The notes below the pieces were generated by a model. It was not told the DNA's origin. It made no database searches and saw nothing but the letters and a program-made list of their open reading frames with translations. From Desulfobulbaceae bacterium (lineage in GTDB: Bacteria; Desulfobacterota; Desulfobulbia; Desulfobulbales; SURF-16), in contig JAHLLM010000006.1 in the NCBI GenBank assembly GCA_020444175.1, positions 4,204 to 68,203 of the forward strand: a stretch of DNA of 64,000 nucleotides, in the 5' to 3' direction. Made by a program: the position numbers and the translations under genes. Within the stretch, counting starts at the first letter, position 1; each line of letters starts with the position of its first letter. This document shows positions 1 to 64,000 of the stretch, one piece after another.

Positions 1-2372
1 GTATCATTCCCGCCCCCTCCCTGGAGCACATCATTGCCAAAACCGCCAAAAAGGATGTCATCTCCCGATTCCGGGGCATCAAGTACATTGAAATTTTCAA
101 GAGTTACGGAAGTGGCATACCCTTCTACGGCATACACCATCTGAAAATGAAGTGAGGAGATATCTCCGGGGCTCATCACTCCCAAATCAAGATAGCCGTC
201 ACCGTAGAGCAGATCGTTTCCGGCATGTCCAGAGAGCATGTCATTGCCGGCAGATCCGGTGACCACATCGTTTCCGGAGTCGCCGCATGCCGTGTCGTTG
301 CCTACACCACCAGCCAGGAAATCATTATCTGCACCACCGGAAAGGATATCGTCGCCATAACCACCACTTATGACATCCATGCCGGTGTCGCCTTTGAGAA
401 TATCAGCCATACCCGTGTTTCCCCAGGGATTGAGCAAGGCATATTCCGTAGGGTCGCTGCTTGTCCACTCGAATTCGCCGGAAATCAGGTCATTACCGCT
501 GCCGCCGATAATATAATCACTGCCTGCCAGTCCGATAAGCTGGTCATTGCCTGCTCCGCCATCGATCTGCAAATTTGGCGGCACCGCTCCGGTCATGGCA
601 AATTCATCATTGTTAAACACATAGTACCCATCGATCAAAGCATAGGCGCTGGTAACATCGTCGCCTTCCATGCCGGTAAGGACTCGATCGGCGGCGGCTG
701 CTTCGTAAAGACCGATGCCGAAATCACTGCTTACGAAATCTGCCGCACTGGTCTGCAGCTCAAAGGTGATGCTGTCAGTGTCATTCAGCACCAGGTGACC
801 AGGGGAATTGAAGGTCAGGGTGAAGTTGCTGTCGCTCAGGGATCTGTAAACATTGCTGGCTCCATCACGGACAAAAGGGCCGGCAAGGGTTTCCCCCTGG
901 TAGACAATATAGTTGAGGCCTGTGTCCACAATGGTGTCGTTGCCTTCGATGATATAAGTGTCTACACCATCACCGCCAACCATAATGTCGTTGTCCGCAC
1001 CACCGGTTAGAATATCGGCTCCCGCGCCTCCTTCGAGGTAGTCAGCTCCTGCTCCGCCGATCAAAACATCATCTTTTTCTCCGCCATAGATATGATCAAC
1101 TTGAGCGGTTCCTGTGATGGTGTCTTTCCCGTCACCGCCTTTGATGCAGTCGATATTACTGACAGTGACGCCGCTCAGGTCGATGGTGTCGTCCCCGTTT
1201 GTTCCGGCGATGATGTTTATGCCAGCCCCACCGTCGATGACTTCAATACCATGGTTGGTGAAATTATGGACGCGGATAGTATCGTCAACACTGCCTGCGA
1301 TATCGGCGCCCTTAATAGTGTCGGTTCCGTCGCCACCCTGAAAGATGTCGTAGGCAGTGTCGGTGCCTTCAATAATGAAGGTATCGTTATCGGCTCCACC
1401 GTCCATGGTGTCTTGGCCTTGGCCACCGATAAGGGTGTCATTGCCGGAGCCGCCTTCGAGGGTGTCGTTGCCTGCGTCAGTATTCTGCCAGTCACCATAA
1501 AGAAGATCGTTACCTGTGCCGCCGGTAAGATGGTCATTCACATTCGTGTTCGCGTCAACTTTCTCAGTGCCGGAGACGATGTTATTTCCACTATCACCAT
1601 CCCGCGCTTCATAAACCCACGTTCTATTGGTACCGTTATCGTCAGTGAATGTGAACTTATGATTCCCGTTTGCCAGCAGTTCAGCGGACTGCAAGGTTTG
1701 GTCAAATGGCTCTAAAAAAACTGGAATATCATCACCATATGTCTCTTCAAGGCGATCCTCCCAGCGATTTGTATCAGTACGGGGCCTGGTCAGAAAATTT
1801 TTACCCCAAATATCTTCGGCTATTTCCGAGGCTAGCCACCAGCAGTCATCTATGCTCATGGTTGAAGTCACCTGACTGCCGAAGGTTGCTTGCAGGTGGG
1901 CCAGTTCCGCGTCCTGCCCTCCCTGTAGTTCAGTGCCGTCAGGCAGAAATCTGCCGATGCGGTTGGATATTCCGATATCCGTGCCGGTACTCGTTAAAAT
2001 TTGTTGCCTGACAATGAAACTCATTGCCGTAGCCTGAGCTTCATCCATATCATTATTTATAATGTCATCGAAGTTGTTACGAGTGTCTGTAAGGTGATAT
2101 TTTTTTTGATCATAAAAATGGGTCAACTCATGACCAAGGAGGCGAACAAAGTCGGTGCCAGTAGCCCTTATTCCAATATCCTCACTATCTGGGTTATAAG
2201 CATTTGAAACTGGATCATACTCAATCAATCGAGATCCATTGTTAAACATATGCAGCAAAGAAATGAGCAAATTTGAGCTGTTTATCAGGTCAAGTTCGCT
2301 CTGGGTAAAATTAACTCCCCGCACATCGTCAAACAATGTGTCATTGAAAACAAAAGGTGTAGTAGTAGCCAT
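1..2372 (-). CDS. RTX-type calcium-binding repeat protein (GGxGxD nonapeptides) with an N-terminal HExxH zincin-like region; C-terminus lies outside the window
   Basis: Absent from the ORF track because it runs off the window. The reverse strand has ATG at 2372-2370 (MATTTPFVFNDTLFDD...LLGHELTHFYDQ). The same frame at bases 80-3 reads ...DDILFGGFGNDVLQGGGGND. Plus-strand ORFs 225-1010 and 1092-1715 are antisense shadows of the repeats. Confidence 0.8.
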   Translation of the reverse strand, partial: MATTTPFVFNDTLFDDVRGVNFTQSELDLINSSNLLISLLHMFNNGSRLIEYDPVSNAYNPDSEDIGIRATGTDFVRLLGHELTHFYDQKKYHLTDTRNNFDDIINNDMDEAQATAMSFIVRQQILTSTGTDIGISNRIGRFLPDGTELQGGQDAELAHLQATFGSQVTSTMSIDDCWWLASEIAEDIWGKNFLTRPRTDTNRWEDRLEETYGDDIPVFLEPFDQTLQSAELLANGNHKFTFTDDNGTNRTWVYEARDGDSGNNIVSGTEKVDANTNVNDHLTGGTGNDLLYGDWQNTDAGNDTLEGGSGNDTLIGGQGQDTMDGGADNDTFIIEGTDTAYDIFQGGDGTDTIKGADIAGSVDDTIRVHNFTNHGIEVIDGGAGINIIAGTNGDDTIDLSGVTVSNIDCIKGGDGKDTITGTAQVDHIYGGEKDDVLIGGAGADYLEGGAGADILTGGADNDIMVGGDGVDTYIIEGNDTIVDTGLNYIVYQGETLAGPFVRDGASNVYRSLSDSNFTLTFNSPGHLVLNDTDSITFELQTSAADFVSSDFGIGLYEAAAADRVLTGMEGDDVTSAYALIDGYYVFNNDEFAMTGAVPPNLQIDGGAGNDQLIGLAGSDYIIGGSGNDLISGEFEWTSSDPTEYALLNPWGNTGMADILKGDTGMDVISGGYGDDILSGGADNDFLAGGVGNDTACGDSGNDVVTGSAGNDMLSGHAGNDLLYGDGYLDLGVMSPGDISSLHFQMVYAVEGYATSVTLENFNVLDAPESGDDILFGGFGNDVLQGGGGND

Positions 2373-2407
2373 GATAAGCTCCGTATATCAAAAAAATTAT
2401 AAATGTT

Positions 2408-3163
2408 TTAACGAAGGCGACTTAATCGCAAAGTCAAAGCCAAAAAATCTTTGTGATTAGCAAAATTTTTACGCCGTTTTCTTTCTTGTCTTATCTGTTC
2501 TACGGTCTGGCTCCTACGCTGTTTGCGTAACTCTGGTTCATTATCACCCTTGGCAAGAAAAGGTATGCTAAGCTCGTATCTTCCAAAATTATAATAGTAT
2601 CTAAGGTAGTATCTACCGGAGGAACGCTCATACGTAGGAGATGTGACATCAATTTTAGTTGGTGTCCCTAACATCTGTTGCACTAACGCTGGGGTCATCT
2701 CACATGTCATATTTGTCATAAGGCGTTTGCGTGTTTGAAATGAAATACTTATATCCATAAAATGGCTATTTTCTGCCACCACTTTCATATCATTAACAAA
2801 ATATGGAGTTGGCAATGTTCTTTTTGCTGTTCGGTAAGAGTAAGGACAATTGCCACACAAAGGGGCATATGATTTATACAAAACATTCTTATTGTACCTA
2901 AAATCATTTCCTTCGCTTTCTGGCCCCCAGTACTCCCGATCAATCCCGGAAACTCTCTCCCCAAACTCATATCCATTCATACTGGGGTTATCCATAAACT
3001 CCTTGATGATTTTGAGCAGAGCTTCCGGCGTTTTCGGTGCTTGGTCAAATATCTTCTGCGCCCGTGGAGTCATGACAAATTCCTTTGGCTCCCCACCAGC
3101 AAAAAGCAACTGCGGCAACAGAAGGCAGCAGAGGGTCATTACATTCACAAAGATTATTTTCAT
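2408..3163 (-). CDS. hypothetical secreted protein, probably co-transcribed with the RTX gene
   Basis: 251-aa ORF with a signal-like N-terminus (MKIIFVNVMTLCCLLLPQLLFAGG). It ends 35 nt upstream of the RTX start on the same strand. No family recognised. Confidence 0.55.
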   Translation of the reverse strand: MKIIFVNVMTLCCLLLPQLLFAGGEPKEFVMTPRAQKIFDQAPKTPEALLKIIKEFMDNPSMNGYEFGERVSGIDREYWGPESEGNDFRYNKNVLYKSYAPLCGNCPYSYRTAKRTLPTPYFVNDMKVVAENSHFMDISISFQTRKRLMTNMTCEMTPALVQQMLGTPTKIDVTSPTYERSSGRYYLRYYYNFGRYELSIPFLAKGDNEPELRKQRRSQTVEQIRQERKRRKNFANHKDFLALTLRLSRLR

Positions 3164-4169
3164 AGAGTTATCCTTCTTGAAGAGAATTAGGAATTAGGAT
3201 CTTGAAATATCAGATTTTGAAAATTGAAAACCTGGACCTTCATTTTTCTAGCCCCTTTTTTTAATGCCCACTTCAGCACCGGGTTATCAATTCACTCCAG
3301 ATGGAACTGCCCCTTTCCCCCGTTCAATTTTCAGTGAGATTTCACCCAGATCAAAATGGACTTCATTACCAACACAATACCTAACATATATTTGACATAA
3401 ACTCAAGGAGAATAAGGGTCACCCATTAAAAGGCCCCCGTCAAGAGAAAGTACTACCCCATTCTAGAAAACATCTGTTTTCTTGCGAGGACAACTGTCCG
3501 ATTTTGCAGTATTTTGCCAGTGACTCGAATATGTTGCCCACGCCCGTTATTTCGAGTAAGTGGTGTCGTTTCAATTACCGCACCAGTCACCCATCAGGTG
3601 ACCAGCGTCAATTATAATTCCCCCCTAACATAATTTGGCCCCACCACAAGCTTTTCTTCAATTTCTTCATTACCCCAAAAAGACAGAAATAAAATATGCC
3701 CTTCACTGTTGGATCACCAATTAGCAAAATAATGATTTCCATTTTGATTTGGTCTAAAAATAAAAAACAGTGTTAGCTTGTCAGGGAAAAATTTTGCTTT
3801 GCAGGGATATTTACAGGCAATGCAGACTCATGAGAATGATGATGAAACTCAGAAATGTAGTAGATAGCCGGAAAGTGATCAGCTTCTACTTCAATTACAC
3901 CTCTTTAATATGATCTTACTAAGATATGCCCTACAAAGCAACAATTACGAAAATATCGTAATAAATTGGAATTATAAGAAAAAAACTCCAACAACAGCAA
4001 GACATGCTCATTCTGCGTCATCACGGTGTGTTGAAATTTTTTTTCTCCAAAAAAATAGATAACCTCCTCCTGCCAACCTCAATCATTTAAGGATTTCTGC
4101 AACTTAATCTTTATCGTAAATATACGTAACAACCCTCGACGATGGACTCAATGTCAAAACTGAGCCACT

Positions 4170-4354
4170 ATTCACTTCCCGGCATTTACATGCAATATCT
4201 GCACCGGCAACTATTTGTTATGGTGATTGTCTGTTTTGCCGCATGATTACAGATTGTTAGGTTGATTTGGTCCTGTTTGGCAAGTCAGGGAGAAATGATC
4301 AGATTCCGGGAATATGAACAGAAACTGACCAGAAATACGGAATTTTGTAAAAAC
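4170..4354 (+). repeat. non-coding repeat D, copy 1 (paralogue of 53474-53657)
   Basis: By-eye alignment with 53474-53657 gives the same length within 1 nt and shared anchors (attcact, gcaatat, atgattaca). The last ~55 nt are nearly identical: gattccgggaatatgaaca...acggaattttg. Confidence 0.8.
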
Positions 4355-4378
4355 TGAAGGAAGGTGAGGTTAAAATGT

Positions 4379-5494
4379 CTACAAATTTTTATACAACAAC
4401 CAGGCCCGGAAAAAGGGATTGGTAAACCGGTATTCATCTTCAAAATAAAAAACGATCTTTAAATCCATTAAGCGCTCAATCGCCTTTTGGATTGAAGAAG
4501 TAGCAATACCACCAAGACCCTTGGCAAATTTGGCAGATGTAGGAGCCTTCCCGCCCATCCGGGCGAGACCTGTGAGAACTTTCAATTGTTGTCCAGAAAT
4601 GATTTTAAGTGTTGTTTCGTAACCTTTAAATTCATGGGCAAAAATCGACTCAAGAGCCTTTGGGAGATGTTCAAGAGTAATATGTTCTTTTTCTGAAGTA
4701 ATATCCCACAAGGCGTCACAAAATTGCTGAATGTCACCAGGTACATGAGCGCTAATTTCAAAGATCTTTTCCCATACCTCTGGGGCAATCTCTCTTTTCC
4801 CTTTGTTAAATTTCTTTTTGAGAAATGCACGAAAATTGTCTTGGTCGAGTGGGCCAACATCGAGCGATGTTGCCGATTTATAGAAAGGGCTATCAGGATA
4901 GGTAAAGATCTCTACCATCTTGTTCCGGACGCTGCCACTGAAGATATATGATACATCAGAATGAAACTGAACTTTACTCCTCAGAACCGCCAATATTTCC
5001 TTTGCATCTTTGAGGTTGAGAATATCCTGGAACTCGTCAAAGACAACAACAATTGATCTTTGCTTTGTATGATATGAGTAGATTAAATCCAGAACCCCAT
5101 GAATTGAATCTTGGGAAAAGGCAATAGTTTCATCAAAACCAATGGTAGGCATACCTGTCAAAGGATCAAATGAGATGGTTGGGCGGATGTGAGCAAGTTT
5201 TTTGAGGATTCGCTCGACCATACCTCCTTTTTGTTCCATTGACACTATTGCAGAGATGATCCTCTTGATGAAATCGTCTGTTTCCTTAACTTCAAGCAGA
5301 TCAATGTAGATTAAGCGATGTTTTTTAAGTTGCCGGACGCACTCACAGATCAACGATGTCTTGCCAATACGTCTTTCCCCCTGAACGTATACGTTCTGTC
5401 CTTTTGTAATAACTTCGGAAAGACGTTTAATGAGATCAGGTCGCTGACAAAAGTCCTTATCTTGAACAACTTGTCCATATTTGAATGGATTCAT
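4379..5494 (-). CDS. P-loop ATPase, archaeal-ATPase/ATPase_2-like
   Basis: 371-aa ORF. N-terminus is NPFKYGQVV..F.QRPDL. Walker A is GERRIGKTS and the Walker B-like motif is VVVFDEFQ. The C-terminal part looks like a winged helix. Confidence 0.75.
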   Translation of the reverse strand: MNPFKYGQVVQDKDFCQRPDLIKRLSEVITKGQNVYVQGERRIGKTSLICECVRQLKKHRLIYIDLLEVKETDDFIKRIISAIVSMEQKGGMVERILKKLAHIRPTISFDPLTGMPTIGFDETIAFSQDSIHGVLDLIYSYHTKQRSIVVVFDEFQDILNLKDAKEILAVLRSKVQFHSDVSYIFSGSVRNKMVEIFTYPDSPFYKSATSLDVGPLDQDNFRAFLKKKFNKGKREIAPEVWEKIFEISAHVPGDIQQFCDALWDITSEKEHITLEHLPKALESIFAHEFKGYETTLKIISGQQLKVLTGLARMGGKAPTSAKFAKGLGGIATSSIQKAIERLMDLKIVFYFEDEYRFTNPFFRAWLLYKNL

Positions 5495-5715
5495 GAGGGA
5501 ACCGTGCAGGTTGATATTTCATCATATAGGGTTACACAAAACAGTGTAATGCTGTATTATGTAAAAAACAAGAGGGAAGGGAGTTAGTGGAGAGTTCTTT
5601 TCGAAGTTTTTATTTGTCCTAACTACCAGTTTGTGAGCGCAAAGAATTAAAAAAATTGGGTAACACTCTGCAAGAGAGAATTCCATGAGAATTCATGGGA
5701 AAAGGAGTGTTATAG

Positions 5716-7347
5716 ATGCCCCAGAAAAGAAAGAAGACAAAAAGAAAACCTTCCGAAAAATCACCCGGATCTTATTCGTTTGAATTCCGTCTTCGAGTTG
5801 TTCGGATGCGCTTGGAAGAAAAGTATTCTCCCAAACTCATATCGGAAACGACAGGCGTTGGTCGCAGCACCATAAATGCCTGGGTAAGGCGGTATCAACA
5901 ATTTGGCGAAGAAGGTTTGAAGTCAAAGCCCAGGTCGGGACCAGGCCCATCCCGTGTTGACAAGGTAGTTAAAGACAAAATCATTGAGATGAAAAAGTCG
6001 AATCCTGTTTTTGGAGTTCGGCGCATTTCTGATTTTTTGAAACGTTTTTTTCTGCTCAAAGCAAGTCCCGCAACAGTTCACAAAACCCTTTCCGAAGCAG
6101 ACCTGTTAGAGAAGAAACGGCCAAAGCAAAAGAAAAACCCTCCCAAGCCCCGTTTCTTTGAGCGCTCCACTCCCAACCAGCTCTGGCAAAGTGATATCTG
6201 TACATTTCGGTTGGCAGGTAAGAATGCTTATCTGATCGGCTATATCGACGACTATTCCCGGTATATCACCGGCCTTGGTCTTTATCGGAGCCAGACAGCA
6301 GAACATGTGCTGGAAACCTACCGGAGAGCTACTGGAGAATACGGTGTTCCCAAGGAAATGTTGACCGACAACGGCAGGCAATACGTTAACTGGCGAGGGA
6401 CAACCAAGTTTGAAAAAGAACTGCAGAAAGATCGCATCAAGCATATCAGAAGCAGGCCTCATCATCCCATGACCCTGGGGAAAATCGAACGTTTCTGGAA
6501 AACGATTCTGCAGGAGTTCCTGCTGCGCTGTCAGTTCGACAGCTTTGAGGATGCAAAAGAGCGGCTTAAAATGTGGGTCAAGTATTACAACCACCGCCGC
6601 CCGCATCAGGGGATCTGCGGTCTATGCCCTGCCGACCGCTATTTTGAAATCCAGCACGAATTGAAACAGACCATTGCCCGTGGGATTGCCGACAATTGTC
6701 TGGAATTGGCCTTGCGCGGCAAACCTCAGTCCCCATTCTACATGGTTGGCCGTATGAATGGACAGAATGTGGTGATCCGTGCGGAAAAAGGCAAAGTCAG
6801 AATGATGGTTGATGAAGATACAGTGAGCAAAGAGCTTGTTTATGATATGCAAAAGGAGAATAGTGCCCATGACAACCCAGAAGAAAACCAGAACCAGACG
6901 AACCTTTACAGTGGAGGAGAAACTCAAGGCAGTCCTTTCGGTCTGGACGGAACGGCGGACAGGCATGGAGATCTGCCGGGAGATGAACTTGACCTGGTCC
7001 CTGCTGGACCGCTGGCAGAATCAGGCAATGGAGGGGATGTTGTCTGCGTTGGAACAGAAAAAGAAGGAAAAATCCCCAGCTCTGAACGACCGGCTGGAGA
7101 AACTTCTGGAGAAAAAATTGTCTTCCAGGAAAGATGGACTTGGAAAATTGGAGAATCGCTTGGAGGCTGTGCAGCAGAAACGGCGCAGCAAAACTTCTTC
7201 GTAACTCAAACAGAGGATCATGAAAAAGAAGAAGAAAAACCAACTGCAGGAGACAAAGGCACGACAACGGGCGGAGGTCATCATGAAAGTCCGTTCCGGT
7301 CTTATGACTGCTACGCAAGGAGCAGCCGCATTAAGTATATCCCGTAA
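5716..7347 (+). CDS. DDE transposase, integrase-core (rve) type, IS481-like
   Basis: 543-aa ORF. It has an N-terminal HTH (TGVGRSTINAWVRRYQQFGEEGL), DDE-core signatures (WQSDIC, YIDDYSRY, LTDNGRQY) and YYNHRRPHQG. The last ~170 codons are low complexity and overlap better ORFs in other frames, so the true end is uncertain. Confidence 0.8.
   Translation: MPQKRKKTKRKPSEKSPGSYSFEFRLRVVRMRLEEKYSPKLISETTGVGRSTINAWVRRYQQFGEEGLKSKPRSGPGPSRVDKVVKDKIIEMKKSNPVFGVRRISDFLKRFFLLKASPATVHKTLSEADLLEKKRPKQKKNPPKPRFFERSTPNQLWQSDICTFRLAGKNAYLIGYIDDYSRYITGLGLYRSQTAEHVLETYRRATGEYGVPKEMLTDNGRQYVNWRGTTKFEKELQKDRIKHIRSRPHHPMTLGKIERFWKTILQEFLLRCQFDSFEDAKERLKMWVKYYNHRRPHQGICGLCPADRYFEIQHELKQTIARGIADNCLELALRGKPQSPFYMVGRMNGQNVVIRAEKGKVRMMVDEDTVSKELVYDMQKENSAHDNPEENQNQTNLYSGGETQGSPFGLDGTADRHGDLPGDELDLVPAGPLAESGNGGDVVCVGTEKEGKIPSSERPAGETSGEKIVFQERWTWKIGESLGGCAAETAQQNFFVTQTEDHEKEEEKPTAGDKGTTTGGGHHESPFRSYDCYARSSRIKYIP
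6869..7204 (+). CDS. small HTH/coiled-coil transposase accessory protein
   Basis: AAGGAG at 6853-6858 precedes ATG 6869. The sequence TFTVEEKLKAVLSVWTERRTGMEICREMNLTWSLLDRWQ resembles IS3-type OrfA HTH proteins. Lys/Glu-rich coiled-coil tail. Confidence 0.5.
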   Translation: MTTQKKTRTRRTFTVEEKLKAVLSVWTERRTGMEICREMNLTWSLLDRWQNQAMEGMLSALEQKKKEKSPALNDRLEKLLEKKLSSRKDGLGKLENRLEAVQQKRRSKTSS

Positions 7348-7603
7348 AACGTATTACAAGTGGGAAGACCGGGCGCTCGGAGCCATGCTTGGCGGACTTG
7401 AAGACAGAGATTGCGGCAGGCCCGAGCTTCCGGAGCCTTTGCAGGATGAGATTGATCTGAATAGGAAAATTGAACAGCTTCAGCGGGAAAAGGAAATGCT
7501 GGAGCAAAAAATAGAGCTCAAAGACCTTATCCATGAATTTGAACTCGACCGGGTAAGGAAGAACGGATCAAAATCCGTTAAAAAAAAGAAACGACTCAGG
7601 TGA
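7220..7603 (+). CDS. small HTH/coiled-coil transposase accessory protein
   Basis: 127-aa ORF with an HTH-like segment (TATQGAAALSISRKTYYKWEDRA) and a coiled-coil tail. Its stop overlaps the next start (GTGATG at 7600-7605). Confidence 0.5.
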   Translation: MKKKKKNQLQETKARQRAEVIMKVRSGLMTATQGAAALSISRKTYYKWEDRALGAMLGGLEDRDCGRPELPEPLQDEIDLNRKIEQLQREKEMLEQKIELKDLIHEFELDRVRKNGSKSVKKKKRLR

Positions 7604-8658
7604 TGAAAATTATAGAGAAGATGGAGCAAATCAAAAAGGCCTGCCAGGTGAGCTATGAGATGCTTTTCTGCATGGCCGGAATATGTGCCGCCACCTTCAG
7701 GCGCTGGAAATGCAGAATCCAAAATGGACTCGAACCTGTTGCCCGGCCAGGGCCAAAGCCGATTAACCCGCAAGCTATGAAGAAAGCCAGGGAAGAAGTA
7801 AGAAAACTTGAACATCGAACAAAAAGAAGCCATGGCGTTGGTGAGTTGCGCAAAAAACTGCAGAAAGATGTCTCTCGCCGAGACCTTGACCGGTTGATTG
7901 CTGATGCCCGCCAGGAAGCTGCCAGACTCTCAAGGGAGAACCAGTACAAAGTGGATTGGCACCAGATTGGATCTGTCTGGGCAATGGATATCTTTGAAAC
8001 CAAAATGCCGGGACTCCCGTGCAAAGCCTTTGTCCTTACCATTCAGGATCTGGCTTCAGTATATAAATTCCCGCCACTCTGTTCGGAAAAGCAAATCCGT
8101 GGCCAGGAGGTTGCGGCACACCTTGAGCAACTCTTCCGACAATTCAAGAAGCCTTTGTTCCTGAAAATCGACAACGGTGGCAACCTCAACCATAAAACTG
8201 TTTCCGATCTTCTTGACCGGTATTTTGTAATCCCAATTAACAGCCCGGCTTACTATGCACCCTACAATGGTGCTATTGAACATACCCAGGGCGAGTTCAA
8301 AAAACTGCTTCTCGCCCCTGGATACTATGTCTCTTCTTTTAAGGAGTTTACGCTCAGGGTGAAAATTGCTGCCCATGACCTCAACCATCAGGGCAGAAGA
8401 AAATTACACGGCCTCAATTCTTGCCTGAGTTATTTCGGCAAACCGAAAAACAGCTACTCCAACAGAAAGCGAAAGGAGGTGGTCGAATGGATCTCGCAAC
8501 TTGCAGTTGACATCATCGAAAAATCAGGACAAATGAAAAATGAGATCGATGCCTGGCGCATCGCGTGCCGAATATGGCTTGAAAAAAATGGTCTCGTCTC
8601 AATCACAAAACCGCAAAAAGTGTTACCCGGTTTTTTTGAAAATTTCGCTCATAATTAG
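7600..8658 (+). CDS. second DDE (rve-like) transposase
   Basis: 352-aa ORF with N-terminal HTH-like CAATFRRWK. Candidate catalytic residues lie in WAMDIF, KIDNGGN and AIEHTQGEFK. Start is coupled to the preceding ORF. Confidence 0.6.
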   Translation: MMKIIEKMEQIKKACQVSYEMLFCMAGICAATFRRWKCRIQNGLEPVARPGPKPINPQAMKKAREEVRKLEHRTKRSHGVGELRKKLQKDVSRRDLDRLIADARQEAARLSRENQYKVDWHQIGSVWAMDIFETKMPGLPCKAFVLTIQDLASVYKFPPLCSEKQIRGQEVAAHLEQLFRQFKKPLFLKIDNGGNLNHKTVSDLLDRYFVIPINSPAYYAPYNGAIEHTQGEFKKLLLAPGYYVSSFKEFTLRVKIAAHDLNHQGRRKLHGLNSCLSYFGKPKNSYSNRKRKEVVEWISQLAVDIIEKSGQMKNEIDAWRIACRIWLEKNGLVSITKPQKVLPGFFENFAHN

Positions 8659-8780
8659 GCATGCTGCACAATTAGGCCGATCACCAGGTGGCTCTATTAG
8701 GCCGAACATGGAGTGGCTCCATTAAGGCGATCACAGGGTGGCTCTATTAAGCCGAACATGGAATGGCTCTATTAGGGTGG
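8654..8780 (+). repeat. tandem 25-bp repeat array (4 full units plus partial units), probable transposase-binding end
   Basis: Units:
- 8671: attaggccgatcaccaggtggctct
- 8696: attaggccgaacatggagtggctcc
- 8721: attaaggcgatcacagggtggctct
- 8746: attaagccgaacatggaatggctct
- Partial units at 8654 and 8771.
The 25-nt period is not a multiple of 3. Confidence 0.85.
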
Positions 8781-9314
8781 AAATTAACAACCCTTCAGAA
8801 ACAAGCCTTTGAGAATACATTTTTTAATTTGTTGAGGCTTCATACCGATAACCTTGAAGCTGTTGAACAATCATCGATTGAAACACATCCAGGGGGAGTT
8901 GAAACTGAAACCAAAATAACCAGAGGGAAAAGTGCTTTTAAAATTTTATATGAAGACTTTAAGCTAATCCTTGGTGGATATTCAGGAGGTATACATCATA
9001 CAACGTATGATAGGCACTATCAGGATATGTACGACCAGCATCAAATGGGCCTGGAACAATATTTCACAACGATTCAAAGTATAATTAAATTTATTACCGA
9101 TAATGATATCGATGATAAAAACTTCTATGTTAATCTATATAAAGCCCATTTTTCAAAATATGAACTTTTGTTGTTTTTGTACTACGAGACGAGTATTCAC
9201 GCCAACCCCTCTTTCAATAAACTATTAGTTGATTTTCAATTTTTCAATTCTCTACCGACTAAAGACTTGATAAACGAAGATGATGTTAAGGATCTAGATG
9301 GGAACTTTCCCTAG
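8763..9314 (+). pseudogene. putative abortive-infection protein (putAbiC-like), N-terminally truncated
   Basis: FENTFFNLLRLHTDNL, GKSAFKILYEDFK and YVNLYKAHFSKYELLLFLYYE...FNKLLVDFQFFNSL match my memory of the putAbiC family core. The usual N-terminal transmembrane part is missing, and the ORF begins inside the repeat array. Confidence 0.55.
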
Positions 9315-9435
9315 AGTGCATGTATATTCCTTTGTGAGGTGTTCTGACAAAATAAAAGGAATTTCTGAGGTGGTCCCTGTCCGAACAACTGGGGCCACCT
9401 CTTCACCTAAACTGAAAAAATACCCAACATCAAAT

Positions 9436-12400
9436 TTAGGAATCGAGAATTATTTCTTCGTAAATTTTTGTAGCTGCTTCAAAATTTGGAGCTAAAGGAT
9501 GCTTGTTTTCATCATCAAAACTTAAAAGTGTCTTATTTAAAATGTAACGGACTTTATGCATCTCACTTGCGCCCCAGGAGCTCCACGTATTGTCATTAAT
9601 AATCTCCAAGGCTTTTTTGTGGTAATAATCAGGAAGGGAGATATCTTCCCAAAAAATAAGCTTTTCCTTGAGCATGATTTTTCTTAAATCTTTTGCATAT
9701 TTACGGCATTTTCTATCAATTACTGAAAAATCATCGTCTTCATAGCTCGCTGTTTTCATTATTAACCAGTTAACCAATGAAAAGTGCCACCAATTAGCAT
9801 TTTCATTGCATGGGTCTGAGCTATCATTTTGTAAATAATCTAAAATTTTTCTACCGGATAAATCCTTAGGTTTCCCTGAGAAATTTAACAGCTCAGCCAT
9901 TATTTCAATGCTTCTCGATAAGTAATATAATGTTTGCACTGGTCGCACATAGGATGCTTCAGTTGCAGCTGTACCGCTAACGGATATTATTCTATGACAA
10001 ATTGTCAAAAATTCTCCCATAGTAACTGACGTTACATTCTCGAGATTGTACCAATCTGAAAACCTATCAGGGCTATCTGTAATTGTTTCATCTCTATCTA
10101 TATAAAAATTTACTTTTTCAGTATCAATTTGATAATCAACCATATCACTAAATTTCTTTAAAGCTTTTCTGTTGGAAAATAAAACATTTATATGGACTTC
10201 TCCCATCTCAATTAGTTTATTCAATAAGCGAAAAGACCACTCCCACTCACTACTACGACTGCCAGGCAGAAAACCGTATACTGGAGAATCAACCTTACTG
10301 TCTAATCGTCGATCAACAATGCTAAATATTTCGTTTAGTTCTGAATAGAGATTATAAATCTGAGGAAATGATATTCTTTTAACAATAGGAGGAGAGATAT
10401 TATTCTTTTTTAAAAGCTTATCTAAGCATTGTTTGTACAATTTTTGTTGGTAATAAGTGATTGTAAAAATATAATTGCAATTTTCCAACACTCCACAAAT
10501 TCTATTATCATCCAAATAACTATATAATTCGGCTTGAGGTGGCACATAGTATATAACAGGAATTTGCGGAAAGTATTTTTGGGTAAACTTCGATAACTCT
10601 GTATTTGTAAATGAGGAGTCTGAAAGAACAATTAGGTCAGGCTGTAACCTTAGAATTTTATTTACAGGATAAAGTTTAACTAATTGCTTGATCATTTTAG
10701 GGACAGTATCTAAAATTCCAATAGCAGCCCCGGATTCTTCTTTGTCAGAGTACAAATATGGAACACCTTTTCGAGAAAAATGGTGTCCCCCGTTTAAGGC
10801 TACAAATCTTAAATGAATCTTTCCTGAATATTCTTGATTGATTGATCCGCTTGATGAAGTGCATTCTATTAGATTAGTAGCTAAATCGACTAGTTTCTCT
10901 TGACCAGCAACGGAATCGCTTGATAATAGGACTGTTATCTCATGAGAATTTTCTGTTTTTATTAAATTACTCGAATGAATTGCAGTATTTGAAAAAAGTT
11001 CTGCTCGATTTCGCCATAACTTTTGTGGTTGGCCTAATTGGTCATAAATTGCAGATAATTCTCGGAACCATGGAGTCAATAATAGGGACCTTATACCCGT
11101 AATCAACAAATTGGACACATCAAAGTATCTAAATCTAGAAACTAAAATATTATTATCAGCATTGACAAGGTCGGGAAACATGCGTCTTGTAGAGGGTAAC
11201 AAAGATTTATGTTCGATGTTAAAAATCTTTAAAAGGCGTTGTTTTAGAAGTAGTATAAAACTTTCATCAATATTTTCTCTTAAGACTCTTAGCAACACAG
11301 GTTGGATAGTCTTGTCATGACCTTCTTTTGCTCTATTGTGTAAAAATGAGCATATAAACTCGCCTTTCACACCATGCTTTTCTAATGATTCAAAAATATG
11401 ATTGATCTCAGAGTCTGCTTTTTTCCCCTTGAAAATACTGTCAACTAGTAAGTGCATGCCTTGGAATTCAGTCTTCCATGCCGATGCAAACAAAAGCTCC
11501 GTCTGAAATAACAAACAGCTAAGAGAGCTAAATATCAAAACAGTTACCAATAGATAAAAAATGAAATTAGGCTCTATTCCTCTTAAAAGGGGGTAGCTAA
11601 TTAGGATAATTATTACAATTTTAATGAAAGAAAAAACTTTTTGTTTTGACCTATCAATTCTAAATTTAATTTTGGGCCAACGCTTGAAGCTAAAGTTAAT
11701 ATCTCTAGTAAAATCAGTATAATCAAAATAAAAAAACCATGAAGAAATGCATATAAAAAAGGTTATTATTGAAGAGATAAACAACAAAATGAGGTTAATC
11801 AGAGGGATAGGCTCCTTGTGTAAGAGGAATAATAAAGTTTCAATATTGAGACCTAAATCTCCGGGTAAGAGTACTCTGTTTGAACTATACATATCGTAGA
11901 CTAATTGACCACCCACGATTTTCGCCATTACTCCTAGTAAAATTACTGGAATAGTAAAAAACAAAACATCTAATATTGAAAAAGCTTTTTTATATCGACG
12001 AAAAATGAAGTTATAAGCGAGAAAAAAGACCAATGGAACGAAAATTAAAACGACCCACGGAATAGGTGTAAATAGATCTGATGAGAGAGAAAAAACGTAA
12101 GAAAATATAAAACCCAAAGCAATTGAATGCCAATGGCCGAATTTATTCTCACCTTTGAAATATGAAAAATATGAAAAGAAAAGAAATGTTAGAAAACAAA
12201 AGGTTAGTGTGAATGGTATAAAACCGTTCATAACATTGAATAACGAGAAGCTCAGTGGCAAGAGCAATGCCGCACTAGTAAAAATCCGCCCAGCAACCTT
12301 TTTTTTCATAAAAAAAATTGTGTATATGACAATCACAATTAACGGATACAAGAGAGGAACGAATACGCTTATCGATTCGAAATTTAAATTAAAGTAGATT

Positions 12401-13734
12401 AAAGAATTATCGATGAATTTGTCGAGACCCTCTTTGTAGTAAAGTAATAACTTTCCTTTTAAATTATCCAGGTGGATTATTGAGTAGCAAAAAAAAGAAA
12501 AAACCAACCAAAGGCACATATAAACTTTATATTTCTTTCTTTTTTTTATTTCGTTATTAACGAGATATATTTCTTTTACTTTAAAACTAATCAAACCAAG
12601 CATAATGATACTGATAGTTTCTAAGTAATACAGGTCAAAAGATAAAAATGAGAAAATTGCAAAACACATACTTATTAAAAAGTATGTTGAAATCATAAGG
12701 CTAATCAAAAAGTTGCTAATGAGATTAACCTTGTTAAACACATACATCTCTCCATCAAAAAACATATTGTTAATTGATGCTATGAGATAAAACATTATAA
12801 AGTAAGGCATGGCGCTTGCTATAATTAATGCAATATCATCAATTATAGGGATGGTTACTTTTGAATACCATTCAAACTTGTAAATTATCGAAAAAAGAAT
12901 AACCAGAAAGCACAATAATGTACTCCAAAATAAATATGTTCTATTTTTAACAACATAATTGACTATTGATTTTGGTGGTAAATTCCCCGTGGGTGATTTT
13001 GTCATTACTGGAACAGGGTTTTCTGGTGATACGATTCGGGACTCAACAAGTGGCGCAAAAATTGTTAATATTTTTTTTTCTAAAATCCATAATGCCAATA
13101 CTAACTCCAATAAAAGTCCAGTAATTGCCTGATAGAGAGAAATTCCATCGATTTTATTCCAGTAGAAATACGTAGATAAAATTGGAATAAAAGACGCTAT
13201 TATCATTCCAACAACTAATGAGAATTCATTTCGAGTTGTCCAGTGGGGGATAAAATATTTAACGGCCTTTCCAATTGATCGAGACCGAGTGAACAACTTT
13301 ACATTTTGTAGAGCTAGTAAATAGTTAAATTTAGAACTGCTCCTGTGAGTTGCTTGATTTCTAATGTGATGTGTAGCAGTTAATACTTGATCTGTATAAA
13401 AATTAACCCCTAGTATTAAAATGTAATATATAATGAACCCTAAAATTATTACCCCAAAACATAGTTCATTAGTAATTAACTTATCATTATTAAATGACAA
13501 TATATAAAGACCGAAAAAGGAAACTATTGTTGACGAAATAGCAACGATATATTTATGAAGAAATGACCTATAATCGCTCCTTATTTTGCCTGATTGATTG
13601 AAATCTGCTGAAATAAACGGATCATTTGCTTGTTCATCGATTATTTTTTTAATTAAATCTATACTAGGATTCATCTGATCAGATGAATTTTTCTTTTTTT
13701 CTTCCCAAAACATTATTAAATCCCTATTTTCCAA
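9436..13734 (-). CDS. giant polytopic membrane protein with a C-terminal LpxB-like (GT19-like) glycosyltransferase domain
   Basis: 1432-aa ORF. The first ~750 aa are almost continuous hydrophobic segments. The C-terminal part carries PDLIVLSDSSFTNTE...IPVIYYVPPQ, GFLPGSRSSEWEW and VSGTAATEASY, in the same order as the LpxB motifs (PDVFVGIDAPDFN, LLPGSRxxEV, ASGTAALE). The gene is visibly far more AT-rich than its flanks. Confidence 0.7.
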   Translation of the reverse strand: MENRDLIMFWEEKKKNSSDQMNPSIDLIKKIIDEQANDPFISADFNQSGKIRSDYRSFLHKYIVAISSTIVSFFGLYILSFNNDKLITNELCFGVIILGFIIYYILILGVNFYTDQVLTATHHIRNQATHRSSSKFNYLLALQNVKLFTRSRSIGKAVKYFIPHWTTRNEFSLVVGMIIASFIPILSTYFYWNKIDGISLYQAITGLLLELVLALWILEKKILTIFAPLVESRIVSPENPVPVMTKSPTGNLPPKSIVNYVVKNRTYLFWSTLLCFLVILFSIIYKFEWYSKVTIPIIDDIALIIASAMPYFIMFYLIASINNMFFDGEMYVFNKVNLISNFLISLMISTYFLISMCFAIFSFLSFDLYYLETISIIMLGLISFKVKEIYLVNNEIKKRKKYKVYMCLWLVFSFFCYSIIHLDNLKGKLLLYYKEGLDKFIDNSLIYFNLNFESISVFVPLLYPLIVIVIYTIFFMKKKVAGRIFTSAALLLPLSFSLFNVMNGFIPFTLTFCFLTFLFFSYFSYFKGENKFGHWHSIALGFIFSYVFSLSSDLFTPIPWVVLIFVPLVFFLAYNFIFRRYKKAFSILDVLFFTIPVILLGVMAKIVGGQLVYDMYSSNRVLLPGDLGLNIETLLFLLHKEPIPLINLILLFISSIITFFICISSWFFYFDYTDFTRDINFSFKRWPKIKFRIDRSKQKVFSFIKIVIIILISYPLLRGIEPNFIFYLLVTVLIFSSLSCLLFQTELLFASAWKTEFQGMHLLVDSIFKGKKADSEINHIFESLEKHGVKGEFICSFLHNRAKEGHDKTIQPVLLRVLRENIDESFILLLKQRLLKIFNIEHKSLLPSTRRMFPDLVNADNNILVSRFRYFDVSNLLITGIRSLLLTPWFRELSAIYDQLGQPQKLWRNRAELFSNTAIHSSNLIKTENSHEITVLLSSDSVAGQEKLVDLATNLIECTSSSGSINQEYSGKIHLRFVALNGGHHFSRKGVPYLYSDKEESGAAIGILDTVPKMIKQLVKLYPVNKILRLQPDLIVLSDSSFTNTELSKFTQKYFPQIPVIYYVPPQAELYSYLDDNRICGVLENCNYIFTITYYQQKLYKQCLDKLLKKNNISPPIVKRISFPQIYNLYSELNEIFSIVDRRLDSKVDSPVYGFLPGSRSSEWEWSFRLLNKLIEMGEVHINVLFSNRKALKKFSDMVDYQIDTEKVNFYIDRDETITDSPDRFSDWYNLENVTSVTMGEFLTICHRIISVSGTAATEASYVRPVQTLYYLSRSIEIMAELLNFSGKPKDLSGRKILDYLQNDSSDPCNENANWWHFSLVNWLIMKTASYEDDDFSVIDRKCRKYAKDLRKIMLKEKLIFWEDISLPDYYHKKALEIINDNTWSSWGASEMHKVRYILNKTLLSFDDENKHPLAPNFEAATKIYEEIILDS

Positions 13735-13839
13735 GATAATTATTTAGCAGGGTGTTGAAAAAGTCCTATTAAAAATGACAATTAAATCCTTATAGTGTAA
13801 AATATAACATATTGATAATACACCATAAAGGGTAACTAT

Positions 13840-14040
13840 ATGCGCGGTTCAGATGTTCAACAACAAATGTTGTTCAGTTATATTTCTCCAGAAGCGAGAG
13901 TCCCACAGAATCATCCGTTAAGGTCGATTCGAGAAATGACAAATAAGGCACTTGAAGAATTATCGTCTTTGTTAAAGGAAATGTATTCAGAAGTAGGCCG
14001 TCCGACGATATTTCAAAATCGAGATAGCTTTTACATATAA
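13840..14040 (+). pseudogene. IS5/IS1182-family transposase N-terminal fragment
   Basis: QQQMLFSYISPEARVPQNHPLRSIREMTNKALEELSSLLKEMYSEVGRPTI matches the conserved N-terminal (DUF772-type) segment of IS5/IS1182 transposases. The ORF stops after 66 aa. Confidence 0.7.
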
Positions 14041-14389
14041 GGGCCTTCTTGACTGACAAAAAGAGTCAGCACTTTTTAACGGCAAAAAAATGTTACGTCA
14101 ATATATTACTTACAAGCTTGATTAGCATAGACGGAGGAGAAAGCCAGAAACAATAAGCACTATCAATGCGTTATGAATAATGTTAGGGAATATTTTTTTA
14201 TGTTTAAGCTGAGGAGGCATTTGCCTCTGTAGTGATAATGCTGCAGGACTCAATCTCCTTCCCGTCTTCAGGGTTCCTCCAGTTCTCCCATGCCGGCCAT
14301 GGCAAAGAGTCTTCCATTCTTCATTTTGATAAAGTGGGGGGGGCTTTCCTTCCTGTTTCAATTCATAAAGCTAACTGCTTGGTTAGCTT

Positions 14390-16105
14390 TTAGTCTGCAT
14401 CTAGTTCCGTAGAGAAGGAAGTCCAAACCGGTACATGATCAGAATACCCGTCTAAGTAGGTGCCTATATTTTCTGGTTTATATACAGTTGTGCTTTTTTT
14501 AATTAATTCCAAAGTATTTTCAGGACGCAACATTATGTGATCGATGAGTGAGGCAAAATTGCCGATCAAATAAGAAACATCGTTGGAACCGGCGGAGAGT
14601 CTGGTTTTCCATGTTTGAGTGAAAAAACGCCCTTTGCGATATATAGAATCGATAGAATCGTCCGTAGCCTCGGCGTTAAAGTCTCCGATTAGAATGATAT
14701 CTTGTTCTCCGGATTCTGAAATGAGATTATCGATGGCATCCAGTAGTTCACGTGCTTGCTTGGTGCGCACATAATCGGAGTCATCTCCTCCTTTTTGTGA
14801 TTTGAGATGCACAGCAACAACCCAAAAGTCGAATTCACCTGCTTTGAATTTAGCGGCCAATGGCTTGCGTAAATAACCAGTACTACTTGAACTTTCAAGT
14901 TCTCGAGCTTCCGAAAGAAGTGCAACTTCATCAGCATCGTAGGCGATTACTATGTTCTGCTTGCCTCCGGACTCGCCGGGAAGAAATACATAACCATCGT
15001 CTTCCATATATCGTTTGAGCCATTTATATTGCTGGTCCGATATTTTTCGCTCTTTATCATCATATATAAATGTTCCATTCATGCTTGTGTTGACTTCTTC
15101 AAACGCTACAATCTCTATGTCTAGGGCTTCTGTCACAAAATCTGCAATCCGTTTTACATCATCTTCTTCACGCAACTCCTGACGATAACGCATTTCACTC
15201 CCCAACCAATAAAGGTTGTAAGTCCCAACTTCTATTTTTGACGGAATTTCAGCTTCAGCTTCTTCAGCTTCGACCGATTCGAATAGAGGGCTCGGCGAGT
15301 CCGTGGTTCCCCAAATAGCCGCAACGAATTCTGGGCGATCTATAAAAGGGTTCCGGTTATGTTGATATGCTTCATAAATTAGATCGTTACGCCGACGTTC
15401 GTCGTCGTCAACTGGGTCATCTTCGTGCCATTGTAAGATCTGTGAGCGTATTCCAAGAACAGGATCCTTGTCCGAGTGGTGTTGACCCGTTTCAACTAAT
15501 TCAAGATCTGGTACTCCATTATCACCTTCGTAACGCGTGGCCATATAAAGAACCATACGTGCTACATCTCCTTTAGCCGCATCCCTCGGCTCCCAGGTCC
15601 AGACATTATTACCTTTTTTACATTCTGTATGACCCTTATAGTTTCCATGTGTGTCTTCAAACAGTTCGCCTCCCTCAGCAAAGGAACGGTTATTGCGATT
15701 GCTATTAGTCGAAACGTCAGAAGCACGTAGATGATGCAGATCAGTTCCTGCACCTTTACTTGTCCCAAAATTTCCGAAGGATTTCGGCCAAACATGTTCT
15801 CGATTCCAACCTTTTCCATCATCATATTTTTTGGCAGCATCCATTTTGAAGTTACTATAAATACCAATAACCATATCTGGATTATCAGGATCCCGATCCA
15901 ATATTTTTAGGGCTTCATAAGCCTGTGAATAACTCAATTCTTCATGGTCATCGATGATCTCGTGTAGTACTTGTTTTAATGTTTCGCCGACTTTTCCTTC
16001 TGCAGAGCTGTAGTAACCAACTGGCGGCTCGGCAAAGGCCAAAACTTTTAAATGAAATAGAAAAGCAACAGTCATACAAATTGAAATTCTCTTGAATAGA
16101 ACCAT
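14390..16105 (-). CDS. secreted bifunctional nuclease: Endonuclease I domain plus endonuclease/exonuclease/phosphatase (EEP) domain
   Basis: GGAGGG precedes ATG at 16105, followed by a signal-like MVLFKRISICMTVAFLFHLKVLAFA. Endonuclease-I motifs are NREHVWPKS, DLHHLRASD and NRNPFID. The C-terminal EEP signatures are VGTYNLYW, EEVN, LIGDFN and YSDHVPV. Confidence 0.85.
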   Translation of the reverse strand: MVLFKRISICMTVAFLFHLKVLAFAEPPVGYYSSAEGKVGETLKQVLHEIIDDHEELSYSQAYEALKILDRDPDNPDMVIGIYSNFKMDAAKKYDDGKGWNREHVWPKSFGNFGTSKGAGTDLHHLRASDVSTNSNRNNRSFAEGGELFEDTHGNYKGHTECKKGNNVWTWEPRDAAKGDVARMVLYMATRYEGDNGVPDLELVETGQHHSDKDPVLGIRSQILQWHEDDPVDDDERRRNDLIYEAYQHNRNPFIDRPEFVAAIWGTTDSPSPLFESVEAEEAEAEIPSKIEVGTYNLYWLGSEMRYRQELREEDDVKRIADFVTEALDIEIVAFEEVNTSMNGTFIYDDKERKISDQQYKWLKRYMEDDGYVFLPGESGGKQNIVIAYDADEVALLSEARELESSSSTGYLRKPLAAKFKAGEFDFWVVAVHLKSQKGGDDSDYVRTKQARELLDAIDNLISESGEQDIILIGDFNAEATDDSIDSIYRKGRFFTQTWKTRLSAGSNDVSYLIGNFASLIDHIMLRPENTLELIKKSTTVYKPENIGTYLDGYSDHVPVWTSFSTELDAD

Positions 16106-16324
16106 AATCCCTCCGTATCTATATTTGATAAAATCTACAACAACCTTAAGGTCCATTTCCTGTCTCAATTTCCATCCATTTAATTTTCTACGGCAGCAAA
16201 CTCATTTATTGGGATGAAGTCCTCATATGTGCCAAATTGCCACATTTGCATCCATGCACACAAATGAAATACTTCTATTTGACAGGATTATCAATGATGA
16301 AATAAAAAAATGAGGGAGGTGAAG

Positions 16325-16453
16325 ATGAAAAAATATATCTTGGTCGTTTGTCTTATGTGCTTATGTGGCTTTATGGTTCCCGAACAGCCAGAAGCGGCCA
16401 TCATCCCGACAGAAGAGTATGGCCTTATTCTTTATGATGATGTGAAATTGTAA
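16325..16453 (+). CDS. possible 42-aa signal-peptide-bearing small protein
   Basis: GAGGGAGG lies upstream of the ATG. The product is MKKYILVVCLMCLCGFMVPEQPEAAIIPTEEYGLILYDDVKL. It is too short for the ORF track and is unsupported otherwise. Confidence 0.25.
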   Translation: MKKYILVVCLMCLCGFMVPEQPEAAIIPTEEYGLILYDDVKL

Positions 16454-16583
16454 TCATCACCCGCTTTGCTCTTCAAAAAAAATCATCATGACCTTCTGAA
16501 TCGTTTCCTCTGTTATATTCGTACCAGGAAAACCTTTAGTTAAGTGAATCGTTAAATGCTTGAGATTGGTAACACCAAGATAA

Positions 16584-16635
16584 AGATTTTTCCTAATTCT
16601 GTTTCAAATCTTGAGCCGTAGATACAGTAGACTCT
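16584..16635 (+). repeat. non-coding repeat E, copy 1
   Basis: agatttttcctaattctgtttcaaatcttgagccgtagatacagtagactct aligns with 48545-48593. It lies immediately 3' of the helicase stop. Confidence 0.7.
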
Positions 16636-16636
16636 G

Positions 16637-18844
16637 TTACCCAGAGTGATGATTGACTATCGACTCAACCAACTTCTTCGCGCCATTAGAATTCAGAAAT
16701 TTGGACGCATAGTCGATGGTTAGAAGTTCCTCCGCCAAAAAGTGGTCATATTTTTCGGTTATTTTGTTACGAACACGGCTGGCAAGGTATTTTTCGTCTG
16801 ATATGCCAGAGGCAAGGATTTCTTCCAATATGTTGAACACTTCCTCTTCGCTTTTGTTCTCAATTGAAAGGACGAAATTGCTCTTTTCGACACGAAATCC
16901 TTCGTTCATCAATTGGAGCAACAGGGTGTAGATGCTTTGGTCGCCATCCCAGCAAAACAGCAGCACATCCTCGCCAGCCTGGACCACCGAGCGCCTTGCA
17001 AGACCCATCGAGTGAAAGTTCTGGCGACCTTCCAAAAGAAGTTTTCTTGACTTTGCATCAAGGAACGAGAATTGGTCTGCCCCAGAGTAAATATCTAGCA
17101 TGGCTGATCGTATGCGCTTATGGACACGTGCCCCATGGCCCCCGAACATAGGCGGTTTGCCAGCTTTTGTAGGGGTGAGTTCTATGACTTTACGTTGGCT
17201 ATCTACCGCTACCACAACCCAGCGTCTTCCTGCGAATATTAGATAGCTTCCCTCTGTTACAGGGTATTCGATGGGAAGGCTCCCAAGCGTTTTGTTGCCC
17301 GAAATCAACTTGTATTCTTCTGGAGTTTTGAACGCCGAAAAGAACTCGTAATGGTTCACTATCCGCTCGCCTTTATCTCCAAGAAATAAGGTTCCGTCAG
17401 AGGCTTGAGAAATGAGGTCTTCGGCTGCTATCGCCCGCAGGAGGTCACCATAGGTAGCTTGTGTGATTTTGTCGAAAGATCCGCCTTTGCAGAGAAGTTT
17501 CCAGAGTGGTAGAGGGCGGCCCCCGCCACGCTCTGCCAGTACTGAGAGGGTTTGCTGAACGAGGGTTGAAAAGTCGAGCGCATCCGCCTGCGGCGGTTCA
17601 TACCATTTCTCTAAAAGCAACTGAACCATCGCAATCGACTGAAAAAGCTGGGCTCTTAGCCTGTCGATGACAGAACTTTTCGGCGTCAGTTTCTCTTCCC
17701 TGACGTATAGCCGCATTATGCCAGCCTCGCCAGCCCTTCTGCCGGAGCGCCCTAAGCGCTGGCGCAGGGCTGCAACGGAGGGAGGGGAGTCCAACTGGGC
17801 AATGCTAGAAACATTGCCCACATCGATGCCAAGTTCTAATGTGTTTGTACAGACGATAGAAGTCGGGCGGCTTTTGTCCTTCAGACGGATTTCGGCTTCT
17901 TCCCGAATCTCTTTCGATAAGCTGCCGTGGTGAGGGAGAAATTCATTTGGAACACGGTCATCTTCAGAAAGCCTTCTGAGGATGTCGGCGCATATTTCAA
18001 CATCTCGACGGCGGTTGGCGAAGATAAGGTTGTCCGAGCCCCGCAACACCTTAAATATGTGTGCGCAGATGTCTTTCAGGTTCCCATCGCCGACATCCTC
18101 ATTTTGACCGTTAAGCTGTGCTTCATCGCCAGAGACAACGCAGCCCCTTATTTGGAGGCGTATCTCCTGGGCGTCGTCATCGGATTGGATCTGTTTTACG
18201 AAAGGTCCCCCTTTGGGACGCATGAACTCAGCAGCAAGTCCCATGTCGCCCAGGGTGGCGCTGAGTCCGATTCGAGGGATACTTCGCCCGGTTGCCACCT
18301 CTGTCCTGTGGAGGAGAGATTGGAGTTGCCGGCCACGTACGCTGCCGATAAAAGAGTGCAGCTCATCAATCACTACGTGAGAAAGACTGCCGAACAAGCG
18401 TCCGATCTGGTGACCTCTGATTACGAACAATGCCTCCAGCGATTCGGGGGTGATGATCAGAATTCCTGAGGGTTTCTTTAGGACTTTGTGTTTTCTGTTT
18501 TGGGCTACGTCACCATGCCATTTGTGTACGGCTATCTTCAGCCCTTCGCACATCTGCTCGATGCGCCGGAATTGATCGTTTATCAGCGCCTTCAAGGGGC
18601 TCACACAAAGAACGTCTATCCCGGTTGAAGACTTGTCAACCAGCTGGGAACATAGCGGAAGGAAGACAGCCTCCGTCTTTCCACCGGCTGTCGCCGCGCT
18701 GATAATCAGATCACCTCTACCGCACAGGACGAAGCGGATGGCTTCCTCCTGGATGTAGTGCAGTTCCTCCCATCCCTCACGCCAGATCCACTTGCGGACC
18801 TTCTCGTGGAGGAGATCAAAAGAGCTGGAGCTATCTTCAGTCAT
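16637..18844 (-). CDS. sngC: Shango-type DEAD/DEAH (Lhr-like) helicase
   Basis: 735-aa ORF with helicase motifs AATAGGKTEA (I), VIDELH (II), SATLGD (III) and QRLGRSGRR (VI). It starts 6 nt after the preceding ATPase gene ends. Confidence 0.8.
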   Translation of the reverse strand: MTEDSSSSFDLLHEKVRKWIWREGWEELHYIQEEAIRFVLCGRGDLIISAATAGGKTEAVFLPLCSQLVDKSSTGIDVLCVSPLKALINDQFRRIEQMCEGLKIAVHKWHGDVAQNRKHKVLKKPSGILIITPESLEALFVIRGHQIGRLFGSLSHVVIDELHSFIGSVRGRQLQSLLHRTEVATGRSIPRIGLSATLGDMGLAAEFMRPKGGPFVKQIQSDDDAQEIRLQIRGCVVSGDEAQLNGQNEDVGDGNLKDICAHIFKVLRGSDNLIFANRRRDVEICADILRRLSEDDRVPNEFLPHHGSLSKEIREEAEIRLKDKSRPTSIVCTNTLELGIDVGNVSSIAQLDSPPSVAALRQRLGRSGRRAGEAGIMRLYVREEKLTPKSSVIDRLRAQLFQSIAMVQLLLEKWYEPPQADALDFSTLVQQTLSVLAERGGGRPLPLWKLLCKGGSFDKITQATYGDLLRAIAAEDLISQASDGTLFLGDKGERIVNHYEFFSAFKTPEEYKLISGNKTLGSLPIEYPVTEGSYLIFAGRRWVVVAVDSQRKVIELTPTKAGKPPMFGGHGARVHKRIRSAMLDIYSGADQFSFLDAKSRKLLLEGRQNFHSMGLARRSVVQAGEDVLLFCWDGDQSIYTLLLQLMNEGFRVEKSNFVLSIENKSEEEVFNILEEILASGISDEKYLASRVRNKITEKYDHFLAEELLTIDYASKFLNSNGAKKLVESIVNHHSG

Positions 18845-18850
18845 CTTGCC

Positions 18851-20167
18851 TTATAGCGTGAAAGAAGTGAGTTCGTCGTCCTCATCTCCTTCATCCTCCA
18901 TCCCTAATAAAGTGCTGGGATCGATGTCGGCTTTGAATTCGAGACCCCCCAGATGGTTCTCCCATCTTTGGTCTGGATGCTGAAGCAAAATCACGAGCAG
19001 GTCCAAGAAATATTTGGCAAAGTTCCTTGGTGTAGCGAAGTGAGAGGCCCCAACCTTGTTGTAGCAATAGTCCATAAAGGCTTGAATCCCTTGGTCGCTT
19101 ATAAGCTCTCTACCCGAATCCGCCGAGGCGACAACGATTCTTAACTTTTGAAGGAGGACGAAGGTCTCTTCTTTAGACAAAGTCGTAAGACGGATCACTG
19201 GGCCGCTCATATCCACAAGCCCGTTTTTAGCGAAAGAATTCTCCGCAAGCCTCGATTGGAGGGCTTCATAGCTGAAGAGACCTCTTCGGGTATCTGTGAG
19301 AAACTCAGGTGTGCCTCCCATCAGGAACCCCAGGCCCTCGGTAGAGCCCTGCAGGCAGTCGTTCAGGATGCGCAGAATCTGTTCGTAGTTGGCATTGCGG
19401 GACTGGGTATGGGAAAGCTTGTAAAGGTTGACCATCTCATCGAGGCAGACTAGCAATCCATCGTAACCTGCGAGTTTGACAAATCGTGCCATAAGTTTCA
19501 GGTAATCATAGAAACCAGCGTCATCGACAAAAGTGCGCACACCTAAAGCTGCCCTGGCGTCTGTTTTGGTTGTAAACTCACCCCGTAGCCACCGCACGGC
19601 ATCAGCCTTCAACTGATCGTTACCGGTGTCATGACCACGCCAGTATGCCCCGATAACATCTGCAAAATCGTAACCACCCACCATCTCGGATAGCTTCTCC
19701 AACCGTTCAGCGATTACTACACCAGGATTGGTTCCATTTGCCTTGGCTTCACCTAAGGCCGAAGAAACGAATCGCTCCACCACTGAAGCCAAGGCATTGC
19801 CTTCCGGCTTGGTGCGAGTAGACATGTTGCGCATCAACTCAGCGAAAAGGCTACGCGCCTGCCCGCCCGTACCATGTAGCCGTCTATTCGGATCAAGGTC
19901 AGCATGTGCTGTCACGAGTTTTTTGTGTAATGCGACTGTACGGACAAGTGAGAGGAAAAAGCTTTTCCCCGAGCCGTAGTCTCCGATTATCAGGCGGATT
20001 CCGGAGCCGCCATCTATGATTCTGTTGATATCGTTTATAAGAGCTTCTATCTCTCGAACACGTCCCACCTGTACGTGTTGCTGGCCAATTCTAGGCACCA
20101 CGCCGGCACGCAAAGATTGTATGATAGCGTCTCTCTCTTTTGGTCTAATCTTCGTTGCGTTGCTCAT
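18851..20167 (-). CDS. sngB: Shango-type P-loop ATPase (DUF2791-like)
   Basis: Walker A is GDYGSGKSFF and Walker B-like is LLVCLDEM. The start was moved to the ATG at 20167-20165, which overlaps the upstream TGA (ATGA). The longer ORF-track start would overlap sngA by 61 nt. Confidence 0.8.
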   Translation of the reverse strand: MSNATKIRPKERDAIIQSLRAGVVPRIGQQHVQVGRVREIEALINDINRIIDGGSGIRLIIGDYGSGKSFFLSLVRTVALHKKLVTAHADLDPNRRLHGTGGQARSLFAELMRNMSTRTKPEGNALASVVERFVSSALGEAKANGTNPGVVIAERLEKLSEMVGGYDFADVIGAYWRGHDTGNDQLKADAVRWLRGEFTTKTDARAALGVRTFVDDAGFYDYLKLMARFVKLAGYDGLLVCLDEMVNLYKLSHTQSRNANYEQILRILNDCLQGSTEGLGFLMGGTPEFLTDTRRGLFSYEALQSRLAENSFAKNGLVDMSGPVIRLTTLSKEETFVLLQKLRIVVASADSGRELISDQGIQAFMDYCYNKVGASHFATPRNFAKYFLDLLVILLQHPDQRWENHLGGLEFKADIDPSTLLGMEDEGDEDDELTSFTL

Positions 20168-22425
20168 GCTGTCATCTCTCCCAGAACCGCGTGGTCCACT
20201 TCTATTGGATCTTCCCCCTCGCATAGAGGCATATCTGCGATTTCAAATGCCGCTTCGTTTATCATTTCAATGGCACCATCCAACATCAGCCCCAATTCGT
20301 CCACCAAACTCTCCAGTTCCTGGCGCGCCCAGGATGTTTGCTCTTTCAGCCGTTTTAGAAGTGTTGAATGTGCGTGATCCAATCCGGCAACAGTATCTCC
20401 AGTCTCAACTATTGTATGAACTGGGATTGTCTCTTCTTCCTCTGAGAAAATGTCACTAAGTAGCGTGGACACAGCAGCGGTCTCGGCCAAAGTACTTTGA
20501 ATCCTCTCCATATCCAGCGTGACTGCAGCCTGAGGCGGTTGCTGCTTCTGATGGGGGATTTTGTATCCTTGTGGTACGGTGCTGGCGGTACGTACTGTAA
20601 TAGGTTCAGAGGCAGCGGGAGAAGCTATGCTCATGGATGAATGGAGTTGGCTGTGAAGAGCCGTCTCGGGAAAGCCGAGCATATTGTACATTTTGTTCAA
20701 CACCTTGATTTCTTTAGGATCTACCTTCCCATCAGCGCAAGCTACCGAAACCAAGAAGCGACCTACCTCAATCCGCTGATGTTCGCCAATTCCCTCAAGT
20801 TTTTTCTTCACCCCCGCAAAACCAGGCTGAGCGACAAGAAGCCACTTAATATGAGCACGAAGTCTCACTCGCTCAGTAGAAGAAAGGTGAAGAGAAGACT
20901 CCAAATGCTCTTCCATGCGCTGCTTTTCTTCTTCGTCTATGTGACCGTCAGCGCCGGATACCATTGCAGCCAAGTGCAATACAAGCATTGCCGCTGAATA
21001 CTCTCGGCTGGGAGACGAGATTTTTTCCCCTTCCATGCGGAATAAGAGCACCTTGTCGCTTTCTGAAAGAGACTTGCCGCCAAATCGAACATCGGGTTCC
21101 AACCCATAATTCCACCGTTCAAGCAACTGCGCGAACTGCACGGTTTCTTTTTTTGTAAGTTTGCCGGGATTATTTGATGGCCAGAAGTGCAGCAGATCGG
21201 TAGCATCCAATATTGATTCATTGGATTCAGATAGCGTTCGCTGAAGTAACGCCTTCAACTCTCCAGCTTTGGCGCCTGATGTTTCCCCAGCCAATTCATC
21301 CGGCACGAGAGAAAGGGCTGCTAACGATCCTCTGGAATCTGGATTTCTCCCTAAATAACGGCTGTAGGCGTCAAGATCGTCACAGCAGGCGTAAGCAATT
21401 TCTAGAAATTTGTTCAATGGGCGAACTACCTTCGAGACATCCGGAAGGTCAAGTTCATGACTCCAGCCAGTCCCACTGAAGGAGCCACTTGCCGGACGAT
21501 AATCGAGAGTCAGGAGGCTTTTGTTGGGTTTTATCTTTATCCCTTCGCCATACTTTGCCTGATAGCGGATCTTGAACAGTTTTGCGAACTCTTCTGGGCA
21601 ACGTTGTGCTGGTGTCCTAAGTCTTGTCTCTGGGTGCATCTCCATCCAAGCGAAAGCCCAATCAGCCGGTATCGGCCTGCCATCTTTAACAATTTGCCCA
21701 AGGCCGGCTTTCAAGGCAAAGGGCAAATCCCATCCATGTTTTTCCAGGGGCAGCGGAGCACTATCGAGAGTTTGGGAGATATACTCGTTTGCTCGGCAAA
21801 ACGATAGAAAGTTTCCGGCGTAATTGCGGAAAGACCCTCTATTGCCATAAATGGAAAGCAGTCGTTCAACTTCGGAGAGGATCGCAGGTACGTTAGAGGC
21901 TGCACCTGGTGAGCGTTTAGCATCGGCAAGGACTCTTCGTTCAAGCCCGTAAAAATAGAGAAAGACGTATCCAATGTCCGCCTGGGGATCGGATTTTCCG
22001 TTAGCAAGCCAAGATAGATAGGCAGCGCGCGCATCCGGTGAGATGTTAGAGTAAGAAGGCCAGTAATCGGTAAGTCGCTCGCTGAGGTCGGGGCAATTGC
22101 TGGCAATTTTTAGTTGCGGATTTATCAGTGCAGGTTCAATGTTGTAGTTACTACTTACACTCGGCAAGTTTTTGCCGACATAGAGCATCCCTCCCGGAAT
22201 GACATACTGTTCAACCTTAACCTCTTGTCCAGGAGGCACCCAAAGATTGTCCGGATTAGCAGGGTTCTTTATTCCATCCCATGCTTTTTCGTCTGAATAT
22301 GAGACATGAATCTCAAAATCTTCTGCTGTGATTTTAGGTTTTTGCGAAGTCCCGGCAATGAACTTTATGATCTTGTAAATAATGTAAATGAACACTAAAA
22401 GCCAGAAGATATCGGCCATCTGCAA
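20164..22425 (-). CDS. sngA: Shango-type TerB-domain protein (N-terminal TM helix, TerB-N-like, TerB and TerB-C-like regions)
   Basis: 753-aa ORF with N-terminal TM segment IFWLLVFIYIIYKIIKFIAG. TerB-like helices carry acidic motifs (LAAMVSGADGHIDEEEKQRMEEHL, VACADGKVDPKEIKVLNKMY). Gene order TerB-ATPase-helicase. Confidence 0.8.
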   Translation of the reverse strand: MQMADIFWLLVFIYIIYKIIKFIAGTSQKPKITAEDFEIHVSYSDEKAWDGIKNPANPDNLWVPPGQEVKVEQYVIPGGMLYVGKNLPSVSSNYNIEPALINPQLKIASNCPDLSERLTDYWPSYSNISPDARAAYLSWLANGKSDPQADIGYVFLYFYGLERRVLADAKRSPGAASNVPAILSEVERLLSIYGNRGSFRNYAGNFLSFCRANEYISQTLDSAPLPLEKHGWDLPFALKAGLGQIVKDGRPIPADWAFAWMEMHPETRLRTPAQRCPEEFAKLFKIRYQAKYGEGIKIKPNKSLLTLDYRPASGSFSGTGWSHELDLPDVSKVVRPLNKFLEIAYACCDDLDAYSRYLGRNPDSRGSLAALSLVPDELAGETSGAKAGELKALLQRTLSESNESILDATDLLHFWPSNNPGKLTKKETVQFAQLLERWNYGLEPDVRFGGKSLSESDKVLLFRMEGEKISSPSREYSAAMLVLHLAAMVSGADGHIDEEEKQRMEEHLESSLHLSSTERVRLRAHIKWLLVAQPGFAGVKKKLEGIGEHQRIEVGRFLVSVACADGKVDPKEIKVLNKMYNMLGFPETALHSQLHSSMSIASPAASEPITVRTASTVPQGYKIPHQKQQPPQAAVTLDMERIQSTLAETAAVSTLLSDIFSEEEETIPVHTIVETGDTVAGLDHAHSTLLKRLKEQTSWARQELESLVDELGLMLDGAIEMINEAAFEIADMPLCEGEDPIEVDHAVLGEMTA

Positions 22426-22710
22426 TCCCTCAACAAACTAGTTTCATTGACATTTTTTTCACACCTAGGCGGAGTACGCAGTTAGTTCTAGAGGCCTAGT
22501 TTCGGTGTGATATTAACCCATGAGTATTTCCTTTAGAACAAGCTGTTCTCAAATTTCTTGGAAAGTTACTCCATCCTAACATTGTTGCCAATGAAAAATA
22601 AAGCATTCTTCGCATTTCTAACTTGATATCATTACTGTCGAGGGGGGGAGAGATACGCGGAAGATTAATAACATCATCAGAACCATTGCTAACTTACGTA
22701 ATCCGATAAT

Positions 22711-22800
22711 CTGTCAATTGTTACGTATACTCTGCGAGAAGGTAAAATTTGAACGTGGCAGGTGATTTCTGGAAATTGTCTGCCACTTATGTTTGAACTT
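22711..22800 (-). repeat. non-coding repeat F (inverted orientation), upstream of sngA
   Basis: The reverse complement reads ...tggcagacaatttccagaaatcacctgcca...tcgcagagtatacgtaacaattgacag. Its core tcgcagagtatacgtaacaat is identical to 48701-48721. Confidence 0.75.
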
Positions 22801-23431
22801 CAACCTGCCAACCTTAACCTGTCCGGTGCCTACCCAAACTTATAGACTGATTCGTTTATTGGTTTCCGAATGTGAGGATGAGGAAAAACATTTTGGTCTG
22901 AAAATTGGCTCCCTGCGGGTGATGATTATTGGTAGCCCCCCTTATGAAGATGAAGAGGGCCAGCGCTGTGAACAAGGAGGAGAATTTGTAATCTTCACCT
23001 CGTTGAAACTAAGTTTGGCCCTCAGAATATGCCCTTTCAGCTTGATTAATCAATCACCTGCTTTACTTTTCAAAATGAAAAGCAAAGAAAATCCTGACAA
23101 AAAAACTTGCATCATTGCACGCTAATGGAGTAGGAGAAAATATAAAGGAATTACTCCAAAAATCATTTTGGGGTACTCGACAACATCATGATTCCAATAC
23201 TATGCGTCGTTTCCTTTCTCCTCCGTAATTTATATTCTCTCCTTTACTTTTCTATTACGGGTGTAAAAGAATGAAATTTACCATCTTTAAAAGGGCAAAA
23301 GTGGCCCGTTGCAAGTCTTTTAAAAGATATTTAGCCGTTGCCTTGCTTATAGAGTTCCTATTTCTCGCCGTTTATACCCCTTATACGAGTTCTGCCTTAA
23401 ATATTGCGGAAAACTTAGCAAGCCATATGCA

Positions 23432-23683
23432 TTATTGGGTTCGGCTAAAAGAGGACCGTTTAATTGACTTTTTAAAGGGGACACCTTGTCTCCTTTCTGG
23501 AATATGTACAGAGGACTTACACCCTATAAAATCATGCCCATGCCGGGCACACACAAGAAAAATAATTCCCAAAGACTTCATCTTTAGAAATATCAATATT
23601 ACACCACACCAAATTACTAAAAAAACAACTGTGCTAATACCTGCGCCCTTGAGCTTTTTCTCAATATCTTTATCAATCTTCAT
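23432..23683 (-). CDS. possible small two-TM membrane protein
   Basis: 83-aa ORF 26 nt downstream of the Gly-rich ORF, with hydrophobic segments ISTVVFLVIWCGVILIFL and LGIIFLVCA. No clear SD. It competes with the overlapping plus-strand ORF 23271-23726. Confidence 0.3.
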   Translation of the reverse strand: MKIDKDIEKKLKGAGISTVVFLVIWCGVILIFLKMKSLGIIFLVCARHGHDFIGCKSSVHIPERRQGVPFKKSIKRSSFSRTQ

Positions 23684-23709
23684 AGATTATAAACTACAGC
23701 AAGGGTTAA

Positions 23710-23952
23710 TTAATCTTTACAAATGAGTGTGTCGAAGCATGTGATCGCTCCCCCTGCTTCTCCGCTACCTAAACCATACGCAATTTTAGACAGGCTCATC
23801 CCTGTTCCATCTGTTAATACTGCTCCACTTGCAGCAGCGCCGGAACCACCTTCGGCAAAAACACCAGTTGACTGTGTTGTGCCGGATTGAAGTGTCCCTG
23901 CTCCTGTGCTAAAACTTGGGCCTAAATTGCCATATTTTCCAATCCAGTGCAT
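23710..23952 (-). CDS. small Gly/Ser/Thr/Ala-rich protein with a C-terminal Cys pair (bacteriocin/microcin-like composition)
   Basis: GAGGT lies 8 nt upstream of the ATG. 80-aa product: ...GAGTLQSGTTQSTGVFAEGGSGAAASGAVLTDGTG...GLGSGEAGGAITCFDTLICKD. No competing ORF on the other strand. Confidence 0.4.
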   Translation of the reverse strand: MHWIGKYGNLGPSFSTGAGTLQSGTTQSTGVFAEGGSGAAASGAVLTDGTGMSLSKIAYGLGSGEAGGAITCFDTLICKD

Positions 23953-24256
23953 TTTCTTACCTCAATAAAAAATGCCGAAACTGATCCTACCCAACGACGG
24001 GCGGGGGCCTCACGGCTACCCCACAGTTTCGGCAAATTATATTTTCGGCAAAAAAAAAGAGCATTATTTAAGGCGGAGCTCAATAGCCGCCGTCGTTGTT
24101 AGGAATTTAAGGTTATATGAGTTTGTGGCATGGTGTCTAGGGGAAGGGGGAATGGAAAAAGGCAGCGCCAGGGCGATCAAGGAAGGAGCCCGTGATGTGT
24201 CACAAGTCACAAGGATTCCGAGGAAGGCATTTTAAAACCATAATAATGTTGTTGGG

Positions 24257-25720
24257 TTATTTGTTGGGGTGTTTCACTGCGGCGGCGAGTTCAAAAGCCT
24301 CCGGGTATCGCTGACAAGTATTTGGTGGGGAAGAGAATTTAAGTTCATGGCTAAATGACTTCGCTAGGCGTATTATTCCGCGTACAACTATTTGTTCTCG
24401 GGACCGGTTCTCTTCGTAAAAGCCAGCGGCTATTGAGCGATTAAGTCGTTCAGCAATATCTCTGTTGTTGAGAAGAATACATGCGGAACGATCTGTGTAG
24501 TCTCTGGCGAAGTAAACGGCACTATAAGCTGCCAAAAGTGGGGCTACAGTGTCGTCATCGATACTTCTTGTGTCTTGCAAGTGAAAGATAGCACAAGCTT
24601 TTTCGCAGTCGCATGAATTACTGTCATCAGAAAATGCACAGACTACGAGACCCGCCTGAGTGTTTCCAATTGTTCCCTTGTTGACCGCAATAACTGTAAT
24701 ATGGGGAAAATCGTAGGGTTGAGCTCTTAAGTCCAATGAGCCTAAAAGCATTGACCACGCGAAACCTAGTGAGATTGCCAAAGCGGCAATAAAGTAAGCC
24801 ATTTGAGCCCAACCAACAGGGCTAGCTAGAAAGTTTGCATTAATATTAGCCGGGAGAACAAGGATAGCCGCTCCCGCCAGGCCTAACAAGGTTACAGTGA
24901 GCCAAATTCCCATTGAGGGCATGAATCGACGACGATGTCGAAGGCTTGTAAATGCATTGGCTGCCCAGAGTGGTCCGACAAGCAAGAATGATACTGCCAC
25001 CGTAAAAGAGATTCCGAGTCCGTAACCTGTTCCTACGGGAGTGCGAGCACTTTGCAGGACCATAATGCCTCCCAGTATTGTGGCACTAAGAAATAAGACC
25101 CTTGAAACCGGAACGGAGGCATTTAACTGTGAGAGGCGGAAGAGTGGCACCAATGCACCAAAGAAGAGAAGCAAAGCAAGATAGAAGCAAGCTGATGACA
25201 AAGAATACAGAATTGCGGCAGACGTTAGGTCGACACGACCCTCAACGATGCTATATCCAAGTGTCGCAATAGTGAATGCGAAGAACGCAATTGAGTGCAT
25301 TGAGACGGAGATGTCTCGGATAAACTTAAGCCCCGGCATAAATGGGTGGTCTCGTTTACCAGAAGAAGAACGTCTTAGTTGAGGACTTTGGATGTCTTGA
25401 GCTGCACTGTGTAGCCAGTTTGTTCCCATGTCTGTGAACAAAAGCACGATGATGGTCACTGCGAATCCTGCGAATGTGCCTGAGGTCTGTGCGAGATTTG
25501 GAGCTACTTTTAGAAAGCCTAAATCGGATATTATTTGGATTTTTACCGACGCGATATCCTCAATTAGCATCCATGGAGGTTCATAAACCATCCAGCTTGC
25601 AAGGAAAGCGAGCCATAACGTAAGGCCTGCTATGCGAGTGAGGATTACTCTGGCTCCTGAGCCGCGTTTTAAGCGAACTCTGAGCAGCCACCATATATAG
25701 TCTACAATAGAAGCCTTCAT
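24257..25720 (-). CDS. polytopic membrane protein (about ten hydrophobic segments) with a ~110-aa soluble C-terminal domain, family unknown
   Basis: Start placed at ATG 25720-25718 (MKASIVDYIWW), which overlaps the TGA of the upstream gene (ATGA). The longer track ORF would overlap that gene by 200 nt. Confidence 0.65.
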   Translation of the reverse strand: MKASIVDYIWWLLRVRLKRGSGARVILTRIAGLTLWLAFLASWMVYEPPWMLIEDIASVKIQIISDLGFLKVAPNLAQTSGTFAGFAVTIIVLLFTDMGTNWLHSAAQDIQSPQLRRSSSGKRDHPFMPGLKFIRDISVSMHSIAFFAFTIATLGYSIVEGRVDLTSAAILYSLSSACFYLALLLFFGALVPLFRLSQLNASVPVSRVLFLSATILGGIMVLQSARTPVGTGYGLGISFTVAVSFLLVGPLWAANAFTSLRHRRRFMPSMGIWLTVTLLGLAGAAILVLPANINANFLASPVGWAQMAYFIAALAISLGFAWSMLLGSLDLRAQPYDFPHITVIAVNKGTIGNTQAGLVVCAFSDDSNSCDCEKACAIFHLQDTRSIDDDTVAPLLAAYSAVYFARDYTDRSACILLNNRDIAERLNRSIAAGFYEENRSREQIVVRGIIRLAKSFSHELKFSSPPNTCQRYPEAFELAAAVKHPNK

Positions 25721-26142
25721 TTGAAAACCAGCACCAAGATTGAAATGAGCGAAATGAGAGATTGGATAGCTATACCCGGAACTTTCTTGCAGACTCCGTG
25801 CGGGAAGCATGTCCAATGGCTTGGAAAGATCCGCCACCGTCGGTCGGTCGGAAGTAGAGCATTTAGCACATCTAAGTCCGGTGCCGCAGATACGATTCCA
25901 GCTACAATTATTTTCCAATCCAGCCCAATCATTGTGTGTGCCACAAGCAGTACCGAGGCGGAGAGGAGAACATCAGCCATTCCCCAGTACTCATCGTTCG
26001 GGTTGTGCGTGTAGTCCCAGTGGGGAACGAGATCAAGCAGGACGTGAAAAAGTAGGGACGCAGTAACAATCACCGTGTAGCTTTTGTTAAGAATGAGAGA
26101 TCCTAGTGCCATCCCTGTTAGAGTGTGAACTATCACCCACAT
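25717..26142 (-). CDS. membrane-bound metal-dependent hydrolase-like protein (YdjM/DUF457-like)
   Basis: 141-aa ORF with hydrophobic helices and His/Asp motifs (HTLTG, HVLLDLVPHWDY, APDLD) of the YdjM/YbcI type. Confidence 0.55.
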   Translation of the reverse strand: MWVIVHTLTGMALGSLILNKSYTVIVTASLLFHVLLDLVPHWDYTHNPNDEYWGMADVLLSASVLLVAHTMIGLDWKIIVAGIVSAAPDLDVLNALLPTDRRWRIFPSHWTCFPHGVCKKVPGIAIQSLISLISILVLVFK

Positions 26143-26449
26143 ATGACGTGTTCTTCTTGCTGCATAAATTTTCCCCCCATAGTTATTGGTATGCGCCTAG
26201 CACGACCTTGTCTGTCAGTTAAAGAGTAGAATAATGAGATTCTTTTTGCCGTTTTCTCAAAAAGGCATTTAAGAGTTGTAGAAGTATTTTTTTGGGGACC
26301 TGTGCTTTTTGTTTGTTATATGCAAGACATTTGTTGTTGTCAACTATTGTTTGCTAGGAAGAGATGGGGTATAATGCAGCAGACCAGTTAAACATTACCG
26401 TGGCACCACCTATTAAGTGAGTTTGATAGAGACAATTCAGGAGGGAAAT

Positions 26450-27142
26450 ATGCCATTAGATGATGGTTACGGAGTTTTGATCGGCACATTGCATTCTTTT
26501 GATAGAGATCCTCCTGATGACTATGGAAATTACTATCACGGATTCATAAAAATAAATACCCCTAATGGTATCTCTACTTGTGCAATTGATGTTGATACTC
26601 ATAGTGAATCTGTTGGCGTAGAATATAAAATTATTTCGCTATCGTCGAATGATGTTGCATTAATCTCATCTCTTGCTGATGGATACCATGAGCTTCAATC
26701 AGTACCGGGTACGGGGGCCATAGACTACTCTCGAAGCCCATACCTTCTTCCTAGAATCCCTAGCAACATAAAAAGACTTTTTAAAAATTTATTTATGGGG
26801 CATATCGTTCGATTGATCGAGTTTTTAATGTTGAAAAAAGGTTATGGCTGGACTAGCAACACAGGAGACAGAACTTTAGATGCTTTGGAAAATGTCATAA
26901 ATACTGGCACGGTAAGAAAGGTGTATGTATTTGGTGAACCATTTAACGATAATGGCAATTTGGGAGTCCACAACGTACATCAAAACCAAGGGGATCCTTT
27001 AAACTCACAGTGGGCATCCGCCAATGGGATATGGCAAGACGGCGCAACTATTTTTGAAAAAACTGATGGGTCTTTTACCGCTTTTATCAATAAATTCACA
27101 AGTCAAAGCTATATAACAGACAACGGCGGGAACCCTGTTTAG
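26450..27142 (+). CDS. DUF2278 (YukJ-like) family protein
   Basis: AGGAGG precedes ATG 26450. YGVLIGTL, YYHGFI, GAIDYSRSP, GVHNVHQNQGDP and NGIWQDGATIF resemble DUF2278 signatures. Confidence 0.65.
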   Translation: MPLDDGYGVLIGTLHSFDRDPPDDYGNYYHGFIKINTPNGISTCAIDVDTHSESVGVEYKIISLSSNDVALISSLADGYHELQSVPGTGAIDYSRSPYLLPRIPSNIKRLFKNLFMGHIVRLIEFLMLKKGYGWTSNTGDRTLDALENVINTGTVRKVYVFGEPFNDNGNLGVHNVHQNQGDPLNSQWASANGIWQDGATIFEKTDGSFTAFINKFTSQSYITDNGGNPV

Positions 27143-27250
27143 AGGGCAACAGTGCTTAAATTCACTTAAAGAGCCTGATGAAATCACATAAATTTCATTG
27201 TTAGAATGTTGATGAGATGTGATTTGCTAGCAAATTTATAGGAGGGAGTC

Positions 27251-28588
27251 ATGAAAAAGAGGTGGGGGCCTATAATAGTGTTTTTTTCGATTGTCGTGTG
27301 CCTTATTGCAAGTGGGATCTCAAACGCTGAAGATCGAAGGACGAACCCTGACAATCTGACGATAATGACCCTTAACGCCCAATTCCTTTGGGACGGAGTG
27401 GAGCCCGAGGAAGGCCGGGTTGATTTCCCTTGGAAGAACTCAAAAACTGAAGCCGAAGAGCACATGTCGGAAATCGCCAATATAATAATTCGCAATAATC
27501 CAGATATTGTTAATTTAGTAGAAGTGGAAAACGAAGAAGCACTTAATGCCTTGAATAATGGATTTCTTAACGGCCGTGGCTATGTCCCTTATTTCATCCA
27601 AGGTAGGGATTCATACACCGGAGAGGACGTGGCCCTATTAACAAGAATAGATCCTGAGAGCGGAACCATTGCGCGGGATGATCGAAAAGGTAAAAGCGGC
27701 GAAATAGAAAAATCAGTCTCTAAAAACTATTTCGCCAAGTTTGATTTCAATGGGATCAAGGTTGGCGTAATTGGGCTTCATTTTCTGGCATACCCCAACA
27801 GAGAAGACAGGATAAATAAAAGGGAGGCGCAAGCAGATGCTATCCGGTCCCTTGCTGTGGAGCTACATGGACAAGGGTATCAAATTGTTGTTTTGGGTGA
27901 TTTTAATGACTATGACGCTGATGAGCTCAGCCGGGATCATATAGATAGCATGCCAATAACCAACGTGCTGAAAAATATCAAAGAAATGAGTTCTTCCACC
28001 TTCGATGATAATTTGGTTAATGCCGCACAATATGTCCCCAAGGCCACTAGACACACTGCTTTTTATGACGAAAACCGCAACGGATACGTTAATCCGCCTA
28101 ATGAGTTTACTTCAATTGACCACGTTTTACTTTCCCGTGAATTGGCCGAAAGCATAGAAAGTGTTGCAATTCCCCATAATCATGATCCCAGGGAGGTGAC
28201 TGACCATTTCCCTGTTGTTGTTCGGCTAGAAATCTCCTCCAACTCTTCAGGAGGTGGCACTTCGGGTCTTATCAAAATCACTAGCCTCATCCCTAATCCG
28301 GACGGCGATGAAAATCAGAATGAAAAAGCATCTCTCAAAAATACAGGAAGCACTGCTATTAATATGGCAGGCTGGAAACTCCGTGATCTAGTAGGAACGC
28401 ATTGGGCTTTGGATTCTCTTGGTACTGTTAACCCCGGGCAAGAGGTGACGATCCTGAGGCATGGTCAGTCGATGGCCATGAACAACGGAGGTGATACTAT
28501 TGACTTGGTCGCTCCAAATGGGCGCGTTATTCAGTCGGTTTCGTATTCACGCGTAGAAGAGGAGGAGGTTGTTTTTCCAGCAGATTGA
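27251..28588 (+). CDS. secreted EEP-family nuclease/phosphatase with a C-terminal lamin-tail (LTD) domain
   Basis: Signal-like MKKRWGPIIVFFSIVVCLIASGISNA. EEP signatures are IMTLNAQFLW, NLVEVEN, VLGDFND, IDHVLLS and VTDHFPV. The C-terminal ITSLIPNPDGDENQNEKASLKNTGSTAINMAGWKLRD is LTD-like. Confidence 0.8.
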   Translation: MKKRWGPIIVFFSIVVCLIASGISNAEDRRTNPDNLTIMTLNAQFLWDGVEPEEGRVDFPWKNSKTEAEEHMSEIANIIIRNNPDIVNLVEVENEEALNALNNGFLNGRGYVPYFIQGRDSYTGEDVALLTRIDPESGTIARDDRKGKSGEIEKSVSKNYFAKFDFNGIKVGVIGLHFLAYPNREDRINKREAQADAIRSLAVELHGQGYQIVVLGDFNDYDADELSRDHIDSMPITNVLKNIKEMSSSTFDDNLVNAAQYVPKATRHTAFYDENRNGYVNPPNEFTSIDHVLLSRELAESIESVAIPHNHDPREVTDHFPVVVRLEISSNSSGGGTSGLIKITSLIPNPDGDENQNEKASLKNTGSTAINMAGWKLRDLVGTHWALDSLGTVNPGQEVTILRHGQSMAMNNGGDTIDLVAPNGRVIQSVSYSRVEEEEVVFPAD

Positions 28589-28872
28589 TGTTTAGGCAGG
28601 TTTGCATTCAGTCGGTAGGGATACAAAATATATCCTCACCCAGAAATTTACAACGAACAACTTTAGTAAAATTGAAACAAAAGAAAAGGGAATTGGTCAT
28701 AATTGTCTAATCTAATCCCTTGCTCATTCACAAAGCTTCTTTATGACTTATGTTCTTGGCTCCAGGGGCCGAATACTTATAAATATTTTCAACAAGTTTC
28801 AATCAACTTACCACATATTTACCAGGCCATGTTTCCGATCATGTTTCACGGATAGTTTATAAGTTGATAAGT

Positions 28873-29640
28873 TTAATTTGAAATATTTAGAAAACCACTA
28901 AGTTGTTCATGAGTCACAACAAAACGGTCGTCTGTAACTTGATTTAGCCTCCTCGCTCCACCTGGCAATAATTTCCCCCCACGAGTTGAGAATGAAACAT
29001 TCACAATTCGTTTTCCACTATCTTTTAAATGTTTTACTGCTGGAACATAATCCTGATCTCCAGATACAATGATTGCTATGTCATAAATTTCTTGTAGCAT
29101 GATCATATCAACAGCCAATTTTACATCAACAGCCTTTTCATTTCCAAGTTCTTGAGTAAACAGATTATACCGAATAGCTCCTTCTCGCCTAAATTCAATA
29201 GCCGAGTGATTTATACCGATTGACGCTTGAACCTCAGCCCATCCTCGTGCACGAGCAAGCATACGAGATTTTCTATGATTAAGTATTTCGCTATATTCAC
29301 GCAATTTAATTAACAGCGCTTCTGGGTCGCTATTCAACGAGACAATTTCATCCGCCCAATCTTGATTTCTTTTAAAAAGCCGTGATGCCGTATCTTTTTC
29401 ACGGTCAACATTTGGTATTCTATATGGCCAACAATCGATATGTTCTATGACATACCAATAAGTCCTAACTCGTTCGCATTCATCGCATCCACAGGCAATC
29501 TCCCCAACTAACCAATTAAAAAAATCACCCCACTTCGCATCTTTGGGGAGATAATCTGATTTATCGAAATTGTTGAAAAGGTCCGTGATGGCATGCCTAA
29601 AATTTTCTCCATCAACAAAAACGCAGCATCTTTTATACAT
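28873..29640 (-). CDS. NYN-domain (LabA/DUF88-like) protein
   Basis: Start placed at MYKRCCVFVDGENFRH (ATG 29640-29638). Other motifs are AVDVKLAVDM and IIVSGDQDYVPAVKHL. The ORF-track extension reads through the homopolymer tract and is unlikely. Confidence 0.8.
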   Translation of the reverse strand: MYKRCCVFVDGENFRHAITDLFNNFDKSDYLPKDAKWGDFFNWLVGEIACGCDECERVRTYWYVIEHIDCWPYRIPNVDREKDTASRLFKRNQDWADEIVSLNSDPEALLIKLREYSEILNHRKSRMLARARGWAEVQASIGINHSAIEFRREGAIRYNLFTQELGNEKAVDVKLAVDMIMLQEIYDIAIIVSGDQDYVPAVKHLKDSGKRIVNVSFSTRGGKLLPGGARRLNQVTDDRFVVTHEQLSGFLNISN

Positions 29641-29646
29641 TTCTGT

Positions 29647-29661
29647 CCCCCCCCCCCCCCC
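29647..29661. repeat. C15 (G15 on the coding strand) homopolymer 6 nt upstream of the NYN start codon
   Basis: Direct count gives c at 29647-29661, followed by a9 at 29662-29670. Confidence 0.95.
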
Positions 29662-29692
29662 AAAAAAAAAGCGGAGAACCGTGGTTCTCCGC
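29662..29692 (-). terminator. Rho-independent terminator of the 299-aa gene
   Basis: The minus strand reads GCGGAGAACC-AC-GGTTCTCCGC followed by T9, about 125 nt after the stop at 29818. Confidence 0.7.
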
Positions 29693-29817
29693 ATCGCTAT
29701 ATTGCCCAGGAAGCACCCAGGCGGTTCTCTATGCTAATTTTATGACAAATAAAATATGTGTCAAGTTCACTTTATTTATAATCAATCGTCGGGTTCGATT
29801 CAAGTAAAAAAAATCTA

Positions 29818-30717
29818 CTATTTTCCGTATGCTTCACGGGCAATACTTGGATCCCCGAGGTCTGGAGTCTCGTCTATGCTGCAACCAAAAAGTTTATGAT
29901 ATTTGTCATCTCCTATCACTTTAGCAATCTGTTTAAAAGCTGCTCTATTAATTTTATTGGCATAGACAATATAATCTTCTCCAGTCAAATTTCCTTTTTG
30001 CATTTCTTTAAAATTTTTATCAGTCTTAAAGTTTGCCTGTTCGAGAATTGATACTATCTTCTCTTTTTCAGATTGCGGAATAGCATCTCCAAGGCGTTCC
30101 TCAATCATAAGAAAACGCTCTCTTCTTAAAATCTCTTCATCATCCAATTCCTCGAGATAGGCTGTTTCCATGAGGTGCTCAAGTTTTTCCATGTAAGTAG
30201 CTGATTTCATATTGCCAGCTCCTTTCGAATGAGGGGGGGGAGGGTTATTTGTGCTTACTGCACACCCTTTTGCAATCTGCAAGAATTGAGCCTCTTTCCT
30301 TCCGAAATGACCGTACAGGCCATATGAGTTTCCGCTTCCCTTAACGCCCGTGACTTCTATCCGGGGGGTGGTCATGTACAAAATTTGGTTTGAAACTTGA
30401 TGGCACACTCCATCACGCAGATAACTTATCACAGTTCCATTATATCTCTTATCGTTCGACTTGCATAAACAATTAATTTTTTTTATGTTTCCATTTACAG
30501 TAACATTTTGACATTGCGGGACTAATTGTGAATTGTTGGAGTGAAAGTAGCCGTGACAGTACCAAAAATTAGAGCTATTTTTCACTACATCCCCTATTGC
30601 CACAAAAGTTGATTCAGGGGAATAATCAGTTACATATGTATGGTCGAACCCTTTCAATGGTCCACTGTCAATTTTTCTAGCCCAAGCATAAATTTGTTTT
30701 TCCATATTCTCCTCCAT
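29818..30717 (-). CDS. hypothetical protein (Cys-rich N-terminal half, acidic helical C-terminal half)
   Basis: 299-aa ORF with no recognised family. It contains a G8 tract (30233-30240) encoding PPPP. Confidence 0.55.
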   Translation of the reverse strand: MEENMEKQIYAWARKIDSGPLKGFDHTYVTDYSPESTFVAIGDVVKNSSNFWYCHGYFHSNNSQLVPQCQNVTVNGNIKKINCLCKSNDKRYNGTVISYLRDGVCHQVSNQILYMTTPRIEVTGVKGSGNSYGLYGHFGRKEAQFLQIAKGCAVSTNNPPPPHSKGAGNMKSATYMEKLEHLMETAYLEELDDEEILRRERFLMIEERLGDAIPQSEKEKIVSILEQANFKTDKNFKEMQKGNLTGEDYIVYANKINRAAFKQIAKVIGDDKYHKLFGCSIDETPDLGDPSIAREAYGK

Positions 30718-30729
30718 TTCACTTTTCGT

Positions 30730-31197
30730 TTAATTTTTTTTCATAAAATCAAAATCTTCCTCATAAATTTTATCAGTTTTAGGGTGGTCATAATGATCGA
30801 GTATGCGCTCATTCTCATGGCCGGTGCGGGTTTTGGCGTGGCGTTTTGGCACTCTGGAGTCGAGCAGCCGCATCTTTATGCCGCAGAGCCCCGGAAGTGC
30901 CGGATAATTGTTCTGGACGGTATCTTTGTGGAATTTTGGCAGGATAAGACCTTTCTCGCCTTTGCATTTTTCAAGGATATTAAACAGCCGCTTGCCTGTT
31001 TTGGTTTCGGTAATCCGCAGGGTTCTTTTGTCCCAATCAAAATTTTCCAGTCTGACCAGCATCGCCTCTTTTCTCCGGAGGCCACAGTCGAAGATCATGA
31101 GCAGGAACAATGTCAGGTTGCCGCCCAGGAGCGGTCTTTTCTTTTTATCCTTTACCTCTGTAGCCTTTATTACCTCAGAAATTTCTTCTATTGTCAT
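30730..31197 (-). pseudogene. tyrosine recombinase fragment
   Basis: LLMIFDCGLRRKEAMLVRLENFDWDKRTLRITETKTGK matches the box-I region of phage integrases. No N-terminal SAM-like domain is present and the HxxR/Y region is degenerate. Confidence 0.5.
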
Positions 31198-31658
31198 GAC
31201 CTTGGGGGATATTTTTTCCGAGTATTAATTTTTAGTCCTTCGCCGCTTTGACTTTGTTGGGTGCCACACTGATATTATTTTTTGGGCTTTTACCCCAATC
31301 ATTTGGCTTTTTGCCCGTTTAGGCTTGGCGAAAGTCATTGATTGAGCTATCCGCCCTTTCGTCTCTTATTAATCCTTACTCATATATAGTGCATTTTGGC
31401 AAGAGAAGATAAAAACATCCTTCATCTTTTTGTTTAATAGCAGTTTAGTATTCTGGATTTGAGAACGAAGATGGGGGGAGTCAAAACCTTATAATCTTTA
31501 ATTTTAAATTTCCTCTGAAAAGTTAAACTTACACCTGCCAATCCTCAAAACTTTCTTTCATTATCCATACATATTTCTGATACTCTACATGAAGACTCAA
31601 ATTTGACTGAATATTCCATACCTTTCGTCCCTATCCGTAAAATAGTGTAAATTTTGCA

Positions 31659-31844
31659 GTCTGAAAGTTTGACCTGATTACGAAGGGATTGAGACTGAAC
31701 ATATATAACGCCAATGCTACCAGCGATTGCCACATCTGAAAGTGTGACCTGATTACGAAGGGATTGAGACAGAGATATCCTGCTTGCAAGGGGAGAGAGT
31801 TGATCTAGTCTGAAAGTTTGACCTGATTACGAAGAGATGAAATA
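31659..31844 (+). CRISPR. orphan CRISPR mini-array: three 37-nt repeats and two spacers (38 and 37 nt)
   Basis: R1 at 31659-31695 is gtctgaaagtttgacctgattacgaagggattgagac. R2 at 31734-31770 has 2 mismatches. R3 at 31808-31844 matches for 28 nt and then degenerates. The repeat ends in attgagac (a 5'-handle-like tag), so the plus strand is assumed. No cas gene is in the window. Confidence 0.7.
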
Positions 31845-31993
31845 ATTAAGCTGACAAGCTGTTGAGCTCCTGAAGACAAGGAAAGGAGTCGACTAGAATA
31901 GCTGGACAGGTAGGAATGATGGAGGCGTGATGATTATTCAGTGAACCTTTTGCTAAGAGACAAACAGCCAAAACTTAAGATTATTATGAATAA

Positions 31994-32416
31994 TTACCAC
32001 CACGCTTGTTGTCTGCTTTTAAATTCTGCTCCTGATATATATGCCTCCAGTTCTAAAATTTCTTGAACTATATAATCCTCATTATCCCCACAAATAAACC
32101 CCAAGCTTCTGAAAGCAGGAATCATCCTGAATTCTGAGAACAATCTTTTCATTTTGTTAATGAATTCTTCGTCTTCAATGTAAAAGTCGCAGCGCACACT
32201 ATTTTTTCTCTTGTCAGTCCTTAAATTGATTAGGAAGCCTACCTTTTTTTCAAGTGGAGCCTCTGAAGAACTTATCTTTATCGACTCTCCACAGATATTG
32301 TCATAAACAGGAATTCGCGGTCGCTCATTAATGAAATCCCTAATAACGCTGTCATAGAAATAAAATTTATCTTCAGTGTCACTTAGGTCAAATAGTACTT
32401 TTTCTATTATTTCCAT
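31994..32416 (-). CDS. hypothetical protein
   Basis: 140-aa ORF with no competing ORF and no family recognised. Confidence 0.45.
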   Translation of the reverse strand: MEIIEKVLFDLSDTEDKFYFYDSVIRDFINERPRIPVYDNICGESIKISSSEAPLEKKVGFLINLRTDKRKNSVRCDFYIEDEEFINKMKRLFSEFRMIPAFRSLGFICGDNEDYIVQEILELEAYISGAEFKSRQQAWW

Positions 32417-32752
32417 AAGGTTAAATCAGTTTAAAATAATAAATATCCCATTCTTCTGGCACAAAATGTCGGAGACAGTTTTCCGGCAGGAGCGGCTATG
32501 CTCGATTGGTTAAATTTTTCTTGTTCATATAAACCGAAACAAGGACGGCGGCAATCAAGAATACGACAGAAATCATGTGGGCGTAAGATGATTATGAACA
32601 ATTTTGACCTTGTTGTTGCCAATCTCAAAAATTTCAGAATTCTGTTTAATTTGAGATGCTTCCTTACTCATTAAGCCAAAAAAATGTCAGGTTTGATTAG
32701 AATCAGATTCTTATAATTCTCAGAGCAAATATGCTTTTTTACATTTTTCATG

Positions 32753-33919
32753 TCAGGGATGTTGCGGTTGTGATTTACATTGAGCTATTACATCACCAGC
32801 CAGAAAAATGCCATTACTCAATTCCCCAGAAATTGAAATCACATTTTCTCCATCCACCAAGTATGGCATTAAATCGGCTTTGTTAAATTTAACTGTAACG
32901 TCTCCAATACCATCTTCATCACGATCACCATATATGTAATGGTCATCTGGAAAAATATGGTGTATTTCATGGCTATTAATTTGAGAAATTGACACAGAAG
33001 TAATCTCAGTATAATCAAAGGTTTCATCCTCATTTTCTATTGATAGATGAATTTTACCTTTTCCTTTGTTGAGTATAATTTTTTTCGGGTAATATTCTAC
33101 TGAGACATGAACTACAGGAGATACCAAAAAACCGTATCTGGTACTATCTCCTTCTTTCTTATAATATCCCGCAATTTGCCCTAAATTGTTTATTGCTTGG
33201 AGTGAAGTTTGCTCTGCACCGGAAAAATTTATTGGCTGGAAAATTCCAGCTTCCCATAAGCCACTAATAGTTCTGCCCTCATCATTTTTCCCGGACCCGA
33301 TACTTTGTCCAACATCATTGATACCAAATGTTCCAATTTCCTCATTATAAGTAAACACCCCATCTACATAGATAAATTTTTCCAAACCATCGTCTGCCAA
33401 AGAAAGACCAACAACTTCATCGAAATTATTGATAGCGCCAAATGTAGTCAAATGATAGTTCAACCCATCATAACCTGGGTAATCTACCGATTGAAATTTA
33501 TCATCTTTTATAATGAAAGCGTGCCTTCCCCACGGATAATCATAGTCGTGGTATATTCCTACAATTGTGCCATCATCGTTTATGTCATTTGCTGTAGCAT
33601 GTCTGCTGTCCGGAATGTCTAATGTATGAATTTCTTCGCCATCATATAAATAACTACCACTGCCATTCCACAGAATAATGTCGCCGTTATTGTTAATTCC
33701 ACTAGGATATTTATACGAGGCAAATATTTCTATAACGCCATCTTGAAGTATTGCAGCGTAATCATTTCTATAGACGCCTACCATTGTCCCATAATCATTT
33801 ATACCATAGGGTACAAAATAAGCTGGAGTAGGTACAAATTTGTATTCAATAGCATGAGATGGCGAAGTAGAGACTAATGCTAAACAAGCACCCAAAAGAA
33901 TCGCCTTATTTCTTTTCAT
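32753..33919 (-). CDS. secreted HAF-family extracellular repeat protein
   Basis: Signal peptide MKRNKAILLGACLALVSTSPSHA. Repeated motifs: GINDYGTMVG, GINNNGDII, ANDINDDGTIVG, AINNFDEVVG, GINDVGQSIG and AINNLGQIAGYY. Confidence 0.75.
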   Translation of the reverse strand: MKRNKAILLGACLALVSTSPSHAIEYKFVPTPAYFVPYGINDYGTMVGVYRNDYAAILQDGVIEIFASYKYPSGINNNGDIILWNGSGSYLYDGEEIHTLDIPDSRHATANDINDDGTIVGIYHDYDYPWGRHAFIIKDDKFQSVDYPGYDGLNYHLTTFGAINNFDEVVGLSLADDGLEKFIYVDGVFTYNEEIGTFGINDVGQSIGSGKNDEGRTISGLWEAGIFQPINFSGAEQTSLQAINNLGQIAGYYKKEGDSTRYGFLVSPVVHVSVEYYPKKIILNKGKGKIHLSIENEDETFDYTEITSVSISQINSHEIHHIFPDDHYIYGDRDEDGIGDVTVKFNKADLMPYLVDGENVISISGELSNGIFLAGDVIAQCKSQPQHP

Positions 33920-34254
33920 ATTTCCTCCTCCCTCAATAATTTTTCATTAGAGATTATATAAATTTTAGGTACCAATACCCTCTATTTAAGTCGTTACCAT
34001 CTAACAATTAGAAGTATTTCATTGTAGACGCAGAATGTAAATGTGGCATATTGTCTCATTGGAAATATCTGTTCTGTGATACTCATGAATTTTCAAGGGA
34101 ATCCTCACTACGGTATGAGGTCTCAATGTGGTTAGTCGGCTTATGCCGCACTGACTCTTCTTATCCCCTATCCCCCATGGGGGAACGAGACAAGAGAACA
34201 AATCCCCTTTTCTCGTGCTCTTTTCCCCGTAATTTTTTTGCTATTTCAACATCA

Positions 34255-34509
34255 GGCCGCGCTCTGCGTCCAGAGTCACGCCACCAGGTTAGACAAAAAC
34301 ATCCTGGTGTCATGCCGCCGGACAGGTGCAGAGCCGGAATTTTCTTCATTAGTTTATCGCTCTTTCATAACAGCAATAAGGATGCGCTTTTAGGTTTCGC
34401 GCTCTTGATTCTTTTTTTCGCCTTCCCTGTGCCCAGTGAAGGGAAGGACGAAAAAAATGGTTTTTAAGAAGATAGATCAACAAATAAACCTAACGATGAG
34501 AGGTGTGAA
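34255..34509 (+). promoter_or_regulatory. structured leader A, copy 1 (upstream of ardC)
   Basis: Aligns along its whole length with 63402-63645. It has a long imperfect hairpin at 34261-34334 and a T7/A7-armed hairpin at 34412-34457. The gagaggtgtgaaATGag start context is identical in both copies. Confidence 0.6.
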
Positions 34510-35088
34510 ATGAGCGTGAAAATTTACCAGATGATTACCGACAAAGTTTTGGAGCTTTTAGAGGCTGGGGTCATTCCTTGGGCAAAATCATGGACAGGAG
34601 CTGAACCCCAGAACGTAATTACCGGGCGGGAGTACAGGGGCATTAATGCTTTTCTTTTGGGCTGCACAGGTGCTACCCCTTACTGGTTGACATTTAACCA
34701 GGTGAAAAAGGCCGGTGGTATAGTTAAGAAGGGCGCAAAATCAATGCCTGTTATTTTCTGGAAGTGGTTGGAGAAGGAAGACCAGGAAACCGGAGAAAAA
34801 CAGAGTCACCCAATTTTAAGATATTACCGTGTTTTTAATCTCCATGATGTTGAAGGAATAGAGGCCCCGGAGGTTATCAAGCACGAAGAAGGCGAAAAGC
34901 CTGTTCCATTGTTTCAATGTGCCGCAATTATCGCCAATATGCCTCATCCGCCTGCACTGTATCATGGCAGCGCAAAGCCCTTTTATCGTCCTTGTGAGGA
35001 TGCGGTTTATATGCCTGATTTTGAAAATTTTATAAGTGCAGAAGAATATTACAGTGTGGCTTTTCATGAATTTGGCCATTATGCCTGA
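34510..35088 (+). pseudogene. ardC: ArdC-like anti-restriction protein, 5' part (interrupted)
   Basis: N-terminal ssDNA-binding-domain signatures (IPWAKSW, REYRGINAFLL, WLTFNQVKKAGG, RYYRVFN). The reading frame ends at AFHEFGHYA*, inside the HExxH motif, where the RIT inverted repeat begins. Confidence 0.8.
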
Positions 35089-35264
35089 CTTCGGATTATG
35101 CCGAGCTAATACTCTAAACTGCGCAAAAATGTTGGGTGGCTGGTATGTTTTTCGGCATAATCAAAGTGCTCCTCGGGCATCCACAAGTTGTAAGCCAAAT
35201 TTAGATTGAAAAACTCTGTCGTGAGTCCCATTCATAAGAATTTCACCTAAAACAAGGAGGACTT

Positions 35265-36515
35265 ATGACATCGGGAAAAAAATTTGGCAACACAACCACA
35301 CAAAAAGTAGAGTGGCTGGCACCTCATCGACAAATATTCATAGAAAAGCTCAAGGCACAGGGCTACGTGCTCTGTTCAATTCGCCATTATGATAGGATAG
35401 TCCGCCGATTCTGCGAGGAGATTGAACAACGCGGGCTCAGCGCCAAAGATCTTGATGGATCTGCTTTAGAAGCCATTCATGAGGCAGTATTGAGCAAAAC
35501 AGGTAAAAGCATTCACACCTATACTATGTTTTGCTTAAAGCGATTCATCAATCATCTTATTGATACTGGAATTGTCGTCCTTCCAGAGCCACAAGCTAAG
35601 GAATTGACAGCCATGGACCATCTGCGTGAGGACTATGAAACATACTTACGCAAGCAGCGTGGATTGAGTGAATCTACAATTTATCATTGCATGCGTTTTC
35701 TAGAAAGATTCATGAGTTTCCGCTTTGGTGATGTGTTAGGAGACCTGAACTCCATTACAGCGGCTGATGTTGTATCCTTCCTGTGTCAGCGCATGGCCGG
35801 TTCACAGCCTTATCGTGACAAAACACCTCCAACACATCTACGAAATTTGTTTAAGTTCCTGTTCTGGAGTGGAAAGACCAAGCGTAATTTGGCTCAAAGC
35901 ATTCCGCGTGTCGCTCAACCCAAGCACGATAATCTGCCCCGCTATCTGAAGCCGGAAGAAGTTCAACAATTACTTGAAGCGGTCCGAACAAATGATGCGA
36001 TCGGCCGCCGCAACTATGCAATGTTGCTACTGCTTGCCCGCCTTGGACTACGTGCGCCAGAGGTCATCGCAATTCAGCTCGATGATATCGACTGGCGGTC
36101 TGGTGAAATTTTGATTCGTGGCAAGGGTAAATTGCATGATCGTATGCCTCTTGTAACCGATGTTGGTGAAGCCATAGTTGATTACATCACAGACGGGCGG
36201 GTAGGAACTTCTCGTACCTTGTTTGTCACCAGTAAGGCACCTTACCATCCTTTTAAGGACGCCCAGATTCTGAACTATATCCTGAAAAAGGCACTTGTAA
36301 AAACGAAGATCAAACCGCCGCAGAAATATATTGGTTCTCATATTCTTCGCCACAGCCTTGCTACTGACATGCTTCGTCAGGGAGCTACACTTGGTGAGAT
36401 AGGTATAATACTGCGACATCGATCTCGAATGACAACAACGATCTATGCCAAGCATGATATCGATTCATTGCGAGCAATTGCCCAGACCTGGCCAAAGCAG
36501 GGAGGTGCTCAATGA
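35265..36515 (+). CDS. tyrosine recombinase, first gene of the trio
   Basis: 416 aa with LGLRAPEVIAIQLDDIDW, HILRHSLATDM and LRHRSRMTTTIYAK. The stop overlaps the next start (ATGA). Confidence 0.85.
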   Translation: MTSGKKFGNTTTQKVEWLAPHRQIFIEKLKAQGYVLCSIRHYDRIVRRFCEEIEQRGLSAKDLDGSALEAIHEAVLSKTGKSIHTYTMFCLKRFINHLIDTGIVVLPEPQAKELTAMDHLREDYETYLRKQRGLSESTIYHCMRFLERFMSFRFGDVLGDLNSITAADVVSFLCQRMAGSQPYRDKTPPTHLRNLFKFLFWSGKTKRNLAQSIPRVAQPKHDNLPRYLKPEEVQQLLEAVRTNDAIGRRNYAMLLLLARLGLRAPEVIAIQLDDIDWRSGEILIRGKGKLHDRMPLVTDVGEAIVDYITDGRVGTSRTLFVTSKAPYHPFKDAQILNYILKKALVKTKIKPPQKYIGSHILRHSLATDMLRQGATLGEIGIILRHRSRMTTTIYAKHDIDSLRAIAQTWPKQGGAQ

Positions 36516-37459
36516 CATCACTTACCACTCACCTCGAAAATTATCTCAATGTTCGGCGTAACCTTGGCTATGATCTCTCTACAGCAGAACGAGTATTACG
36601 AAGATTTACTTGTTTTGTGGATGATCAGGGTGCTGACCATATCACCGTCGATATGTTTCTACGATGGAAAGAACAATTTGGGTCAGCGAATAACAATACC
36701 TGGTCCAGACGTCTTGGGATGGTACGTTTATTTGCTGCCTGGCTCCAAGGCATTGATCCCCGCAATGAGGTACCACCCGTTGGGCTGATATCGGGAAAAA
36801 ATCATCGGCCACGGCCCTATATCTACACTCCTGAACAGATAGCAAATATTGTTTCTGCAGCAGCCAAGCTTCCTTCACCCTACGGGCTGCGGGGAAAGAC
36901 CTGTTCAACGATGTTCGGGTTGATAGCAGTCACTGGATTGCGTGTCAGCGAAGCGATCGGGCTTGACGAAAAGGATGTAGATCTCGATAACGCTGTTCTC
37001 ACCGTCAGATGTGGAAAGAACGGTAAATTCCGATTCGTACCTATTTCGTCATGTGCTGTAGATCGCCTTGGTGTTTACCGTGCTGAACGGAATAGGCTCC
37101 TTGGCACCGGTAGGTCACCGTTTTTTCTCCATGAGAGTGGTCAGCGCCCCGGAGACTGTAGTGTCAGGTATAACTTTGCACGAATCAGCCAATTCATTGG
37201 CCTTCGTGACCGTCAAGTGTTCCACAAACATGGTCGAGGTCCACGTATACATGATTTGAGGCATACGTTTGCAGCCCGTACGATCATTGACTGGTACAAG
37301 AAAGGGCTTGATCCAGATCGCGAAATGATCAAGCTCAGTACTTATCTGGGACATTCAAAGCCTGAGTACACATACTGGTACATAGAAGCAGTTCCGGAAC
37401 TGTTGCGACTTGCTTCTATGCGGGCAGAAAGATCCATAACTGCAGGGGGTGAGGCATGA
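36512..37459 (+). CDS. tyrosine recombinase, second gene of the trio
   Basis: 315 aa with TGLRVSEAIGLDEKDVDL, HDLRHTFAARTI and LGHSKPEYTYWYIE. There is an ATGA overlap at both ends. Confidence 0.85.
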   Translation: MTSLTTHLENYLNVRRNLGYDLSTAERVLRRFTCFVDDQGADHITVDMFLRWKEQFGSANNNTWSRRLGMVRLFAAWLQGIDPRNEVPPVGLISGKNHRPRPYIYTPEQIANIVSAAAKLPSPYGLRGKTCSTMFGLIAVTGLRVSEAIGLDEKDVDLDNAVLTVRCGKNGKFRFVPISSCAVDRLGVYRAERNRLLGTGRSPFFLHESGQRPGDCSVRYNFARISQFIGLRDRQVFHKHGRGPRIHDLRHTFAARTIIDWYKKGLDPDREMIKLSTYLGHSKPEYTYWYIEAVPELLRLASMRAERSITAGGEA

Positions 37460-38454
37460 AAATTTACTCACTACCCATTTATGTACAGCGGTTCTTCACC
37501 GAACGTCTCGCTACTCAACTAAAAGCCAGCCCAAATACGGTAGCAAGCTACCGAGATGCTTTCCGTCTTTTGCTGAAATACGCATCCGATCAGATTGGAC
37601 GTGCTCCTACCGATCTTCAGGTCGCCGACATAGATACCACTATCGTCGGAGGTTTTCTCGTTTTTATAGAAACCGTACGTGGCAATGGTGCCCGAAGCCG
37701 AAACACGCGACTTGCGGCTATTCGGTCATTTTTTAAGTATGTAGCAGTCAATGAACCTCAGCTCCTGCACCATTGCCAGCGTATCCTCGCTATGCCGTCA
37801 AAGCGGTATAATAAGCGTACGATAGACTATTTAAATCCTGCCGAAATCGATGCACTCCTCGCTGCACCCAATTTGACGACCTGGTACGGTCGCCGTGACC
37901 ACACTCTACTTCTACTTGCCTTACAGACTGGTCTCAGGGTGTCAGAATTAATCAACCTGACATGCGGTGATATCGTTCTGGGAACGGGGGCTCATGTTCG
38001 ATGTATGGGCAAAGGACGGAAAGAACGTTCCACGCCACTCAGAAAAGACTGTGAAGAAGCTCTACGCAATTGGCTAATGGGACATGCTGATGATGATCAA
38101 CCCAAGCCTCTCTTCGTTAGCAATCGTGGAGGACAGCTAAGTCGTGACGCCATTGAGCGTATTGTTCATAAATATGTAAAGTTGGCCTCCAGCGAGTGCG
38201 CGACGCTGAAAGATAAGAGGGTAACACCACATGTACTACGTCACAGTGCAGCAATGCAGCTTCTCCAGAACGGTGTAGATCGCACTGTAATTGCACTTTG
38301 GCTGGGCCACGAATCAGTGGAAACCACTCAGATGTATATCCACGCCAATATGGAAATGAAGGAGCAAGCCATGGCAAAAACGAAACCAGTAACTGCACCT
38401 GCTGGTCGATATAAGCCCAATGACAAGTTACTTGCCTTCCTGGAAGCACTTTGA
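37456..38454 (+). CDS. tyrosine recombinase, third gene of the trio
   Basis: 332 aa with TGLRVSELINLTCGDI, HVLRHSAAMQLL and LGHESVETTQMYIHA. Confidence 0.85.
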   Translation: MKIYSLPIYVQRFFTERLATQLKASPNTVASYRDAFRLLLKYASDQIGRAPTDLQVADIDTTIVGGFLVFIETVRGNGARSRNTRLAAIRSFFKYVAVNEPQLLHHCQRILAMPSKRYNKRTIDYLNPAEIDALLAAPNLTTWYGRRDHTLLLLALQTGLRVSELINLTCGDIVLGTGAHVRCMGKGRKERSTPLRKDCEEALRNWLMGHADDDQPKPLFVSNRGGQLSRDAIERIVHKYVKLASSECATLKDKRVTPHVLRHSAAMQLLQNGVDRTVIALWLGHESVETTQMYIHANMEMKEQAMAKTKPVTAPAGRYKPNDKLLAFLEAL

Positions 38455-38567
38455 TTATGCCGATAACCAAACCGACCAACCGGTACTGCTGGCAGTATCA
38501 ACAGTACCGGCTCGGCATAATCCGAAGTCAGGCATAATGCATGTTATGCCGATATCGGCATAAGGCT

Positions 38568-38852
38568 CATGCAACCGGCCACCAAAGCCGGTTAAGCAGG
38601 GCAGGTGTTATAGATGATATTAATTTTGGCAGTGATAAATACTCTCAAGAAGAGCTTGTGGCGGAAATGACAGCCGGTTTTTTGTGCGGTATTGCCGGGA
38701 TTGACAACAAGACTCTTGAAAACAGCGTTGCCTATATCCAGGGTTGGGTGCAACGTTTCCAGGATAAACCTAAAATGGTTGTTTTAGCTGCTGCCCAGGC
38801 GCAAAAGGCTGCAGACTATATTGTCGGTAATTTTCAGGGAGACGAAGAATAA
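38568..38852 (+). pseudogene. ardC: ArdC-like anti-restriction protein, 3' part
   Basis: The frame reads H-ATGHQSRLSR...FGSDKYSQEELVAEMTAGFLCGIAGI...NSVAYIQGWV...AAAQAQKAADYI. This is the metalloprotease-domain continuation expected after HEFGH. Confidence 0.8.
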
Positions 38853-39034
38853 TATCAAAAATCCCCCGGGTTTCTATGACAGAGATACGGGGGAGGGGAG
38901 GGAAGATGAAAAAGAAATTTTTGATGCAGCGCATTTTGAATGCCTTATACAAAAGGAGGACCTTCATAAGAGGCTCTTTCTGTCAATGGCCACATTCTAA
39001 AAAACGCAGGTCACATTTTGCAGGAATGTGGCCG

Positions 39035-39081
39035 GGTCCCCTTGCTCCGCAAGCCGCTTACCCCACCCGAAACCACTTCCC
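39035..39081 (+). repeat. 47-nt direct repeat C, copy 1
   Basis: ggtccccttgctccgcaagccgcttaccccacccgaaaccacttccc versus copy 2 at 40816-40862 (5 mismatches by eye). Confidence 0.8.
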
Positions 39082-39166
39082 AACGGTAGATCCGGAGGAC
39101 CCCATAGCATTTGAGACAATTTTGGTCTTTAATTGTTTGAATGAGTTTTCAGGGGTAAAAATTTTT

Positions 39167-39442
39167 TTAACCGAACTGGTAGTGTTTCCTGATTGGTTTA
39201 GTCACTTTCCAGTGGCATGACATACCTGCTGGAAATGTTACGAGATCACCGGCTTTAATAGATACTCCTTGACCGTCGTCAGGAGTGACAATAACTTCAC
39301 CTTCCAAGATCAGGCAGGTCTCTTTGGCATCGTAAGTCCAGGGAAACTCGGATACCTCGCAGGTCCAGATGGGCCAATTCTTTATACCCATAGTGTTTAC
39401 CTTCGATTCTGTCGGGTTGCTATCTATCTGTATTTTACTCAT
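39167..39442 (-). CDS. small cupin (cupin_3/DUF861-like) protein
   Basis: 91 aa with WTCEVSEFPWTYDAKETCLILEGEVIVTPDDG...GDLVTFPAGMSCHWKV. Confidence 0.7.
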   Translation of the reverse strand: MSKIQIDSNPTESKVNTMGIKNWPIWTCEVSEFPWTYDAKETCLILEGEVIVTPDDGQGVSIKAGDLVTFPAGMSCHWKVTKPIRKHYQFG

Positions 39443-39842
39443 TTTGAAATTCCTTTCTTATTTCTTCCATTCGCCGGCGGTTCTTTCCAAAATCCCAGTA
39501 CCCTAGTCGTGAAGCTGATCGGACATGAATGACTTTGTTTTCTGAGTCCACCATAAACATTCCGTCATCAACAAATCCCAGGAGAGTTCTGAATTCCACT
39601 CGGATAGTATTATCATCAGCGGATATAATGGTTGTATCAGGCCGCTTTTCAATAATTCCCTTCAATCTTTCAAAGGCTGTTTTTGTATCATCCACAACAG
39701 TAAATGCATCAATATGGTGATTATCTGCCGCCTGACTAGAAACACAATTGGGGGAGGATGGACATGGTTCAAAATAGTGCATGGGTGTTCCCCCCATTAC
39801 TGCCGCCATAATCAACAGGCTTAACTGATTTAACCAGAGCAT
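39435..39842 (-). CDS. DUF1499-family protein
   Basis: 135 aa with CPSSPNCVSSQA...HHIDAF and FVDDGMF...IHVRSASRLGYWDFGKNRRR. Confidence 0.65.
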   Translation of the reverse strand: MLWLNQLSLLIMAAVMGGTPMHYFEPCPSSPNCVSSQAADNHHIDAFTVVDDTKTAFERLKGIIEKRPDTTIISADDNTIRVEFRTLLGFVDDGMFMVDSENKVIHVRSASRLGYWDFGKNRRRMEEIRKEFQNE

Positions 39843-39924
39843 TTTTATTGTTTAACAAGATCATTAACAAGTTTTAAGGGGCGTCACGAAGAGCCGTCCA
39901 ACTTTACCGCTGAGTATACGATGC

Positions 39925-40482
39925 TTATTCAAAATATGAAATTAACGGTGCATCTATTCGTTGGTATAGAGGATGGACTGGGGAGCCGTTTTTATTCTTA
40001 CCAAAGCAAAATACTTTTCCTTGATCGCAAACCTCCCGCAATATTGTTTCTACTGCGGGCCCCCGGCCTGATTTGTGACCGGAATTTCCCCAGCTCACAA
40101 CAACCAATCGTGCTTTGGCTGCGATTTGTCTAATCCATTCATCGTTTTCAGGAAGGTTAACTACCACAGTTTTTGCCAAATCAGATGAATACGTACCTCG
40201 AATGGACATGACATTGAGCTGGTAGTAAGCACCTACGCCCCAGTGCCCTCGGGCTCTACGAACCATACCAGCCACAGTTGGATCGCTGACATTTTCTGCT
40301 GCCCCAGACGGATTCATACTAATGCCGCAAGCATAATCTTCTGGGTTTCCCCAATATCGAAACAATGTAAAACGGTGGGATCTATCGTTGTTAAAAACAG
40401 TACGGGCGGCGATGAGGGGATCTACAGACATATCAGGTAACGGGGCTGATGATCCGATAGCTGCAGTGGCGAATTTAGACAT
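39925..40482 (-). CDS. DUF1643-family protein
   Basis: 185 aa with HRFTLFRYWG...ISMNPSGAAENVSDPTV...YYQLNVMSIRGTYSSDL. Confidence 0.65.
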   Translation of the reverse strand: MSKFATAAIGSSAPLPDMSVDPLIAARTVFNNDRSHRFTLFRYWGNPEDYACGISMNPSGAAENVSDPTVAGMVRRARGHWGVGAYYQLNVMSIRGTYSSDLAKTVVVNLPENDEWIRQIAAKARLVVVSWGNSGHKSGRGPAVETILREVCDQGKVFCFGKNKNGSPVHPLYQRIDAPLISYFE

Positions 40483-40815
40483 TAAATAATACTAAGTCGG
40501 CTGTTTGAAATTAACATTCACGTAATCGTAATGCCCATCATTGAAATAATTGGGGAAAATCCATTTTCGATAAGACTTGCCACGTTATCTCATTGTCAAA
40601 CGTAAAGTGGAAGTACGTCCTTACCCAAATACGGAAACAGCTTACAGTAGCTTTCTTGTATCAAATAGTTGCCACTGTTTCCAGTAGAAAGGTTACCTAA
40701 AACCTAAAAACCGACACTTAATGTGATCCCGCGTAGCACAAAAAAGACATCCTTATTTCTGAAAAATTCTCTGTATCATATCAAAACAGAAAATATGCAC
40801 CCGAATTTTGAATCT

Positions 40816-40862
40816 GGACCCCTTGCTCTGCAAGCCGCTTACCCCACCCGAGACCCTTCCCC
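40816..40862 (+). repeat. 47-nt direct repeat C, copy 2
   Basis: ggaccccttgctctgcaagccgcttaccccacccgagacccttcccc. Confidence 0.8.
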
Positions 40863-41279
40863 TCAACCCCGCTTCACCATTTCCCGTCGTCCAGATTGTA
40901 ACCTGTGTTTGGCTATCTTTCTCCAGCCCTCATGGCTGTGCGGTTCGTTTCATACATGCATCAAAAAACATCCGGCTGCCTCTATTCAGCTTGCACTATT
41001 CTTCTTTCCAGATCAGCTTTTTCTATTCTCAGTCTTGCTCCTGCAGAATTTCTTAAAGCCATTCTAAGCCCCTCTCTTTCGTTTGCCGGCTCGCTGTTTT
41101 TAATGTGGCCACTGTAGCCGGGCGTCTCGAAAAACAAGGCCAAGCCTTTTGGAAAGATATGAAAAAATGACGGAAGGGGAGTTATTTTTTAAAATCTTTG
41201 CCATGTTTTTGTTCCTCTTGTTCCTGCTGAAAAACGTGTCACAAAACATCAACCCATAACTCAAAAGGAGGAACAAGAA

Positions 41280-41465
41280 ATGGCTAAAAGAATAATGCAA
41301 ATCGTTGGAGCAAAAAAAGTTGAAGGTCAGAAACACGCAATCTGGACCAGGATTGGAACAGCTTTTGAAAACTCGGATGGCAGCATGAATCTGGTTTTTG
41401 ATTACTTTCCGTTAAATCGTGAAATTTCTCTCCAGGTCCGAGAGCTGGATAAGAAATCGGACTAG
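41280..41465 (+). CDS. small conserved-looking hypothetical protein (61 aa)
   Basis: A strong AAGGAGG lies upstream and a terminator follows. The product is MAKRIMQIVGAKKVEGQKHAIWTRIGTAFENSDGSMNLVFDYFPLN.... Confidence 0.6.
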   Translation: MAKRIMQIVGAKKVEGQKHAIWTRIGTAFENSDGSMNLVFDYFPLNREISLQVRELDKKSD

Positions 41466-41474
41466 CCAAACAAC

Positions 41475-41507
41475 AAGCCGTCCTGCCCGGGCGGCTTTCT
41501 TTTTGTT
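41475..41507 (+). terminator. Rho-independent terminator
   Basis: AAGCCG...CGGCTT stem around a GC-rich loop, followed by TCTTTTTGTT. Confidence 0.55.
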
Positions 41508-41540
41508 CCGCGTTTCATTTAGGGAAAGGGGGGAAGGGAT

Positions 41541-41679
41541 AAGGATGACACTCTCCCTGGCGGGCAGGGTGTCTGCTTGCAGCTCCCTAACCCTCACTGC
41601 GCGGTGAGGGAATCAAGGTGGACAGTCGATAGCCGCGCTGTCTCTTCATCAGAAGCCCCCATCCCCGGCAGCCCGCCCT
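41541..41679 (+). repeat. structured repeat B, copy 1
   Basis: aaggatgacactctccctggcgggcagggtgtc...ccctcactgcgcggtgaggg...gacagtcg..gcgctgtc...cccggcagcccgccct. Differs from copy 2 at fewer than ten positions by eye. Confidence 0.85.
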
Positions 41680-41809
41680 TGCGCATTATTGCGTAACGCA
41701 TGATAGAGTAAAATTATTTATGACGCCTTGATGTATAACGGTGTTTAATCGGTTGACTTTTGATGAAATGGGTCATATTTTATCCGTAAAGTTAATTAAG
41801 GGGTAAATT

Positions 41810-42151
41810 ATGTCTCGTAAGAATTTGTCACAACAAAGTCTCCCTCCTTCAATTTTACATTCCATTGTACAGTTGGGTGAACGTGTTCGGATCGCTCGAA
41901 AAAGACGAGCAATGACCATGGAGGACATGGCCTCACGAATGTTTGTCACTCGGAAAACACTGGCACGACTTGAGAAGGGTGATCCAGGGGTTTCATTTGC
42001 TGTATTTGCTTCAGCACTCTGGGTTTTGGGTCTTGAAAAAGATCTTTTGAGTATTGCTGCTCCGGAACAGGACAAGATCGGGATTTTCCAGGAACGCAAA
42101 CGATTACCTGAGCGGGTTCGCAGGCCCCGTTCTGATGATTTGGATTTCTGA
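41810..42151 (+). CDS. hipB: XRE-family HTH antitoxin HipB-like
   Basis: 113 aa with the HTH segment LGERVRIARKRRAMTMEDMASRMFVTRKTLARLEKG. It ends 2 nt before hipA. Confidence 0.75.
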   Translation: MSRKNLSQQSLPPSILHSIVQLGERVRIARKRRAMTMEDMASRMFVTRKTLARLEKGDPGVSFAVFASALWVLGLEKDLLSIAAPEQDKIGIFQERKRLPERVRRPRSDDLDF

Positions 42152-42153
42152 TT

Positions 42154-43371
42154 ATGGCTGAGCAAAAACTTGTAGTTTTCATTTATTTGCCCGAAGAGAC
42201 GGTTGCTGTTCCGGCAGGAATTTTTACTCACGATAGTGAGGCAGGAATCGGTTCCTTTGCCTATGGACGGAAGTATCTGGAAAGAAGTAATGCTCTTCCT
42301 GTTGATCCTGTCGCTTTACCTTTGGGTGAAACTCCTGTTTTGGTCAGAAGCAATGGTGGGTTGTATGGCGCATTTCGTGATGCCGCTCCAGATTATTGGG
42401 GCAGGCTTGTTATAGCTGCAGAAGCAAAGCTTGCTCCAGAGGCTCTTTCAGAAATAGATTTTCTTGAGGCAGCTAACGCCACTCGGGTGGGCAACCTTGA
42501 TTTTCGTGACTCGATTGAAACTCCTGAACCTGATCTTGTTCCTCCTCATTTTGACCAGTTGGAGCGGATAATTGCTGTTGCCGGGCAGATTGAAGCAGGG
42601 GAGGAAGCTGAGAGTCATCTTGTTCAGCTCCTCCGTCAGGGAACCAGCATGGGTGGGGCACGTCCCAAATGCACAGTCGAGTGGGATGATGCTTTGTGGA
42701 TTGCCAAATTCCCGGCAAAAGATGATACATTGAATATTTCTTGTATTGAATATGCAACCATGAAGCTTGCGGAAAAATGCGAGATTAATATACCAGAGAT
42801 ACGTCTTGTTCAGGTAGGCGGGAAGGATGTATTTCTTTCGAGGCGATTTGATCGGGGAAAAACAGGAAAGAGGTGGAAGAGAAAAGGCTTTATCAGCTCA
42901 TTGTCGTTTATGCAATGGGATGAGAGTGATCGCTTGCAGTGGGATTATTCAGCTATAGCTGCCAATATGCGACGGTACATGGAACCGGCTTATATTCAAG
43001 AGTTTTTCCGCCGGATGGTATTCAATATTCTTGTGCGCAATACAGATGATCATCCCAGGAATCATGGCATGTTGATTGATGGAGATAAAATGTATCTTTC
43101 TCCAGCTTATGACATAGTTCCTTCAATTACTCGGAAGGGAATCGGAACCAGCTTCAGGCTTGCCATGTCGGTTGGAAGTCAAGGGCGTGAAGCTAATATT
43201 GAAAATGCTCTTAGCCAATCCGCCAGCTTCGGCTTCCCGGCAGAGGATGCAGCTGATGTTGTGGAAAAGATGATAACCGCCATCAACAATTGGCAAGAGT
43301 TATATCGAGAGAGTGGGGTTTCCGAACGCGATCTTGAGGTAATTGCCCCTTCCTTTGGTTTTTGTGACTAA
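42154..43371 (+). CDS. hipA: HipA-family kinase toxin
   Basis: 405 aa with GTSMGGARPKCTV, WIAKFP and RNTDDHPRNHGMLIDG...LSPAYDIVP. Confidence 0.85.
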   Translation: MAEQKLVVFIYLPEETVAVPAGIFTHDSEAGIGSFAYGRKYLERSNALPVDPVALPLGETPVLVRSNGGLYGAFRDAAPDYWGRLVIAAEAKLAPEALSEIDFLEAANATRVGNLDFRDSIETPEPDLVPPHFDQLERIIAVAGQIEAGEEAESHLVQLLRQGTSMGGARPKCTVEWDDALWIAKFPAKDDTLNISCIEYATMKLAEKCEINIPEIRLVQVGGKDVFLSRRFDRGKTGKRWKRKGFISSLSFMQWDESDRLQWDYSAIAANMRRYMEPAYIQEFFRRMVFNILVRNTDDHPRNHGMLIDGDKMYLSPAYDIVPSITRKGIGTSFRLAMSVGSQGREANIENALSQSASFGFPAEDAADVVEKMITAINNWQELYRESGVSERDLEVIAPSFGFCD

Positions 43372-43440
43372 AGTCCCTACCTTAACGGGGTAAAGCTATC
43401 CCTGGAAAGGGCGTAGGTAGTTTCTTTTCTTGCAAAATTG

Positions 43441-43580
43441 AAGGATGACACTCTCCCTGGCGGGCAGGGTGTCTGCATTCAGCTCCCTAACCCTCACTGC
43501 GGGGTGAGGGAATCAAGGTGGACAGTCGATTCCCCGCGCTGTCTCTCTATCAGAAGCCCCCATACCCGGCAGCCCGCCCT
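43441..43580 (+). repeat. structured repeat B, copy 2
   Basis: Same element as 41541-41679, in the same orientation, 70 nt after the hipA stop. Confidence 0.85.
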
Positions 43581-43688
43581 GTTAATCTTTTATAGCAATT
43601 TTTTGTTGATAATTGTTTTAGATTTTAACTTTTCCCGTAGGCGGTGTGTTATATTTTTGATCGCTTAAAACAAACTGGAGATAACAAA

Positions 43689-44213
43689 ATGGATTATTCC
43701 GATATCATAGAATTTCACGGTCATGAATGTCCTGGACTTGCAATTGGTTACAGGATGGCTTGTGCAGGAATGGCAGCCCTCGATTCAATAAGGTCCGAAG
43801 ATGAGGAAGTGATTGCTATAGTTGAGAATGATGCCTGCGGAGCTGATGCTCTGCAATGTGTAACCGGCTGTACTTTTGGGAAAGGGAATCTCTTTTTCCA
43901 TGATCATGGAAAACAGGTTTATACACTTTATTCCAGAACAACACGAAAAGGTGTCCGTATTGTCTTTCATAGGAAAGGTGCACCAGAAGGCATAAGTGAG
44001 GACAGAGCTGCCTTTGCGAAATGGATACTTTCTGCTCCTGAAGAGAGCATAATCACCATAACCGAAGTAATTATTTCTGAACCTGAGCCGGCAAGAATTA
44101 TGAAATCTCAACCTTGCTCCTTATGTGGTGAACAGGTTATGGAATCACGATTGGAATGGGTGAATGGAAATCCTTTATGTATTCCGTGTTCGGCGAAGAA
44201 GAAAAACGGATGA
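43689..44213 (+). CDS. FmdE-family protein with a C-terminal zinc ribbon
   Basis: GGAG precedes ATG 43689. Motifs are FHGHECPGLAIGYRM, NDACGADALQCVTGCTFGKGNL and CSLCGE...CIPC. Confidence 0.75.
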   Translation: MDYSDIIEFHGHECPGLAIGYRMACAGMAALDSIRSEDEEVIAIVENDACGADALQCVTGCTFGKGNLFFHDHGKQVYTLYSRTTRKGVRIVFHRKGAPEGISEDRAAFAKWILSAPEESIITITEVIISEPEPARIMKSQPCSLCGEQVMESRLEWVNGNPLCIPCSAKKKNG

Positions 44214-44710
44214 GCCGGTCATTTCCACAGTAATCTTAGATAATAATACAGGAGTAAAATCCATGGAGCAGTAGTAGCCGGTTTCGGTCTCATTCAAATG
44301 TTACTCTTATTTGCCGGCATTATGCAATACTCATCCCATTCTTCGTGTTTCGGATTCGGAGTGAAAGCATAAAAACAAAACAAAAACTTGATGAACTGAT
44401 CAGCCTTTTGAAAATGTCCCAAAATCTGCCAGTCAATACGGTGCCGTGCTTGCGAGTGCCTGTCCGCCTGCCTGGTGATACTGGGCAAAGTCTGTCAAAA
44501 CAGGAAAACACAGCGGCAGAATCAATCGATGAAAGACAGTTGTGCGAAGATAAAAATTGTCTCGGAAAATTGGGTCTGAGGGAAAGTGCGAGTCCATTTA
44601 CAGCGTATTCCACCTGTTTTTAAATACGTTTAAGAGCCTTCAAATCCATCTTTGACAATTAAAATTCGTCAAATATATTTTTTCATTTTTCTTCTTGACA
44701 AATGTTACTT

Positions 44711-44751
44711 CACTCTTTATCCTATGTCCTAAGGACATAGGATAAAGAGTG
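44711..44751. promoter_or_regulatory. 41-bp perfect palindrome (20-bp arms), candidate AbiEi operator 1
   Basis: cactctttatcctatgtcct-a-aggacataggataaagagtg. Confidence 0.6.
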
Positions 44752-44815
44752 ATTAAACCCTTTTCTATTCTGGCATTTTGGATTTATCTATAAATAAAAC
44801 TTGAAAAATTTATGC

Positions 44816-44856
44816 AAGCATGATATGTGAATCCTTAGGATTCACATATCATGCTT
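44816..44856. promoter_or_regulatory. 41-bp perfect palindrome (20-bp arms), candidate AbiEi operator 2, overlapping a putative promoter
   Basis: aagcatgatatgtgaatcct-t-aggattcacatatcatgctt. TTGAAA at 44801-44806 lies 17 nt before tatgtg, which is inside the palindrome. The palindrome ends 13 nt before the abiEi ATG. Confidence 0.6.
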
Positions 44857-44869
44857 ACCAAAACATCTC

Positions 44870-45787
44870 ATGAAATCATCTCAACCAATCCTATTAAGTA
44901 AAGCCATCGCTCTCTCCTTAGGCGAACTGAACCAACCAGTAGTATCAAAATATCAACTAGGAGTATTGATTTACCATCTCTACTTATCAACAAGTTATCA
45001 CGGAAGTCCAATTGGAAATTTGAAGTTAAACTCGCCAGACCTACCGGCCTTTAATTACCACCTTAAAAAGTTATTAGAGTTAGGAATAATCACCCCTAGT
45101 ACTAAATTAAAGTCATCTGTTTTTAACATTTTAGGAAAAGAATCCAACTCCCCAGCTGAAATTGCTTGTTCTATAGACCCCTTCGCATATATCTCGCACC
45201 TCAGCGCAATGGAATATCACGGCATCACAGACAGGCTTCCAAAAATACTCTTTTTATCCACACCAGAACAGAGAAAATGGAGAGAATTCGCGCAAGATCG
45301 AATGCTAAAAGACTTAAAAGAAAACTTGGATGATTACCTTGAAAGTAGGCTTCCAAAACTTGCACGAATTAATTTTGAAAAAATTGGGGCCACTAACATT
45401 AATAGATATTCTAGCCTTCACTATGGGGCATATAAATCTGTCAAAGATAGCCCTTTAAGAGTTTCAACCATTGGGCGCACATTTTTAGATATGCTCCGAG
45501 CCCCTAATCTATGTGGAGGGATATATCACGTCATTGAGGTCTACCAAGAATATACCCCTTCTTACCTCAATTTAATTACTGATGAGATTGATAGGCACGG
45601 GAAATCAATAGATAAAGTCCGCGCTGGTTACATTTTAGAAGAAAAATGCAATGTCCAGAACAACCCCGCGATCGAATCTTGGCAAAAATATGTCCAACGA
45701 GGAGGCTCTCGAAAACTGGACATAACCCAAGAGTATAGCCCAAACTACTCAGAACGGTGGTGCCTTTCATTAAACATTTTTGAGTGA
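44870..45787 (+). CDS. abiEi: type IV TA antitoxin AbiEi-like
   Basis: 305 aa. The segment FAYISHLSAMEYHGITDRLPKILFLSTP is typical of AbiEi-family proteins. It lies immediately upstream of an AbiEii-type gene. Confidence 0.7.
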   Translation: MKSSQPILLSKAIALSLGELNQPVVSKYQLGVLIYHLYLSTSYHGSPIGNLKLNSPDLPAFNYHLKKLLELGIITPSTKLKSSVFNILGKESNSPAEIACSIDPFAYISHLSAMEYHGITDRLPKILFLSTPEQRKWREFAQDRMLKDLKENLDDYLESRLPKLARINFEKIGATNINRYSSLHYGAYKSVKDSPLRVSTIGRTFLDMLRAPNLCGGIYHVIEVYQEYTPSYLNLITDEIDRHGKSIDKVRAGYILEEKCNVQNNPAIESWQKYVQRGGSRKLDITQEYSPNYSERWCLSLNIFE

Positions 45788-45797
45788 CTAATGAAGT

Positions 45798-46658
45798 ATG
45801 GAACAATATGATATTGGCAAATGGGTCAGTCTTGAAGAAAACCCAGATCACAAAACCCTCAGAGAAGCAATTCATACTGTATTAGTTGCTATATCAACAG
45901 GACATTGGCTTAACTGTAACATGATAATAAAAGGTGGTGTCCTTCTTGCAATTCGCTACGAAAGCGTACGCTTCACTGAAGATATAGATTTCTCAACACG
46001 AATAACTCTAAAAGATTTTGATCAAGATTCTTTTTTAAAAGAACTTGGTCAGAGTTTAGCAACTGCGGTTGAAAAACTAGATTATGGCCTTGATTGCAGA
46101 ATCCAATCGTATCAAATGCAGCCATCTAACAATCCTGAAGCAAGCTTTCCAACTTTTAAATTAAAAATTGGATACGCGTACAAGCATGATTCAAATAGTC
46201 ATAAACGTTTATTGAAAAGACAGTCTTCGAAGGTGTTGAAGCTAGATTACAGCTTGAATGAAGAAACTCAGGATATTGAATCGTTCGAGATTTCCGACGG
46301 AGGGACTCTTTCTGCATATAGTTTATCAGATTTAGTTGCTGAAAAATATAGAGCAATTCTGCAACAAAAAGTAAGGAATCGGGTTAGAAGGCAAGACGCC
46401 TATGATTTATTTGCCTTGATGAAAAAACTTCCTATTACTGATCCTGCCGAAAAGAAACATATACTTGAGACACTCATAAAAAAATCTGCTGCCCGAAACT
46501 TAGAAATAAATTTTGAATCCATTTCAGTTCCGGAAACGTTCAAGAGATCAAAAAATCAATACGAAATGCTTGCCTCTGAAATTGGAGGAGAACTTCCAAA
46601 ATTCGAAGAAGTATATACGTTTGTGGAAGATTTTTACAAGTCCCTCCCCTGGGGGTGA
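45798..46658 (+). CDS. abiEii: nucleotidyltransferase toxin AbiEii/AbiGii (DUF1814) family
   Basis: 286 aa with IKGGVLLAIRYESVRFTEDIDFS, DLVAEKYRAILQQ and RRQDAYDL. Confidence 0.75.
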   Translation: MEQYDIGKWVSLEENPDHKTLREAIHTVLVAISTGHWLNCNMIIKGGVLLAIRYESVRFTEDIDFSTRITLKDFDQDSFLKELGQSLATAVEKLDYGLDCRIQSYQMQPSNNPEASFPTFKLKIGYAYKHDSNSHKRLLKRQSSKVLKLDYSLNEETQDIESFEISDGGTLSAYSLSDLVAEKYRAILQQKVRNRVRRQDAYDLFALMKKLPITDPAEKKHILETLIKKSAARNLEINFESISVPETFKRSKNQYEMLASEIGGELPKFEEVYTFVEDFYKSLPWG

Positions 46659-46732
46659 ACTTCACCAAAATCCTGGACAGACCAAATGTTAAGCAGGCTC
46701 TGTGTTTCTGGGCAAGCAAAATACGGTTTTGT

Positions 46733-46930
46733 CTACTGAAGAGCCTCGAGCATTTTTTCCCGGTAAAATTTTTCGACCGCTTTAGTGATAACTTCATCCT
46801 CAGGAAGTTGTAACTCGATCTGCAGTATTTTTATCATTTTCTGCAATTCCTCTGAAGCGTTGATCCGTATTCTCTTCATCCCTGAAGTTTCGTATTGTTT
46901 TTTTAATTTACCTTGTTTTTCTCCTGCCAT
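46733..46930 (-). CDS. small ribbon-helix-helix-like protein
   Basis: 65 aa with GAGGAAG upstream of the ATG. RIRINASEELQKMIKILQ is compatible with an RHH strand-helix. Divergent from the integrase gene. Confidence 0.4.
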   Translation of the reverse strand: MAGEKQGKLKKQYETSGMKRIRINASEELQKMIKILQIELQLPEDEVITKAVEKFYREKMLEALQ

Positions 46931-47037
46931 AGCTTCCTCACGGTCTAAATATTAAATTTCACAATTTTGAACAAGAATAGCCAAAATTTATCCAAAAGTA
47001 CATTTTTTTGTTTTATACGTTTAGCAAGTTGTTTTAC

Positions 47038-47125
47038 TGCGCAATACCAAGAAAGGCTATTTGGGTAATTTATGAACTCGTCTATGCCTGAACATGGTCA
47101 AAAAAAGTAGTTTTACTGCGCAATA
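47038..47125 (+). promoter_or_regulatory. two direct copies of aagtNgttttactgcgcaata, 68 nt apart, in the RHH/integrase divergent region
   Basis: gttttactgcgcaata occurs at 47042-47057 and 47110-47125. An imperfect inverted repeat, gtgtagtaaaata/tattttatactacac, follows. Confidence 0.55.
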
Positions 47126-47305
47126 TATTGTATATTGTGTAGTAAAATAGTTTATTTTATACTACACTAATTAAAAAAGGTGTGAAAATTGGCTCTGTAG
47201 GAATGAAATGGGGCATCTCTGTTGTTCTTGTTTTTGAGATTTTCCTGTTATTAGAGATGAAAATTAAACTTTTGTATAAATAGTTACAAAAAACGTAAAA
47301 ATTGC

Positions 47306-48220
47306 ATGAAAGAGCTCGTTAATTCACATTGGAGTTGGGAAAAATCTGTTTCGGAATACAAGCTTTATATGGATGAGTCCGGACAATATTCCCCTGAGAC
47401 CATTAGAAACAGAGGGTATCTCCTGGGTTCTTTATCTCAATATGCGATAGAAAAGGGTATTCATACTGCTGGGGAAATGTCAAAAAAGTTGCTTCACAAC
47501 TATTTAATGTCAAAAAGGCTCTCAAATAGCTCAAAAAAGATAAGAATTCAAGAATTAGTCAATTTTTGTGATTTTTTGATAGATAATTTCGTTATTCTCG
47601 ATAATCACGCAAGATTGCTGGATATGCCCAAGGTTCCCAAGAAAGTCGTACAGACTTTAACGCGGGAAGAAGTGAAACGTGTTTATGAGCATATTTATAA
47701 AAATAAGCGGGAGGACATTCTCTGTCGTGACCTGGCGCTTTTCAACTTGCTTTTATTTCCTGGTTTGAGGGTCAGTGAGGTGATCAGGATTAAGTTCAAG
47801 GACATTTCGTTTTCCGAGTTGGTTGTCATAGTTAAGAGGAAAGGGGGCAAGGAGCAGAGGTTGCCTATTCAGCAGGAAACAGCTGATCATATTCAGGAGA
47901 TTCGTGAGCATAGGCAGTGTGGCTCAGAAGATTATGTTTTTATTGCCAGTAAAAGTAAGGAGAAACTCACTCAGCGTGGGGCGCAGTATATTGTGAATAC
48001 GTATCTTGAGAAAAAGGCTGGCATTTTGAAGTCTCGTCTCGGACCGCATCTTCTACGTCATACTGGGGCGACCATCATGTTGCAGGAAGGGATGGATATA
48101 AAGAGCCTCCAGGATATTTTGGGTCATGAGGATTTGCAGACGACTATGATTTATTCTCATACTGATCTTGAGACACAGAAGAAAAAGATGCAGCAGATGC
48201 CTGTGTTTGGGAGGGATTAG
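47306..48220 (+). CDS. tyrosine recombinase (XerC/D-like integrase)
   Basis: 304 aa with [30 protein letters not shown] and [15 protein letters not shown]. Confidence 0.85.
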
Positions 48221-48259
48221 ATCAAAGTTTTTTCTAGCACTTAAAGGGGAGGTTTTCAG

Positions 48260-48493
48260 ATGAAATACAAGGTTTATCTCGAAAGTATTGACCCTAAGTG
48301 TAACCGTGCTCGGTGGTATCGGTTAACAGCAACGATTACTTTGTTTGGTGGCGCTGTTACCCGTGAGTGGGGAAGAATAGGACAGAAGGGACGGTGTCAC
48401 ACCTTGCAGGTTGGTTCTTTTACTGAGGCAAAAAGGCTGGTTCAGAGGATTTTGCGTGTGCGGGAGCGACATGGGTATGTGGTGGTTGGTTAA
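48260..48493 (+). CDS. WGR-domain protein
   Basis: 77 aa with NRARWYRLTATITLFGGAVTREWGRIGQKG...FTEAKRLVQRILRVRERHGY. Confidence 0.75.
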   Translation: MKYKVYLESIDPKCNRARWYRLTATITLFGGAVTREWGRIGQKGRCHTLQVGSFTEAKRLVQRILRVRERHGYVVVG

Positions 48494-48544
48494 ACTTTTT
48501 TTTCTACAGACTAATTATATTTAAAAACCCAAACTTGATCTGAC

Positions 48545-48593
48545 AGATTCCCTTATTCTGTTTCAAATTTTGGTGCGTATATATAGTAGATCT
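48545..48593 (+). repeat. non-coding repeat E, copy 2
   Basis: agattcccttattctgtttcaaattttggtgcgtatatatagtagatct aligns with 16584-16635. Confidence 0.7.
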
Positions 48594-48635
48594 ATTAAGT
48601 TTGGGAAGGCACTCTGACGATTAATATTGGCAAAT

Positions 48636-48726
48636 CGAAGTTAAAATAAAATTGGCAGGCAATTATGAAAAATTACCTGCCTCATTCAAACTTAATAGCG
48701 TCGCAGAGTATACGTAACAATGGACA
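48636..48726 (+). repeat. non-coding repeat F, forward copy
   Basis: aagttaaaataaaattggcaggcaattatgaaaaattacctgcc...tcgcagagtatacgtaacaatggaca aligns with the reverse complement of 22711-22800. Confidence 0.75.
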
Positions 48727-48783
48727 ACTGTCAGTGCTAAAAAATTCATAATCAATATTAGATTTAGAAATCTGCACGTTCAT

Positions 48784-48823
48784 TAAAAAAGAAAAAGGCA
48801 AAGCCATGTTCATGGCCTGCCTT
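48784..48823 (-). terminator. Rho-independent terminator of the PEP-CTERM gene
   Basis: The minus strand reads AAGGCAGGCCATG-AA-CATGGCTTTGCCTT followed by TTTTCTTTTTT. Confidence 0.6.
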
Positions 48824-48868
48824 TATTATCATATAAATTTTCAAGCATAAAAATAATCTTAAAAACGA

Positions 48869-49459
48869 CTACGCCTTCTTTTTTCGTTTAATTCTAGAGC
48901 CAACAAAACCAGCTAATCCGGTGCCGAAAAGGAGCATAGTGGCAGGCTCAGGGACAGGCGCAGAGTCAACAGTAAGTGAACTGTTGGTGAAATTCACAGC
49001 TGCGAAAGACCCAGGCAGAGCAGGGAATGGTAAAGGGAAACCCTCTGTAAAATCATTAGGGGTCATGCTGGCAGCCAATGTAGTTGTGCCAAAATCCACT
49101 GCTTGAAAAGTCAAAGTAGCCAATGTGATGCCGCTACCAGACAGTTGTGGGCCAAAAAGTGTGAATGGAGCAAACCCAGCCAGACCGTCGCCGTCAGGTG
49201 CTATAGCTGGCAGCCAGGAAGAGCCGATAGCTGGCAGGCCGATCAGGGAAAGAATGCTGGTATCAAAGGACACGTCTAAGCCGAAGCCGCCTACGGGATC
49301 AGTAATATCTGCCATAAGGTCAACAGTGAAGGTGTTGCCTATGTTTAGCGAGGTTGTTGGCGTATTGAAATAAACCTCTACTGGTGTTGCCCAAGCGGCA
49401 ATGGGCAATAGGCAACAAATAGTTAAAGCGATTAAAATTTTTCTCATTTTTATCCTCAA
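48869..49459 (-). CDS. PEP-CTERM-anchored secreted protein with a cohesin-like domain
   Basis: Has a signal peptide. The C-terminal VPEPATMLLFGTGLAGFVGSRIKRKKKA is a PEP-CTERM sorting signal. Confidence 0.8.
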   Translation of the reverse strand: MRIKMRKILIALTICCLLPIAAWATPVEVYFNTPTTSLNIGNTFTVDLMADITDPVGGFGLDVSFDTSILSLIGLPAIGSSWLPAIAPDGDGLAGFAPFTLFGPQLSGSGITLATLTFQAVDFGTTTLAASMTPNDFTEGFPLPFPALPGSFAAVNFTNSSLTVDSAPVPEPATMLLFGTGLAGFVGSRIKRKKKA

Positions 49460-49551
49460 AAGGTTATGTGAATTTTTGGTAACTGTATTGTAAAATTATA
49501 GAATCTAAAAGGAAGTAGAGGTAGGATTTGCCCTACCTCTACTTGATCAGT

Positions 49552-52500
49552 TTATTGGTTCATGTAGTACCCGTACCAAATTTGATAGTCGACGAAGGTG
49601 ACGCAGGTGTCGGTGTCGTAGTTGGCTTCTTCCAGATAACCTACCTGCCCCTCACATTTCCCGAAGGAACCTATAAAAAGATTATAGTCAGCTGGACCGA
49701 TAGTACCATCACCGTCGAGGTCACCTTCTATCCTTTCTTGTTCCGTGACTAGAATGCTAACGGTATCCTCATCTATAGCCCCATTTTTATCGGTCACTCT
49801 GAGTGTTATTTTATGTTCTCCTGCATTTAAAGGTGTTTGCACAATTTCTCCTTCAGCAAGTAAATTTCCTTCCTCTAACCATTGAAAAGCTACTATGTCA
49901 TCATTAGTATCTGGGGTAGATCCAGAATCAAACGAACCTGATCCGTCAAGAGAGGCTAAGGCGTAACCAGTATTATCTGCCTCTATTGCTTGATCTATAC
50001 CGGCATTTGCGGTGGGGGTTGCATTGATAAAGAGGTTGGTTACCATTGGGGTATTAACAATGTCAGATATAGGTCTATTTTCAACAATAATTGTCGTAAT
50101 GCCATCTTTCTCCATTTCAAGGGTAAATGTTTCGTTCGGATCAGCATTGTCTAATGGTGAAACAGTTATTTTATAACCACCTTGCTCTGGATATGGTATT
50201 TCGATGATTTTATCAAGACTGCCGTTGAAATCTACATCTATTTCCTTATAGACTGCTCCGAGAATCCCAGCATGCGTACCTGACTGTTTCTTTCCAGACG
50301 GAGCTTCAACTTCAATGTTCACTGGACATTTTGCGGTAATTGTCAGTATTTTTACTGTTTCGAGAGCTTGAAATAAACCATTATAGTCCTTTAACTCCGA
50401 CAAGTGGCTATATCCTTGTCGAACAACATCACTAGATGGCAAAAAAAATGTTTTTTTAAGGCTTTGGCTTCTCCAATGAATAAAACCATCACCACTTATA
50501 TCTGGTGCATCTGGACCAGTACCAAGATTTAAGCTTTGATAGGCATCACTATTGAACATAAATTTGTTTAAAAATGATGTCTTGACCGCACCAAAAAGGG
50601 GATTGTACCATGGAGAAATGTTAACATCTCCAGGATTTACATAAACAAGAGATTTTACTATTAATTCAGAGGGGAATGCTCCATACTCTTCAGTGTAACT
50701 TGATGATGTTTCTTTTTCATTGAGATCTATTAAGAAATTGCTATCAGCTAAAACATCTTCCATTAGTGCTTTTCGGGAATAATCCCATCCTCCAGCAAAT
50801 CCCAGTATTCCGTCTCTCAGATACTCCATCATTCCTCTAATTTTGTTTTGCATGTCACAGGCATCCCATCGACAATTCATAGCATCAATACCAAATCGTT
50901 CTGGTTCATTGATATATCCGCCTGAAAACCAATAGTTTGTGTTATCAGCGAGAGTAGGTTCACAAACGCATATTACTTTGGGGTCTTCCCAGAAATCATC
51001 TGTATCCTCGGGGGCATTCCCAAGCATAGTCCTCCAAGCCCCGTACACATCATCACTTTGATAATCTTTGTGATCAATCAAAACACCATCATTTGGGGTT
51101 CCTACGGTAATCAATCTTTCAACTTTTTCTAAAACATTTTCATCTCCGGAGTCCCTGAATATTTTTTGAGCATACACTCTGGCTCTTAGCCCACCAAGAC
51201 TTTGCCCAACCAAGGTTAGTTTTCTATCTTCGCCTAATTCTCTTTTTTCGAGTTCTCGAATCTTATCCACAAATAACTTTGTTGGAAGATAATTTTTTCC
51301 TATAGGGCCGCATGGGTGAAAAATAATATTTACTCCATTAGTATGGAGGGTTTTATTGTAGTTACAGGTATAAAAATCACCAATTTTTTCATTTTTCCAT
51401 ATGGCAATAAGCTCATTATTATCATTGGTTGTTAATTCTAACTCCCCTCCCTGCACGAGACCAAAATCATTTAGGTGTGATTTCATGTCATCCCACTTGC
51501 CACCACCTGTTCCAGGGATAAATAAAATTGGGCTATGACGGATAATATTATGCCCAGCAGGCGCGTTCACTGCTAGTAACCCCGCCGCAGCATCACGTAT
51601 CTCGTCTGTTTCATACTCAGTTCCATTATAAACGGCAATAACCTTGTAATGGTATACTCCACTACTAGACGCTGAAGCTGGCGTCGGGATAACAGCCTCT
51701 AGTTGGTTAAATTCAATTATCGAGTTGTCAGTATTTCTTATATAATCAAATTCATCATCATTCTTAGACATTTTGATTCGAAAAAACAGATCATCACCTG
51801 TTTGATAAACTGAGTCGTTATAATCCCAAGAAAGATATACTCTTTCATCTCCTATAGATATCCGAACATTCTGAGGACGAATCTCGCGGATATCAGTATT
51901 AATTTCACCAAACGACATGCCGCCGGGATATCCATATGAATCATAACTCGCAAAACCATATGAATGAATTGCAAAAATATTAGGCGCTGCAATCGTATGT
52001 GATCCTACAGATATTGGAATCTGAGCACCTGAAAAATCACTGTCCCCAATTGGATTAAAACGTACTGGGTCAATATATACACCGTCTAAACTAATCTCTG
52101 TATCGATAGATGACGGAGCCATTATATTAAGATAATTGATATTAAATGCACTACCAGGAGTTGAAATTGTATAATGAGATAAAGTTTGCTCTAGAGGTGG
52201 GATTACCATCATAAAAGGATCTGATGTCACACCATCGTAGTTTGATCCATTAGAAAATTGAGTAACTAAACATGGTTCGCTAGTTTCTATAAGTGAAGGT
52301 TGGGCAATTATTTGCTCATGAAATTTTCCTTTATCGATAGTAGCAACGTGAATACCATTGATAGATATGTCTGTTGAATCTATGTTTGATAAAATACGAA
52401 AAGTATCCCCATATCTCCTAGTTGCAAGAGGCATTGTGGTAAAAACTTTCCCCCATGTGTCTAATGGTGGAACTTGCTCAACGATATGGTCACACGCACT

Positions 52501-53169
52501 ATACCCAGTTGGAATGTTAGTACATTCATTACCGCTGAATACCGCTATTGGCTTGTCAGACTCAATGAGTGTGCCAGTTATGTCAACCTTTTCATTATAA
52601 AAAAACACTTCACCGGCATCTAGGTTAATTCTTTGCTTAGTAAGTGAATTTGGAATTTCGTACTCAAGCGTTGTATTGTTTGTCGATGCGACTATTGCGA
52701 ATTCTCCTCGTATTAATGGCGTGTAACCTATTACATAATACCGTAATCCTAGAACATCCGTTGGTAGTCCCAAATAAGCATCGGTTGTAGCTTGTCGCTG
52801 ATTTAAGCCATAAACTGAAATATCTTCTTCTGCAGTAATATGGATACCTTTATTATGTATACCGGTTCCATCCAGCGTTGCAGTTAAAGGAATATTAATA
52901 GTGGTTGTGGTATCAGCAGTGACACTAAAAGAACTACTCCACGATAGACCTGAAATTTCGATATTCCCATTTGTGTCAACTTCTGAAGTTATGAATAATT
53001 GTAATTTTCCTGAATAGTCATAATTCTTCATGAAAGATAACCAAAAATCTTTGCCCTTACTGTCAGAAGCAAAAATGCTACCGCAATTAATTAGAGCAAA
53101 AAGTCCAATTATGACTGGTACGATTAAAAATGACATTTTGCTGCTTTTTCTTGTACAACGTTCTTTCAT
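49552..53169 (-). CDS. large secreted multidomain protein: IgGFc-binding-N-like beta region, GxSxG lipase/alpha-beta hydrolase core, PKD-like domain and dockerin-like C-terminus
   Basis: 1205 aa with a signal-like MSFLIVPVIIGLFALINCGSIFA. Motifs in order: GKDFWLSFMKNY, LVGQSLGGLRA, then a PKD-like VAFQWLEEGNLLAEG...HKITLRVTDKNGAIDEDTV, then GDLDGDGTIGPADYNLF. Confidence 0.75.
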   Translation of the reverse strand: MKERCTRKSSKMSFLIVPVIIGLFALINCGSIFASDSKGKDFWLSFMKNYDYSGKLQLFITSEVDTNGNIEISGLSWSSSFSVTADTTTTINIPLTATLDGTGIHNKGIHITAEEDISVYGLNQRQATTDAYLGLPTDVLGLRYYVIGYTPLIRGEFAIVASTNNTTLEYEIPNSLTKQRINLDAGEVFFYNEKVDITGTLIESDKPIAVFSGNECTNIPTGYSACDHIVEQVPPLDTWGKVFTTMPLATRRYGDTFRILSNIDSTDISINGIHVATIDKGKFHEQIIAQPSLIETSEPCLVTQFSNGSNYDGVTSDPFMMVIPPLEQTLSHYTISTPGSAFNINYLNIMAPSSIDTEISLDGVYIDPVRFNPIGDSDFSGAQIPISVGSHTIAAPNIFAIHSYGFASYDSYGYPGGMSFGEINTDIREIRPQNVRISIGDERVYLSWDYNDSVYQTGDDLFFRIKMSKNDDEFDYIRNTDNSIIEFNQLEAVIPTPASASSSGVYHYKVIAVYNGTEYETDEIRDAAAGLLAVNAPAGHNIIRHSPILFIPGTGGGKWDDMKSHLNDFGLVQGGELELTTNDNNELIAIWKNEKIGDFYTCNYNKTLHTNGVNIIFHPCGPIGKNYLPTKLFVDKIRELEKRELGEDRKLTLVGQSLGGLRARVYAQKIFRDSGDENVLEKVERLITVGTPNDGVLIDHKDYQSDDVYGAWRTMLGNAPEDTDDFWEDPKVICVCEPTLADNTNYWFSGGYINEPERFGIDAMNCRWDACDMQNKIRGMMEYLRDGILGFAGGWDYSRKALMEDVLADSNFLIDLNEKETSSSYTEEYGAFPSELIVKSLVYVNPGDVNISPWYNPLFGAVKTSFLNKFMFNSDAYQSLNLGTGPDAPDISGDGFIHWRSQSLKKTFFLPSSDVVRQGYSHLSELKDYNGLFQALETVKILTITAKCPVNIEVEAPSGKKQSGTHAGILGAVYKEIDVDFNGSLDKIIEIPYPEQGGYKITVSPLDNADPNETFTLEMEKDGITTIIVENRPISDIVNTPMVTNLFINATPTANAGIDQAIEADNTGYALASLDGSGSFDSGSTPDTNDDIVAFQWLEEGNLLAEGEIVQTPLNAGEHKITLRVTDKNGAIDEDTVSILVTEQERIEGDLDGDGTIGPADYNLFIGSFGKCEGQVGYLEEANYDTDTCVTFVDYQIWYGYYMNQ

Positions 53170-53473
53170 TTACTCTACCTCCTAATTCTTCATTTGGTTA
53201 TCACGTAAAATTACGCAAATTCAGCATTAATGGATAAATAGATAATTTTTTAAAAAATGAATCTTCATTCACCATTGAGACCCAACTCACACAAAAGTAA
53301 CAAGAGGCATTCCTGTTTTTGAAATAAATTAAAATGTAGACAGGATCGTGCAGCTTGTTTTTTAATATCATAATGATATTACAGCACTAATGAACCATTC
53401 GACGAAGGGGGCTTCAGTTTAATATGTATCGTAACAGCCCTTGAAATAACCTCAAGAATAATAATGAGTCGTC

Positions 53474-53657
53474 ATTCACTCTCCGAGTGATAACAAGCAA
53501 TATGTGCGCCATCATTTTTTTGTTAGGGTATTTTTTTTAATTCCTGAATGATTACAAAATATTACGTTGACTTGGTGCCGTTAGTAATTTTAAGAGAAAG
53601 AGTCCGGATTCCGGGAATATGAACAAATCTGAACAGAAAGACGGAATTTTGAAAAAA
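53474..53657 (+). repeat. non-coding repeat D, copy 2
   Basis: See 4170-4354. Confidence 0.8.
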
Positions 53658-53769
53658 GAGAATAGGATATAATATTGCCCGATGTAATCTCAAAAATTAA
53701 AAGGCAAATGAGAATTGAAGATGTTTCCTGATTATGGTACGCTTTTTTAATTACTGAGGAAAACAGAGA

Positions 53770-54654
53770 TTATTTGTCTTTGGAAAATTTATCATCCAGA
53801 CACTTTCTACATTTTACTGGATTGAACGTAGCCCATTCATCAGTATAATCGCCACAAATTGAACATGTTAAATATTCCGGCAAATCAACAAATGAGCTGG
53901 GTTTTTCATGTTTTTTAAATGCCGAGCCAATCATTTTTATCTTCTTATTTTTCTTCTGGAGAGAAGAGTTTAACTCATCACGTGTGTCTCTTAATTTCTG
54001 CTCTTTAATTTTTTCTTGCTCGAATATTTTTTTCTTTTCAGAAAACCTCTTTTTTTGAGCAGCAGTGAGACACGGTAAAACTCTGTCCTGGTCATTTTTG
54101 GACATATTTAGCAATGACCGGAGATTCGATTTGCCTTTGAGGAGAACTTTGTAGAGTGTGGGGGCAAATTCGATATCAAAATTTTTCATAAGCCCAAAAA
54201 GGTTAGCCAGGTCTTCAGGGTAAAAAGCATTTTCCCGCTGGTAGCACTTCACATAATACTCAATTAAACTTTGGTCATAGGAGCTCGCTTTTTTCCATAG
54301 CGACCTGACTTGATCCAGCATTACTTCCTGTTTCTTTTCATCAATTTTCTTTTTTAAAAAATAATCTCTTTGTTTTCCAAAAATTTCTTCTCCTGATTCA
54401 TCATAAACAGTTATGTCAAACTTTTTAATACAACTTGATCCTACCATCAACGAGTTATGTTTCTTGACTCTATTTATAACCTCGAAATGGTATCTGAGGT
54501 TTTCTCCTTCGCATAGTTGGCAAATTTGATTTGACACTATATGGTCAGTCACACTCCCAGAGAATTCCCATTCGTTGGCTGCTTTTTTATAATCCTGACT
54601 TTCATTGCTATGTTTCAGCAAGTTAATTTTTGCTTTATTCCGCCATCGAGTCAT
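53770..54654 (-). CDS. hypothetical Lys-rich protein with CxxC pairs at both ends
   Basis: 294 aa with CQLCEGENLRYHFEV...VGSSCIKKF near the N-terminus and CSICGD...CRKC at the C-terminus. No family recognised. Confidence 0.55.
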   Translation of the reverse strand: MTRWRNKAKINLLKHSNESQDYKKAANEWEFSGSVTDHIVSNQICQLCEGENLRYHFEVINRVKKHNSLMVGSSCIKKFDITVYDESGEEIFGKQRDYFLKKKIDEKKQEVMLDQVRSLWKKASSYDQSLIEYYVKCYQRENAFYPEDLANLFGLMKNFDIEFAPTLYKVLLKGKSNLRSLLNMSKNDQDRVLPCLTAAQKKRFSEKKKIFEQEKIKEQKLRDTRDELNSSLQKKNKKIKMIGSAFKKHEKPSSFVDLPEYLTCSICGDYTDEWATFNPVKCRKCLDDKFSKDK

Positions 54655-54911
54655 TGTTAGAAATTGGATGTAATATTATTGGGGATAGAAATAGCGAATA
54701 TTGCTTATTTTCATTTATTAATTTAATCCGCTGTTCTGTTTCAAAACCTGGGGCGGAAAGAAGATTTTTTGACTTCGAATGAATAGTAGGGGGAATGAAA
54801 ACATAGCTGCGATTTCGTCCCGTAGGACTTCCGTTCTTTCAAAATGGCACTGGATGTAATTTTTTCCCGTTATTGAATTAGAAAGTCATCCATCAGCAAG
54901 TTATCGTGGTC

Positions 54912-55361
54912 CTATCCAGACCTTATCTTTGCCGGCTTTAATGATTTCAGTTTGCTGTTCCAATATTCGATGTAGGCGACATAAGCCTTTTTACTGGTCA
55001 GGAATTTCATATGTTGTTCAACATTCAGTCTGTACGCGGGCATGCTGCTTATTCCCATCCTCCGCGCTTTCTCCATTCTGTGGTTGCCATCAATCAAGTT
55101 ATATTGACCAGGAGAAATTTCTGCCAATATTACCGGGCGAGAAATCTCAACTGAATCCATATGAGACTTGTTGATATATGAAAATTCTTTGAAGAAATCG
55201 CTCACCTTTACTTTTTGAAGGGTAATGCCATCAGGATTCTTTTTAATATATTCGAGTATTTTTGTGATATTAAACACGAAAATTCCATTCGGAAACAGCT
55301 CATCCCCGGAGGAAACGGGGCATGGGATGAAATCATTATCGACTTTTAAGATTTTGGCCAA
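54912..55361 (-). CDS. ParB/sulfiredoxin-like nuclease-domain protein
   Basis: 149 aa with RPVILAEISPGQYNLIDGNHRMEKARRMG. Confidence 0.65.
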   Translation of the reverse strand: MAKILKVDNDFIPCPVSSGDELFPNGIFVFNITKILEYIKKNPDGITLQKVKVSDFFKEFSYINKSHMDSVEISRPVILAEISPGQYNLIDGNHRMEKARRMGISSMPAYRLNVEQHMKFLTSKKAYVAYIEYWNSKLKSLKPAKIRSG

Positions 55362-55625
55362 TTAGAACTCCCTCTGTATCAATAGATCATCCTATTAAAT
55401 CCTATACTTTTCGCAGCTTGTGTCTTAAATCCTACTTTGCTAACCAGAAGATATGATCGTACGAACCACCGTTTTTTTTCACAGGCCTACCCCAGTGGGC
55501 TCTTAGCCTTTACCATCTGCGACCCCATTTATCGCGGTTACTTTGCGAAGAGAGGAGATCTCATCAGGCTCCTCCGCTCTCCCTGCAATGAAGGTCAGTG
55601 ACAGGGGCCTTGTCATTATTTGTTA

Positions 55626-56642
55626 TCAGGCTTTCACATAAACCCCATGGGACTTATTCTTTATTATCCCCTGTTGTTTTAATCTGTGCACTATGCCGTA
55701 AAGCTTGGATTTCGAGTATCCGGTTTTTTTAACTAATTTTTCTATGTCGACACCTGACTTACTGGAAACAATTAACTCGGCAACAAAGCCTGTAGCAGTT
55801 TTTAGAGTTTTTTGTTTATTTTTCTGCTTCCGGTGCAGATCAATGGGCTTGGTTATTCTTTTTGCAGCCGACTTCTTTTTAATCGCCTCTGTTCCCTTTC
55901 TGGCAAAGTCAGGTTTACTGTCCATGTCAATACCAAAAATGCCTGATAGGTCGGCATCTTCAATAACCTTGGCGCTCTTCTTTCTTGTTTTTGCCAGCAG
56001 TTCGCCTGTTTTATCTTTTACTGCTCGGGCAATAAGATCACCAGTATCTGCATCCCGTAATTTGAAAAACAGGGAAGAATCTTCGTCAAATCTGGCGCCA
56101 ATACCATAGAGAGCTGCTGCAACATGCTTGCACATAGAGGCCCAGTCAGGGCAACTGCAATTAAAACTGATCGCATGCGGCCGTGGAAATAGCCCTTTCT
56201 CTTTAGAAAAAAAGATCTCTCCCAAGGCCTTGGGAAACTTTCCGGCAAGTAAATCCTGCAATGATTTCAATTGCCCTTCACATTGCTTTTTTATTGCTCT
56301 CCAATTGGTCTGACTGATAGCCTTTATGTTAATTACCACTTCATAGGGTTTTGATGTTGACCCCTGAACTAGTGCGGTCACTTTCCCGGAATCTATCTTG
56401 AGGTCAAGGACTGCCCCGTGGCGTACATAACTCCTGCCCCTGCCGATACGATTGCTATAGTCTGCGTATCGTTCAAGGTTTTTGTTCCAGGACTTCCCCC
56501 ACCATGTTCGAGCCAGGGCCTTGCCTTCAATAACGACTGGCTTGATATCCGGCATTTTCTTCTTAAGTTGCTTTAATTTTTTCGCTGCCTTTGCCTTTTT
56601 CTCGGCAACGGAAACATATCGTGGATATTCCCAATAGCCCAT
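55626..56642 (-). CDS. SWIM zinc-finger protein with a C-terminal winged-helix-like tail
   Basis: 338 aa with the CSCPDWASMCKHVAAALYG SWIM motif. It starts 18 nt after the SNF2 gene ends. Confidence 0.8.
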   Translation of the reverse strand: MGYWEYPRYVSVAEKKAKAAKKLKQLKKKMPDIKPVVIEGKALARTWWGKSWNKNLERYADYSNRIGRGRSYVRHGAVLDLKIDSGKVTALVQGSTSKPYEVVINIKAISQTNWRAIKKQCEGQLKSLQDLLAGKFPKALGEIFFSKEKGLFPRPHAISFNCSCPDWASMCKHVAAALYGIGARFDEDSSLFFKLRDADTGDLIARAVKDKTGELLAKTRKKSAKVIEDADLSGIFGIDMDSKPDFARKGTEAIKKKSAAKRITKPIDLHRKQKNKQKTLKTATGFVAELIVSSKSGVDIEKLVKKTGYSKSKLYGIVHRLKQQGIIKNKSHGVYVKA

Positions 56643-56660
56643 ACTGTTCTCTTAAATAAA

Positions 56661-59339
56661 TTATAGTCTCAAAGTGAATAGTTCAAACAACTCTTCATTG
56701 CTCATCTCTGTAATCCAGTTTTCACCGGACGCCGTGACAACTTCATTGGATAATTTTGCCTTCTGGGTAAGCATTTCGTCAATTTTTTCTTCTATAGTAC
56801 CCTTGGTCAGGAACTTATGAACCATGACATTTTTTTTCTGGCCAATACGAAAAGCCCTGTCCGTTGCCTGGTTTTCCACAGCTGGATTCCACCACCTATC
56901 AAAATGAATCACATGATTGGCCGCCGTCAAGTTAAGCCCCACCCCCCCTGCTTTTAGAGATAAAACAAAAAACGGAACATAGTCATGGCCTTGGAATTTT
57001 TCAATGAGTTCTTTTCTTTTTCCAACAGGAACGCTGCCATGGAGAACCAGGCCTTCCCTCTTGAATATGGTTGCTAAAAATTTAGATATAGGTCCGGTCA
57101 TTTCCTTAAATTGGGTAAATATCAAGACTTTTTCCCTTTTTTCATAGATCGTTTCACAGATCTCGCGCAGTCTCTGAAACTTACCACTCTCTTTTTCCTC
57201 AAACAGGTTCAGACCAAGATACTGATCTGGATGGTTACAGAGCTGCTTGAACTTCATCAGGGCAGATAAGATGAGGCCTTTTCTTTGGATCCCCTCTGAA
57301 TTTTCAATGATCTCCCTGATTCCATTTATGACTTTGCTGTAAAGTACAGTCTGTTTTTTACTCATTGCAGCCCAGGTCTTCACTTCTACTTTGTCGGGAA
57401 GATCGGAAATGATCGCTTTATCGGTCTTTAAACGCCTGAGGATGAAAGGGCTGACTACTTTTCGCAAGCCGGCATAACCATTGGGGTCTTTGGCAAGTTC
57501 CTTTGTAAAGCCGCTAAACTCCTTTGAGTTGCCAAGAAGTCCTGGGTTCAAAAAGTCGAAAAGGCTCCAGAGATCTGACAACCTGTTTTCAACCGGAGTG
57601 CCTGTCATGACAATTCTGTTGTTGGCTGACAGCTTCTTTACGGCCTTAGTCTGCTTTGTCCCTGGGTTTTTAATGGCCTGTGCTTCATCCAGAATAACAT
57701 AGTTCCAGGAGTACTCCTGCAGCCATGCATATCTCTGGGCCAAAGCGTAAGTCGTTATGACCAAATCCAATGCATCTAGTTTTTCCGGACTGAGCTCAGG
57801 CACCTTGCCTGGTTTATGGAGGTCGGGATGGGCGGCAAAGTATGCAAGACGAGGGTAAAACAACTCAATTTCATTGATCCAGTTTGAAAGCAGTGATGCA
57901 GGGATAATCAAAAGAGATGGGCCAGTTGCTTTGCCAACTTTCTTTGACTCTGTCTTGAGGGCATTGAGAAAAGCAAGTACCTGCACAGTCTTTCCCAACC
58001 CCATGTCATCGGCCAGGCAAGCGCCAAACTTCAACTTATGCAGGTAAAAAAGCCATTTCAAACCATCCTGCTGATAGCCACGGAGTTTGGCCTTGAATGT
58101 CTTAGCGATTTTGACAACGCCAATTTTTTCAGGATGGTGTAATTTTTCAAAAACTGATTGGAACCATTCACCATTTGAAACACCAGAAAGAACTTCATTA
58201 TCTTCCACGCCTAGCAGCTTCTGGGGGGTGATTGAGAGACGCATGGCATCGAGAATGCTGATCCCTTCATCTACATTTAGTTTCCGGGCCTTTTCATATG
58301 CATTAAGAGTCTGCTTTAATTTTTCTGGATCAACAGCAATCCACTTATTTTTTAAAAAAGCCAACCCCTCGGACTCATCAAGCAGGCGTCGAGCTTCTCT
58401 CTCTGATATTTCCACATCACCAATCATGAGACGGGGCCTGAAATCAAGCAGTGCATCCATGCCAACCATGGAAGGCGTTTTTTCCCCTATATTGATATTG
58501 AGGCCAATACTGGCTGCCTTTGCCTTCCACCAGTTGGGAATACGGCAGAGAATGCCGGATTCTTCATAAAGAGGTATCTCCTGCAAAAACGTAAAAGCTT
58601 CTTTTGTCGACCATGCCAGTGGGTAAAACAACTCGCCGGTATCCAGCAGATCCGCCACCAGCCTGCTCTGCTCTGCAGCATCATGAACGGTAACAAGAAG
58701 TTCTAGAAGCTTCTCATTATCGCCTTCATATTCTTCCAGGGCATACTTTAACGGCAGATGCTTGGACTCCCCCTCTTCGTTTAGCATTGTCGAATAGGTG
58801 GCAAGAAAAGCAAATGGAGCTTCACTATTTTTATTTTCAACTAAGTGGAAATAAATTCGGCCAACCAGGTGTACTTCGGGGCTGCATTCTTTGACAAACT
58901 CTGCAACAGAGCCATCGTAGGCTTCAATTTTTTGAGAAAATATCTCACCAAGCGCATCCCACAATGCGAGAAACACATCTTCATGCAAATACTCCCCCCC
59001 GGGCATCAAGGGAACCGTTTCTTGCAGAGCTGTGAGTTCCTCATCAGCAATGGGTATGACAATCTTGCCGCGCTGTTCTTCTATATCAGGGGTTAAGCTG
59101 AGTTTGCGTATGAAGAAACCCGAGAATCTGCGCCAAAAGCTTAAGGAGGGAGATAATGTTATCTTTTTATTGCAAAAGCCAAGGAAAAATAACCAGCTAT
59201 CCGGGGCTGCAGAATACTGCTCATAGATTTCATTTTGCAATAATTCACTGTGCTTATTGATCCTTCCGGTAGCAGGTAACCATTCAAGCTGTATTGTGCC
59301 ATCCAGCATCATTACCGCATTAAGTTCAGTGTATGCCAT
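56661..59339 (-). CDS. SNF2-family helicase/ATPase
   Basis: 892 aa with LADDMGLGKTVQ, VILDEAQAIKN, MTGTPVEN and QATDRAFRIGQ. Confidence 0.85.
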   Translation of the reverse strand: MAYTELNAVMMLDGTIQLEWLPATGRINKHSELLQNEIYEQYSAAPDSWLFFLGFCNKKITLSPSLSFWRRFSGFFIRKLSLTPDIEEQRGKIVIPIADEELTALQETVPLMPGGEYLHEDVFLALWDALGEIFSQKIEAYDGSVAEFVKECSPEVHLVGRIYFHLVENKNSEAPFAFLATYSTMLNEEGESKHLPLKYALEEYEGDNEKLLELLVTVHDAAEQSRLVADLLDTGELFYPLAWSTKEAFTFLQEIPLYEESGILCRIPNWWKAKAASIGLNINIGEKTPSMVGMDALLDFRPRLMIGDVEISEREARRLLDESEGLAFLKNKWIAVDPEKLKQTLNAYEKARKLNVDEGISILDAMRLSITPQKLLGVEDNEVLSGVSNGEWFQSVFEKLHHPEKIGVVKIAKTFKAKLRGYQQDGLKWLFYLHKLKFGACLADDMGLGKTVQVLAFLNALKTESKKVGKATGPSLLIIPASLLSNWINEIELFYPRLAYFAAHPDLHKPGKVPELSPEKLDALDLVITTYALAQRYAWLQEYSWNYVILDEAQAIKNPGTKQTKAVKKLSANNRIVMTGTPVENRLSDLWSLFDFLNPGLLGNSKEFSGFTKELAKDPNGYAGLRKVVSPFILRRLKTDKAIISDLPDKVEVKTWAAMSKKQTVLYSKVINGIREIIENSEGIQRKGLILSALMKFKQLCNHPDQYLGLNLFEEKESGKFQRLREICETIYEKREKVLIFTQFKEMTGPISKFLATIFKREGLVLHGSVPVGKRKELIEKFQGHDYVPFFVLSLKAGGVGLNLTAANHVIHFDRWWNPAVENQATDRAFRIGQKKNVMVHKFLTKGTIEEKIDEMLTQKAKLSNEVVTASGENWITEMSNEELFELFTLRL

Positions 59340-59366
59340 AGGAGTTTAGCGTTTTGTTAAATAGTG

Positions 59367-59639
59367 TTACTTAACTGCATCTGCCAAAGCTTTGCCTACT
59401 TTGAATTTGGCAACTTTCTTGGCAGCAATTTTTATTTCTTTTCCGGTTTGTGGATTACGACCAGTGCGGGCTGCTCTCTCTAATACTGAAAATGAGCCGA
59501 ATCCAACCAAAGTAACACTATCACCTTTGGACAGGGTGTCAGAAATCGCATCCATCATCCCCATGAGGGCTTTTTCTGCTGCAGCTTGCTGATATCTGCT
59601 GAATCTGCCATTACTGCGACAAGTTCTGATTTTGTTCAT
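59367..59639 (-). CDS. HU/IHF-family DNA-binding protein with an aberrant N-terminal helix
   Basis: LVGFGSFSVLERAARTGRNPQTGKEIKIAAKKVAKFKVGKALADAVK is canonical HU. Residues 4-18 are not, although an alternative frame of the same DNA is (see findings). Confidence 0.8.
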   Translation of the reverse strand: MNKIRTCRSNGRFSRYQQAAAEKALMGMMDAISDTLSKGDSVTLVGFGSFSVLERAARTGRNPQTGKEIKIAAKKVAKFKVGKALADAVK

Positions 59640-59779
59640 GTTTTTATCTCCTTGAAATATTGTTAATAATTGGATTATTCCTTAATGATTAATAAGTAGA
59701 CAGACCCAATACCAGTAAAACTGGTACAGCAGCCACATTTTAAAACTGCTAATGCTTTCTCACTCAACTTTCTGAGAAG

Positions 59780-60110
59780 ACTTAACGCGCTAAAATTACT
59801 GGATTATATCCAGCCGATCTCCTGCCTGATTCAATAAAGGAGATTGCTGCACCCATAATTGCATTGACCATGGCTGTTGTGGCCCTTGAGGAGTGGCCCA
59901 TAAGATCGACAAGAATATGGAGAGGCTCATGCTCCAAAGAAGAGGAGGCAGGTAAAGACTACAAAATAATAGCGAACCAGGCTTTTGAGCGGAATTTGGC
60001 GGCCAGCTTCCCACTGATCTTTGTCGGTCAGTCCTGAGATTGCCAACCCAGCCTCAGGAATTTCTCAATTCACCCCAGGTTGAACTTCTACAACCCAACA
60101 ACCACCTCAA
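59780..60110 (-). pseudogene. decayed tyrosine recombinase remnant, paralogous to 62070-62698
   Basis: A minus-strand frame reads ...EPLHILVDLMGHSSRATTAMVN, compared with LPLHILADLMGHSSTATTEIYT in the 62070 gene. Upstream frames give GLAISGLTDKD, compared with GCRISEALELTDRQ. Broken by stops. Confidence 0.45.
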
Positions 60111-60173
60111 ACTTGAAAATTGTGCTAAAAAAAGCACCATTTTTAGTCTATCGGCAATATGTCAATACTACCC

Positions 60174-60374
60174 CTAATCTTCCGGTTCCATTTTTCTTCC
60201 TTTCGGTTCTTTTGATTCGGGCCTAGTTCCGCGACGGGTTTCACCAGCAAGAGCAATTTTTTTATTTTTACCTATGTGGGGTGCCAGTTTGTCAAAAATC
60301 TTTTTTATTTCGTCGCGTGTTGGAGGTGGTGCAACTTGAGGCTTATCGTTGATAATATATTTTTTATCAGGCAT
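60174..60374 (-). CDS. small basic hypothetical protein (66 aa)
   Basis: A strong AAGGAGGG lies upstream of the ATG. No family recognised. Confidence 0.5.
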   Translation of the reverse strand: MPDKKYIINDKPQVAPPPTRDEIKKIFDKLAPHIGKNKKIALAGETRRGTRPESKEPKGRKMEPED

Positions 60375-60509
60375 AGCTTATTCCCTCCTTATAACTTTGG
60401 GTCAACACTTCATGATTTTTATCTATTCACGTTTAGGGGGGGTGTTCCATGTATTTCTCAAAATAAGCCGGGTTAAGGAGCCCCCCTGGATGTTTTCCAA
60501 AATTTAAAA

Positions 60510-60929
60510 TCACTTATTAATGAGCTTCTCCCTTTCCAAGAAGTCGCCAGCTTCATTAAAAAGCTCCGTCATAAACGCACTAGAAACCCCACTGGGTTTT
60601 GGATCCACCCACTCAATATCACCCATGGAACCATCGCCATTTATCTGCACAGAGAAACGGGGGAAAATATTACGCTCTAAGATATGATGCTCATCTTTTT
60701 CTTTCAGTGACCACGGTGATGAACATTTACATGGCCAAATGTAGTTATCTCGCAAGGAAGTTTTGAGTTCCTGTAACAGCCTTATCCCCGTTTCTGCAGA
60801 TAAGCTTCTTTTTATTGACACCTCATCACCGCTTCCATCTTGCTCAAGTGTAAATAGTATCAAATTTCCTTGATCATCTCTGTAAAAAGACGGAGATTTT
60901 GGGTGGTTAATTTTTGTCATGGTTTTCAT
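60510..60929 (-). CDS. hypothetical protein (139 aa) immediately downstream of a HigA-like gene
   Basis: The ORF starts 23 nt after the HigA-like stop on the same strand. No family recognised. Confidence 0.5.
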   Translation of the reverse strand: MKTMTKINHPKSPSFYRDDQGNLILFTLEQDGSGDEVSIKRSLSAETGIRLLQELKTSLRDNYIWPCKCSSPWSLKEKDEHHILERNIFPRFSVQINGDGSMGDIEWVDPKPSGVSSAFMTELFNEAGDFLEREKLINK

Positions 60930-60952
60930 TGCTAATTTGGTGGCATTGCGAT

Positions 60953-61252
60953 TTAGGCGACAGCCAAAGTTTTTATTTTTTTCACCTCTTGCCCCTCATT
61001 TTCTTTCACAAGGTCGATATCGTATTGTAGCTGTAGGCGTGAAAAATACCCTTCAGACACGCCAAAATACTTTGACAGCCGAATCCCGACCCTTGGAGTA
61101 ATGCTTCTGATACCCCGCAGGATTTCACTTAAGGCCATGCTTGAAATACCAGTGTCCTTTGCCACATTGTAGGCCGACAAACCTAAGGGCTCGAGAAATT
61201 CTTCTTTCAAGAAAACGCCAGGGTGTTCCAGAGGAATTAAATTTTTAGCCAT
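60953..61252 (-). CDS. HigA-family HTH antitoxin-like protein with no HigB partner upstream
   Basis: 99 aa with HPGVFLKEEFLEPLGLSAYNVAKDTGISSMALSEILRGIRSITPRVGIRLSKYFG. Confidence 0.75.
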   Translation of the reverse strand: MAKNLIPLEHPGVFLKEEFLEPLGLSAYNVAKDTGISSMALSEILRGIRSITPRVGIRLSKYFGVSEGYFSRLQLQYDIDLVKENEGQEVKKIKTLAVA

Positions 61253-61421
61253 TTGGGTTCCTCCTAAAAGCTTCCAGATAATTTAAAGGTGGTATTTTCA
61301 AATCGTTAATTCATTCCGAAAATCGCAAGAAGCTTTCTCCATGCCCGGCCTTGAATTTCAGGAGGAAATTTTTTTTGGTTATTTTATTGAGGTTTGGGGG
61401 TAAAGCATCCCCTACATCATT

Positions 61422-61718
61422 TCAAACAGCAAAAAGAAGTGCTTCATAGCTGTTCAAATCTATTTCTTTCCTTACCTTCCAAAGATTGTAGTTGTCCTGC
61501 ATCAACAACCAGCTTTCGGGAGATCGGCCCAAAACTTTTGATAGTTTCAACGCCATCGCCGGGGATACATTCGTTTTGCCATTGAGCAAACGGCTGACCA
61601 GTCCTGGGCTTACTTGCAGTTTGCGAGCCAGCTTATTTGAACTTACATTAAACGGTTCCAAATAAACCCTTTTTATAAATGCGCCTGGGTGCATAGGGTT
61701 GTGTTGTTGAATAGTCAT
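61422..61718 (-). CDS. higA: HigA antitoxin (XRE HTH)
   Basis: 98 aa with HPGAFIKRVYLEPFNVSSNKLARKLQVSPGLVSRLLNGKTNVSPAMALKLSKVLG. It follows higB by 18 nt. Confidence 0.8.
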   Translation of the reverse strand: MTIQQHNPMHPGAFIKRVYLEPFNVSSNKLARKLQVSPGLVSRLLNGKTNVSPAMALKLSKVLGRSPESWLLMQDNYNLWKVRKEIDLNSYEALLFAV

Positions 61719-61736
61719 TTTATACCCCCCAGTTCT

Positions 61737-62015
61737 TTAATGATAATCTTCATAATTGACCACATAGGCGTGACCGTCTTTAAATTCAAATATAAGCCTC
61801 CAGTTTCCGCTTACATTGACCGCCCACAACCCGGCGTGATCGCCTTTTAGTGAGTGGAGTCTCCATCCCGGTAAATCCATATCTTCTATTGTAAAAGCCG
61901 TATGGAGAGCTTGTAAACGTTCCTCCAATCTCGCAGCGTGATCAGGATTAATTCCCGCCGTACTTCCTGTTGTGAAAAAACTTTTCAAGCCTTTGTGCTT
62001 AAAGCTTTTTATCAT
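61737..62015 (-). CDS. higB: HigB (RelE/ParE superfamily, plasmid-maintenance killer) toxin
   Basis: Start taken at MIKSFKHKGLKSFF. Other motifs are LHSLKGDHAGLWAVNVSGNWRLIFEF and VNYEDYH. Confidence 0.8.
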   Translation of the reverse strand: MIKSFKHKGLKSFFTTGSTAGINPDHAARLEERLQALHTAFTIEDMDLPGWRLHSLKGDHAGLWAVNVSGNWRLIFEFKDGHAYVVNYEDYH

Positions 62016-62069
62016 AACCAATATATTATCAAGGTATTTACTGTTGCGCAACAGTAAATACCTTGGATG

Positions 62070-62698
62070 TTAAACCTTCCAGGCCTGCAGAACCATCTTT
62101 TGTTTTTCGCCAGCAAGCACGCGAGTATAGATTTCTGTTGTTGCTGTTGAAGAATGGCCCATGAGATCAGCAAGGATATGAAGAGGCAGAGGATTATCGC
62201 TTGTGACCATCGCAACTCCGAAACCATGGCGAAGGCCTTTCGGTGTAGCTTGTGGGCCTTCAATCTCTGCATTGCGCATAACCCTTTTTACCATCCTCCA
62301 TGCCGTTGTACGGCTCATGCTCCAAAACGGTACTGCAGAACCCTTTTGGGGCCCCCTACGACGTAGATCAAAAACAAGGTCAAAATATTCAATCACTTTT
62401 GAAGGCACCGGCACCGAGCGAAATTGAGGTTTTCTCTCTCTCTTCCCTGTTTATCGTGCTTTCTTTTTTTGAGGGTTCTAAAAATTATCGCTTGATCTTG
62501 GATAGAAATTTGCCGGTCCGTAAGTTCGAGGGCTTCAGATATTCGGCAGCCGGTGAAGTGAAGAACAGCGCAAAATACACGATTTTCCCTGTTCTCACTC
62601 TTGGAAGCTTCGAGGAAGCGGCTGCGCTCTGACTCGGAAAGATAAAGTCTTTTTCCGTGTTCATCAAAAAGGGTCATTTCCGGAAAGAATTTCGTCAT
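62070..62698 (-). pseudogene. small tyrosine recombinase split by a frameshift in a (TC)5/T4 tract
   Basis: ORF 62393-62698 (..FTGCRISEALELTDRQI..) and ORF 62070-62414 (..LRHGFGVAM..LMGHSSTATTEIYTRV) are consecutive halves of one recombinase. The frames switch around 62430-62446 (ttttctctctctcttcc). Confidence 0.7.
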
Positions 62699-63266
62699 GG
62701 TATCACCTGAAACAGTTCATATGTTTTGTTTCAAAATACATTAAAAAATGAGCAGGTCCAGGACGAAAAAATGGTGGATTGCGGGGGAGTCAAGGAGGCG
62801 GATGCAACAGATTCGGGGAATCCGAGAAAGAGACGTGTTGTTTGAAAATAACCTGAATTTTTAGAGATTCGGTGAAACGGAGGTGAGCCCTGCTGGGAAG
62901 CAACTCTCCAAGGGATAACCGGATGAGCGGCGAATGCCGTGGTGTCGGGGGAGTCTTCGGGATCCCCAATTTTTTAGGGGCAGAATATTCGCTGCTCCTT
63001 ATGCCTCAAAAAATCCCGGGGTTTGGGGCAGAGCCCCATAAAACAAAACTCTCAACTCTAAACATTATTTTTCGTGAATAGCTGTCATCATTCATCGCGA
63101 ACAGGCTCACCCTTCAAATGTACCGAAATCAACACTTCATATTGACTTGTACTTTCTATAAATTTCTTTTCTGACATAGCACACACACAATTACCCTCCC
63201 AAATTAAAATAACCTCCCATAGTAGGACTAGCGGGGACACTTGAACGACCCTTGCATTGCTCCATT

Positions 63267-63369
63267 AAGGTTGACACTCTCCCTTCGGGCAGGGTGTCTG
63301 CTTTCAGCTCCCTAACCCTCACTGCGTGGTGAGGGGATCAAGGTTGACAGTCGGCTGAGCCGCGCTGTC
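63267..63369 (+). repeat. structured repeat B, copy 3 (3' part replaced by leader A copy 2)
   Basis: aaggttgacactctcccttcgggcagggtgtc...ccctcactgcgtggtgaggg...gacagtcggctgagccgcgctgtc. Confidence 0.8.
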
Positions 63370-63401
63370 GTCTGTTTCGCCTTCAATGGCCATCACTTTT
63401 T

Positions 63402-63645
63402 GGCCGCGCTCTGCGTCCAGAGTCCCGCCACCGGCAAACTACCCCCGGTGTCATGCCGCCGGACAGATGCAGAGCCGGAATAATCTTTTGGTGGGCACCG
63501 TTTGTTTTACACAATAAGGATGCGCTCTTAGGTTCCGCGCTCTTGATCTTTTTTTGACCTTCCCTCGGTCGAGTGAAGGGAAGGCCAAAAAAATGGTTTT
63601 TATGAAGGAAGATCAACTAACTAACCTTACATGGAGAGGTGTGAA
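63402..63645 (+). promoter_or_regulatory. structured leader A, copy 2 (upstream of the methyltransferase)
   Basis: See 34255-34509. Confidence 0.6.
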
Positions 63646-64000
63646 ATGAGTGCAATAGTCGCCAAATTGAAAGAAAAAGATCAAGATTTTGAGTGGTACC
63701 CAACAACTCATGAAGTTCTTGAATGCGTTAAGTCTGATATGCGAAATCATTTTTGTGATTATGATGGATCGTTAAAGGCGGTTAGTATCCTTGATTGTGG
63801 GGCGGGTGATGGTCGTTGTCTTGATTATCTCACTCAGTACGGGAAAAAATACGCTATCGAAAAAAGCCAAGTTCTCTTAACACACATGGACCCGGATATT
63901 TTTATTGTTGGGACTGATTTTGAGCAATCAACTTTGATTGATAAAAAGGTTGATATGGTGTTCTGTAACCCGCCTTATTCTGACTATGAAGCATGGGCAT
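63646..64000 (+). CDS. SAM-dependent DNA methyltransferase (NPPY motif), 3' end outside the window
   Basis: The product reads MSAIVAKLKEKDQDFEWYPTTHEVL..., with motif I ILDCGAGDG and motif IV VFCNPPYSDY. It runs off the window, so it is absent from the ORF track. Confidence 0.75.
   Translation, partial: MSAIVAKLKEKDQDFEWYPTTHEVLECVKSDMRNHFCDYDGSLKAVSILDCGAGDGRCLDYLTQYGKKYAIEKSQVLLTHMDPDIFIVGTDFEQSTLIDKKVDMVFCNPPYSDYEAWA

Follow-up and report, generated by a model that had tools for sequence, protein, structure and literature searches.

A rare polytopic membrane protein with a GT19 (LpxB)-like domain, possibly a membrane-integrated glycosyltransferase

The window, a 64,000-nucleotide stretch of DNA, carries a gene in which a GT-B glycosyltransferase domain resembling LpxB (CAZy GT19, PF02684) appears to be joined to a large membrane domain. 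This raises the question whether such a fusion is real, how close it stands to LpxB, and what it could do at the membrane. The preliminary description had placed a single large gene at 9436-13734, and the ORF found there on the minus strand is intact, with 1432 aa if counted from a TTG at 13734. The database version starts seven codons downstream, at an ATG at 13713 that is preceded, at a distance of 7 nt, by an AGGGA Shine-Dalgarno-like motif. This ATG rather than the TTG is likely the start, which corrects the length to 1425 aa:

9436..13713, minus strand: whole gene, 1425 codons plus stop, from ATG

The chance of a 1432-codon open frame at the base composition of the gene is P ~1e-49. A Logan assembly of SRR14069905 (contig L001) shows 100% identity to window 1-16426 and may share reads with the NCBI assembly. 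These results confirm that the gene is real and intact, neither a chance frame nor the assembly chimera that had been considered earlier as a possible flaw.

The gene had been described as an AT-rich island between mobile-element debris in defence-rich surroundings, and all three statements hold. Its GC content is 31.6% (GC3 28.8%) versus 43% GC for the rest of the window, and the 1-kb bins between 9 and 14 kb (GC 0.29-0.35) form the minimum of the window. The surrounding island is a 42% GC mosaic of which the gene is the lowest-GC stretch, and neighbouring genes have a GC3 of 0.35-0.56 as compared to 0.29. Further low-GC patches occur in the window at 32-34 kb and 53-54 kb. The flanking elements are:

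5716..8658, plus strand: two sets of rve-type (DDE) transposase genes at the border of the AT-rich patch (Pfam rve/HTH matches)
8763..9314, plus strand: putAbiC-domain ORF of 183 aa, convergent neighbour (Pfam PF16872, 48.9 bits)
13840..14010, plus strand: IS5-family transposase gene reduced to a remnant that encodes only the first ~57 aa, directly upstream of the gene (tblastn)

The putAbiC ORF (34% GC) lies within the same AT-rich patch and gives a weak PADLOC match to AbiP. The IS5 remnant is 61% identical to annotated IS5-family transposases by tblastn and has no Pfam match at E<=0.01. Besides the putAbiC ORF, the defence genes of the window comprise a complete Shango system, HipA and AbiEii. 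The low GC3 of the gene and the IS remnants on its flanks point to horizontal acquisition. The strongly foreign composition and the IS remnants on both sides would also suit a silent passenger or decaying remnant, with an intact ORF that has lost expression or function in this host. The upstream region, on the strand of the gene, yielded no promoter-like or consensus promoter site, and frameshifted and truncated copies exist among its relatives. However, the 1425-codon open frame at 31.6% GC (again P ~1e-49), the Shine-Dalgarno-like motif before the ATG and the intact catalytic residues described below make such a loss quite improbable.

The encoded protein consists of a cytoplasmic N-tail, about 18 TM helices, a helical linker of about 180 aa and a C-terminal GT-B domain. 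Its C-terminal part comprises:

9724..10968, minus strand: GT19 (LpxB)-like GT-B glycosyltransferase domain, aa 916-1330 (Pfam, hhalign, Foldseek)
9439..9723, minus strand: C-terminal helical extension, aa 1331-1425 (AF2 secondary structure, alignment)

LpxB is the best sequence, profile and fold match of this domain, which bears out the kinship proposed earlier from motifs in the correct order; the three quoted strings are all present and in the order given, at aa 1025, 1051, 1147 and 1245. Pfam matches LpxB and no other family (31.1 bits, gathering cutoff 22.6), and comparison by hhalign of a family-only profile with one built from three bona fide LpxB sequences gave 97.7% probability with E 2e-12. 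The family-only profile found no match among PDB sequences. The AF2 model has a pLDDT of ~80 across the GT domain and its best PDB matches in Foldseek are E. coli LpxB 5W8N, 5W8S and 5W8X, with the fold biased towards LpxB because the input alignment included true LpxB sequences. The GT-B/GT19 similarity on which the preliminary description depended was thus found by both profile and structure searches. The C-terminal extension matches the C-terminal helices of LpxB in place, but is longer. On the other hand, the NCBIfam lpxB equivalog model gives 24 bits, far below its cutoff of 190. Together with the absence of the GExSGD loop and the acyl-groove tryptophans, this marks the domain as GT19-like but not an LpxB orthologue. 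The positions concerned are:

10618..10620, minus strand: D1032, proposed catalytic base, equivalent to LpxB D98 (MAFFT alignment with E. coli LpxB; PMC5785501)
10255..10266, minus strand: P1150-G-S-R1153, equivalent to LpxB P198-G199-S200-R201 (alignment; PMC5785501)
9958..9972, minus strand: T1248...E1252 (TAATE), equivalent to LpxB T277 and E281 (alignment; PMC5785501)
10900..10923, minus strand: SSDSVAGQ, replacing the N-terminal GE(x)SGD loop of LpxB (alignment)
10522..10542, minus strand: PPQAELY, replacing LpxB SPSVWAW (alignment; PMC5785501)

In LpxB, P198-G199-S200-R201 contacts the UDP pyrophosphate, with R201 being essential, while T277 interacts with the beta-phosphate and E281 with the ribose hydroxyls (PMC5785501). 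In the MAFFT alignment the equivalents of these residues, of D98 and of N316 are identical in the window protein and its relative P0002, which are only 38-39% identical overall. Judged from this alignment, the GT domain keeps the E. coli LpxB residues for UDP binding and leaving-group stabilisation as well as the proposed catalytic base. Other elements of LpxB are not conserved: E15 and S17, the latter important for LpxB activity, are missing from the SSDSVAGQ segment, and V125, W126 and W128 of the acyl groove are replaced by A, E and Y.

The canonical LpxB reaction converts UDP-2,3-diacylglucosamine and lipid X to lipid A disaccharide 1-phosphate. A membrane-anchored LpxB paralogue catalyzing this reaction, for example as a backup or variant for modified lipid A, would agree with the exclusive Pfam match, with the conserved base and UDP-binding residues, and with the likely host, a diderm of the Thermodesulfobacteriota/Desulfobulbaceae as indicated by relatives of the SNF2 gene. 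LpxB also occurs in longer, N-terminally extended forms (NCBIfam NF002173, PRK01021, a 610-aa model to which bona fide LpxBs align only at positions ~228-589). Yet the equivalog score, the altered loop and the altered groove argue against the canonical reaction, the gene is missing from essentially all genomes, and it is located in a mobile AT-rich patch of a defence island and not in an lpx operon. We consider this option highly improbable. NF002173 and TIGR03492 ('LpxB-related protein') likewise show GT19-type domains to occur with N-terminal extensions and in uncharacterised paralogous families, but neither is matched by the window protein at E<=1, and P0002 reaches only 22 bits against the TIGR03492 cutoff of 219. 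The N-terminal extension of the window protein, ~915 aa with 18 TM helices, also differs from that of long-form LpxB, and LpxB itself is a peripheral protein of ~380 aa whereas here the GT domain ends a 1425-aa integral membrane protein. No entry in Pfam, NCBIfam, PADLOC, PHROGs or the PDB covers a membrane-GT fusion, and no relevant paper on a fused or extended LpxB came up in a literature search, in agreement with the earlier remark that a GT19-like domain tethered to such a membrane domain is not known.

The remainder of the protein can be divided as follows:

13549..13713, minus strand: cytoplasmic N-terminal tail, aa 1-55 (family alignments)
11509..13548, minus strand: polytopic membrane domain, aa 56-735, ~18 TM helices (hydropathy, positive-inside counts)
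13225..13404, minus strand: TM2-TM3 cytoplasmic loop, aa 104-163 (alignment of three full-length members)
13342-13377, minus strand: motif ATHHIRNQAxHR in the TM2-TM3 loop (motif location)
13219-13248, minus strand: motif PHWTTRxEFS in the TM2-TM3 loop (motif location)
13003..13041, minus strand: conserved cytoplasmic motif SRxxxPxNPVPxM in the TM4-TM5 loop (family alignments)
10969..11508, minus strand: juxtamembrane motif and all-helical cytoplasmic linker domain, aa 736-915 (alignment, AF2)
11440-11478, minus strand: juxtamembrane motif WxTEFxGMHLLxD (alignment)

The N-terminal half is polytopic as had been described, but hydropathy gives about 18 helices instead of more than 20, parted by several cytoplasmic loops of 47-60 aa. 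Lysines and arginines number 49 on the cytoplasmic side versus 14 on the other (41 versus 12 in the relative P0003), and an N-in/C-in topology with both termini cytoplasmic is predicted. The GT domain would then lie in the cytoplasm, the compartment that contains UDP-sugars, and at the same face of the inner membrane at which LpxB acts. Conservation in the family is highest in the cytoplasmic loops and the linker. In the three full-length members, invariant positions make up 49% of the TM2-TM3 loop, the most conserved segment, 31% of the linker and only 6% of TM5-16; conservation of the linker extends to all members of the family (43 columns invariant in an alignment of 5 sequences). The N-tail carries the family-invariant motif ADFxQSGK(I/V)RS at 13585-13608 and a weak, marginal dockerin-like match. 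AF2 predicts the linker helices with low confidence, and its model of the membrane domain (pLDDT 44) is unusable. The membrane and linker parts matched nothing known, neither in Pfam and PDB searches with the membrane domain nor, at significance, in a PDB search with the linker.

An exhaustive HMMER scan of 1.84 billion representative proteins found relatives at only four other loci, of which two are full-length, one (L004) is split and N-terminally truncated, and one (L005) is frameshifted. L004 encodes the membrane and GT parts in two neighbouring genes that overlap by 4 nt, which supports the view that the two parts act together. No neighbouring gene is conserved between loci; the gene is a self-contained unit. 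All catalytic and UDP-binding residues are gone from P0003, P0004 and the L005 copy, three of the four relatives, but these retain the cytoplasmic loops, the linker and the N-terminal half of the GT fold, so glycosyl transfer is not the property conserved across the family.

This pattern would be consistent with a defence or abortive-infection membrane effector. The N-tail, the TM2-3 and TM4-5 loops, the linker and the N-terminal half of the GT fold would sense a ligand, such as a nucleotide-sugar, a lipid A precursor or a phage product, after which the TM domain gates or disrupts the membrane, with glycosyl transfer dispensable or secondary. Both loci with usable context, the window and L004, are defence islands, the latter encoding a short pAgo, an HNH/APAZ-like protein, a TIR protein and PDC-S06. 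The distribution is extremely patchy, in hosts where the GC content of the gene ranges from 32 to 57%, and decay and turnover as seen in L004 and L005 are typical of defence genes. A GT19 fold also occurs within a membrane protein complex, as the LpxB-like subunit of Tetrahymena complex I (7tgh_T1, 8gym_T1, 8b6f), which gave the highest target-normalised TM-scores of the fold search (0.49-0.55) and is presumably non-catalytic, although this is a eukaryotic mitochondrial accessory subunit lacking a fused polytopic domain. Against an effector function, PADLOC and PHROGs gave no match to the window protein and no homologue was found in phage records; the two informative neighbourhoods are too few for an enrichment test; and, to our knowledge, membrane effectors of known defence systems have far fewer than 18 TM helices. 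Moreover, the apparently complete active site of the window protein and P0002 despite their low identity indicates that catalysis matters in this subfamily. We consider an effector role unlikely.

In view of the above, we tentatively suggest that the protein may be a glycosyltransferase that is integrated in the membrane and uses a UDP-sugar to modify a membrane lipid. The GT domain of the window protein and of its closest relative (L004) would be catalytically active as an inverting enzyme. With a UDP-sugar as donor it would work on the cytoplasmic side of the inner membrane, and its acceptor would be embedded in the membrane and probably be a lipid. Replacement of the GExSGD loop suggests that the substrates probably differ from those of LpxB, and a glutamate in the tryptophan-lined acyl groove points to an ordinary soluble UDP-sugar as the probable donor in place of UDP-2,3-diacylglucosamine. 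The 18-TM domain would be a permanent tether of the enzyme. MprF, a lysyl-phosphatidylglycerol synthase plus flippase, provides an analogy. In MprF a large polytopic domain at the N-terminus is followed by a cytoplasmic enzyme domain that modifies lipids, and the two are separable (PMC2774229, PMC8131360), comparable to the split genes in L004. The likeness is architectural only: no sequence similarity exists (Pfam matches only LpxB), and aminoacyl transfer contrasts with the proposed glycosyl transfer. By this analogy the conserved cytoplasmic loops and linker may enable the membrane domain to present the acceptor or to move the product into the outer leaflet; the low conservation of TM5-16 and the poor model lend no support to a flippase or channel fold.

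The protein is thus very rare, with a membrane plus GT19 architecture that is undescribed for the LpxB family. Surface modification or receptor masking, the functions proposed in the preliminary description, are speculative. The proposed glycosyltransferase would in the end alter an envelope glycolipid as an accessory and strain-specific trait, and in a defence island this could affect phage adsorption.

The 1432-aa open reading frame reported in the preliminary description was found on the reverse strand (13734 to 9436, counted from a TTG). The database copy of its product (P0001, here the window protein, in whose 1425-aa numbering residues are given) begins seven codons past this TTG, at ATG 13713, with an AGGGA motif 7 nt 5' of the ATG. 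The computed chance of an open frame this long at the base composition of the gene is about 1e-49. An assembly chimera was ruled out by the Logan assembly of SRR14069905, which may rest on the same reads as the NCBI assembly and is 100% identical across window positions 1-16426. The gene has 31.6% GC and a GC3 of 28.8%, compared to 43% GC for the rest of the window and a GC3 of 0.35-0.56 for neighbouring genes. Its description as an AT-rich island is correct in that its GC is the lowest in the window, but other low-GC patches are present, and the AT-rich patch, from about 9000 to about 14100, also takes in a convergent ORF with a putAbiC domain (8763-9314, 34% GC).

The N-terminal part is polytopic as proposed, but hydropathy analysis gives 18 hydrophobic segments (aa 56-735) instead of the more than 20 helices counted by eye. 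The lysine and arginine content of alternate loops (49 versus 14 in the window protein, 41 versus 12 in its homologue P0003) supports the predicted topology, in which both termini are cytoplasmic. Behind the last transmembrane (TM) helix lies the juxtamembrane motif WxTEFxGMHLLxD, then a linker of about 180 aa that is helical throughout and for which AF2 confidence is low. The glycosyltransferase (GT) domain (aa 916-1330) comes next, and the protein closes with a helical tail (about 95 aa). AF2 modelling of the membrane domain and linker together (aa 1-930) failed, with a pLDDT of 44 and a pTM of 0.27. No relatives of these two parts were found in Pfam, NCBIfam, PHROGs or the PDB, and for the approximately 915 residues involved none were detected outside the family formed by the window protein and its relatives.

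The C-terminal domain is LpxB-like, as had been suggested from three motif strings, all of which occur in the window protein in the order reported. LpxB (PF02684) is the sole Pfam family above threshold, with 31.1 bits against a gathering threshold of 22.6 (E 1.5e-7), and the match spans aa 965-1188 of 1425 and profile positions 24-231 of 374. Comparison by hhalign of a family-only profile (A5) with a profile of three TIGR00215-positive LpxBs (A6) gave 97.7% probability and an E-value of 2.1e-12 over 182 columns; hmmsearch of PDB sequences with A5 found nothing. In the AF2 model, for which the alignment included LpxB sequences, the GT part consists of alternating beta-alpha units (pLDDT about 80), in keeping with a GT-B fold of two Rossmann domains. 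Foldseek ranked E. coli LpxB first to third among PDB structures (5W8N, 5W8S and 5W8X, E 7e-11 to 5e-10); the Tetrahymena complex I subunit that resembles LpxB came next, along with UDP-GlcNAc 2-epimerases.

With five loci, from uncultured material, the family is extremely rare. The productive search used aa 748-1425 (aa 755-1432 of the ORF) as HMMER query; exhaustive comparison with 1.84 billion representative proteins gave only 13 matches at E<=1e-3. Besides weak matches to ordinary LpxBs, all came from four other loci.

Loci encoding relatives of the window protein
L002: P0003, 1617 aa, full length, architecture as in the window protein; GT active-site residues all lost
L003: P0004, 1637 aa, full length, architecture as in the window protein; GT active-site residues all lost
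L004: P0005 (membrane and linker parts, without the N-module) and P0002 (GT part), adjacent genes with a 4-nt overlap; residues retained
L005: P0014, P0010 and two more ORFs, at least four frameshifts in the gene; active-site residues lost

In P0003, P0004 and the L005 copy, an insertion of 100-170 aa interrupts the N-terminal half of the GT domain, and none of the catalytic and UDP-binding residues remains. The L005 homologue (680-5199, forward strand), a member of this catalytically degenerate subfamily, runs through frames 1, 3, 1, 3 and 1 and is either a pseudogene or the product of an indel-rich assembly. Word-indexed searches, in which a hydrophobic, low-complexity query saturates the prefilter, returned only the protein itself for the whole window protein, only P0014 for the N-module profile and nothing for the linker profile. 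Family scans of genome, metagenome and viral contig collections gave no relatives, nor did tblastn against phage records; in plasmid records, tblastn found no match to the membrane part, and the only one to the C-terminal part was a weak match to a Legionella lpxB.

The active site was compared with that of E. coli LpxB in a MAFFT alignment, using residue roles from PMC5785501. In LpxB, D98 is the predicted catalytic base, P198-G199-S200-R201 contacts the pyrophosphate, with R201 being essential, T277 serves the beta-phosphate and E281 the ribose hydroxyls, and N316 stabilises a C-terminal turn. S17 in the GExSGD loop is important for activity, and V125, W126 and W128 line the hydrophobic acyl-chain groove for the diacylated donor (PMC5785501).

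Active-site residues of E. coli LpxB and their counterparts in the family
D98: D1032 in the window protein; D in P0002; G in P0003 and G in P0004
P198-G199-S200-R201: P1150-G-S-R1153 in the window protein; PGSR in P0002; AGSY in P0003 and AGTS in P0004
T277: T1248 in the window protein; T in P0002; A in P0003 and G in P0004
E281: E1252 in the window protein; E in P0002; V in P0003 and I in P0004
N316: N1315 in the window protein; N in P0002; S in P0003 and S in P0004
E15, S17, D19 (GExSGD): S934, A936, Q938 (SSDSVAGQ) in the window protein; T, A, Q in P0002; not conserved in P0003 and P0004
V125, W126, W128: A, E, Y (PPQAELY) in the window protein; not conserved in P0002, P0003 and P0004

At all eight retained positions (D98 through N316) the window protein and P0002 are identical to LpxB. 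Since this is so despite an overall identity between the two of 38-39%, the comparison points to selection acting on their active site; that the window gene is a silent relic is quite improbable. The glutamate in place of W126 is invariant in the family. Against the NCBIfam lpxB equivalog TIGR00215 the score was 24.2 bits, below the cutoff of 190.25. Together with the residue comparison this shortfall places the GT domain, by sequence and model, in the GT19 lineage but not among LpxB orthologues, with an active site that looks catalytically competent. Its substrates are probably other than those of LpxB. LpxB, the lipid-A-disaccharide synthase EC 2.4.1.182, is an unfused, peripheral membrane protein with a length of about 380 aa, whereas the window protein has 1425 aa and 18 TM helices. 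The lpxB gene is usually encoded among other lpx and fab genes, unlike the window gene, which has IS remnants, an AbiC-like ORF and nucleases as neighbours. A true LpxB paralogue that is anchored in the membrane would share the retained residues, but in view of these differences we consider it highly improbable.

Conservation is distributed very unevenly over the protein.

Fraction of invariant positions among the three full-length members, by region
Cytoplasmic TM2-3 loop (ATHHIRNQAxHR, PHWTTRxEFS): 49%
TM4-5 loop (SRxxxPxNPVPxM): 34%
Juxtamembrane motif and linker: 31%
GT N-half: 18%
GT C-half: 7%
TM5-16: 6%

With 49% invariance in the TM2-3 loop versus 7% in the GT C-half, the core conserved throughout the family is predicted to be cytoplasmic and is not the glycosyl-transfer site. 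The TM2-3 loop (13219-13377, reverse strand), which is more strongly conserved than any other element of the family and has no known counterpart, contains four invariant histidines (HHxxxxxxH, PHW) in addition to R, N, Q, T and E residues that are likewise invariant. Together these residues could form a metal- or ligand-binding site. PAP2 phosphatases and desaturase-type His boxes were ruled out for the HHxRNQxxH/PHW/SR motifs because spacing and residue complement do not fit, an informal judgement against what we take to be their signatures. The catalytic motifs of GT-C enzymes face the periplasm, and a GT-C glycosyltransferase or O-antigen ligase-like enzyme was ruled out because all conserved motifs are in predicted cytoplasmic loops and a Pfam match is absent. 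Another invariant element is the N-terminal motif ADFxQSGK(I/V)RSxxRxxLxKY (aa 22-43; 13585-13650, reverse strand). Searches of PDB sequences with the single protein and with the family-only alignments and profiles A3, A5, A7 and A8 gave only marginal matches (dockerin, E 0.007; 3exc, E 0.045), which were treated as chance. The former reflects a weak likeness of the N-terminal motif to one Ca-binding repeat of type I dockerin (PDB 3ul4_B), which is probably fortuitous since the motif is predicted to be cytoplasmic.

Throughout the window, mobile genes and defence genes form a mosaic.

Features of the window
3-2372: giant RTX-repeat protein, cut off by the window start (2183 aa in the matching Logan contig L001)
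5716-8658: rve transposases
13840-14010: IS5-family transposase remnant, first ~57 aa
14390-16168, reverse strand: Endonuclease_1 and EEP (Exo_endo_phos) fusion, secreted-type, 592 aa
16637-22425, reverse strand: complete Shango anti-phage system, SngC/B/A (PADLOC)
27251-28588, forward strand: EEP and lamin-tail fusion, 445 aa
28873-29694: NYN-domain protein
35265-38454, forward strand: three tandem overlapping tyrosine-recombinase (Phage_integrase) genes
42154-43371: HipA toxin
45798-46658: AbiEii toxin
47306-48220, forward strand: fourth tyrosine-recombinase gene, 9 kb from the tandem three
49552-53169: IgGFc-binding-like protein, 1205 aa, low GC3 (0.28)
56661-59339: SNF2/DUF3670 helicase

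The mobile-element debris described beside the gene is indeed present, with the rve transposases on one side and the IS5 remnant on the other. A 19-nt inverted repeat (5649-5667 and 8619-8637, 89% complementary) brackets two transposase gene sets, its right arm falling within the 7600-8658 ORF. An operon with the upstream Endonuclease_1-EEP gene was ruled out by a 650-bp gap that contains the IS5 remnant and by the difference in GC (0.42 versus 0.32). This gene and the EEP-lamin-tail gene are two unusual nuclease fusions. The Shango system lies upstream of the window gene on the same strand, with PADLOC scores of 893 bits for the SngC helicase, 592 for the SngB ATPase and 332 for the TerB-domain protein SngA. 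The recombinase cluster suggests a mobile element of the recombinase-trio type bounding part of the island. No tRNAs or Rfam families were found across the window. The closest relatives of the SNF2 gene (87-74% identity) are in Thermodesulfobacteriota/Desulfobulbaceae MAGs, which makes a diderm of this group the probable host, as judged from one possibly mobile gene.

Among the relatives, useful flanks were available for L004 only.

Features of L004
3615-7616, reverse strand, and 8620-9261, forward strand: class I short pAgo (481 aa, 494 bits), upstream HNH and APAZ-like protein (438 aa), downstream TIR protein (434 aa) and PDC-S06 ATPase fragment

The three-gene short-pAgo arrangement next to the split homologue is unusual. 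From their gene content both informative loci, the window and L004, are defence islands (n=2). The window protein had no match in PHROGs and none among the PADLOC-DB v2 families at E<=1, whereas neighbouring genes do match the latter (SngA/B/C and, in L004, pAgo). No neighbouring gene is common to different loci, and the protein thus appears to work alone. The defence-island setting, the cytoplasmic location of the conserved core and the existence of a pseudoenzyme subfamily would suit a membrane effector of the defence or Abi kind that uses its GT-derived domain as a sensor. Considering also the retained active site of the window protein and P0002, such an effector is possible but unlikely.

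Tentatively, and at somewhat less than even probability, we suggest that the window protein is a UDP-sugar-dependent inverting glycosyltransferase integrated in the cytoplasmic membrane, with a lipid-type acceptor that is not the LpxB acceptor. The permanently membrane-integrated enzyme would transfer a sugar from a UDP-sugar by an inverting mechanism to this acceptor, reached at the inner face of that membrane. The conserved cytoplasmic loops and the linker would hold the enzyme in position on the 18-TM domain, which may, by analogy with MprF, present the acceptor or serve in export of the product. MprF joins a polytopic N-terminal domain to a cytoplasmic C-terminal domain that modifies lipids, and the two can be separated into individual polypeptides (PMC2774229, PMC8131360). 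The likeness is one of architecture only: the topology of the window protein is similar, and the split L004 genes for P0005 and P0002 resemble the separable parts of MprF. Homology to MprF domains was not found, LpxB being the sole Pfam family at E<=1 in the three full-length members.

For the family as a whole, a broader proposal is a hitherto unrecognised accessory system of defence islands, encoded by one gene and embedded in the membrane, in which a cytoplasmic core couples the GT19-derived domain to the 18-TM domain. This core would comprise the N-tail, the His-rich TM2-3 loop (HHxRNQxxH...PHWTTR), the NPVP loop and the helical linker, and the GT19-derived domain would bind a lipid or nucleotide-sugar, with one subfamily having a catalytic version of it and the other a pseudoenzyme. 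We regard this proposal in its entirety as distinctly unlikely. Beyond the glycosyltransferase, effector, LpxB-paralogue and silent-relic readings, the remaining probability belongs to other functions.

The GT19 fold is already known. In the libraries and literature searched there was no description of a GT19 fusion to an 18-TM domain via a new linker, of the altered substrate-facing motifs or of a split into active and degenerate subfamilies, and literature on fused, TM-bearing or extended LpxB yielded nothing informative. As far as we know, CAZy lists no activity for GT19 other than lipid A disaccharide synthase, and given one known activity the architecture is surprising. The practical impact of so rare a family, with five loci from uncultured material and a function proposed from sequence, is uncertain. 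The family displays a transition from apparently active enzyme to pseudoenzyme. A GT19-type domain with retained catalytic and nucleotide-binding residues, an altered acceptor and donor surface and an 18-TM fusion would suggest that this fold serves a second reaction or role. If the accessory-system proposal is true, GT19 would have a second role beyond lipid A synthesis, either in phage-blocking remodelling of envelope glycolipids or in ligand-gated membrane disruption. If the link to defence islands holds in a larger sample, the family would be a candidate for a new envelope-based anti-phage function.

Follow-up and report, generated by a model that had tools for sequence, protein, structure and literature searches.

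A structured non-coding leader precedes ardC and orphan methyltransferase genes and may be an analogue of single-stranded DNA promoters

Two unrelated genes share a structured leader

The window analysed here, a 64-kb stretch of DNA from a Desulfobulbaceae bacterium, contains two anti-restriction-type genes preceded by copies of the same non-coding leader (Table 1). The gene downstream of copy 1 is an ardC pseudogene, split by a 3.46-kb insertion carrying three recombinases. Positions 34510-35088 match ArdcN and the start of the zincin MPTase-PolyVal domain, and the two parts together carry both PF08401 (the ArdcN single-stranded DNA (ssDNA)-binding domain) and the PF18818 zincin, with HEFGH as the HExxH motif; the reconstructed protein is 87% identical to an intact ArdC (P0001). 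The gene downstream of copy 2 runs into the edge of the window, and positions 63646-64000 encode the N terminus of a class-I methyltransferase with 78% amino-acid identity to a cluster of DUF4942 methyltransferases (P0121), the DUF4942 domain being present in a full-length relative.

Table 1 Features of the leader loci and their positions in the window
Feature	Position	Strand	Evidence or description
Leader, copy 1	34255..34509	+	Upstream of ardC; nhmmer E 3e-83
Leader, copy 2	63402..63645	+	Upstream of DUF4942/NPPY methyltransferase gene
Hairpin I, copy 1	34257..34337	-	Long, imperfect; apex 34279-34312; folds best on minus strand
Hairpin I, copy 2	63404..63478	-	Apex 63426-63453; covariance model 109.9 bits
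Invariant block CAATAAGGATGCGC with small hairpin	34372..34386; copy 2 equivalent 63510-63524		Same in 7/7 aligned copies
Hairpin II, copy 1	34390..34493	-	Nested, ~105 nt; consensus folds of minus-strand alignments; pair counts for helices 1-3
Hairpin II, copy 2	63528..63629	-	Tip 63550-63593; consensus folds, pair counts
Common ribosome-binding site (RBS) and start codon (GAGAGGTGTGAAATG)	34497..34512; copy 2 equivalent 63633-63648	+	Identical in both window copies
ardC, N-terminal part, interrupted	34510..35076	+	Pfam PF08401 E 9e-30; ArdcN and start of zincin domain, up to HEFGH
ardC, C-terminal part	38541..38852	+	Rest of MPTase-PolyVal; Pfam PF18818 positions 52-126; junction read
Upstream three-hairpin repeat (module), ~120 nt	63259..63378	+	nhmmer and alignment
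Methyltransferase gene, 5' part, ends at window edge	63646..64000	+	Methyltransf_11/25 and NPPY motif

The original prediction for this DNA held that the two upstream regions align along their whole length and share an identical start context in front of unrelated genes, and both statements were borne out. Positions 34255-34514 and 63402-63650 are 79.8% identical over 262 columns (BLAST E 2e-58), both copies end in GAGAGGTGTGAAATGAG, and the genes that follow encode ArdC and methyltransferase domains, respectively. BLAST, nhmmer and a covariance model each returned only these two copies in the window. Homology between the ardC-type and methyltransferase-type leaders ends at the start codon (ATGAG). 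Within the leader, the alignment of copies shows that stems and sequence blocks are conserved, with some invariant blocks lying outside the stems, whereas loops and a linker vary and contain insertions and deletions. The block CAATAAGGATGCGC lies between this linker (34341-34371), the most variable part of the leader, and hairpin II.

No conserved open reading frame (ORF) covers the leader on either strand: stops interrupt the six frames or the frame shifts between copies, and the public gene calls over it (P0254, and N-terminal extensions in P0253 and P0242) are specific to single copies. A conserved minus-strand protein, which the original prediction had named as a competing possibility, was not found, no ORF staying in frame between the copies. 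Comparing the translated leader with 1.84 billion protein representatives returned only the window's own ORF and three unrelated repeat proteins. The whole window had no match in Rfam 15 at gathering thresholds, and the leader, at E values up to 10, yielded only generic hairpin matches, such as microRNA precursors, far below threshold. The leader is a real and constrained element, and probably a new one, whose function we infer below.

The leader forms two long hairpins

Folding reproduced the first predicted hairpin, in which GCTCTGC, GTCC and CACCAGG pair with CCTGGTG, GGAC and GCAGAGC. With DNA parameters, hairpin I of copy 1 reached -20.4 kcal/mol on the minus strand versus -13.2 on the plus strand (25 versus 18 pairs), and that of copy 2 reached -18.3 versus -13.6 kcal/mol; a covariance model scored copy 1 at 94.5 bits on the minus strand and 24.3 on the plus strand. 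The apex had been described as differing between the window copies in a pairing-preserving way. One A:T pair is in fact lost between these two, but true double substitutions occur in further copies (CACAAAA/TTTTGTG and CATCGG/CCGATG), and four to five apical pairs covary. The internal segments thought to be unpaired and conserved are indeed conserved, but they are largely paired through G.T wobbles on the minus strand: the large 'internal loop' consists of C.A mismatches on the sense strand and of G.T/G.U wobbles on the other. A possible RP4-type nic site (ATCCTG) in the hairpin I loop of copy 1 was rejected, as it is not conserved in other copies.

The second predicted hairpin, with T7 and A7 arms at 34412-34457, is real and forms the tip of the much longer hairpin II, which in copy 1 is built from TTAGGTTT/AAACCTAA, TTGATC/GATCAA, T7/A7 and CCTTCCCT/AGGGAAGG. 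It ends around 17 nt before the start codon and has a T-run before it and an A-run after it on both strands. The compensation proposed for its stem held in part: one C:G pair is flipped to G:C between copy 1 and the rest, but the position after it is mismatched or wobble-paired.

Across the aligned leaders, 96.5% of the cells expected to pair do so, compared with 45-55% when the 3' partners are slid. Seven pairs show double changes, and the observed covariation score was reached by 0/500 shuffles. These compensatory changes are limited to the hairpin I apex, where they provide the covariation that the original prediction had asked for; because only three to four independent lineages are available, the covariation is thin, with few events, all in one helix.

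The template strand folds better than the sense strand

Both strands of the leader are structured with DNA and RNA parameters, and the minus strand is the better of the two with DNA. Minus-strand DNA folds have z-scores of -4.3 to -8.1 relative to dinucleotide shuffles. The minus/plus energies of four copies are -49.1/-37.9, -46.2/-39.3, -57.4/-44.7 and -51.4/-42.7 kcal/mol, so that in each copy folding favours the template (minus) strand over the mRNA-sense strand by 7-13 kcal/mol. The strand difference has z-scores of -5.6, -3.3, -5.0 and -3.4, with differences as extreme in 0/150 shuffles, and the consensus folds agree (-75.5 kcal/mol for minus versus -64.0 for plus). The neighbouring module repeat has no such asymmetry.

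With RNA parameters, three copies also favour the minus strand (-87.6/-79.8, -90.0/-78.7 and -87.1/-82.4 kcal/mol); window copy 2 has no minus preference in energy (-81.5 kcal/mol for minus versus -82.3 for plus, z -2.5 versus -2.1). The plus strand is itself significantly structured, with RNA z-scores of -2.1 to -3.8 and DNA z-scores down to -5.3. A count of G.U versus A.C pairs as a test of strand (38/462 versus 31/456 cells) was discarded as circular, because each strand's own predicted structure recruits wobbles, and the energy difference relative to shuffles was used instead. Conserved wobbles of the G.U type are a feature more characteristic of RNA.

Because the minus strand is the preferred folding strand, an ssDNA element or an antisense RNA is favoured over an mRNA leader. 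The original view that ssDNA and RNA readings cannot be separated from sequence was therefore too pessimistic, and folding asymmetry offers a cheap computational handle for telling template-strand DNA candidates from mRNA-leader candidates. Validated ssDNA promoters of the F plasmid, used as controls, have no significant asymmetry (z -0.3 to -1.3), so asymmetry is not a known hallmark of ssDNA promoters.

Transcription signals around the leader

A scan for double-stranded sigma-70 promoters in or just upstream of the leader found none. No -35/-10 pair with at least 9/12 matches occurs on either leader strand, and weaker pairs are not conserved across copies; this absence is weak evidence, because the same scan also finds none in the real Frpo2 of F. 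A sigma-54 reading of TGGCCGCGCTCTGC was rejected, with a GG-to-GC spacing of 9 nt that differs between copies. The scan for intrinsic terminators or attenuators returned 0 terminator-like sites in either leader region.

The three-hairpin module precedes every leader copy, with a partial copy at 34100-34162 in front of copy 1. With a T-rich run behind it, the last hairpin of the module looks terminator-like, and the leader therefore probably needs its own transcription start. Given this terminator-like repeat before each copy and the lack of an ordinary promoter, that start would have to be internal and unconventional. The module also carries C-UUCG-G tetraloops. Its reading as an integron attC site was rejected, as it forms three separate hairpins without R''/R' core sites. 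The module is also where assemblies of this genome are interrupted, as in L007.

Related leaders lie beside conjugation genes

Further homologues, the absence of which would have counted against the original prediction, were found in L006, L017, L010/L011, L021/L022 and L023. They represent four further lineages in metagenome contigs, always before the same two gene types, and bring the family to six distinct copies beyond chance. Each leader type stays with its gene: orthologous pairs are 84-91% identical (copy 1 and the L006 leader, 83.8%; copy 2 and the L010 and L021 leaders, 89.5-90.7%), whereas paralogous pairs are 77-79% identical.

In these relatives the leader is associated with T4SS genes. 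The leader-ardC unit of L006 lies 1.6 kb downstream of trbI, and the leader-methyltransferase unit of L021/L022 adjoins a trbH-trbI-traG-traF-traD-primase cluster, in an element that also encodes an ArdC-N/Toprim primase-like protein. The unit is thus kept beside two conjugation systems that differ, with 46% identity between their TrbI proteins. Domain searches found no conjugation or transfer genes in the 64-kb window. The earlier assignment of the locus to the leading region of a conjugative element accordingly draws on gene identity and on the related contigs, in which the leader sits beside TrbI/TraG-type genes, because the window itself lacks conjugation genes and its ardC is disrupted.

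The family appears to be narrow, since the leader is absent from ArdC relatives at 57-58% identity (L014, L016), from methyltransferase relatives at 63-64% identity (L012, L013) and from related elements reached by TrbI-anchored walks (L019, L020). A hairpin I pattern scan of a genome collection gave five chance matches only, with a pattern that required GCCGCC where some copies have GCCTCC. The metagenome pattern scan gave one real locus (L010) and one chance match (L009), two scans of viral contigs and a search of a phage collection gave no match, and a hairpin I covariance model run over 208 kb of sequence recovered known copies only. Searching both copies with blastn (word size 11) against the 72,556 plasmids of PLSDB, including F and IncI plasmids, also gave no match.

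Conservation of the leader was compared with that of its genes. In the ardC pair the leader (83.8% identity) is only slightly more conserved than third codon positions (78.8%). The methyltransferase gene is a mosaic, its first 25 codons being 93% identical (92% at third positions) and later codons having 52-64% third-position identity, with a sharp breakpoint between the two.

Interpretation and alternatives

We tentatively propose, by analogy, that the leader is a functional counterpart of the Frpo/ssi ssDNA promoters in Desulfobulbaceae-type conjugative elements, the likeliest of the readings considered here, though short of probable. It would be a non-coding, portable cassette for expression that extends from the structured part through the RBS to the ATG and precedes genes that would have to counter host restriction early, namely those for ArdC and for an orphan DUF4942 methyltransferase. 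The two long imperfect hairpins would be selected to form on the template strand, and the leader would work while that strand is single-stranded, as the transferred strand newly arrived in the recipient. In this state RNA polymerase, or a primase, could be drawn to it, and it could stall synthesis of the complementary strand as well, such that transcription of the downstream gene would precede conversion to double-stranded DNA. We infer that the minus strand is the transferred one and that transcription starts inside the leader, with the identity of the polymerase being equally conjectural. The L021 methyltransferase gene is convergent with its tra/trb operon, and in L006 ardC shares the orientation of trbI; were the relaxase to follow the tra genes, no more than one of these arrangements would fit. 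Neither an oriT nor a relaxase was found in the sequences recovered.

The main competitor is a plus-strand mRNA 5' UTR that regulates in cis and is transcribed from a promoter located at hairpin I or further upstream, its hairpins controlling translation, stability or termination, for instance by way of a protein bound to the conserved AAGGA/GGGAAGGA purine blocks. Such a role would suit a unit that ends exactly at the RBS and ATG and has a significantly structured plus strand, and in ardC-type leaders pairing is possible between the variable linker and the RBS region, where by our reading of the alignment one pair is swapped from A:U to U:A when window copy 1 is compared with L006. The tetraloops of the module are typical of RNA (an argument made in PMC2864571) and suggest plus-sense transcription through the neighbourhood. 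Yet the sense strand folds worse than the template in every copy, far outside the range of shuffles, and turns the hairpin I 'internal loop' into C.A mismatches; no Rfam family matches, no upstream promoter was found, and the module ends in a terminator-like hairpin. We consider an mRNA leader rather unlikely, if still a serious contender. A cis-antisense RNA made from the minus strand, which would pair with the 5' UTR and repress as in FinP/traJ or Sok/hok, shares the better-folding strand with the ssDNA reading, also with RNA parameters in three copies, and would account for the conserved G.U wobbles. It fares poorly on signals: near the start codon the minus strand has no conserved promoter (the L006 and L017 copies lack TTCACA, and there is no properly spaced -10), A-runs rather than minus-strand U-runs follow both hairpins, and window copy 2 lacks the minus preference in RNA energy. 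This makes an antisense RNA quite improbable. If the leader does act as either kind of RNA, it would still be a new conserved motif controlling anti-restriction genes.

Shared regulatory regions precede co-regulated genes in the KorA/KorB and ArdK regulons, and the leader might likewise be a double-stranded promoter-operator whose inverted repeats bind an element-encoded repressor, with zygotic induction through repressor dilution as in IncP, IncW and IncN regulons. A shared region before two co-regulated genes and invariant blocks outside the stems would be expected of it. However, the repeats nest across 75-105 bp, their loops vary and their pairs change in compensation, all of which resembles folded single strands and not operators; a double-stranded site cannot yield a strand asymmetry of folding, and the scan found no sigma-70 hexamers; we give this explanation a low probability. 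Least probable is that the leader has no function and is a duplicated stretch hitch-hiking with gene 5' ends through recent recombination between elements. The sharp mosaic breakpoint after the first 25 methyltransferase codons and the small excess of leader over third-position identity in ardC are what such hitch-hiking would leave, but paralogs at 77-79% identity keep every stem and the invariant 14-23-nt blocks while their loops and linkers have diverged, with insertions and deletions; compensatory changes are present; and the unit has been retained beside two conjugation systems.

Returning to the ssDNA promoter analogue, a more specific version would have a start signal of a new class that is active on ssDNA and lacks sigma-70 -35/-10 boxes, in which two wobble-rich hairpins of the transferred strand are read in an unconventional way by RNA polymerase, as at a fork or bubble, or by the element's ArdC-N/Toprim primase, for immediate anti-restriction expression. 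We regard this version as unlikely. If true, it would extend the principle well beyond enterobacterial plasmids, to Desulfobacterota including relatives of cable bacteria, and with a different recognition logic.

Comparison with known systems

Several known elements share some of these features. The STAXI motif (Rfam RF01728) is structured and non-coding and occurs in mobile DNA close to genes for Ssb, topoisomerase, antirestriction and integrase functions, and its authors were also undecided between RNA and ssDNA (PMC2864571). STAXI, found in Enterobacteriales, consists of tandem repeats of a pseudoknot that has UUCG loops, whereas the leader has no tandem pseudoknot units and no match to RF01728 even at E values up to 10. 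FinP/traJ resembles the leader in being structured, in overlapping the 5' UTR and RBS of a transfer-related gene and in folding best in antisense; the leader is far longer, at around 250 nt, and the antisense promoter and terminator were not found in it. The single-strand origins ssoA and ssoU of rolling-circle plasmids, sso1 of ICEBs1, and ssiA and ssiB of RSF1010 are orientation-specific folded ssDNA elements on the transferred or displaced strand. Such origins and priming signals recruit RNA polymerase or a plasmid primase but, unlike the leader, are not coupled to the RBS and start codon of a gene.

The closest parallel is with the Frpo/ssi group, comprising class 1 (Frpo1-2 and ssi1-3) and classes 2 and 3 upstream of ardA/klcA and M.EcoGIX. 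Like these, the leader is non-coding, of a size comparable to their 250-350 nt, and directly upstream of genes of the anti-restriction, methyltransferase or SSB type (PMC9849209, PMC12672017, PMC11541004), and leading regions are enriched in anti-defence and methyltransferase genes (PMC11541004). Frpo1 and Frpo2 of F are 92% identical and lie upstream of unrelated leading-region genes (PMC9849209); near-identical copies before unrelated early genes on one strand are typical of the group, and the leader copies, at 77-79% identity, are both on the plus strand. Both kinds of element form long imperfect hairpins, and in the F controls the template strand folds at least as well as the sense strand.

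There are also differences. The leader has no sequence similarity to Frpo/ssi classes 1-3 (blastn, PLSDB), and forms two hairpins of around 80 and 105 nt where F has one stem-loop of around 280 nt. A published screen for ssDNA promoters looked for one large stem-loop and used a cut-off of dG below -75 kcal/mol for 300 nt (PMC12672017); the leader reaches -46.2 to -57.4 kcal/mol per ~250 nt and the F controls -72.4, -74.7 and -95.4. No -35/-10 boxes were recognised in the leader by a scan that also misses those of Frpo2, and its strong strand asymmetry has no equivalent in the F elements. Its hosts are of the Desulfobulbaceae type with Trb/IncP-like transfer genes, and it is a candidate identified from sequence. 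The original suggestion of an ssDNA promoter or cis-regulatory RNA therefore stands as regards a non-coding, structured, repeated element with homologues, while the hallmarks of ssDNA promoters are absent or unproven.

To our knowledge, ssDNA promoters have been validated only in enterobacterial IncF and IncI plasmids. Expressing anti-defence genes early, from the single strand as it enters, is now regarded as a key step for plasmids to become established. A sequence-unrelated and differently built element that acted in this way ahead of ArdC and of an orphan methyltransferase, in conjugative elements of Desulfobulbaceae, would show that the strategy is widespread and that other architectures can achieve it.

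A repeated structured leader precedes two unrelated genes

Searching the window against itself aligned 34255-34514 with 63402-63650 at 79.8% identity over 262 columns (E = 2e-58), bearing out the original prediction of a repeat between 34255-34509 and 63402-63645, the two copies of a ~250-nt non-coding leader. No third copy was found in the window with nhmmer or a covariance model. Both copies end 3' in GAGAGGTGTGAAATGAG, and the genes that follow are indeed unrelated: copy 1 precedes a gene with an ArdC N-terminal domain (PF08401, E = 9e-30) and the start of a zincin domain, and copy 2 the N-terminus of a class-I methyltransferase with an NPPY motif, whose full-length relative is a 541-aa DUF4942 protein. 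The ArdC fragment is 100% identical to protein P0002, 'MAG: DUF1738 domain-containing protein [Desulfobulbaceae bacterium]'.

This ardC is a pseudogene, because a 3.46-kb element (35077-38539) breaks it directly after the HEFGH zinc-binding motif. With its consecutive tyrosine recombinases, terminal inverted repeats and a second, sub-terminal inverted-repeat pair, the insertion looks like a 'recombinase in trio' element. The gene content of the window suggests a mosaic defence island. A minus-strand cluster of TerB-N, BrxC/D-like ATPase and helicase genes looks like a defence system; putative AbiC, AbiEii, HipA, HigBA and an SNF2 helicase with DUF3670 adjoining a SWIM-finger protein lie close by. 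Several integrases or integrase fragments are also present, and no transfer genes were found within the window.

The leader contains no conserved open reading frame, as all frames on both strands carry stops or frame shifts between copies; the conserved minus-strand protein considered as an alternative in the original prediction is thereby also missing. Public gene calls running through the leader (the 113-aa P0254, window 34126-34467, and P0253 and P0242, which are N-terminally extended ArdC and methyltransferase calls outside the window's genome) are artefacts, since one frame is open by chance in some copies. Rfam gave no match for the leader, and STAXI, the other structured motif known to accompany antirestriction genes (PMC2864571), did not match either. 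A terminator reading of hairpin II, the second of the leader's two hairpins, was rejected because a T-run precedes it and an A-run follows it on both strands.

Coordinates of features in the window and in related metagenome contigs (L numbers)
Feature	Sequence	Position	Remarks
Hairpin I, copy 1	window	34257-34337	basal CCG/GCTCTGC stem, 4-nt bulge, semi-paired middle, 6-7-bp apex
Hairpin II, copy 1	window	34390-34493	nested; one-sided 17-nt bulge
Leader	L006	2045-2294	before intact ArdC, 87% identical
Leader	L017		5'-truncated; before ardC
Leader	L010 (= L011)	L010 4804-5049	before DUF4942 methyltransferase
Leader	L021 (= L022)	L021 9755-10002	before DUF4942 methyltransferase
Leader	L023	around 126-374	before DUF4942 methyltransferase
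Three-hairpin module	window	63259-63378, 41540-41646, 43439-43547, 34100-34162	last copy partial
Three-hairpin module	L006	1824-1945, 3541-3661	
Three-hairpin module	L010	4662-4782	
Three-hairpin module	L021	9613-9733	
TerB-N/TerB/TerB-C protein, BrxC/D-like ATPase, DEAD/DEAH helicase	window	16637-22425	minus strand; three-gene cluster
Tyrosine recombinases of the 3.46-kb element	window	35265-36515, 36512-37459, 37456-38454	three, consecutive
Terminal inverted repeats of the 3.46-kb element	window	35077-35113, 38503-38539	37 nt
ArdC C-terminus, resumed	window	38541-38852	
899-aa ArdC-N, zincin metallopeptidase, DUF5710, Toprim_3 protein	L021; L022; L011	13732-16431; 5203-7902; 8646-9188	3' part in L011
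AcrVA2-like protein	L011; L023	3394-4425; 2378-3409	cargo slot
GmrSD_C protein	L021	11917-12648	cargo slot

A narrow family linked to transfer genes

Further leaders, again before ardC or DUF4942 methyltransferase genes, came from look-ups anchored on proteins and from a single pattern scan of metagenomes. Orthologous pairs are 83.8% (ardC) or 89.5-90.7% (methyltransferase) identical, compared with 76.7-79.5% across the two gene types; leaders thus cluster by gene, indicating an old duplication after which each paralogue was kept with its own gene. The family is narrow. The leader is absent beside more distant relatives of ArdC (57-58% identity) and of the methyltransferase (63-64%) and from elements with related TrbI proteins, and nothing similar occurs among 72,556 plasmids or 50,697 phage records.

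On L006, trbI and the leader-ardC unit point the same way, with the unit 1.6 kb downstream. On L021/L022, trbH-trbI-traG(T4CP)-traF-x-traD and the gene for an 899-aa ArdC-N/MPTase/DUF5710/Toprim protein run towards the leader-methyltransferase unit in convergent orientation. As the TrbI proteins of the two are only 46% identical, the leader is common to two different transfer systems. The 899-aa protein ends the trb/tra cluster, the position of a TraC-like primase, and shares 33% N-terminal identity with the free-standing, leader-bearing ArdC. The stretch separating the transfer genes from the leader-methyltransferase unit is a slot for variable cargo, which on L011 also includes small ORFs and a resolvase; the slot looks like an anti-defence/defence hot spot.

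Ahead of every leader copy is a ~120-nt module of three hairpins, the last followed by a T-rich run; this run makes read-through from upstream unlikely, so that a start inside the leader would be needed. A C-UUCG-G tetraloop often closes the first hairpin, and there are compensatory changes in the other two. The module also occurs alone, flanking a HipBA-like cassette on both sides, and lone copies have an extra conserved tail, AAGCCCCC.T.CCCGGCAGCCCGCCC. Short-read assemblies of the window's genome break at the module. Probably the module acts at the RNA level, as a terminator or small RNA, or else forms a repeat family of this lineage.

The leader folds asymmetrically between strands

A seven-sequence minus-strand alignment gave a consensus fold of two long imperfect hairpins, separated by a variable linker and the invariant block CAATAAGGATGCGC. 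Hairpin II pairs TTAGGTTT/AAACCTAA, TTGATC/GATCAA, T7-8/A7-8 and CCTTCCCT/AGGGAAGG, and its base lies ~17 nt from the start codon. Folding thus reproduced both hairpins of the original prediction, the T7/A7 hairpin existing as just the tip of hairpin II, but the compensation claimed for it comes down to one C:G to G:C flip beside a mismatch, and the supposedly pairing-preserving change in the hairpin I apex between the window copies is really the loss of one base pair, with no double substitution. Across the leader alignment, 96.5% of cells are paired, compared with 45-55% for slid partners; both partners change in seven pairs, of which five lie in the hairpin I apex, and none of 500 shuffles reached the observed covariation score. 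Coming from three to four independent lineages, this covariation supports real pairing, although not conclusively.

In each of the four full-length lineages, folding with DNA parameters strongly favoured the minus strand, the template of the downstream genes, over the plus strand. Dinucleotide shuffles gave strand differences with a mean near 0 and an sd of about 2, and none of 150 was as extreme as those observed; composition is therefore not the cause.

Folding of the two leader strands (DNA parameters)
Leader	Minus (kcal/mol)	Plus (kcal/mol)	z, minus / plus	z of difference
Window copy 1	-49.1	-37.9	-5.1 / -2.4	-5.6
Window copy 2	-46.2	-39.3	-4.3 / -2.5	-3.3
L006	-57.4	-44.7	-8.1 / -5.2	-5.0
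L010	-51.4	-42.7	-6.3 / -5.4	-3.4

The cause can be seen in hairpin I, whose internal segments, originally described as unpaired, give C.A mismatches when the plus strand folds and G.T wobbles when the minus strand does. We used energies because a simple wobble count is circular, the predicted structure of each strand recruiting its own wobbles. As controls, the module showed no asymmetry, and Frpo1, Frpo2 and the ardA-upstream element of the F plasmid a weak one in the same direction (z -0.3 to -1.3).

Which molecule carries the function

A double-stranded operator is very improbable, since strand asymmetry of folding is impossible for a duplex. An mRNA leader, for which the best fold is expected on the sense strand, is unlikely given the better fold of the minus strand. 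Two readings remain: the template strand acting as single-stranded DNA, or an antisense RNA. An RNA with the minus-strand sequence would be compatible with that fold, but neither an antisense promoter nor a terminator was found for the leader, making it quite improbable. We tentatively favour the leader acting as template-strand single-stranded DNA, in the manner of an ssDNA promoter, because ArdC and orphan methyltransferases are typical cargo of the leading region (PMC11541004), ssDNA promoters are known to be repeated ahead of unrelated early genes (PMC9849209, PMC12672017), and relatives link the leader to transfer genes. A structure of this kind could in addition be a roadblock, keeping the DNA single-stranded for longer (bioRxiv 10.64898/2026.01.09.698686).

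Several observations keep the ssDNA reading tentative. The leader fold is weaker than those of known elements and differs in architecture, the L006 and L021 contexts are oppositely oriented relative to the transfer genes, and the asymmetry is not common to validated ssDNA promoters. No conventional sigma-70 promoter with recognisable -35/-10 boxes was found in or just before the leader, which counts little: the same simple consensus scan, applied to both strands of Frpo2 (F plasmid, L018, 4165-4660), a region validated by experiment, also found none, so a missing match does not mean that an ssDNA promoter is absent. Finally, recombination may account for part of the leader's high conservation. 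The first 25 methyltransferase codons (window 63646-63720, L010 5048-5122) are 93% identical in nucleotides and 92% at third positions, which fall abruptly to 52-64% about 75 nt into the gene, marking either a recombination breakpoint or a functional element extending into the coding region; for the ardC pair, leader identity (83.8%) is barely above that of third positions (78.8%).

Comparison with known systems

If the ssDNA reading is true, ssDNA-dependent early expression would extend to Desulfobacterota with a different architecture, and the leader offers precise, testable mutations. Upstream of ardA (1268-1819) on L019, an element sharing 66% TrbI identity with L006, a near-perfect G+C-rich hairpin of ~170 nt (about 1090-1260) reaches almost to the RBS, with a dG of about -96 kcal/mol for 267 nt; unrelated to the leader in sequence, it looks much closer to a classical Frpo-type stem-loop. 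We do not file the leader itself as a Frpo/ssi member, because the defining features are either lacking or beyond the reach of this analysis. These ssDNA promoters of conjugative plasmids, with their stronger folds and other architecture, would nevertheless be its closest counterparts in working.

Follow-up and report, generated by a model that had tools for sequence, protein, structure and literature searches.

Positions 35079 to 38569 of this DNA hold an intact recombinase-in-trio (RIT) transposon, probably put into an ardC gene by site-specific recombination of the tyrosine recombinase type, by way of a circle. Coordinates are those of the window, the whole stretch of 64,000 nucleotides that was analysed, and all genes, repeats and hexamers are given on the plus strand unless marked otherwise.

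The interrupted ardC gene and its empty site

An open reading frame at 34510-35088 ends in ...AFHEFGHYA* and matches Pfam ArdcN as well as positions 14-55 of the MPTase-PolyVal profile. The frame picks up again at 38568 as HATGHQSRLSR, which matches positions 54-126 of that profile, so that the two matches adjoin at 55/54. The 5′ part of the gene (34510-35078) comprises the ArdcN ssDNA-binding domain (E=8.7e-30) and the start of the zincin domain, and stops at the CA of the second histidine codon of HEFGH; the 3′ part (38570-38852) is read from 38568 by using the CA of the hexamer before it. The gene is thereby split as HEFGH|ATGH, and the Pfam matches on both halves identify it as an ArdC type, in which the N-terminal ArdcN domain precedes a zincin domain with HExxH.

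The earlier note had placed the element inside the HExxH motif of ArdC and held that joining the flanks restores the gene; both points are borne out by the way in which the Pfam halves meet and by an uninterrupted ardC homologue (P0001/L160), the kind of relative that the note had proposed to look for. This homologue, 87% identical in protein and 82% in nucleotide sequence, is collinear with the 5′ part, aligns without gaps across the joined flanks, reads HEFGHSTGH and carries CATGAGTT TGGCCA TTCAAC at the empty site. The joined ArdC protein has 1,977 homologues with both the ArdcN and the zincin domain at E<=1e-20. In the ArdC alignment HE..H and the following GH are invariant, the second histidine is followed by A or S, TGH may begin with S instead of T, and none of the aligned homologues has extra residues at the insertion position.

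The insertion separates the protease domain of ArdC from its DNA-binding domain. That it inactivates an anti-defence gene, as was claimed, is unproven because the ssDNA-binding domain is left intact. The E229A substitution in ArdC of R388, meant to inactivate the protease site, still permits conjugation into P. putida (PMC7213743).

Anatomy of the element

The three tyrosine recombinase genes are all intact: ritA (35265-36515, 416 aa), ritB (36512-37459, 315 aa) and ritC (37456-38454, 332 aa). Each product has a near full-length match to Pfam Phage_integrase, and the genes are indeed linked by ATGA overlaps, at 36512-36515 and 37456-37459. In RitA the match covers residues 227-398 and is preceded by a SAM-like domain (122-201) and an additional N-terminal region of about 120 unassigned residues; the internal repeat of RitA is faint (EQRGLS/KQRGLS, E=0.33). 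In RitC it covers residues 125-300 (E=4.5e-38) and leaves a C-terminal tail of about 30 aa. RITs are described with two successive core-binding domains in RitA and an extra conserved C-terminal helix in RitC (PMC8138268). Catalytic segments, picked from the translations by eye and not by structural alignment, are GLRAPE, HILRH and IYAKH in RitA, where R...HxxR...H...Y is readable, GLRVSE, HDLRH and TYWYIE in RitB, and GLRVSE, HVLRH and QMYIHA in RitC; RIT proteins all keep the residues R...HxxR...H/W...Y, given as RH-Y in Table 1 of PMC3414803. RitB is 44% identical to its homologue in a relative, G011, with the motif KLSTYLGH...TYWY conserved. By tblastn it matches 684 plasmid records, most of them from alpha- and betaproteobacteria, and every record inspected has the trio annotated. 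The order of the rit genes is the same in 29 related complete elements.

This is a complete RIT element. RITs have three neighbouring genes on one strand, for RitA (about 410 aa), RitB (about 315 aa) and RitC (about 330 aa), overlaps of 4-8 bp between the rit frames (PMC3414803) and terminal inverted repeats that flank ritA and ritC in a unit of about 3.5 kb (PMC3414803; PMC10214605 Table 1). Here three same-strand genes for RitA, RitB and RitC lie in a 3,491-bp unit between imperfect inverted repeats of about 94 bp (35077-35170 and 38445-38539). The perfect 30-bp inverted repeat reported earlier (35077-35106 and 38510-38539) is present as their outer part, and its outermost CA/TG belongs to the 6-bp crossover regions. 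A repeat search, the heptamer positions and conserved blocks place the terminal repeats proper at 35079-35170 and 38445-38537. The left one holds three conserved (A)TTATGCCG sites, at 35079-35085 (+), 35096-35102 (+) and 35154-35160 (-), and the right one three sites at 38455-38461 (+), 38514-38520 (-) and 38531-38537 (-). With two more in the palindrome, the TTATGCC heptamers at the ends number eight, one above the seven counted previously. TTATGCCKA occurs six times in the 64-kb window, always at the two ends of the element (shuffle mean 1.08; none of 100 shuffles reached six), and three blocks keep their sequence and spacing across 28 ends of 14 elements. This conservation at fixed spacing, as expected of sites bound by a recombinase, agrees with the earlier suggestion that the motifs clustered at both ends are candidate binding sites.

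Outside the right repeat lies a putative internal crossover hexamer, TGCATG (38538-38543), the spacer of an intact second core, GGCATAA-TGCATG-TTATGCC, and in a second copy of the element, L009, this hexamer stands at the junction with the target. It is followed by the perfect 20-bp palindrome of the earlier description, TTATGCC-GATATC-GGCATAA (38544-38563, without strand), and by the right crossover hexamer GGCTCA (38564-38569). The left crossover hexamer, TGGCCA (35073-35078), is the one found at the empty site and would be the target's own copy; GGCTCA differs from it, is internal and intact in L009 as GGCATAA-GGCTCA-TTATGCC, and would be supplied by the element.

If instead the 30-bp inverted repeats bounded the element and the junctions were a 3-bp CAT duplication, the 28 bp with the palindrome would have to be explained as a scar, as part of the target or as an insert of other origin. 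CAT does occur on both sides of the insert, and the perfect inverted repeat does stop at 38539, but palindrome and flanking hexamers are conserved in the 44%-identical G011 relative, in another target gene, and in at least 120 metagenome stretches; in L009 the palindrome moves with the element to its other end; ArdC homologues have no additional residues at this point; and in relatives the flanking repeats are 6 bp long. The G011 element interrupts a gene for a recombinase and has GCGCCA, a perfect 6-bp repeat, on either side. We rejected this reading, to which we give almost no credence, as contradicted by the conserved palindrome, L009, the metagenome copies and the permutation with 0 differences described below. 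These comparisons show the palindrome to be a conserved component of the element, as opposed to a scar, and since it belongs to the element, the 30-bp inverted repeat alone does not bound it, as had been thought: the right boundary is 38569, and the mobile unit, so judged, is 35079-38569 (3,491 bp). The CAT seen at both junctions consists of the conserved CA of the 6-bp region and one more base; what marks the junctions, as read from the sequences, is a crossover region of 6 bp, NNNNCA, rather than a duplicated CAT.

Permuted copies, preferred target and proposed route of integration

The search for other copies of this RIT, also proposed earlier, yielded one identical copy and about 35 related ones at the same ardC codon. 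The identical copy, L009, belongs to a metagenome-assembled genome that bears the label Pelobacter sp. UBA5610; it interrupts a different ArdC-type gene (HEIVHWTGH) at the corresponding codon, and its rit genes point the other way. Its flanks have 55.5% GC, vs 41.8% here, and do not occur in the genome of the window. That genome has a single copy of the element and for this reason gives no sign of its activity; movement and any current activity are what we infer. The two 3,491-bp units show 0 differences after a rotation by 26 bp and are thus circular permutations of each other, so that the circle that we infer would have two mirror-image crossover cores flanking the palindrome.

In the route that we favour, the element would pass through a circular form in which both repeats are joined around the palindrome, IR_R-GGCATAA-N6-TTATGCC-GATATC-GGCATAA-N6-TTATGCC-IR_L. 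This would create two mirror-image cores of the lox/FRT type, 26 bp apart, each with a 7-bp arm, a 6-bp overlap and a 7-bp arm, one of which would recombine with the ardC target CAYGARnT-NNNNCA-(xTGH codons). Strands would be exchanged over the 6-bp overlap, in an order that is likewise conjectural, with the last two bases (CA) constant; the other four would tolerate mismatch, so that each junction may keep either the target's or the element's hexamer. In the window the left junction would hold the target's TGGCCA and the right one the element's GGCTCA. The palindrome side would always join the 3′ part of ardC, and either rit orientation would be possible because the two cores are mirror images. 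Among the matches listed, the hexamers of the ArdC set have CA in 31 of 31 outer and TG in 31 of 31 inner cases, and of 30 complete elements 13 have the same hexamer on the left and on the right, while in the others the two differ at 1-4 positions.

Both orientations are common: among the matches listed, the palindrome adjoins ritC in 22 copies and ritA in 23. Such a nearly even split also fits frequent flipping, and it may be, though we think it less likely, that a single core integrates and that the orientations arise later by in-place inversion between the inverted ends, as with FLP of the 2-micron plasmid. This would explain both orientations equally well, and if the same circle entered through its GGCTCA core and the integrated copy then inverted, the outcome would be L009 with all three of its hexamers. 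L065 and L084, one element with hexamers swapped and reverse-complemented in the same rit orientation, require more than one step under either model. However, the one-core route takes two steps, one more than recombination straight through the mirror core; for L009, five of the six bases of the target hexamer (CGTGCA) agree with the mirror core (CATGCA) and three with the other core; and the inner core, which every copy conserves and which has both arms in full, looks as a functional crossover site would be expected to look.

We saw neither a circular junction nor a product of excision. None of the 124 palindrome occurrences listed has inverted repeats on both sides, and mobilome sequencing of other RITs gave exonuclease-protected free DNA without circle junctions (PMC5737581). 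The latter would also suit linear, hairpin-ended molecules, as suggested for Sphingobium RITs, with the palindrome as a replicated hairpin tip; in 24 of 79 copies, among the matches listed, the hexamers beside the palindrome are reverse-complementary and form a perfect 32-bp palindrome. We nevertheless regard this as improbable. In the window and L009 the hexamers are not reverse complements, yet the units are exact circular permutations, which a circle explains directly; among the matches listed the palindromic symmetry never extends past 16 bp per arm into the target; and the Rit enzymes are Xer-like simple tyrosine recombinases.

The palindrome occurrences from the metagenome scan, at least 124 of which were examined, form a sample, and proportions are to be read accordingly; the search pattern lay inside the element and therefore did not select for a target. 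Among the matches listed, the flank on the palindrome side reads H-x-T-G-H..RL in 35 of 124, the HExx (5′) side adjoins the palindrome in 0 of 124, and in all 11 complete elements in HExxH targets the 5′ part adjoins the plain inverted-repeat end. A complete copy with a GGGGCA repeat is found in ardC on plasmid pACRY01 of the cultured Acidiphilium cryptum JF-5. The identical copy and the roughly 35 related ones at one ardC codon point to a preferred target. Could the element insert widely and merely survive, or be noticed, in dispensable mobile-element genes like ardC? For about half of the oriented copies, among the matches listed, a target class could not be assigned, but survival alone would spread insertions along the gene, whereas at least 35 independent flanks begin in the same codon phase, 10 of 10 tested flanks begin at MPTase-PolyVal position 54, like the window's, and the polarity is fixed at 35:0 among the matches listed; a lack of true preference thus seems very improbable. 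Sister lineages with the same palindrome have insertions at conserved codons of recombinase and transposase genes, and target choice is a property of the lineage, with the HExxH codons of ArdC chosen here. Between the target arms and the heptamers of the element we see no clear resemblance. Where insertions could be placed on typed replicons, ardC lies on conjugative or mobilizable plasmids, and the element therefore rides on transmissible DNA.

Relation to known systems and meaning

RIT elements were reportedly named in 2009. In the Cre/loxP and FLP/FRT systems, inverted arms surround an asymmetric spacer of 6-8 bp that sets polarity, and inverted sites flip the segment between them; the RIT shares the inverted arms around a short spacer and differs in its two back-to-back cores, six more repeat sites, three recombinases and a target without arms. 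The conjugative transposons CTnDOT (IntDOT) and Tn916 use a single integrase, Xis-type accessory proteins and arm-type sites, and tolerate heterology in the overlap, their coupling sequences. The RIT overlap resembles theirs in being partly homologous to the target, with a conserved edge dinucleotide, the rest free and the hexamers exchanged, but CTnDOT and Tn916 lack terminal inverted repeats and do not home to the codons of a protein motif.

Tn554, SE and GInt combine several tyrosine recombinases, site-specific insertion and a conserved non-recombinase partner as third or fourth protein (TnpC, Srap, GinD, Tfp) (PMC10214605, PMC5385486). The RIT is like them in its cooperating recombinases and site specificity, and in a 6-bp junction that may differ between sides and travel onward; unlike them, it holds recombinase genes only, and it has the long terminal inverted repeats and mirror double core that they lack. 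In SEs the hexamer of the left flank always ends up on the right of the new site, whereas here either junction keeps the element's hexamer (window vs L009).

The element also resembles the RIT archetypes, ritABC of Cupriavidus metallidurans CH34 and C. necator pHG1 (Van Houdt 2009), described with an 'overlapping palindromic sequence' and 'sequence variation at the ends' (PMC3414803): the long-short-medium gene order, 4-bp overlaps, length of about 3.5 kb, terminal inverted repeats and palindrome at one end all recur here. For those RITs no convincing binding sites were found and the ends stayed undefined (PMC3414803), and target specificity and movement are listed as 'not tested' (PMC10214605 Table 1). 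Here, in contrast, ends, 6-bp crossover, double core and preferred target are readable, and the double-core junction would account for the 'variable ends' of PMC3414803. The locus and its relatives supply a base-precise unit, eight conserved sites of the binding type and a 6-bp crossover with one fixed dinucleotide; the ardC target spans about 30 bp, and A. cryptum JF-5 offers a cultured, non-pathogenic host with an intact copy in that target.

We speculate, at slightly less than an even chance, that RITs in general parasitise other mobile elements by homing, with every lineage recognising the DNA of one conserved catalytic motif; candidates are ArdC HExxH, recombinase RH|SxAT, IS256-like H|LLRN and IS66-like NN|QAE. 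Integration would proceed by the symmetric double core and need no overlap homology beyond the CA dinucleotide, and one recombinase would read the target while the others bind the arms. If this is true, integration could in principle be redirected by swapping the recombinase that reads the target.

Split ardC and its interrupting element

The ardC gene is split within its HExxH motif, just as the earlier note had read it: the frame 34510-35088 ends ...AFHEFGHYA and a stop codon, and returns at 38568 as HATGHQSRLSR.... The first part matches the Pfam profile ArdcN (E=8.7e-30) and positions 14-55 of the MPTase-PolyVal profile; in the latter profile the frame from 38568 covers positions 54-126, so the gene was cut at a single point in one domain. 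A search with the joined protein gave 1,977 two-domain homologues, the nearest of which (P0001, 87% identical) reads AFHEFGHSTGH. Its contig, L160, aligns directly across the join with 82% nucleotide identity (CATGAGTT TGGCCA TTCAACTGGGCAT); this is the empty site that the note proposed looking for, and the ardC of the window was therefore formerly whole. Since L160 carries TGGCCA, the left hexamer TGGCCA (35073-35078) is native to the target and the right hexamer GGCTCA (38564-38569) is borne by the element. The reverse assignment was considered, as HELAH and HEFGH are both valid HExxH sequences, and was rejected on the TGGCCA of this closest uninterrupted homologue. A likeness between the target arms and the heptamers of the element was discarded on inspection, the best match being 3/7 bases. 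This ardC is the only one in its genome.

Between the two halves lie, as claimed, three Phage_integrase reading frames of 416, 315 and 332 aa with ATGA overlaps. Gene content, order, overlaps, size and inverted repeats identify a recombinase-in-trio (RIT) element by published criteria (PMC3414803, PMC10214605, PMC8138268). NCBIfam has no Rit-specific model, and all matches to it were Xer-type and under their cut-offs; internal duplication in RitA was not significant, and the genome holds no further copy of the element.

The perfect 30-bp inverted repeat is present as the outer portion of imperfect ones about 94 bp long (35077-35170 and 38445-38539), but it does not mark the right end, as the 20-bp palindrome beyond it (38544-38563) is a conserved part of the element. 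This follows from a relative in G011, a genome labelled Candidatus Desulfobia pelagia, which has the same palindrome past its right inverted repeat. It was the sole relative with readable ends in a DNA search over 60 related genomes, and a distant one (RitB 44% identical to that of the window); it splits a tyrosine recombinase gene at HSLRH/SYATH, where the slash marks the insertion. Its left junction reads CTCT GCGCCA TAATGCC... and its right junction ...GGCATTA TGGCGT TTATGCC GAATTC GGCATAA GCGCCA CAGTTAC, with a direct repeat of 6 bp, and not of 3 bp, at the flanks. The clustering of TTATGCC-type motifs at the ends holds, although the heptamers there number eight and not seven: across the 64 kb, TTATGCCKA is found at six places, always at the two element ends, compared with a mean of 1.08 in shuffled sequences, none of which (0/100) reached six.

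An alignment of 28 ends, drawn from 14 elements with proteins about 35-75% identical to those of the window, left only three conserved blocks: a terminal T(T/A)ATGCCG, ATTATGCCG starting 17 bp farther in than the terminal block, and an inverted TCGGCATAAT about 75 bp inward. With three blocks per end and the two palindrome arms, the junction region would hold eight candidate binding-type sites. Where the inner hexamer meets the palindrome, an ATG begins a frame (38541-38852, MLCRYRHKAH-ATGH...) that continues into the C-terminal part of ArdC; a ribosome-binding site is not obvious, and the frame is probably incidental because the hexamer differs among copies.

An identical copy and a proposed circle with two cores

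A search for other copies, also proposed in the note, found the same trio in L009, a contig of a metagenome-assembled genome labelled Pelobacter sp. UBA5610. Its flanks, of 55.5% GC against 41.8% for the window, were not found in the genome of the window, nor was a second empty site by way of them. The interrupted gene is another of ArdC type (HEIVHWTGH; MPTase-PolyVal positions 54-126, E=3.4e-28), and its crossover hexamer matches that of the window in codon position, running from base 3 of the codon after HE to base 2 of the second His codon. Here the rit genes are reversed and ritA has the palindrome on its left; the left junction reads ...CCAG TGCACG TTATGCC GATATC GGCATAA GGCTCA TTATGCC TGACTTCGG... 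and the right ...GTCA GGCATAA TGCATG ATTTCGTG. Compared as circles with a rotation of 26 bp, the unit 35079-38569 and the L009 unit show no difference over their 3,491 positions, and GGCATAA-GGCTCA-TTATGCC, which had been forecast for a circular form from the window alone, is intact in L009.

We infer from these sequences a circular form of the element. The circle junction would read IR_R-GGCATAA-TGCATG-TTATGCC-GATATC-GGCATAA-GGCTCA-TTATGCC-IR_L, where IR_R and IR_L are the right and left terminal inverted repeats, and would contain two cores, each of two 7-bp arms around a 6-bp spacer, that mirror each other about the GATATC centre. Opening this circle at the GGCTCA core would give the copy in the window, and opening it at the TGCATG core the copy in L009. 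A two-core circle would also explain the “sequence variation at the ends” and the “overlapping palindromic sequence” of PMC3414803. The same sequences would result if the element integrated at one core and was then inverted in place. Two loci with the same flanks, L055 and L125, were considered as such an inversion and set aside: the rit orientation is the same in both and the target is a multi-copy insertion sequence. Hairpin ends are a further alternative, proposed for other RITs after mobilome work found protected DNA without a circle junction (PMC5737581). A circle junction was also sought among assembled contigs and not found: in none of the 124 palindrome occurrences listed do inverted repeats stand on both sides.

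Targets, polarity and crossover hexamers

Those occurrences comprise at least 120 stretches in which metagenome contigs matched TTATGCCGAWWTCGGCATAA, together with loci from other searches. Among the matches listed, 79 have a recognisable RIT inverted repeat on one side and another side long enough to read, and the flank adjoining the palindrome encodes H-x-T-G-H..R-L in 31 of these (35 of all 124). The nucleotide sequences of these flanks all differ, and 10 of 10 tested begin at MPTase-PolyVal position 54, like that of the window. The HExx side stands beside the palindrome in none, against the 35, of the matches listed; in complete elements in HExxH targets it adjoins the plain inverted-repeat end (11 of 11 listed). 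For the rit genes there is no comparable polarity: the palindrome stands beside ritC in 22 listed matches and beside ritA in 23 (12 to 16 in the complete elements listed).

In the ArdC set listed, the outer hexamer, on the target side of the palindrome, ends in CA and the inner one (TGCATG, 38538-38543, in the window) begins with TG, both in 31 of 31. Left and right hexamers are equal in 13 of the 30 complete elements listed and differ at one to four positions in the others. Differences this large cannot be later mutations: the elements of the window and L009 are identical, yet their hexamers are unlike those of the targets. Such a pattern is consistent with a tyrosine-recombinase overlap that requires a match at CA alone and tolerates heterology at its other four bases, after which replication or repair would leave the hexamer of either partner at each junction. 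The left junction of the window has retained the hexamer of the target, and in L009, read in the ardC sense, the left junction has CATGCA of the element and the right CGTGCA of the target. A fixed CA would align core and target in one way only, so that the palindrome arm meets the 3' side of ardC, which would explain the fixed polarity. Such a crossover region resembles the coupling sequences of CTnDOT and Tn916.

The same palindrome recurs, among the matches listed, in targets other than ardC: the RH/SxAT codons of recombinases (6 copies), an H/LLRN motif (6 copies) of what we take to be IS256-type transposases, an NN/QAE motif and others. The H/LLRN group has distinct inverted repeats, so target choice goes by lineage. 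The closest metagenome relative listed, L074 (Ga0126381_100064565; RitB 69% identical), sits past the second His codon of HEMIH (HEMIH/AIVGCDQGH) in a gene that is not ArdC-like, which suggests that the recognised feature may be wider than ArdC.

Other loci depart from the simple arrangement. L061 (Ga0302147_10001613, 6625-9791) carries a RIT with a palindrome block on each side and mirrored target flanks, TCAGGAT and ATCCTGA, and L042 has a single palindrome in a flank of this kind; the two may reflect insertion beside the 26-bp footprint of an earlier copy. Neither side has a recognisable RIT inverted repeat in 41 of the at least 124 palindromes (L045, L051, L090, L109 and L129, for example): some, such as L109 and L129, are long perfect palindromes at contig ends that resemble assembly fold-backs, and others may be footprints or the ends of lineages with different repeats. 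At about 1554 in L130, two different ArdC 3' parts (HSTGHEKWLNR and HSTGHESRLGR) flank the palindrome in inverted orientation, which suggests recombination between RIT copies in two ardC genes. Four ArdC-targeting relatives (L054, L065, L084, L088) measure 4.3-5.2 kb, the trio being accompanied by 1-1.7 kb of additional DNA; in L065 and L084 a single enlarged element occupies two different ardC genes.

Plasmids also carry such elements, RitB matching 684 plasmid records by tblastn. Among examples from cultured bacteria, plasmid pACRY01 of Acidiphilium cryptum JF-5 has a complete element in ardC (HELGH/ATGH) with a perfect GGGGCA repeat and a variant palindrome (TTATGCCGACATCGGCATAA). In Agrobacterium pAt12D1 and Sinorhizobium pSfreGR64b the trio adjoins the N-terminal part of ArdC and the far end is lost; in Novosphingobium pABRDHK21 the palindrome adjoins HWTGH.

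Consequences for ArdC and for the RIT class

The split leaves a product of 192 aa in which the ArdcN domain is whole and the zincin domain is split. In R388, conjugation into P. putida still took place with the ArdC variant E229A, a change intended to remove protease activity (PMC7213743). A loss of anti-restriction function is therefore possible but not established. Around ardC is a defence and toxin-antitoxin island that includes a BrxC/D-like gene (18851-20224), TerB, HipA (42154-43371), AbiEii (45798-46658) and an integrase (47306-48220). Upstream of ardC, 14390-22425 holds a defence-type row of an Endonuclease_I fusion, a DEAD-box helicase, a BrxC/D-like ATPase and a TerB_N/TerB_C protein. 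The 64-kb window itself showed no conjugation genes.

In the searchable papers that mention the RIT class, target preference, crossover region and double core are undescribed. The RIT element in a split ardC is real and had been read correctly. This element and its relatives make a long-standing question, how RIT elements move and choose their targets, open to direct testing.
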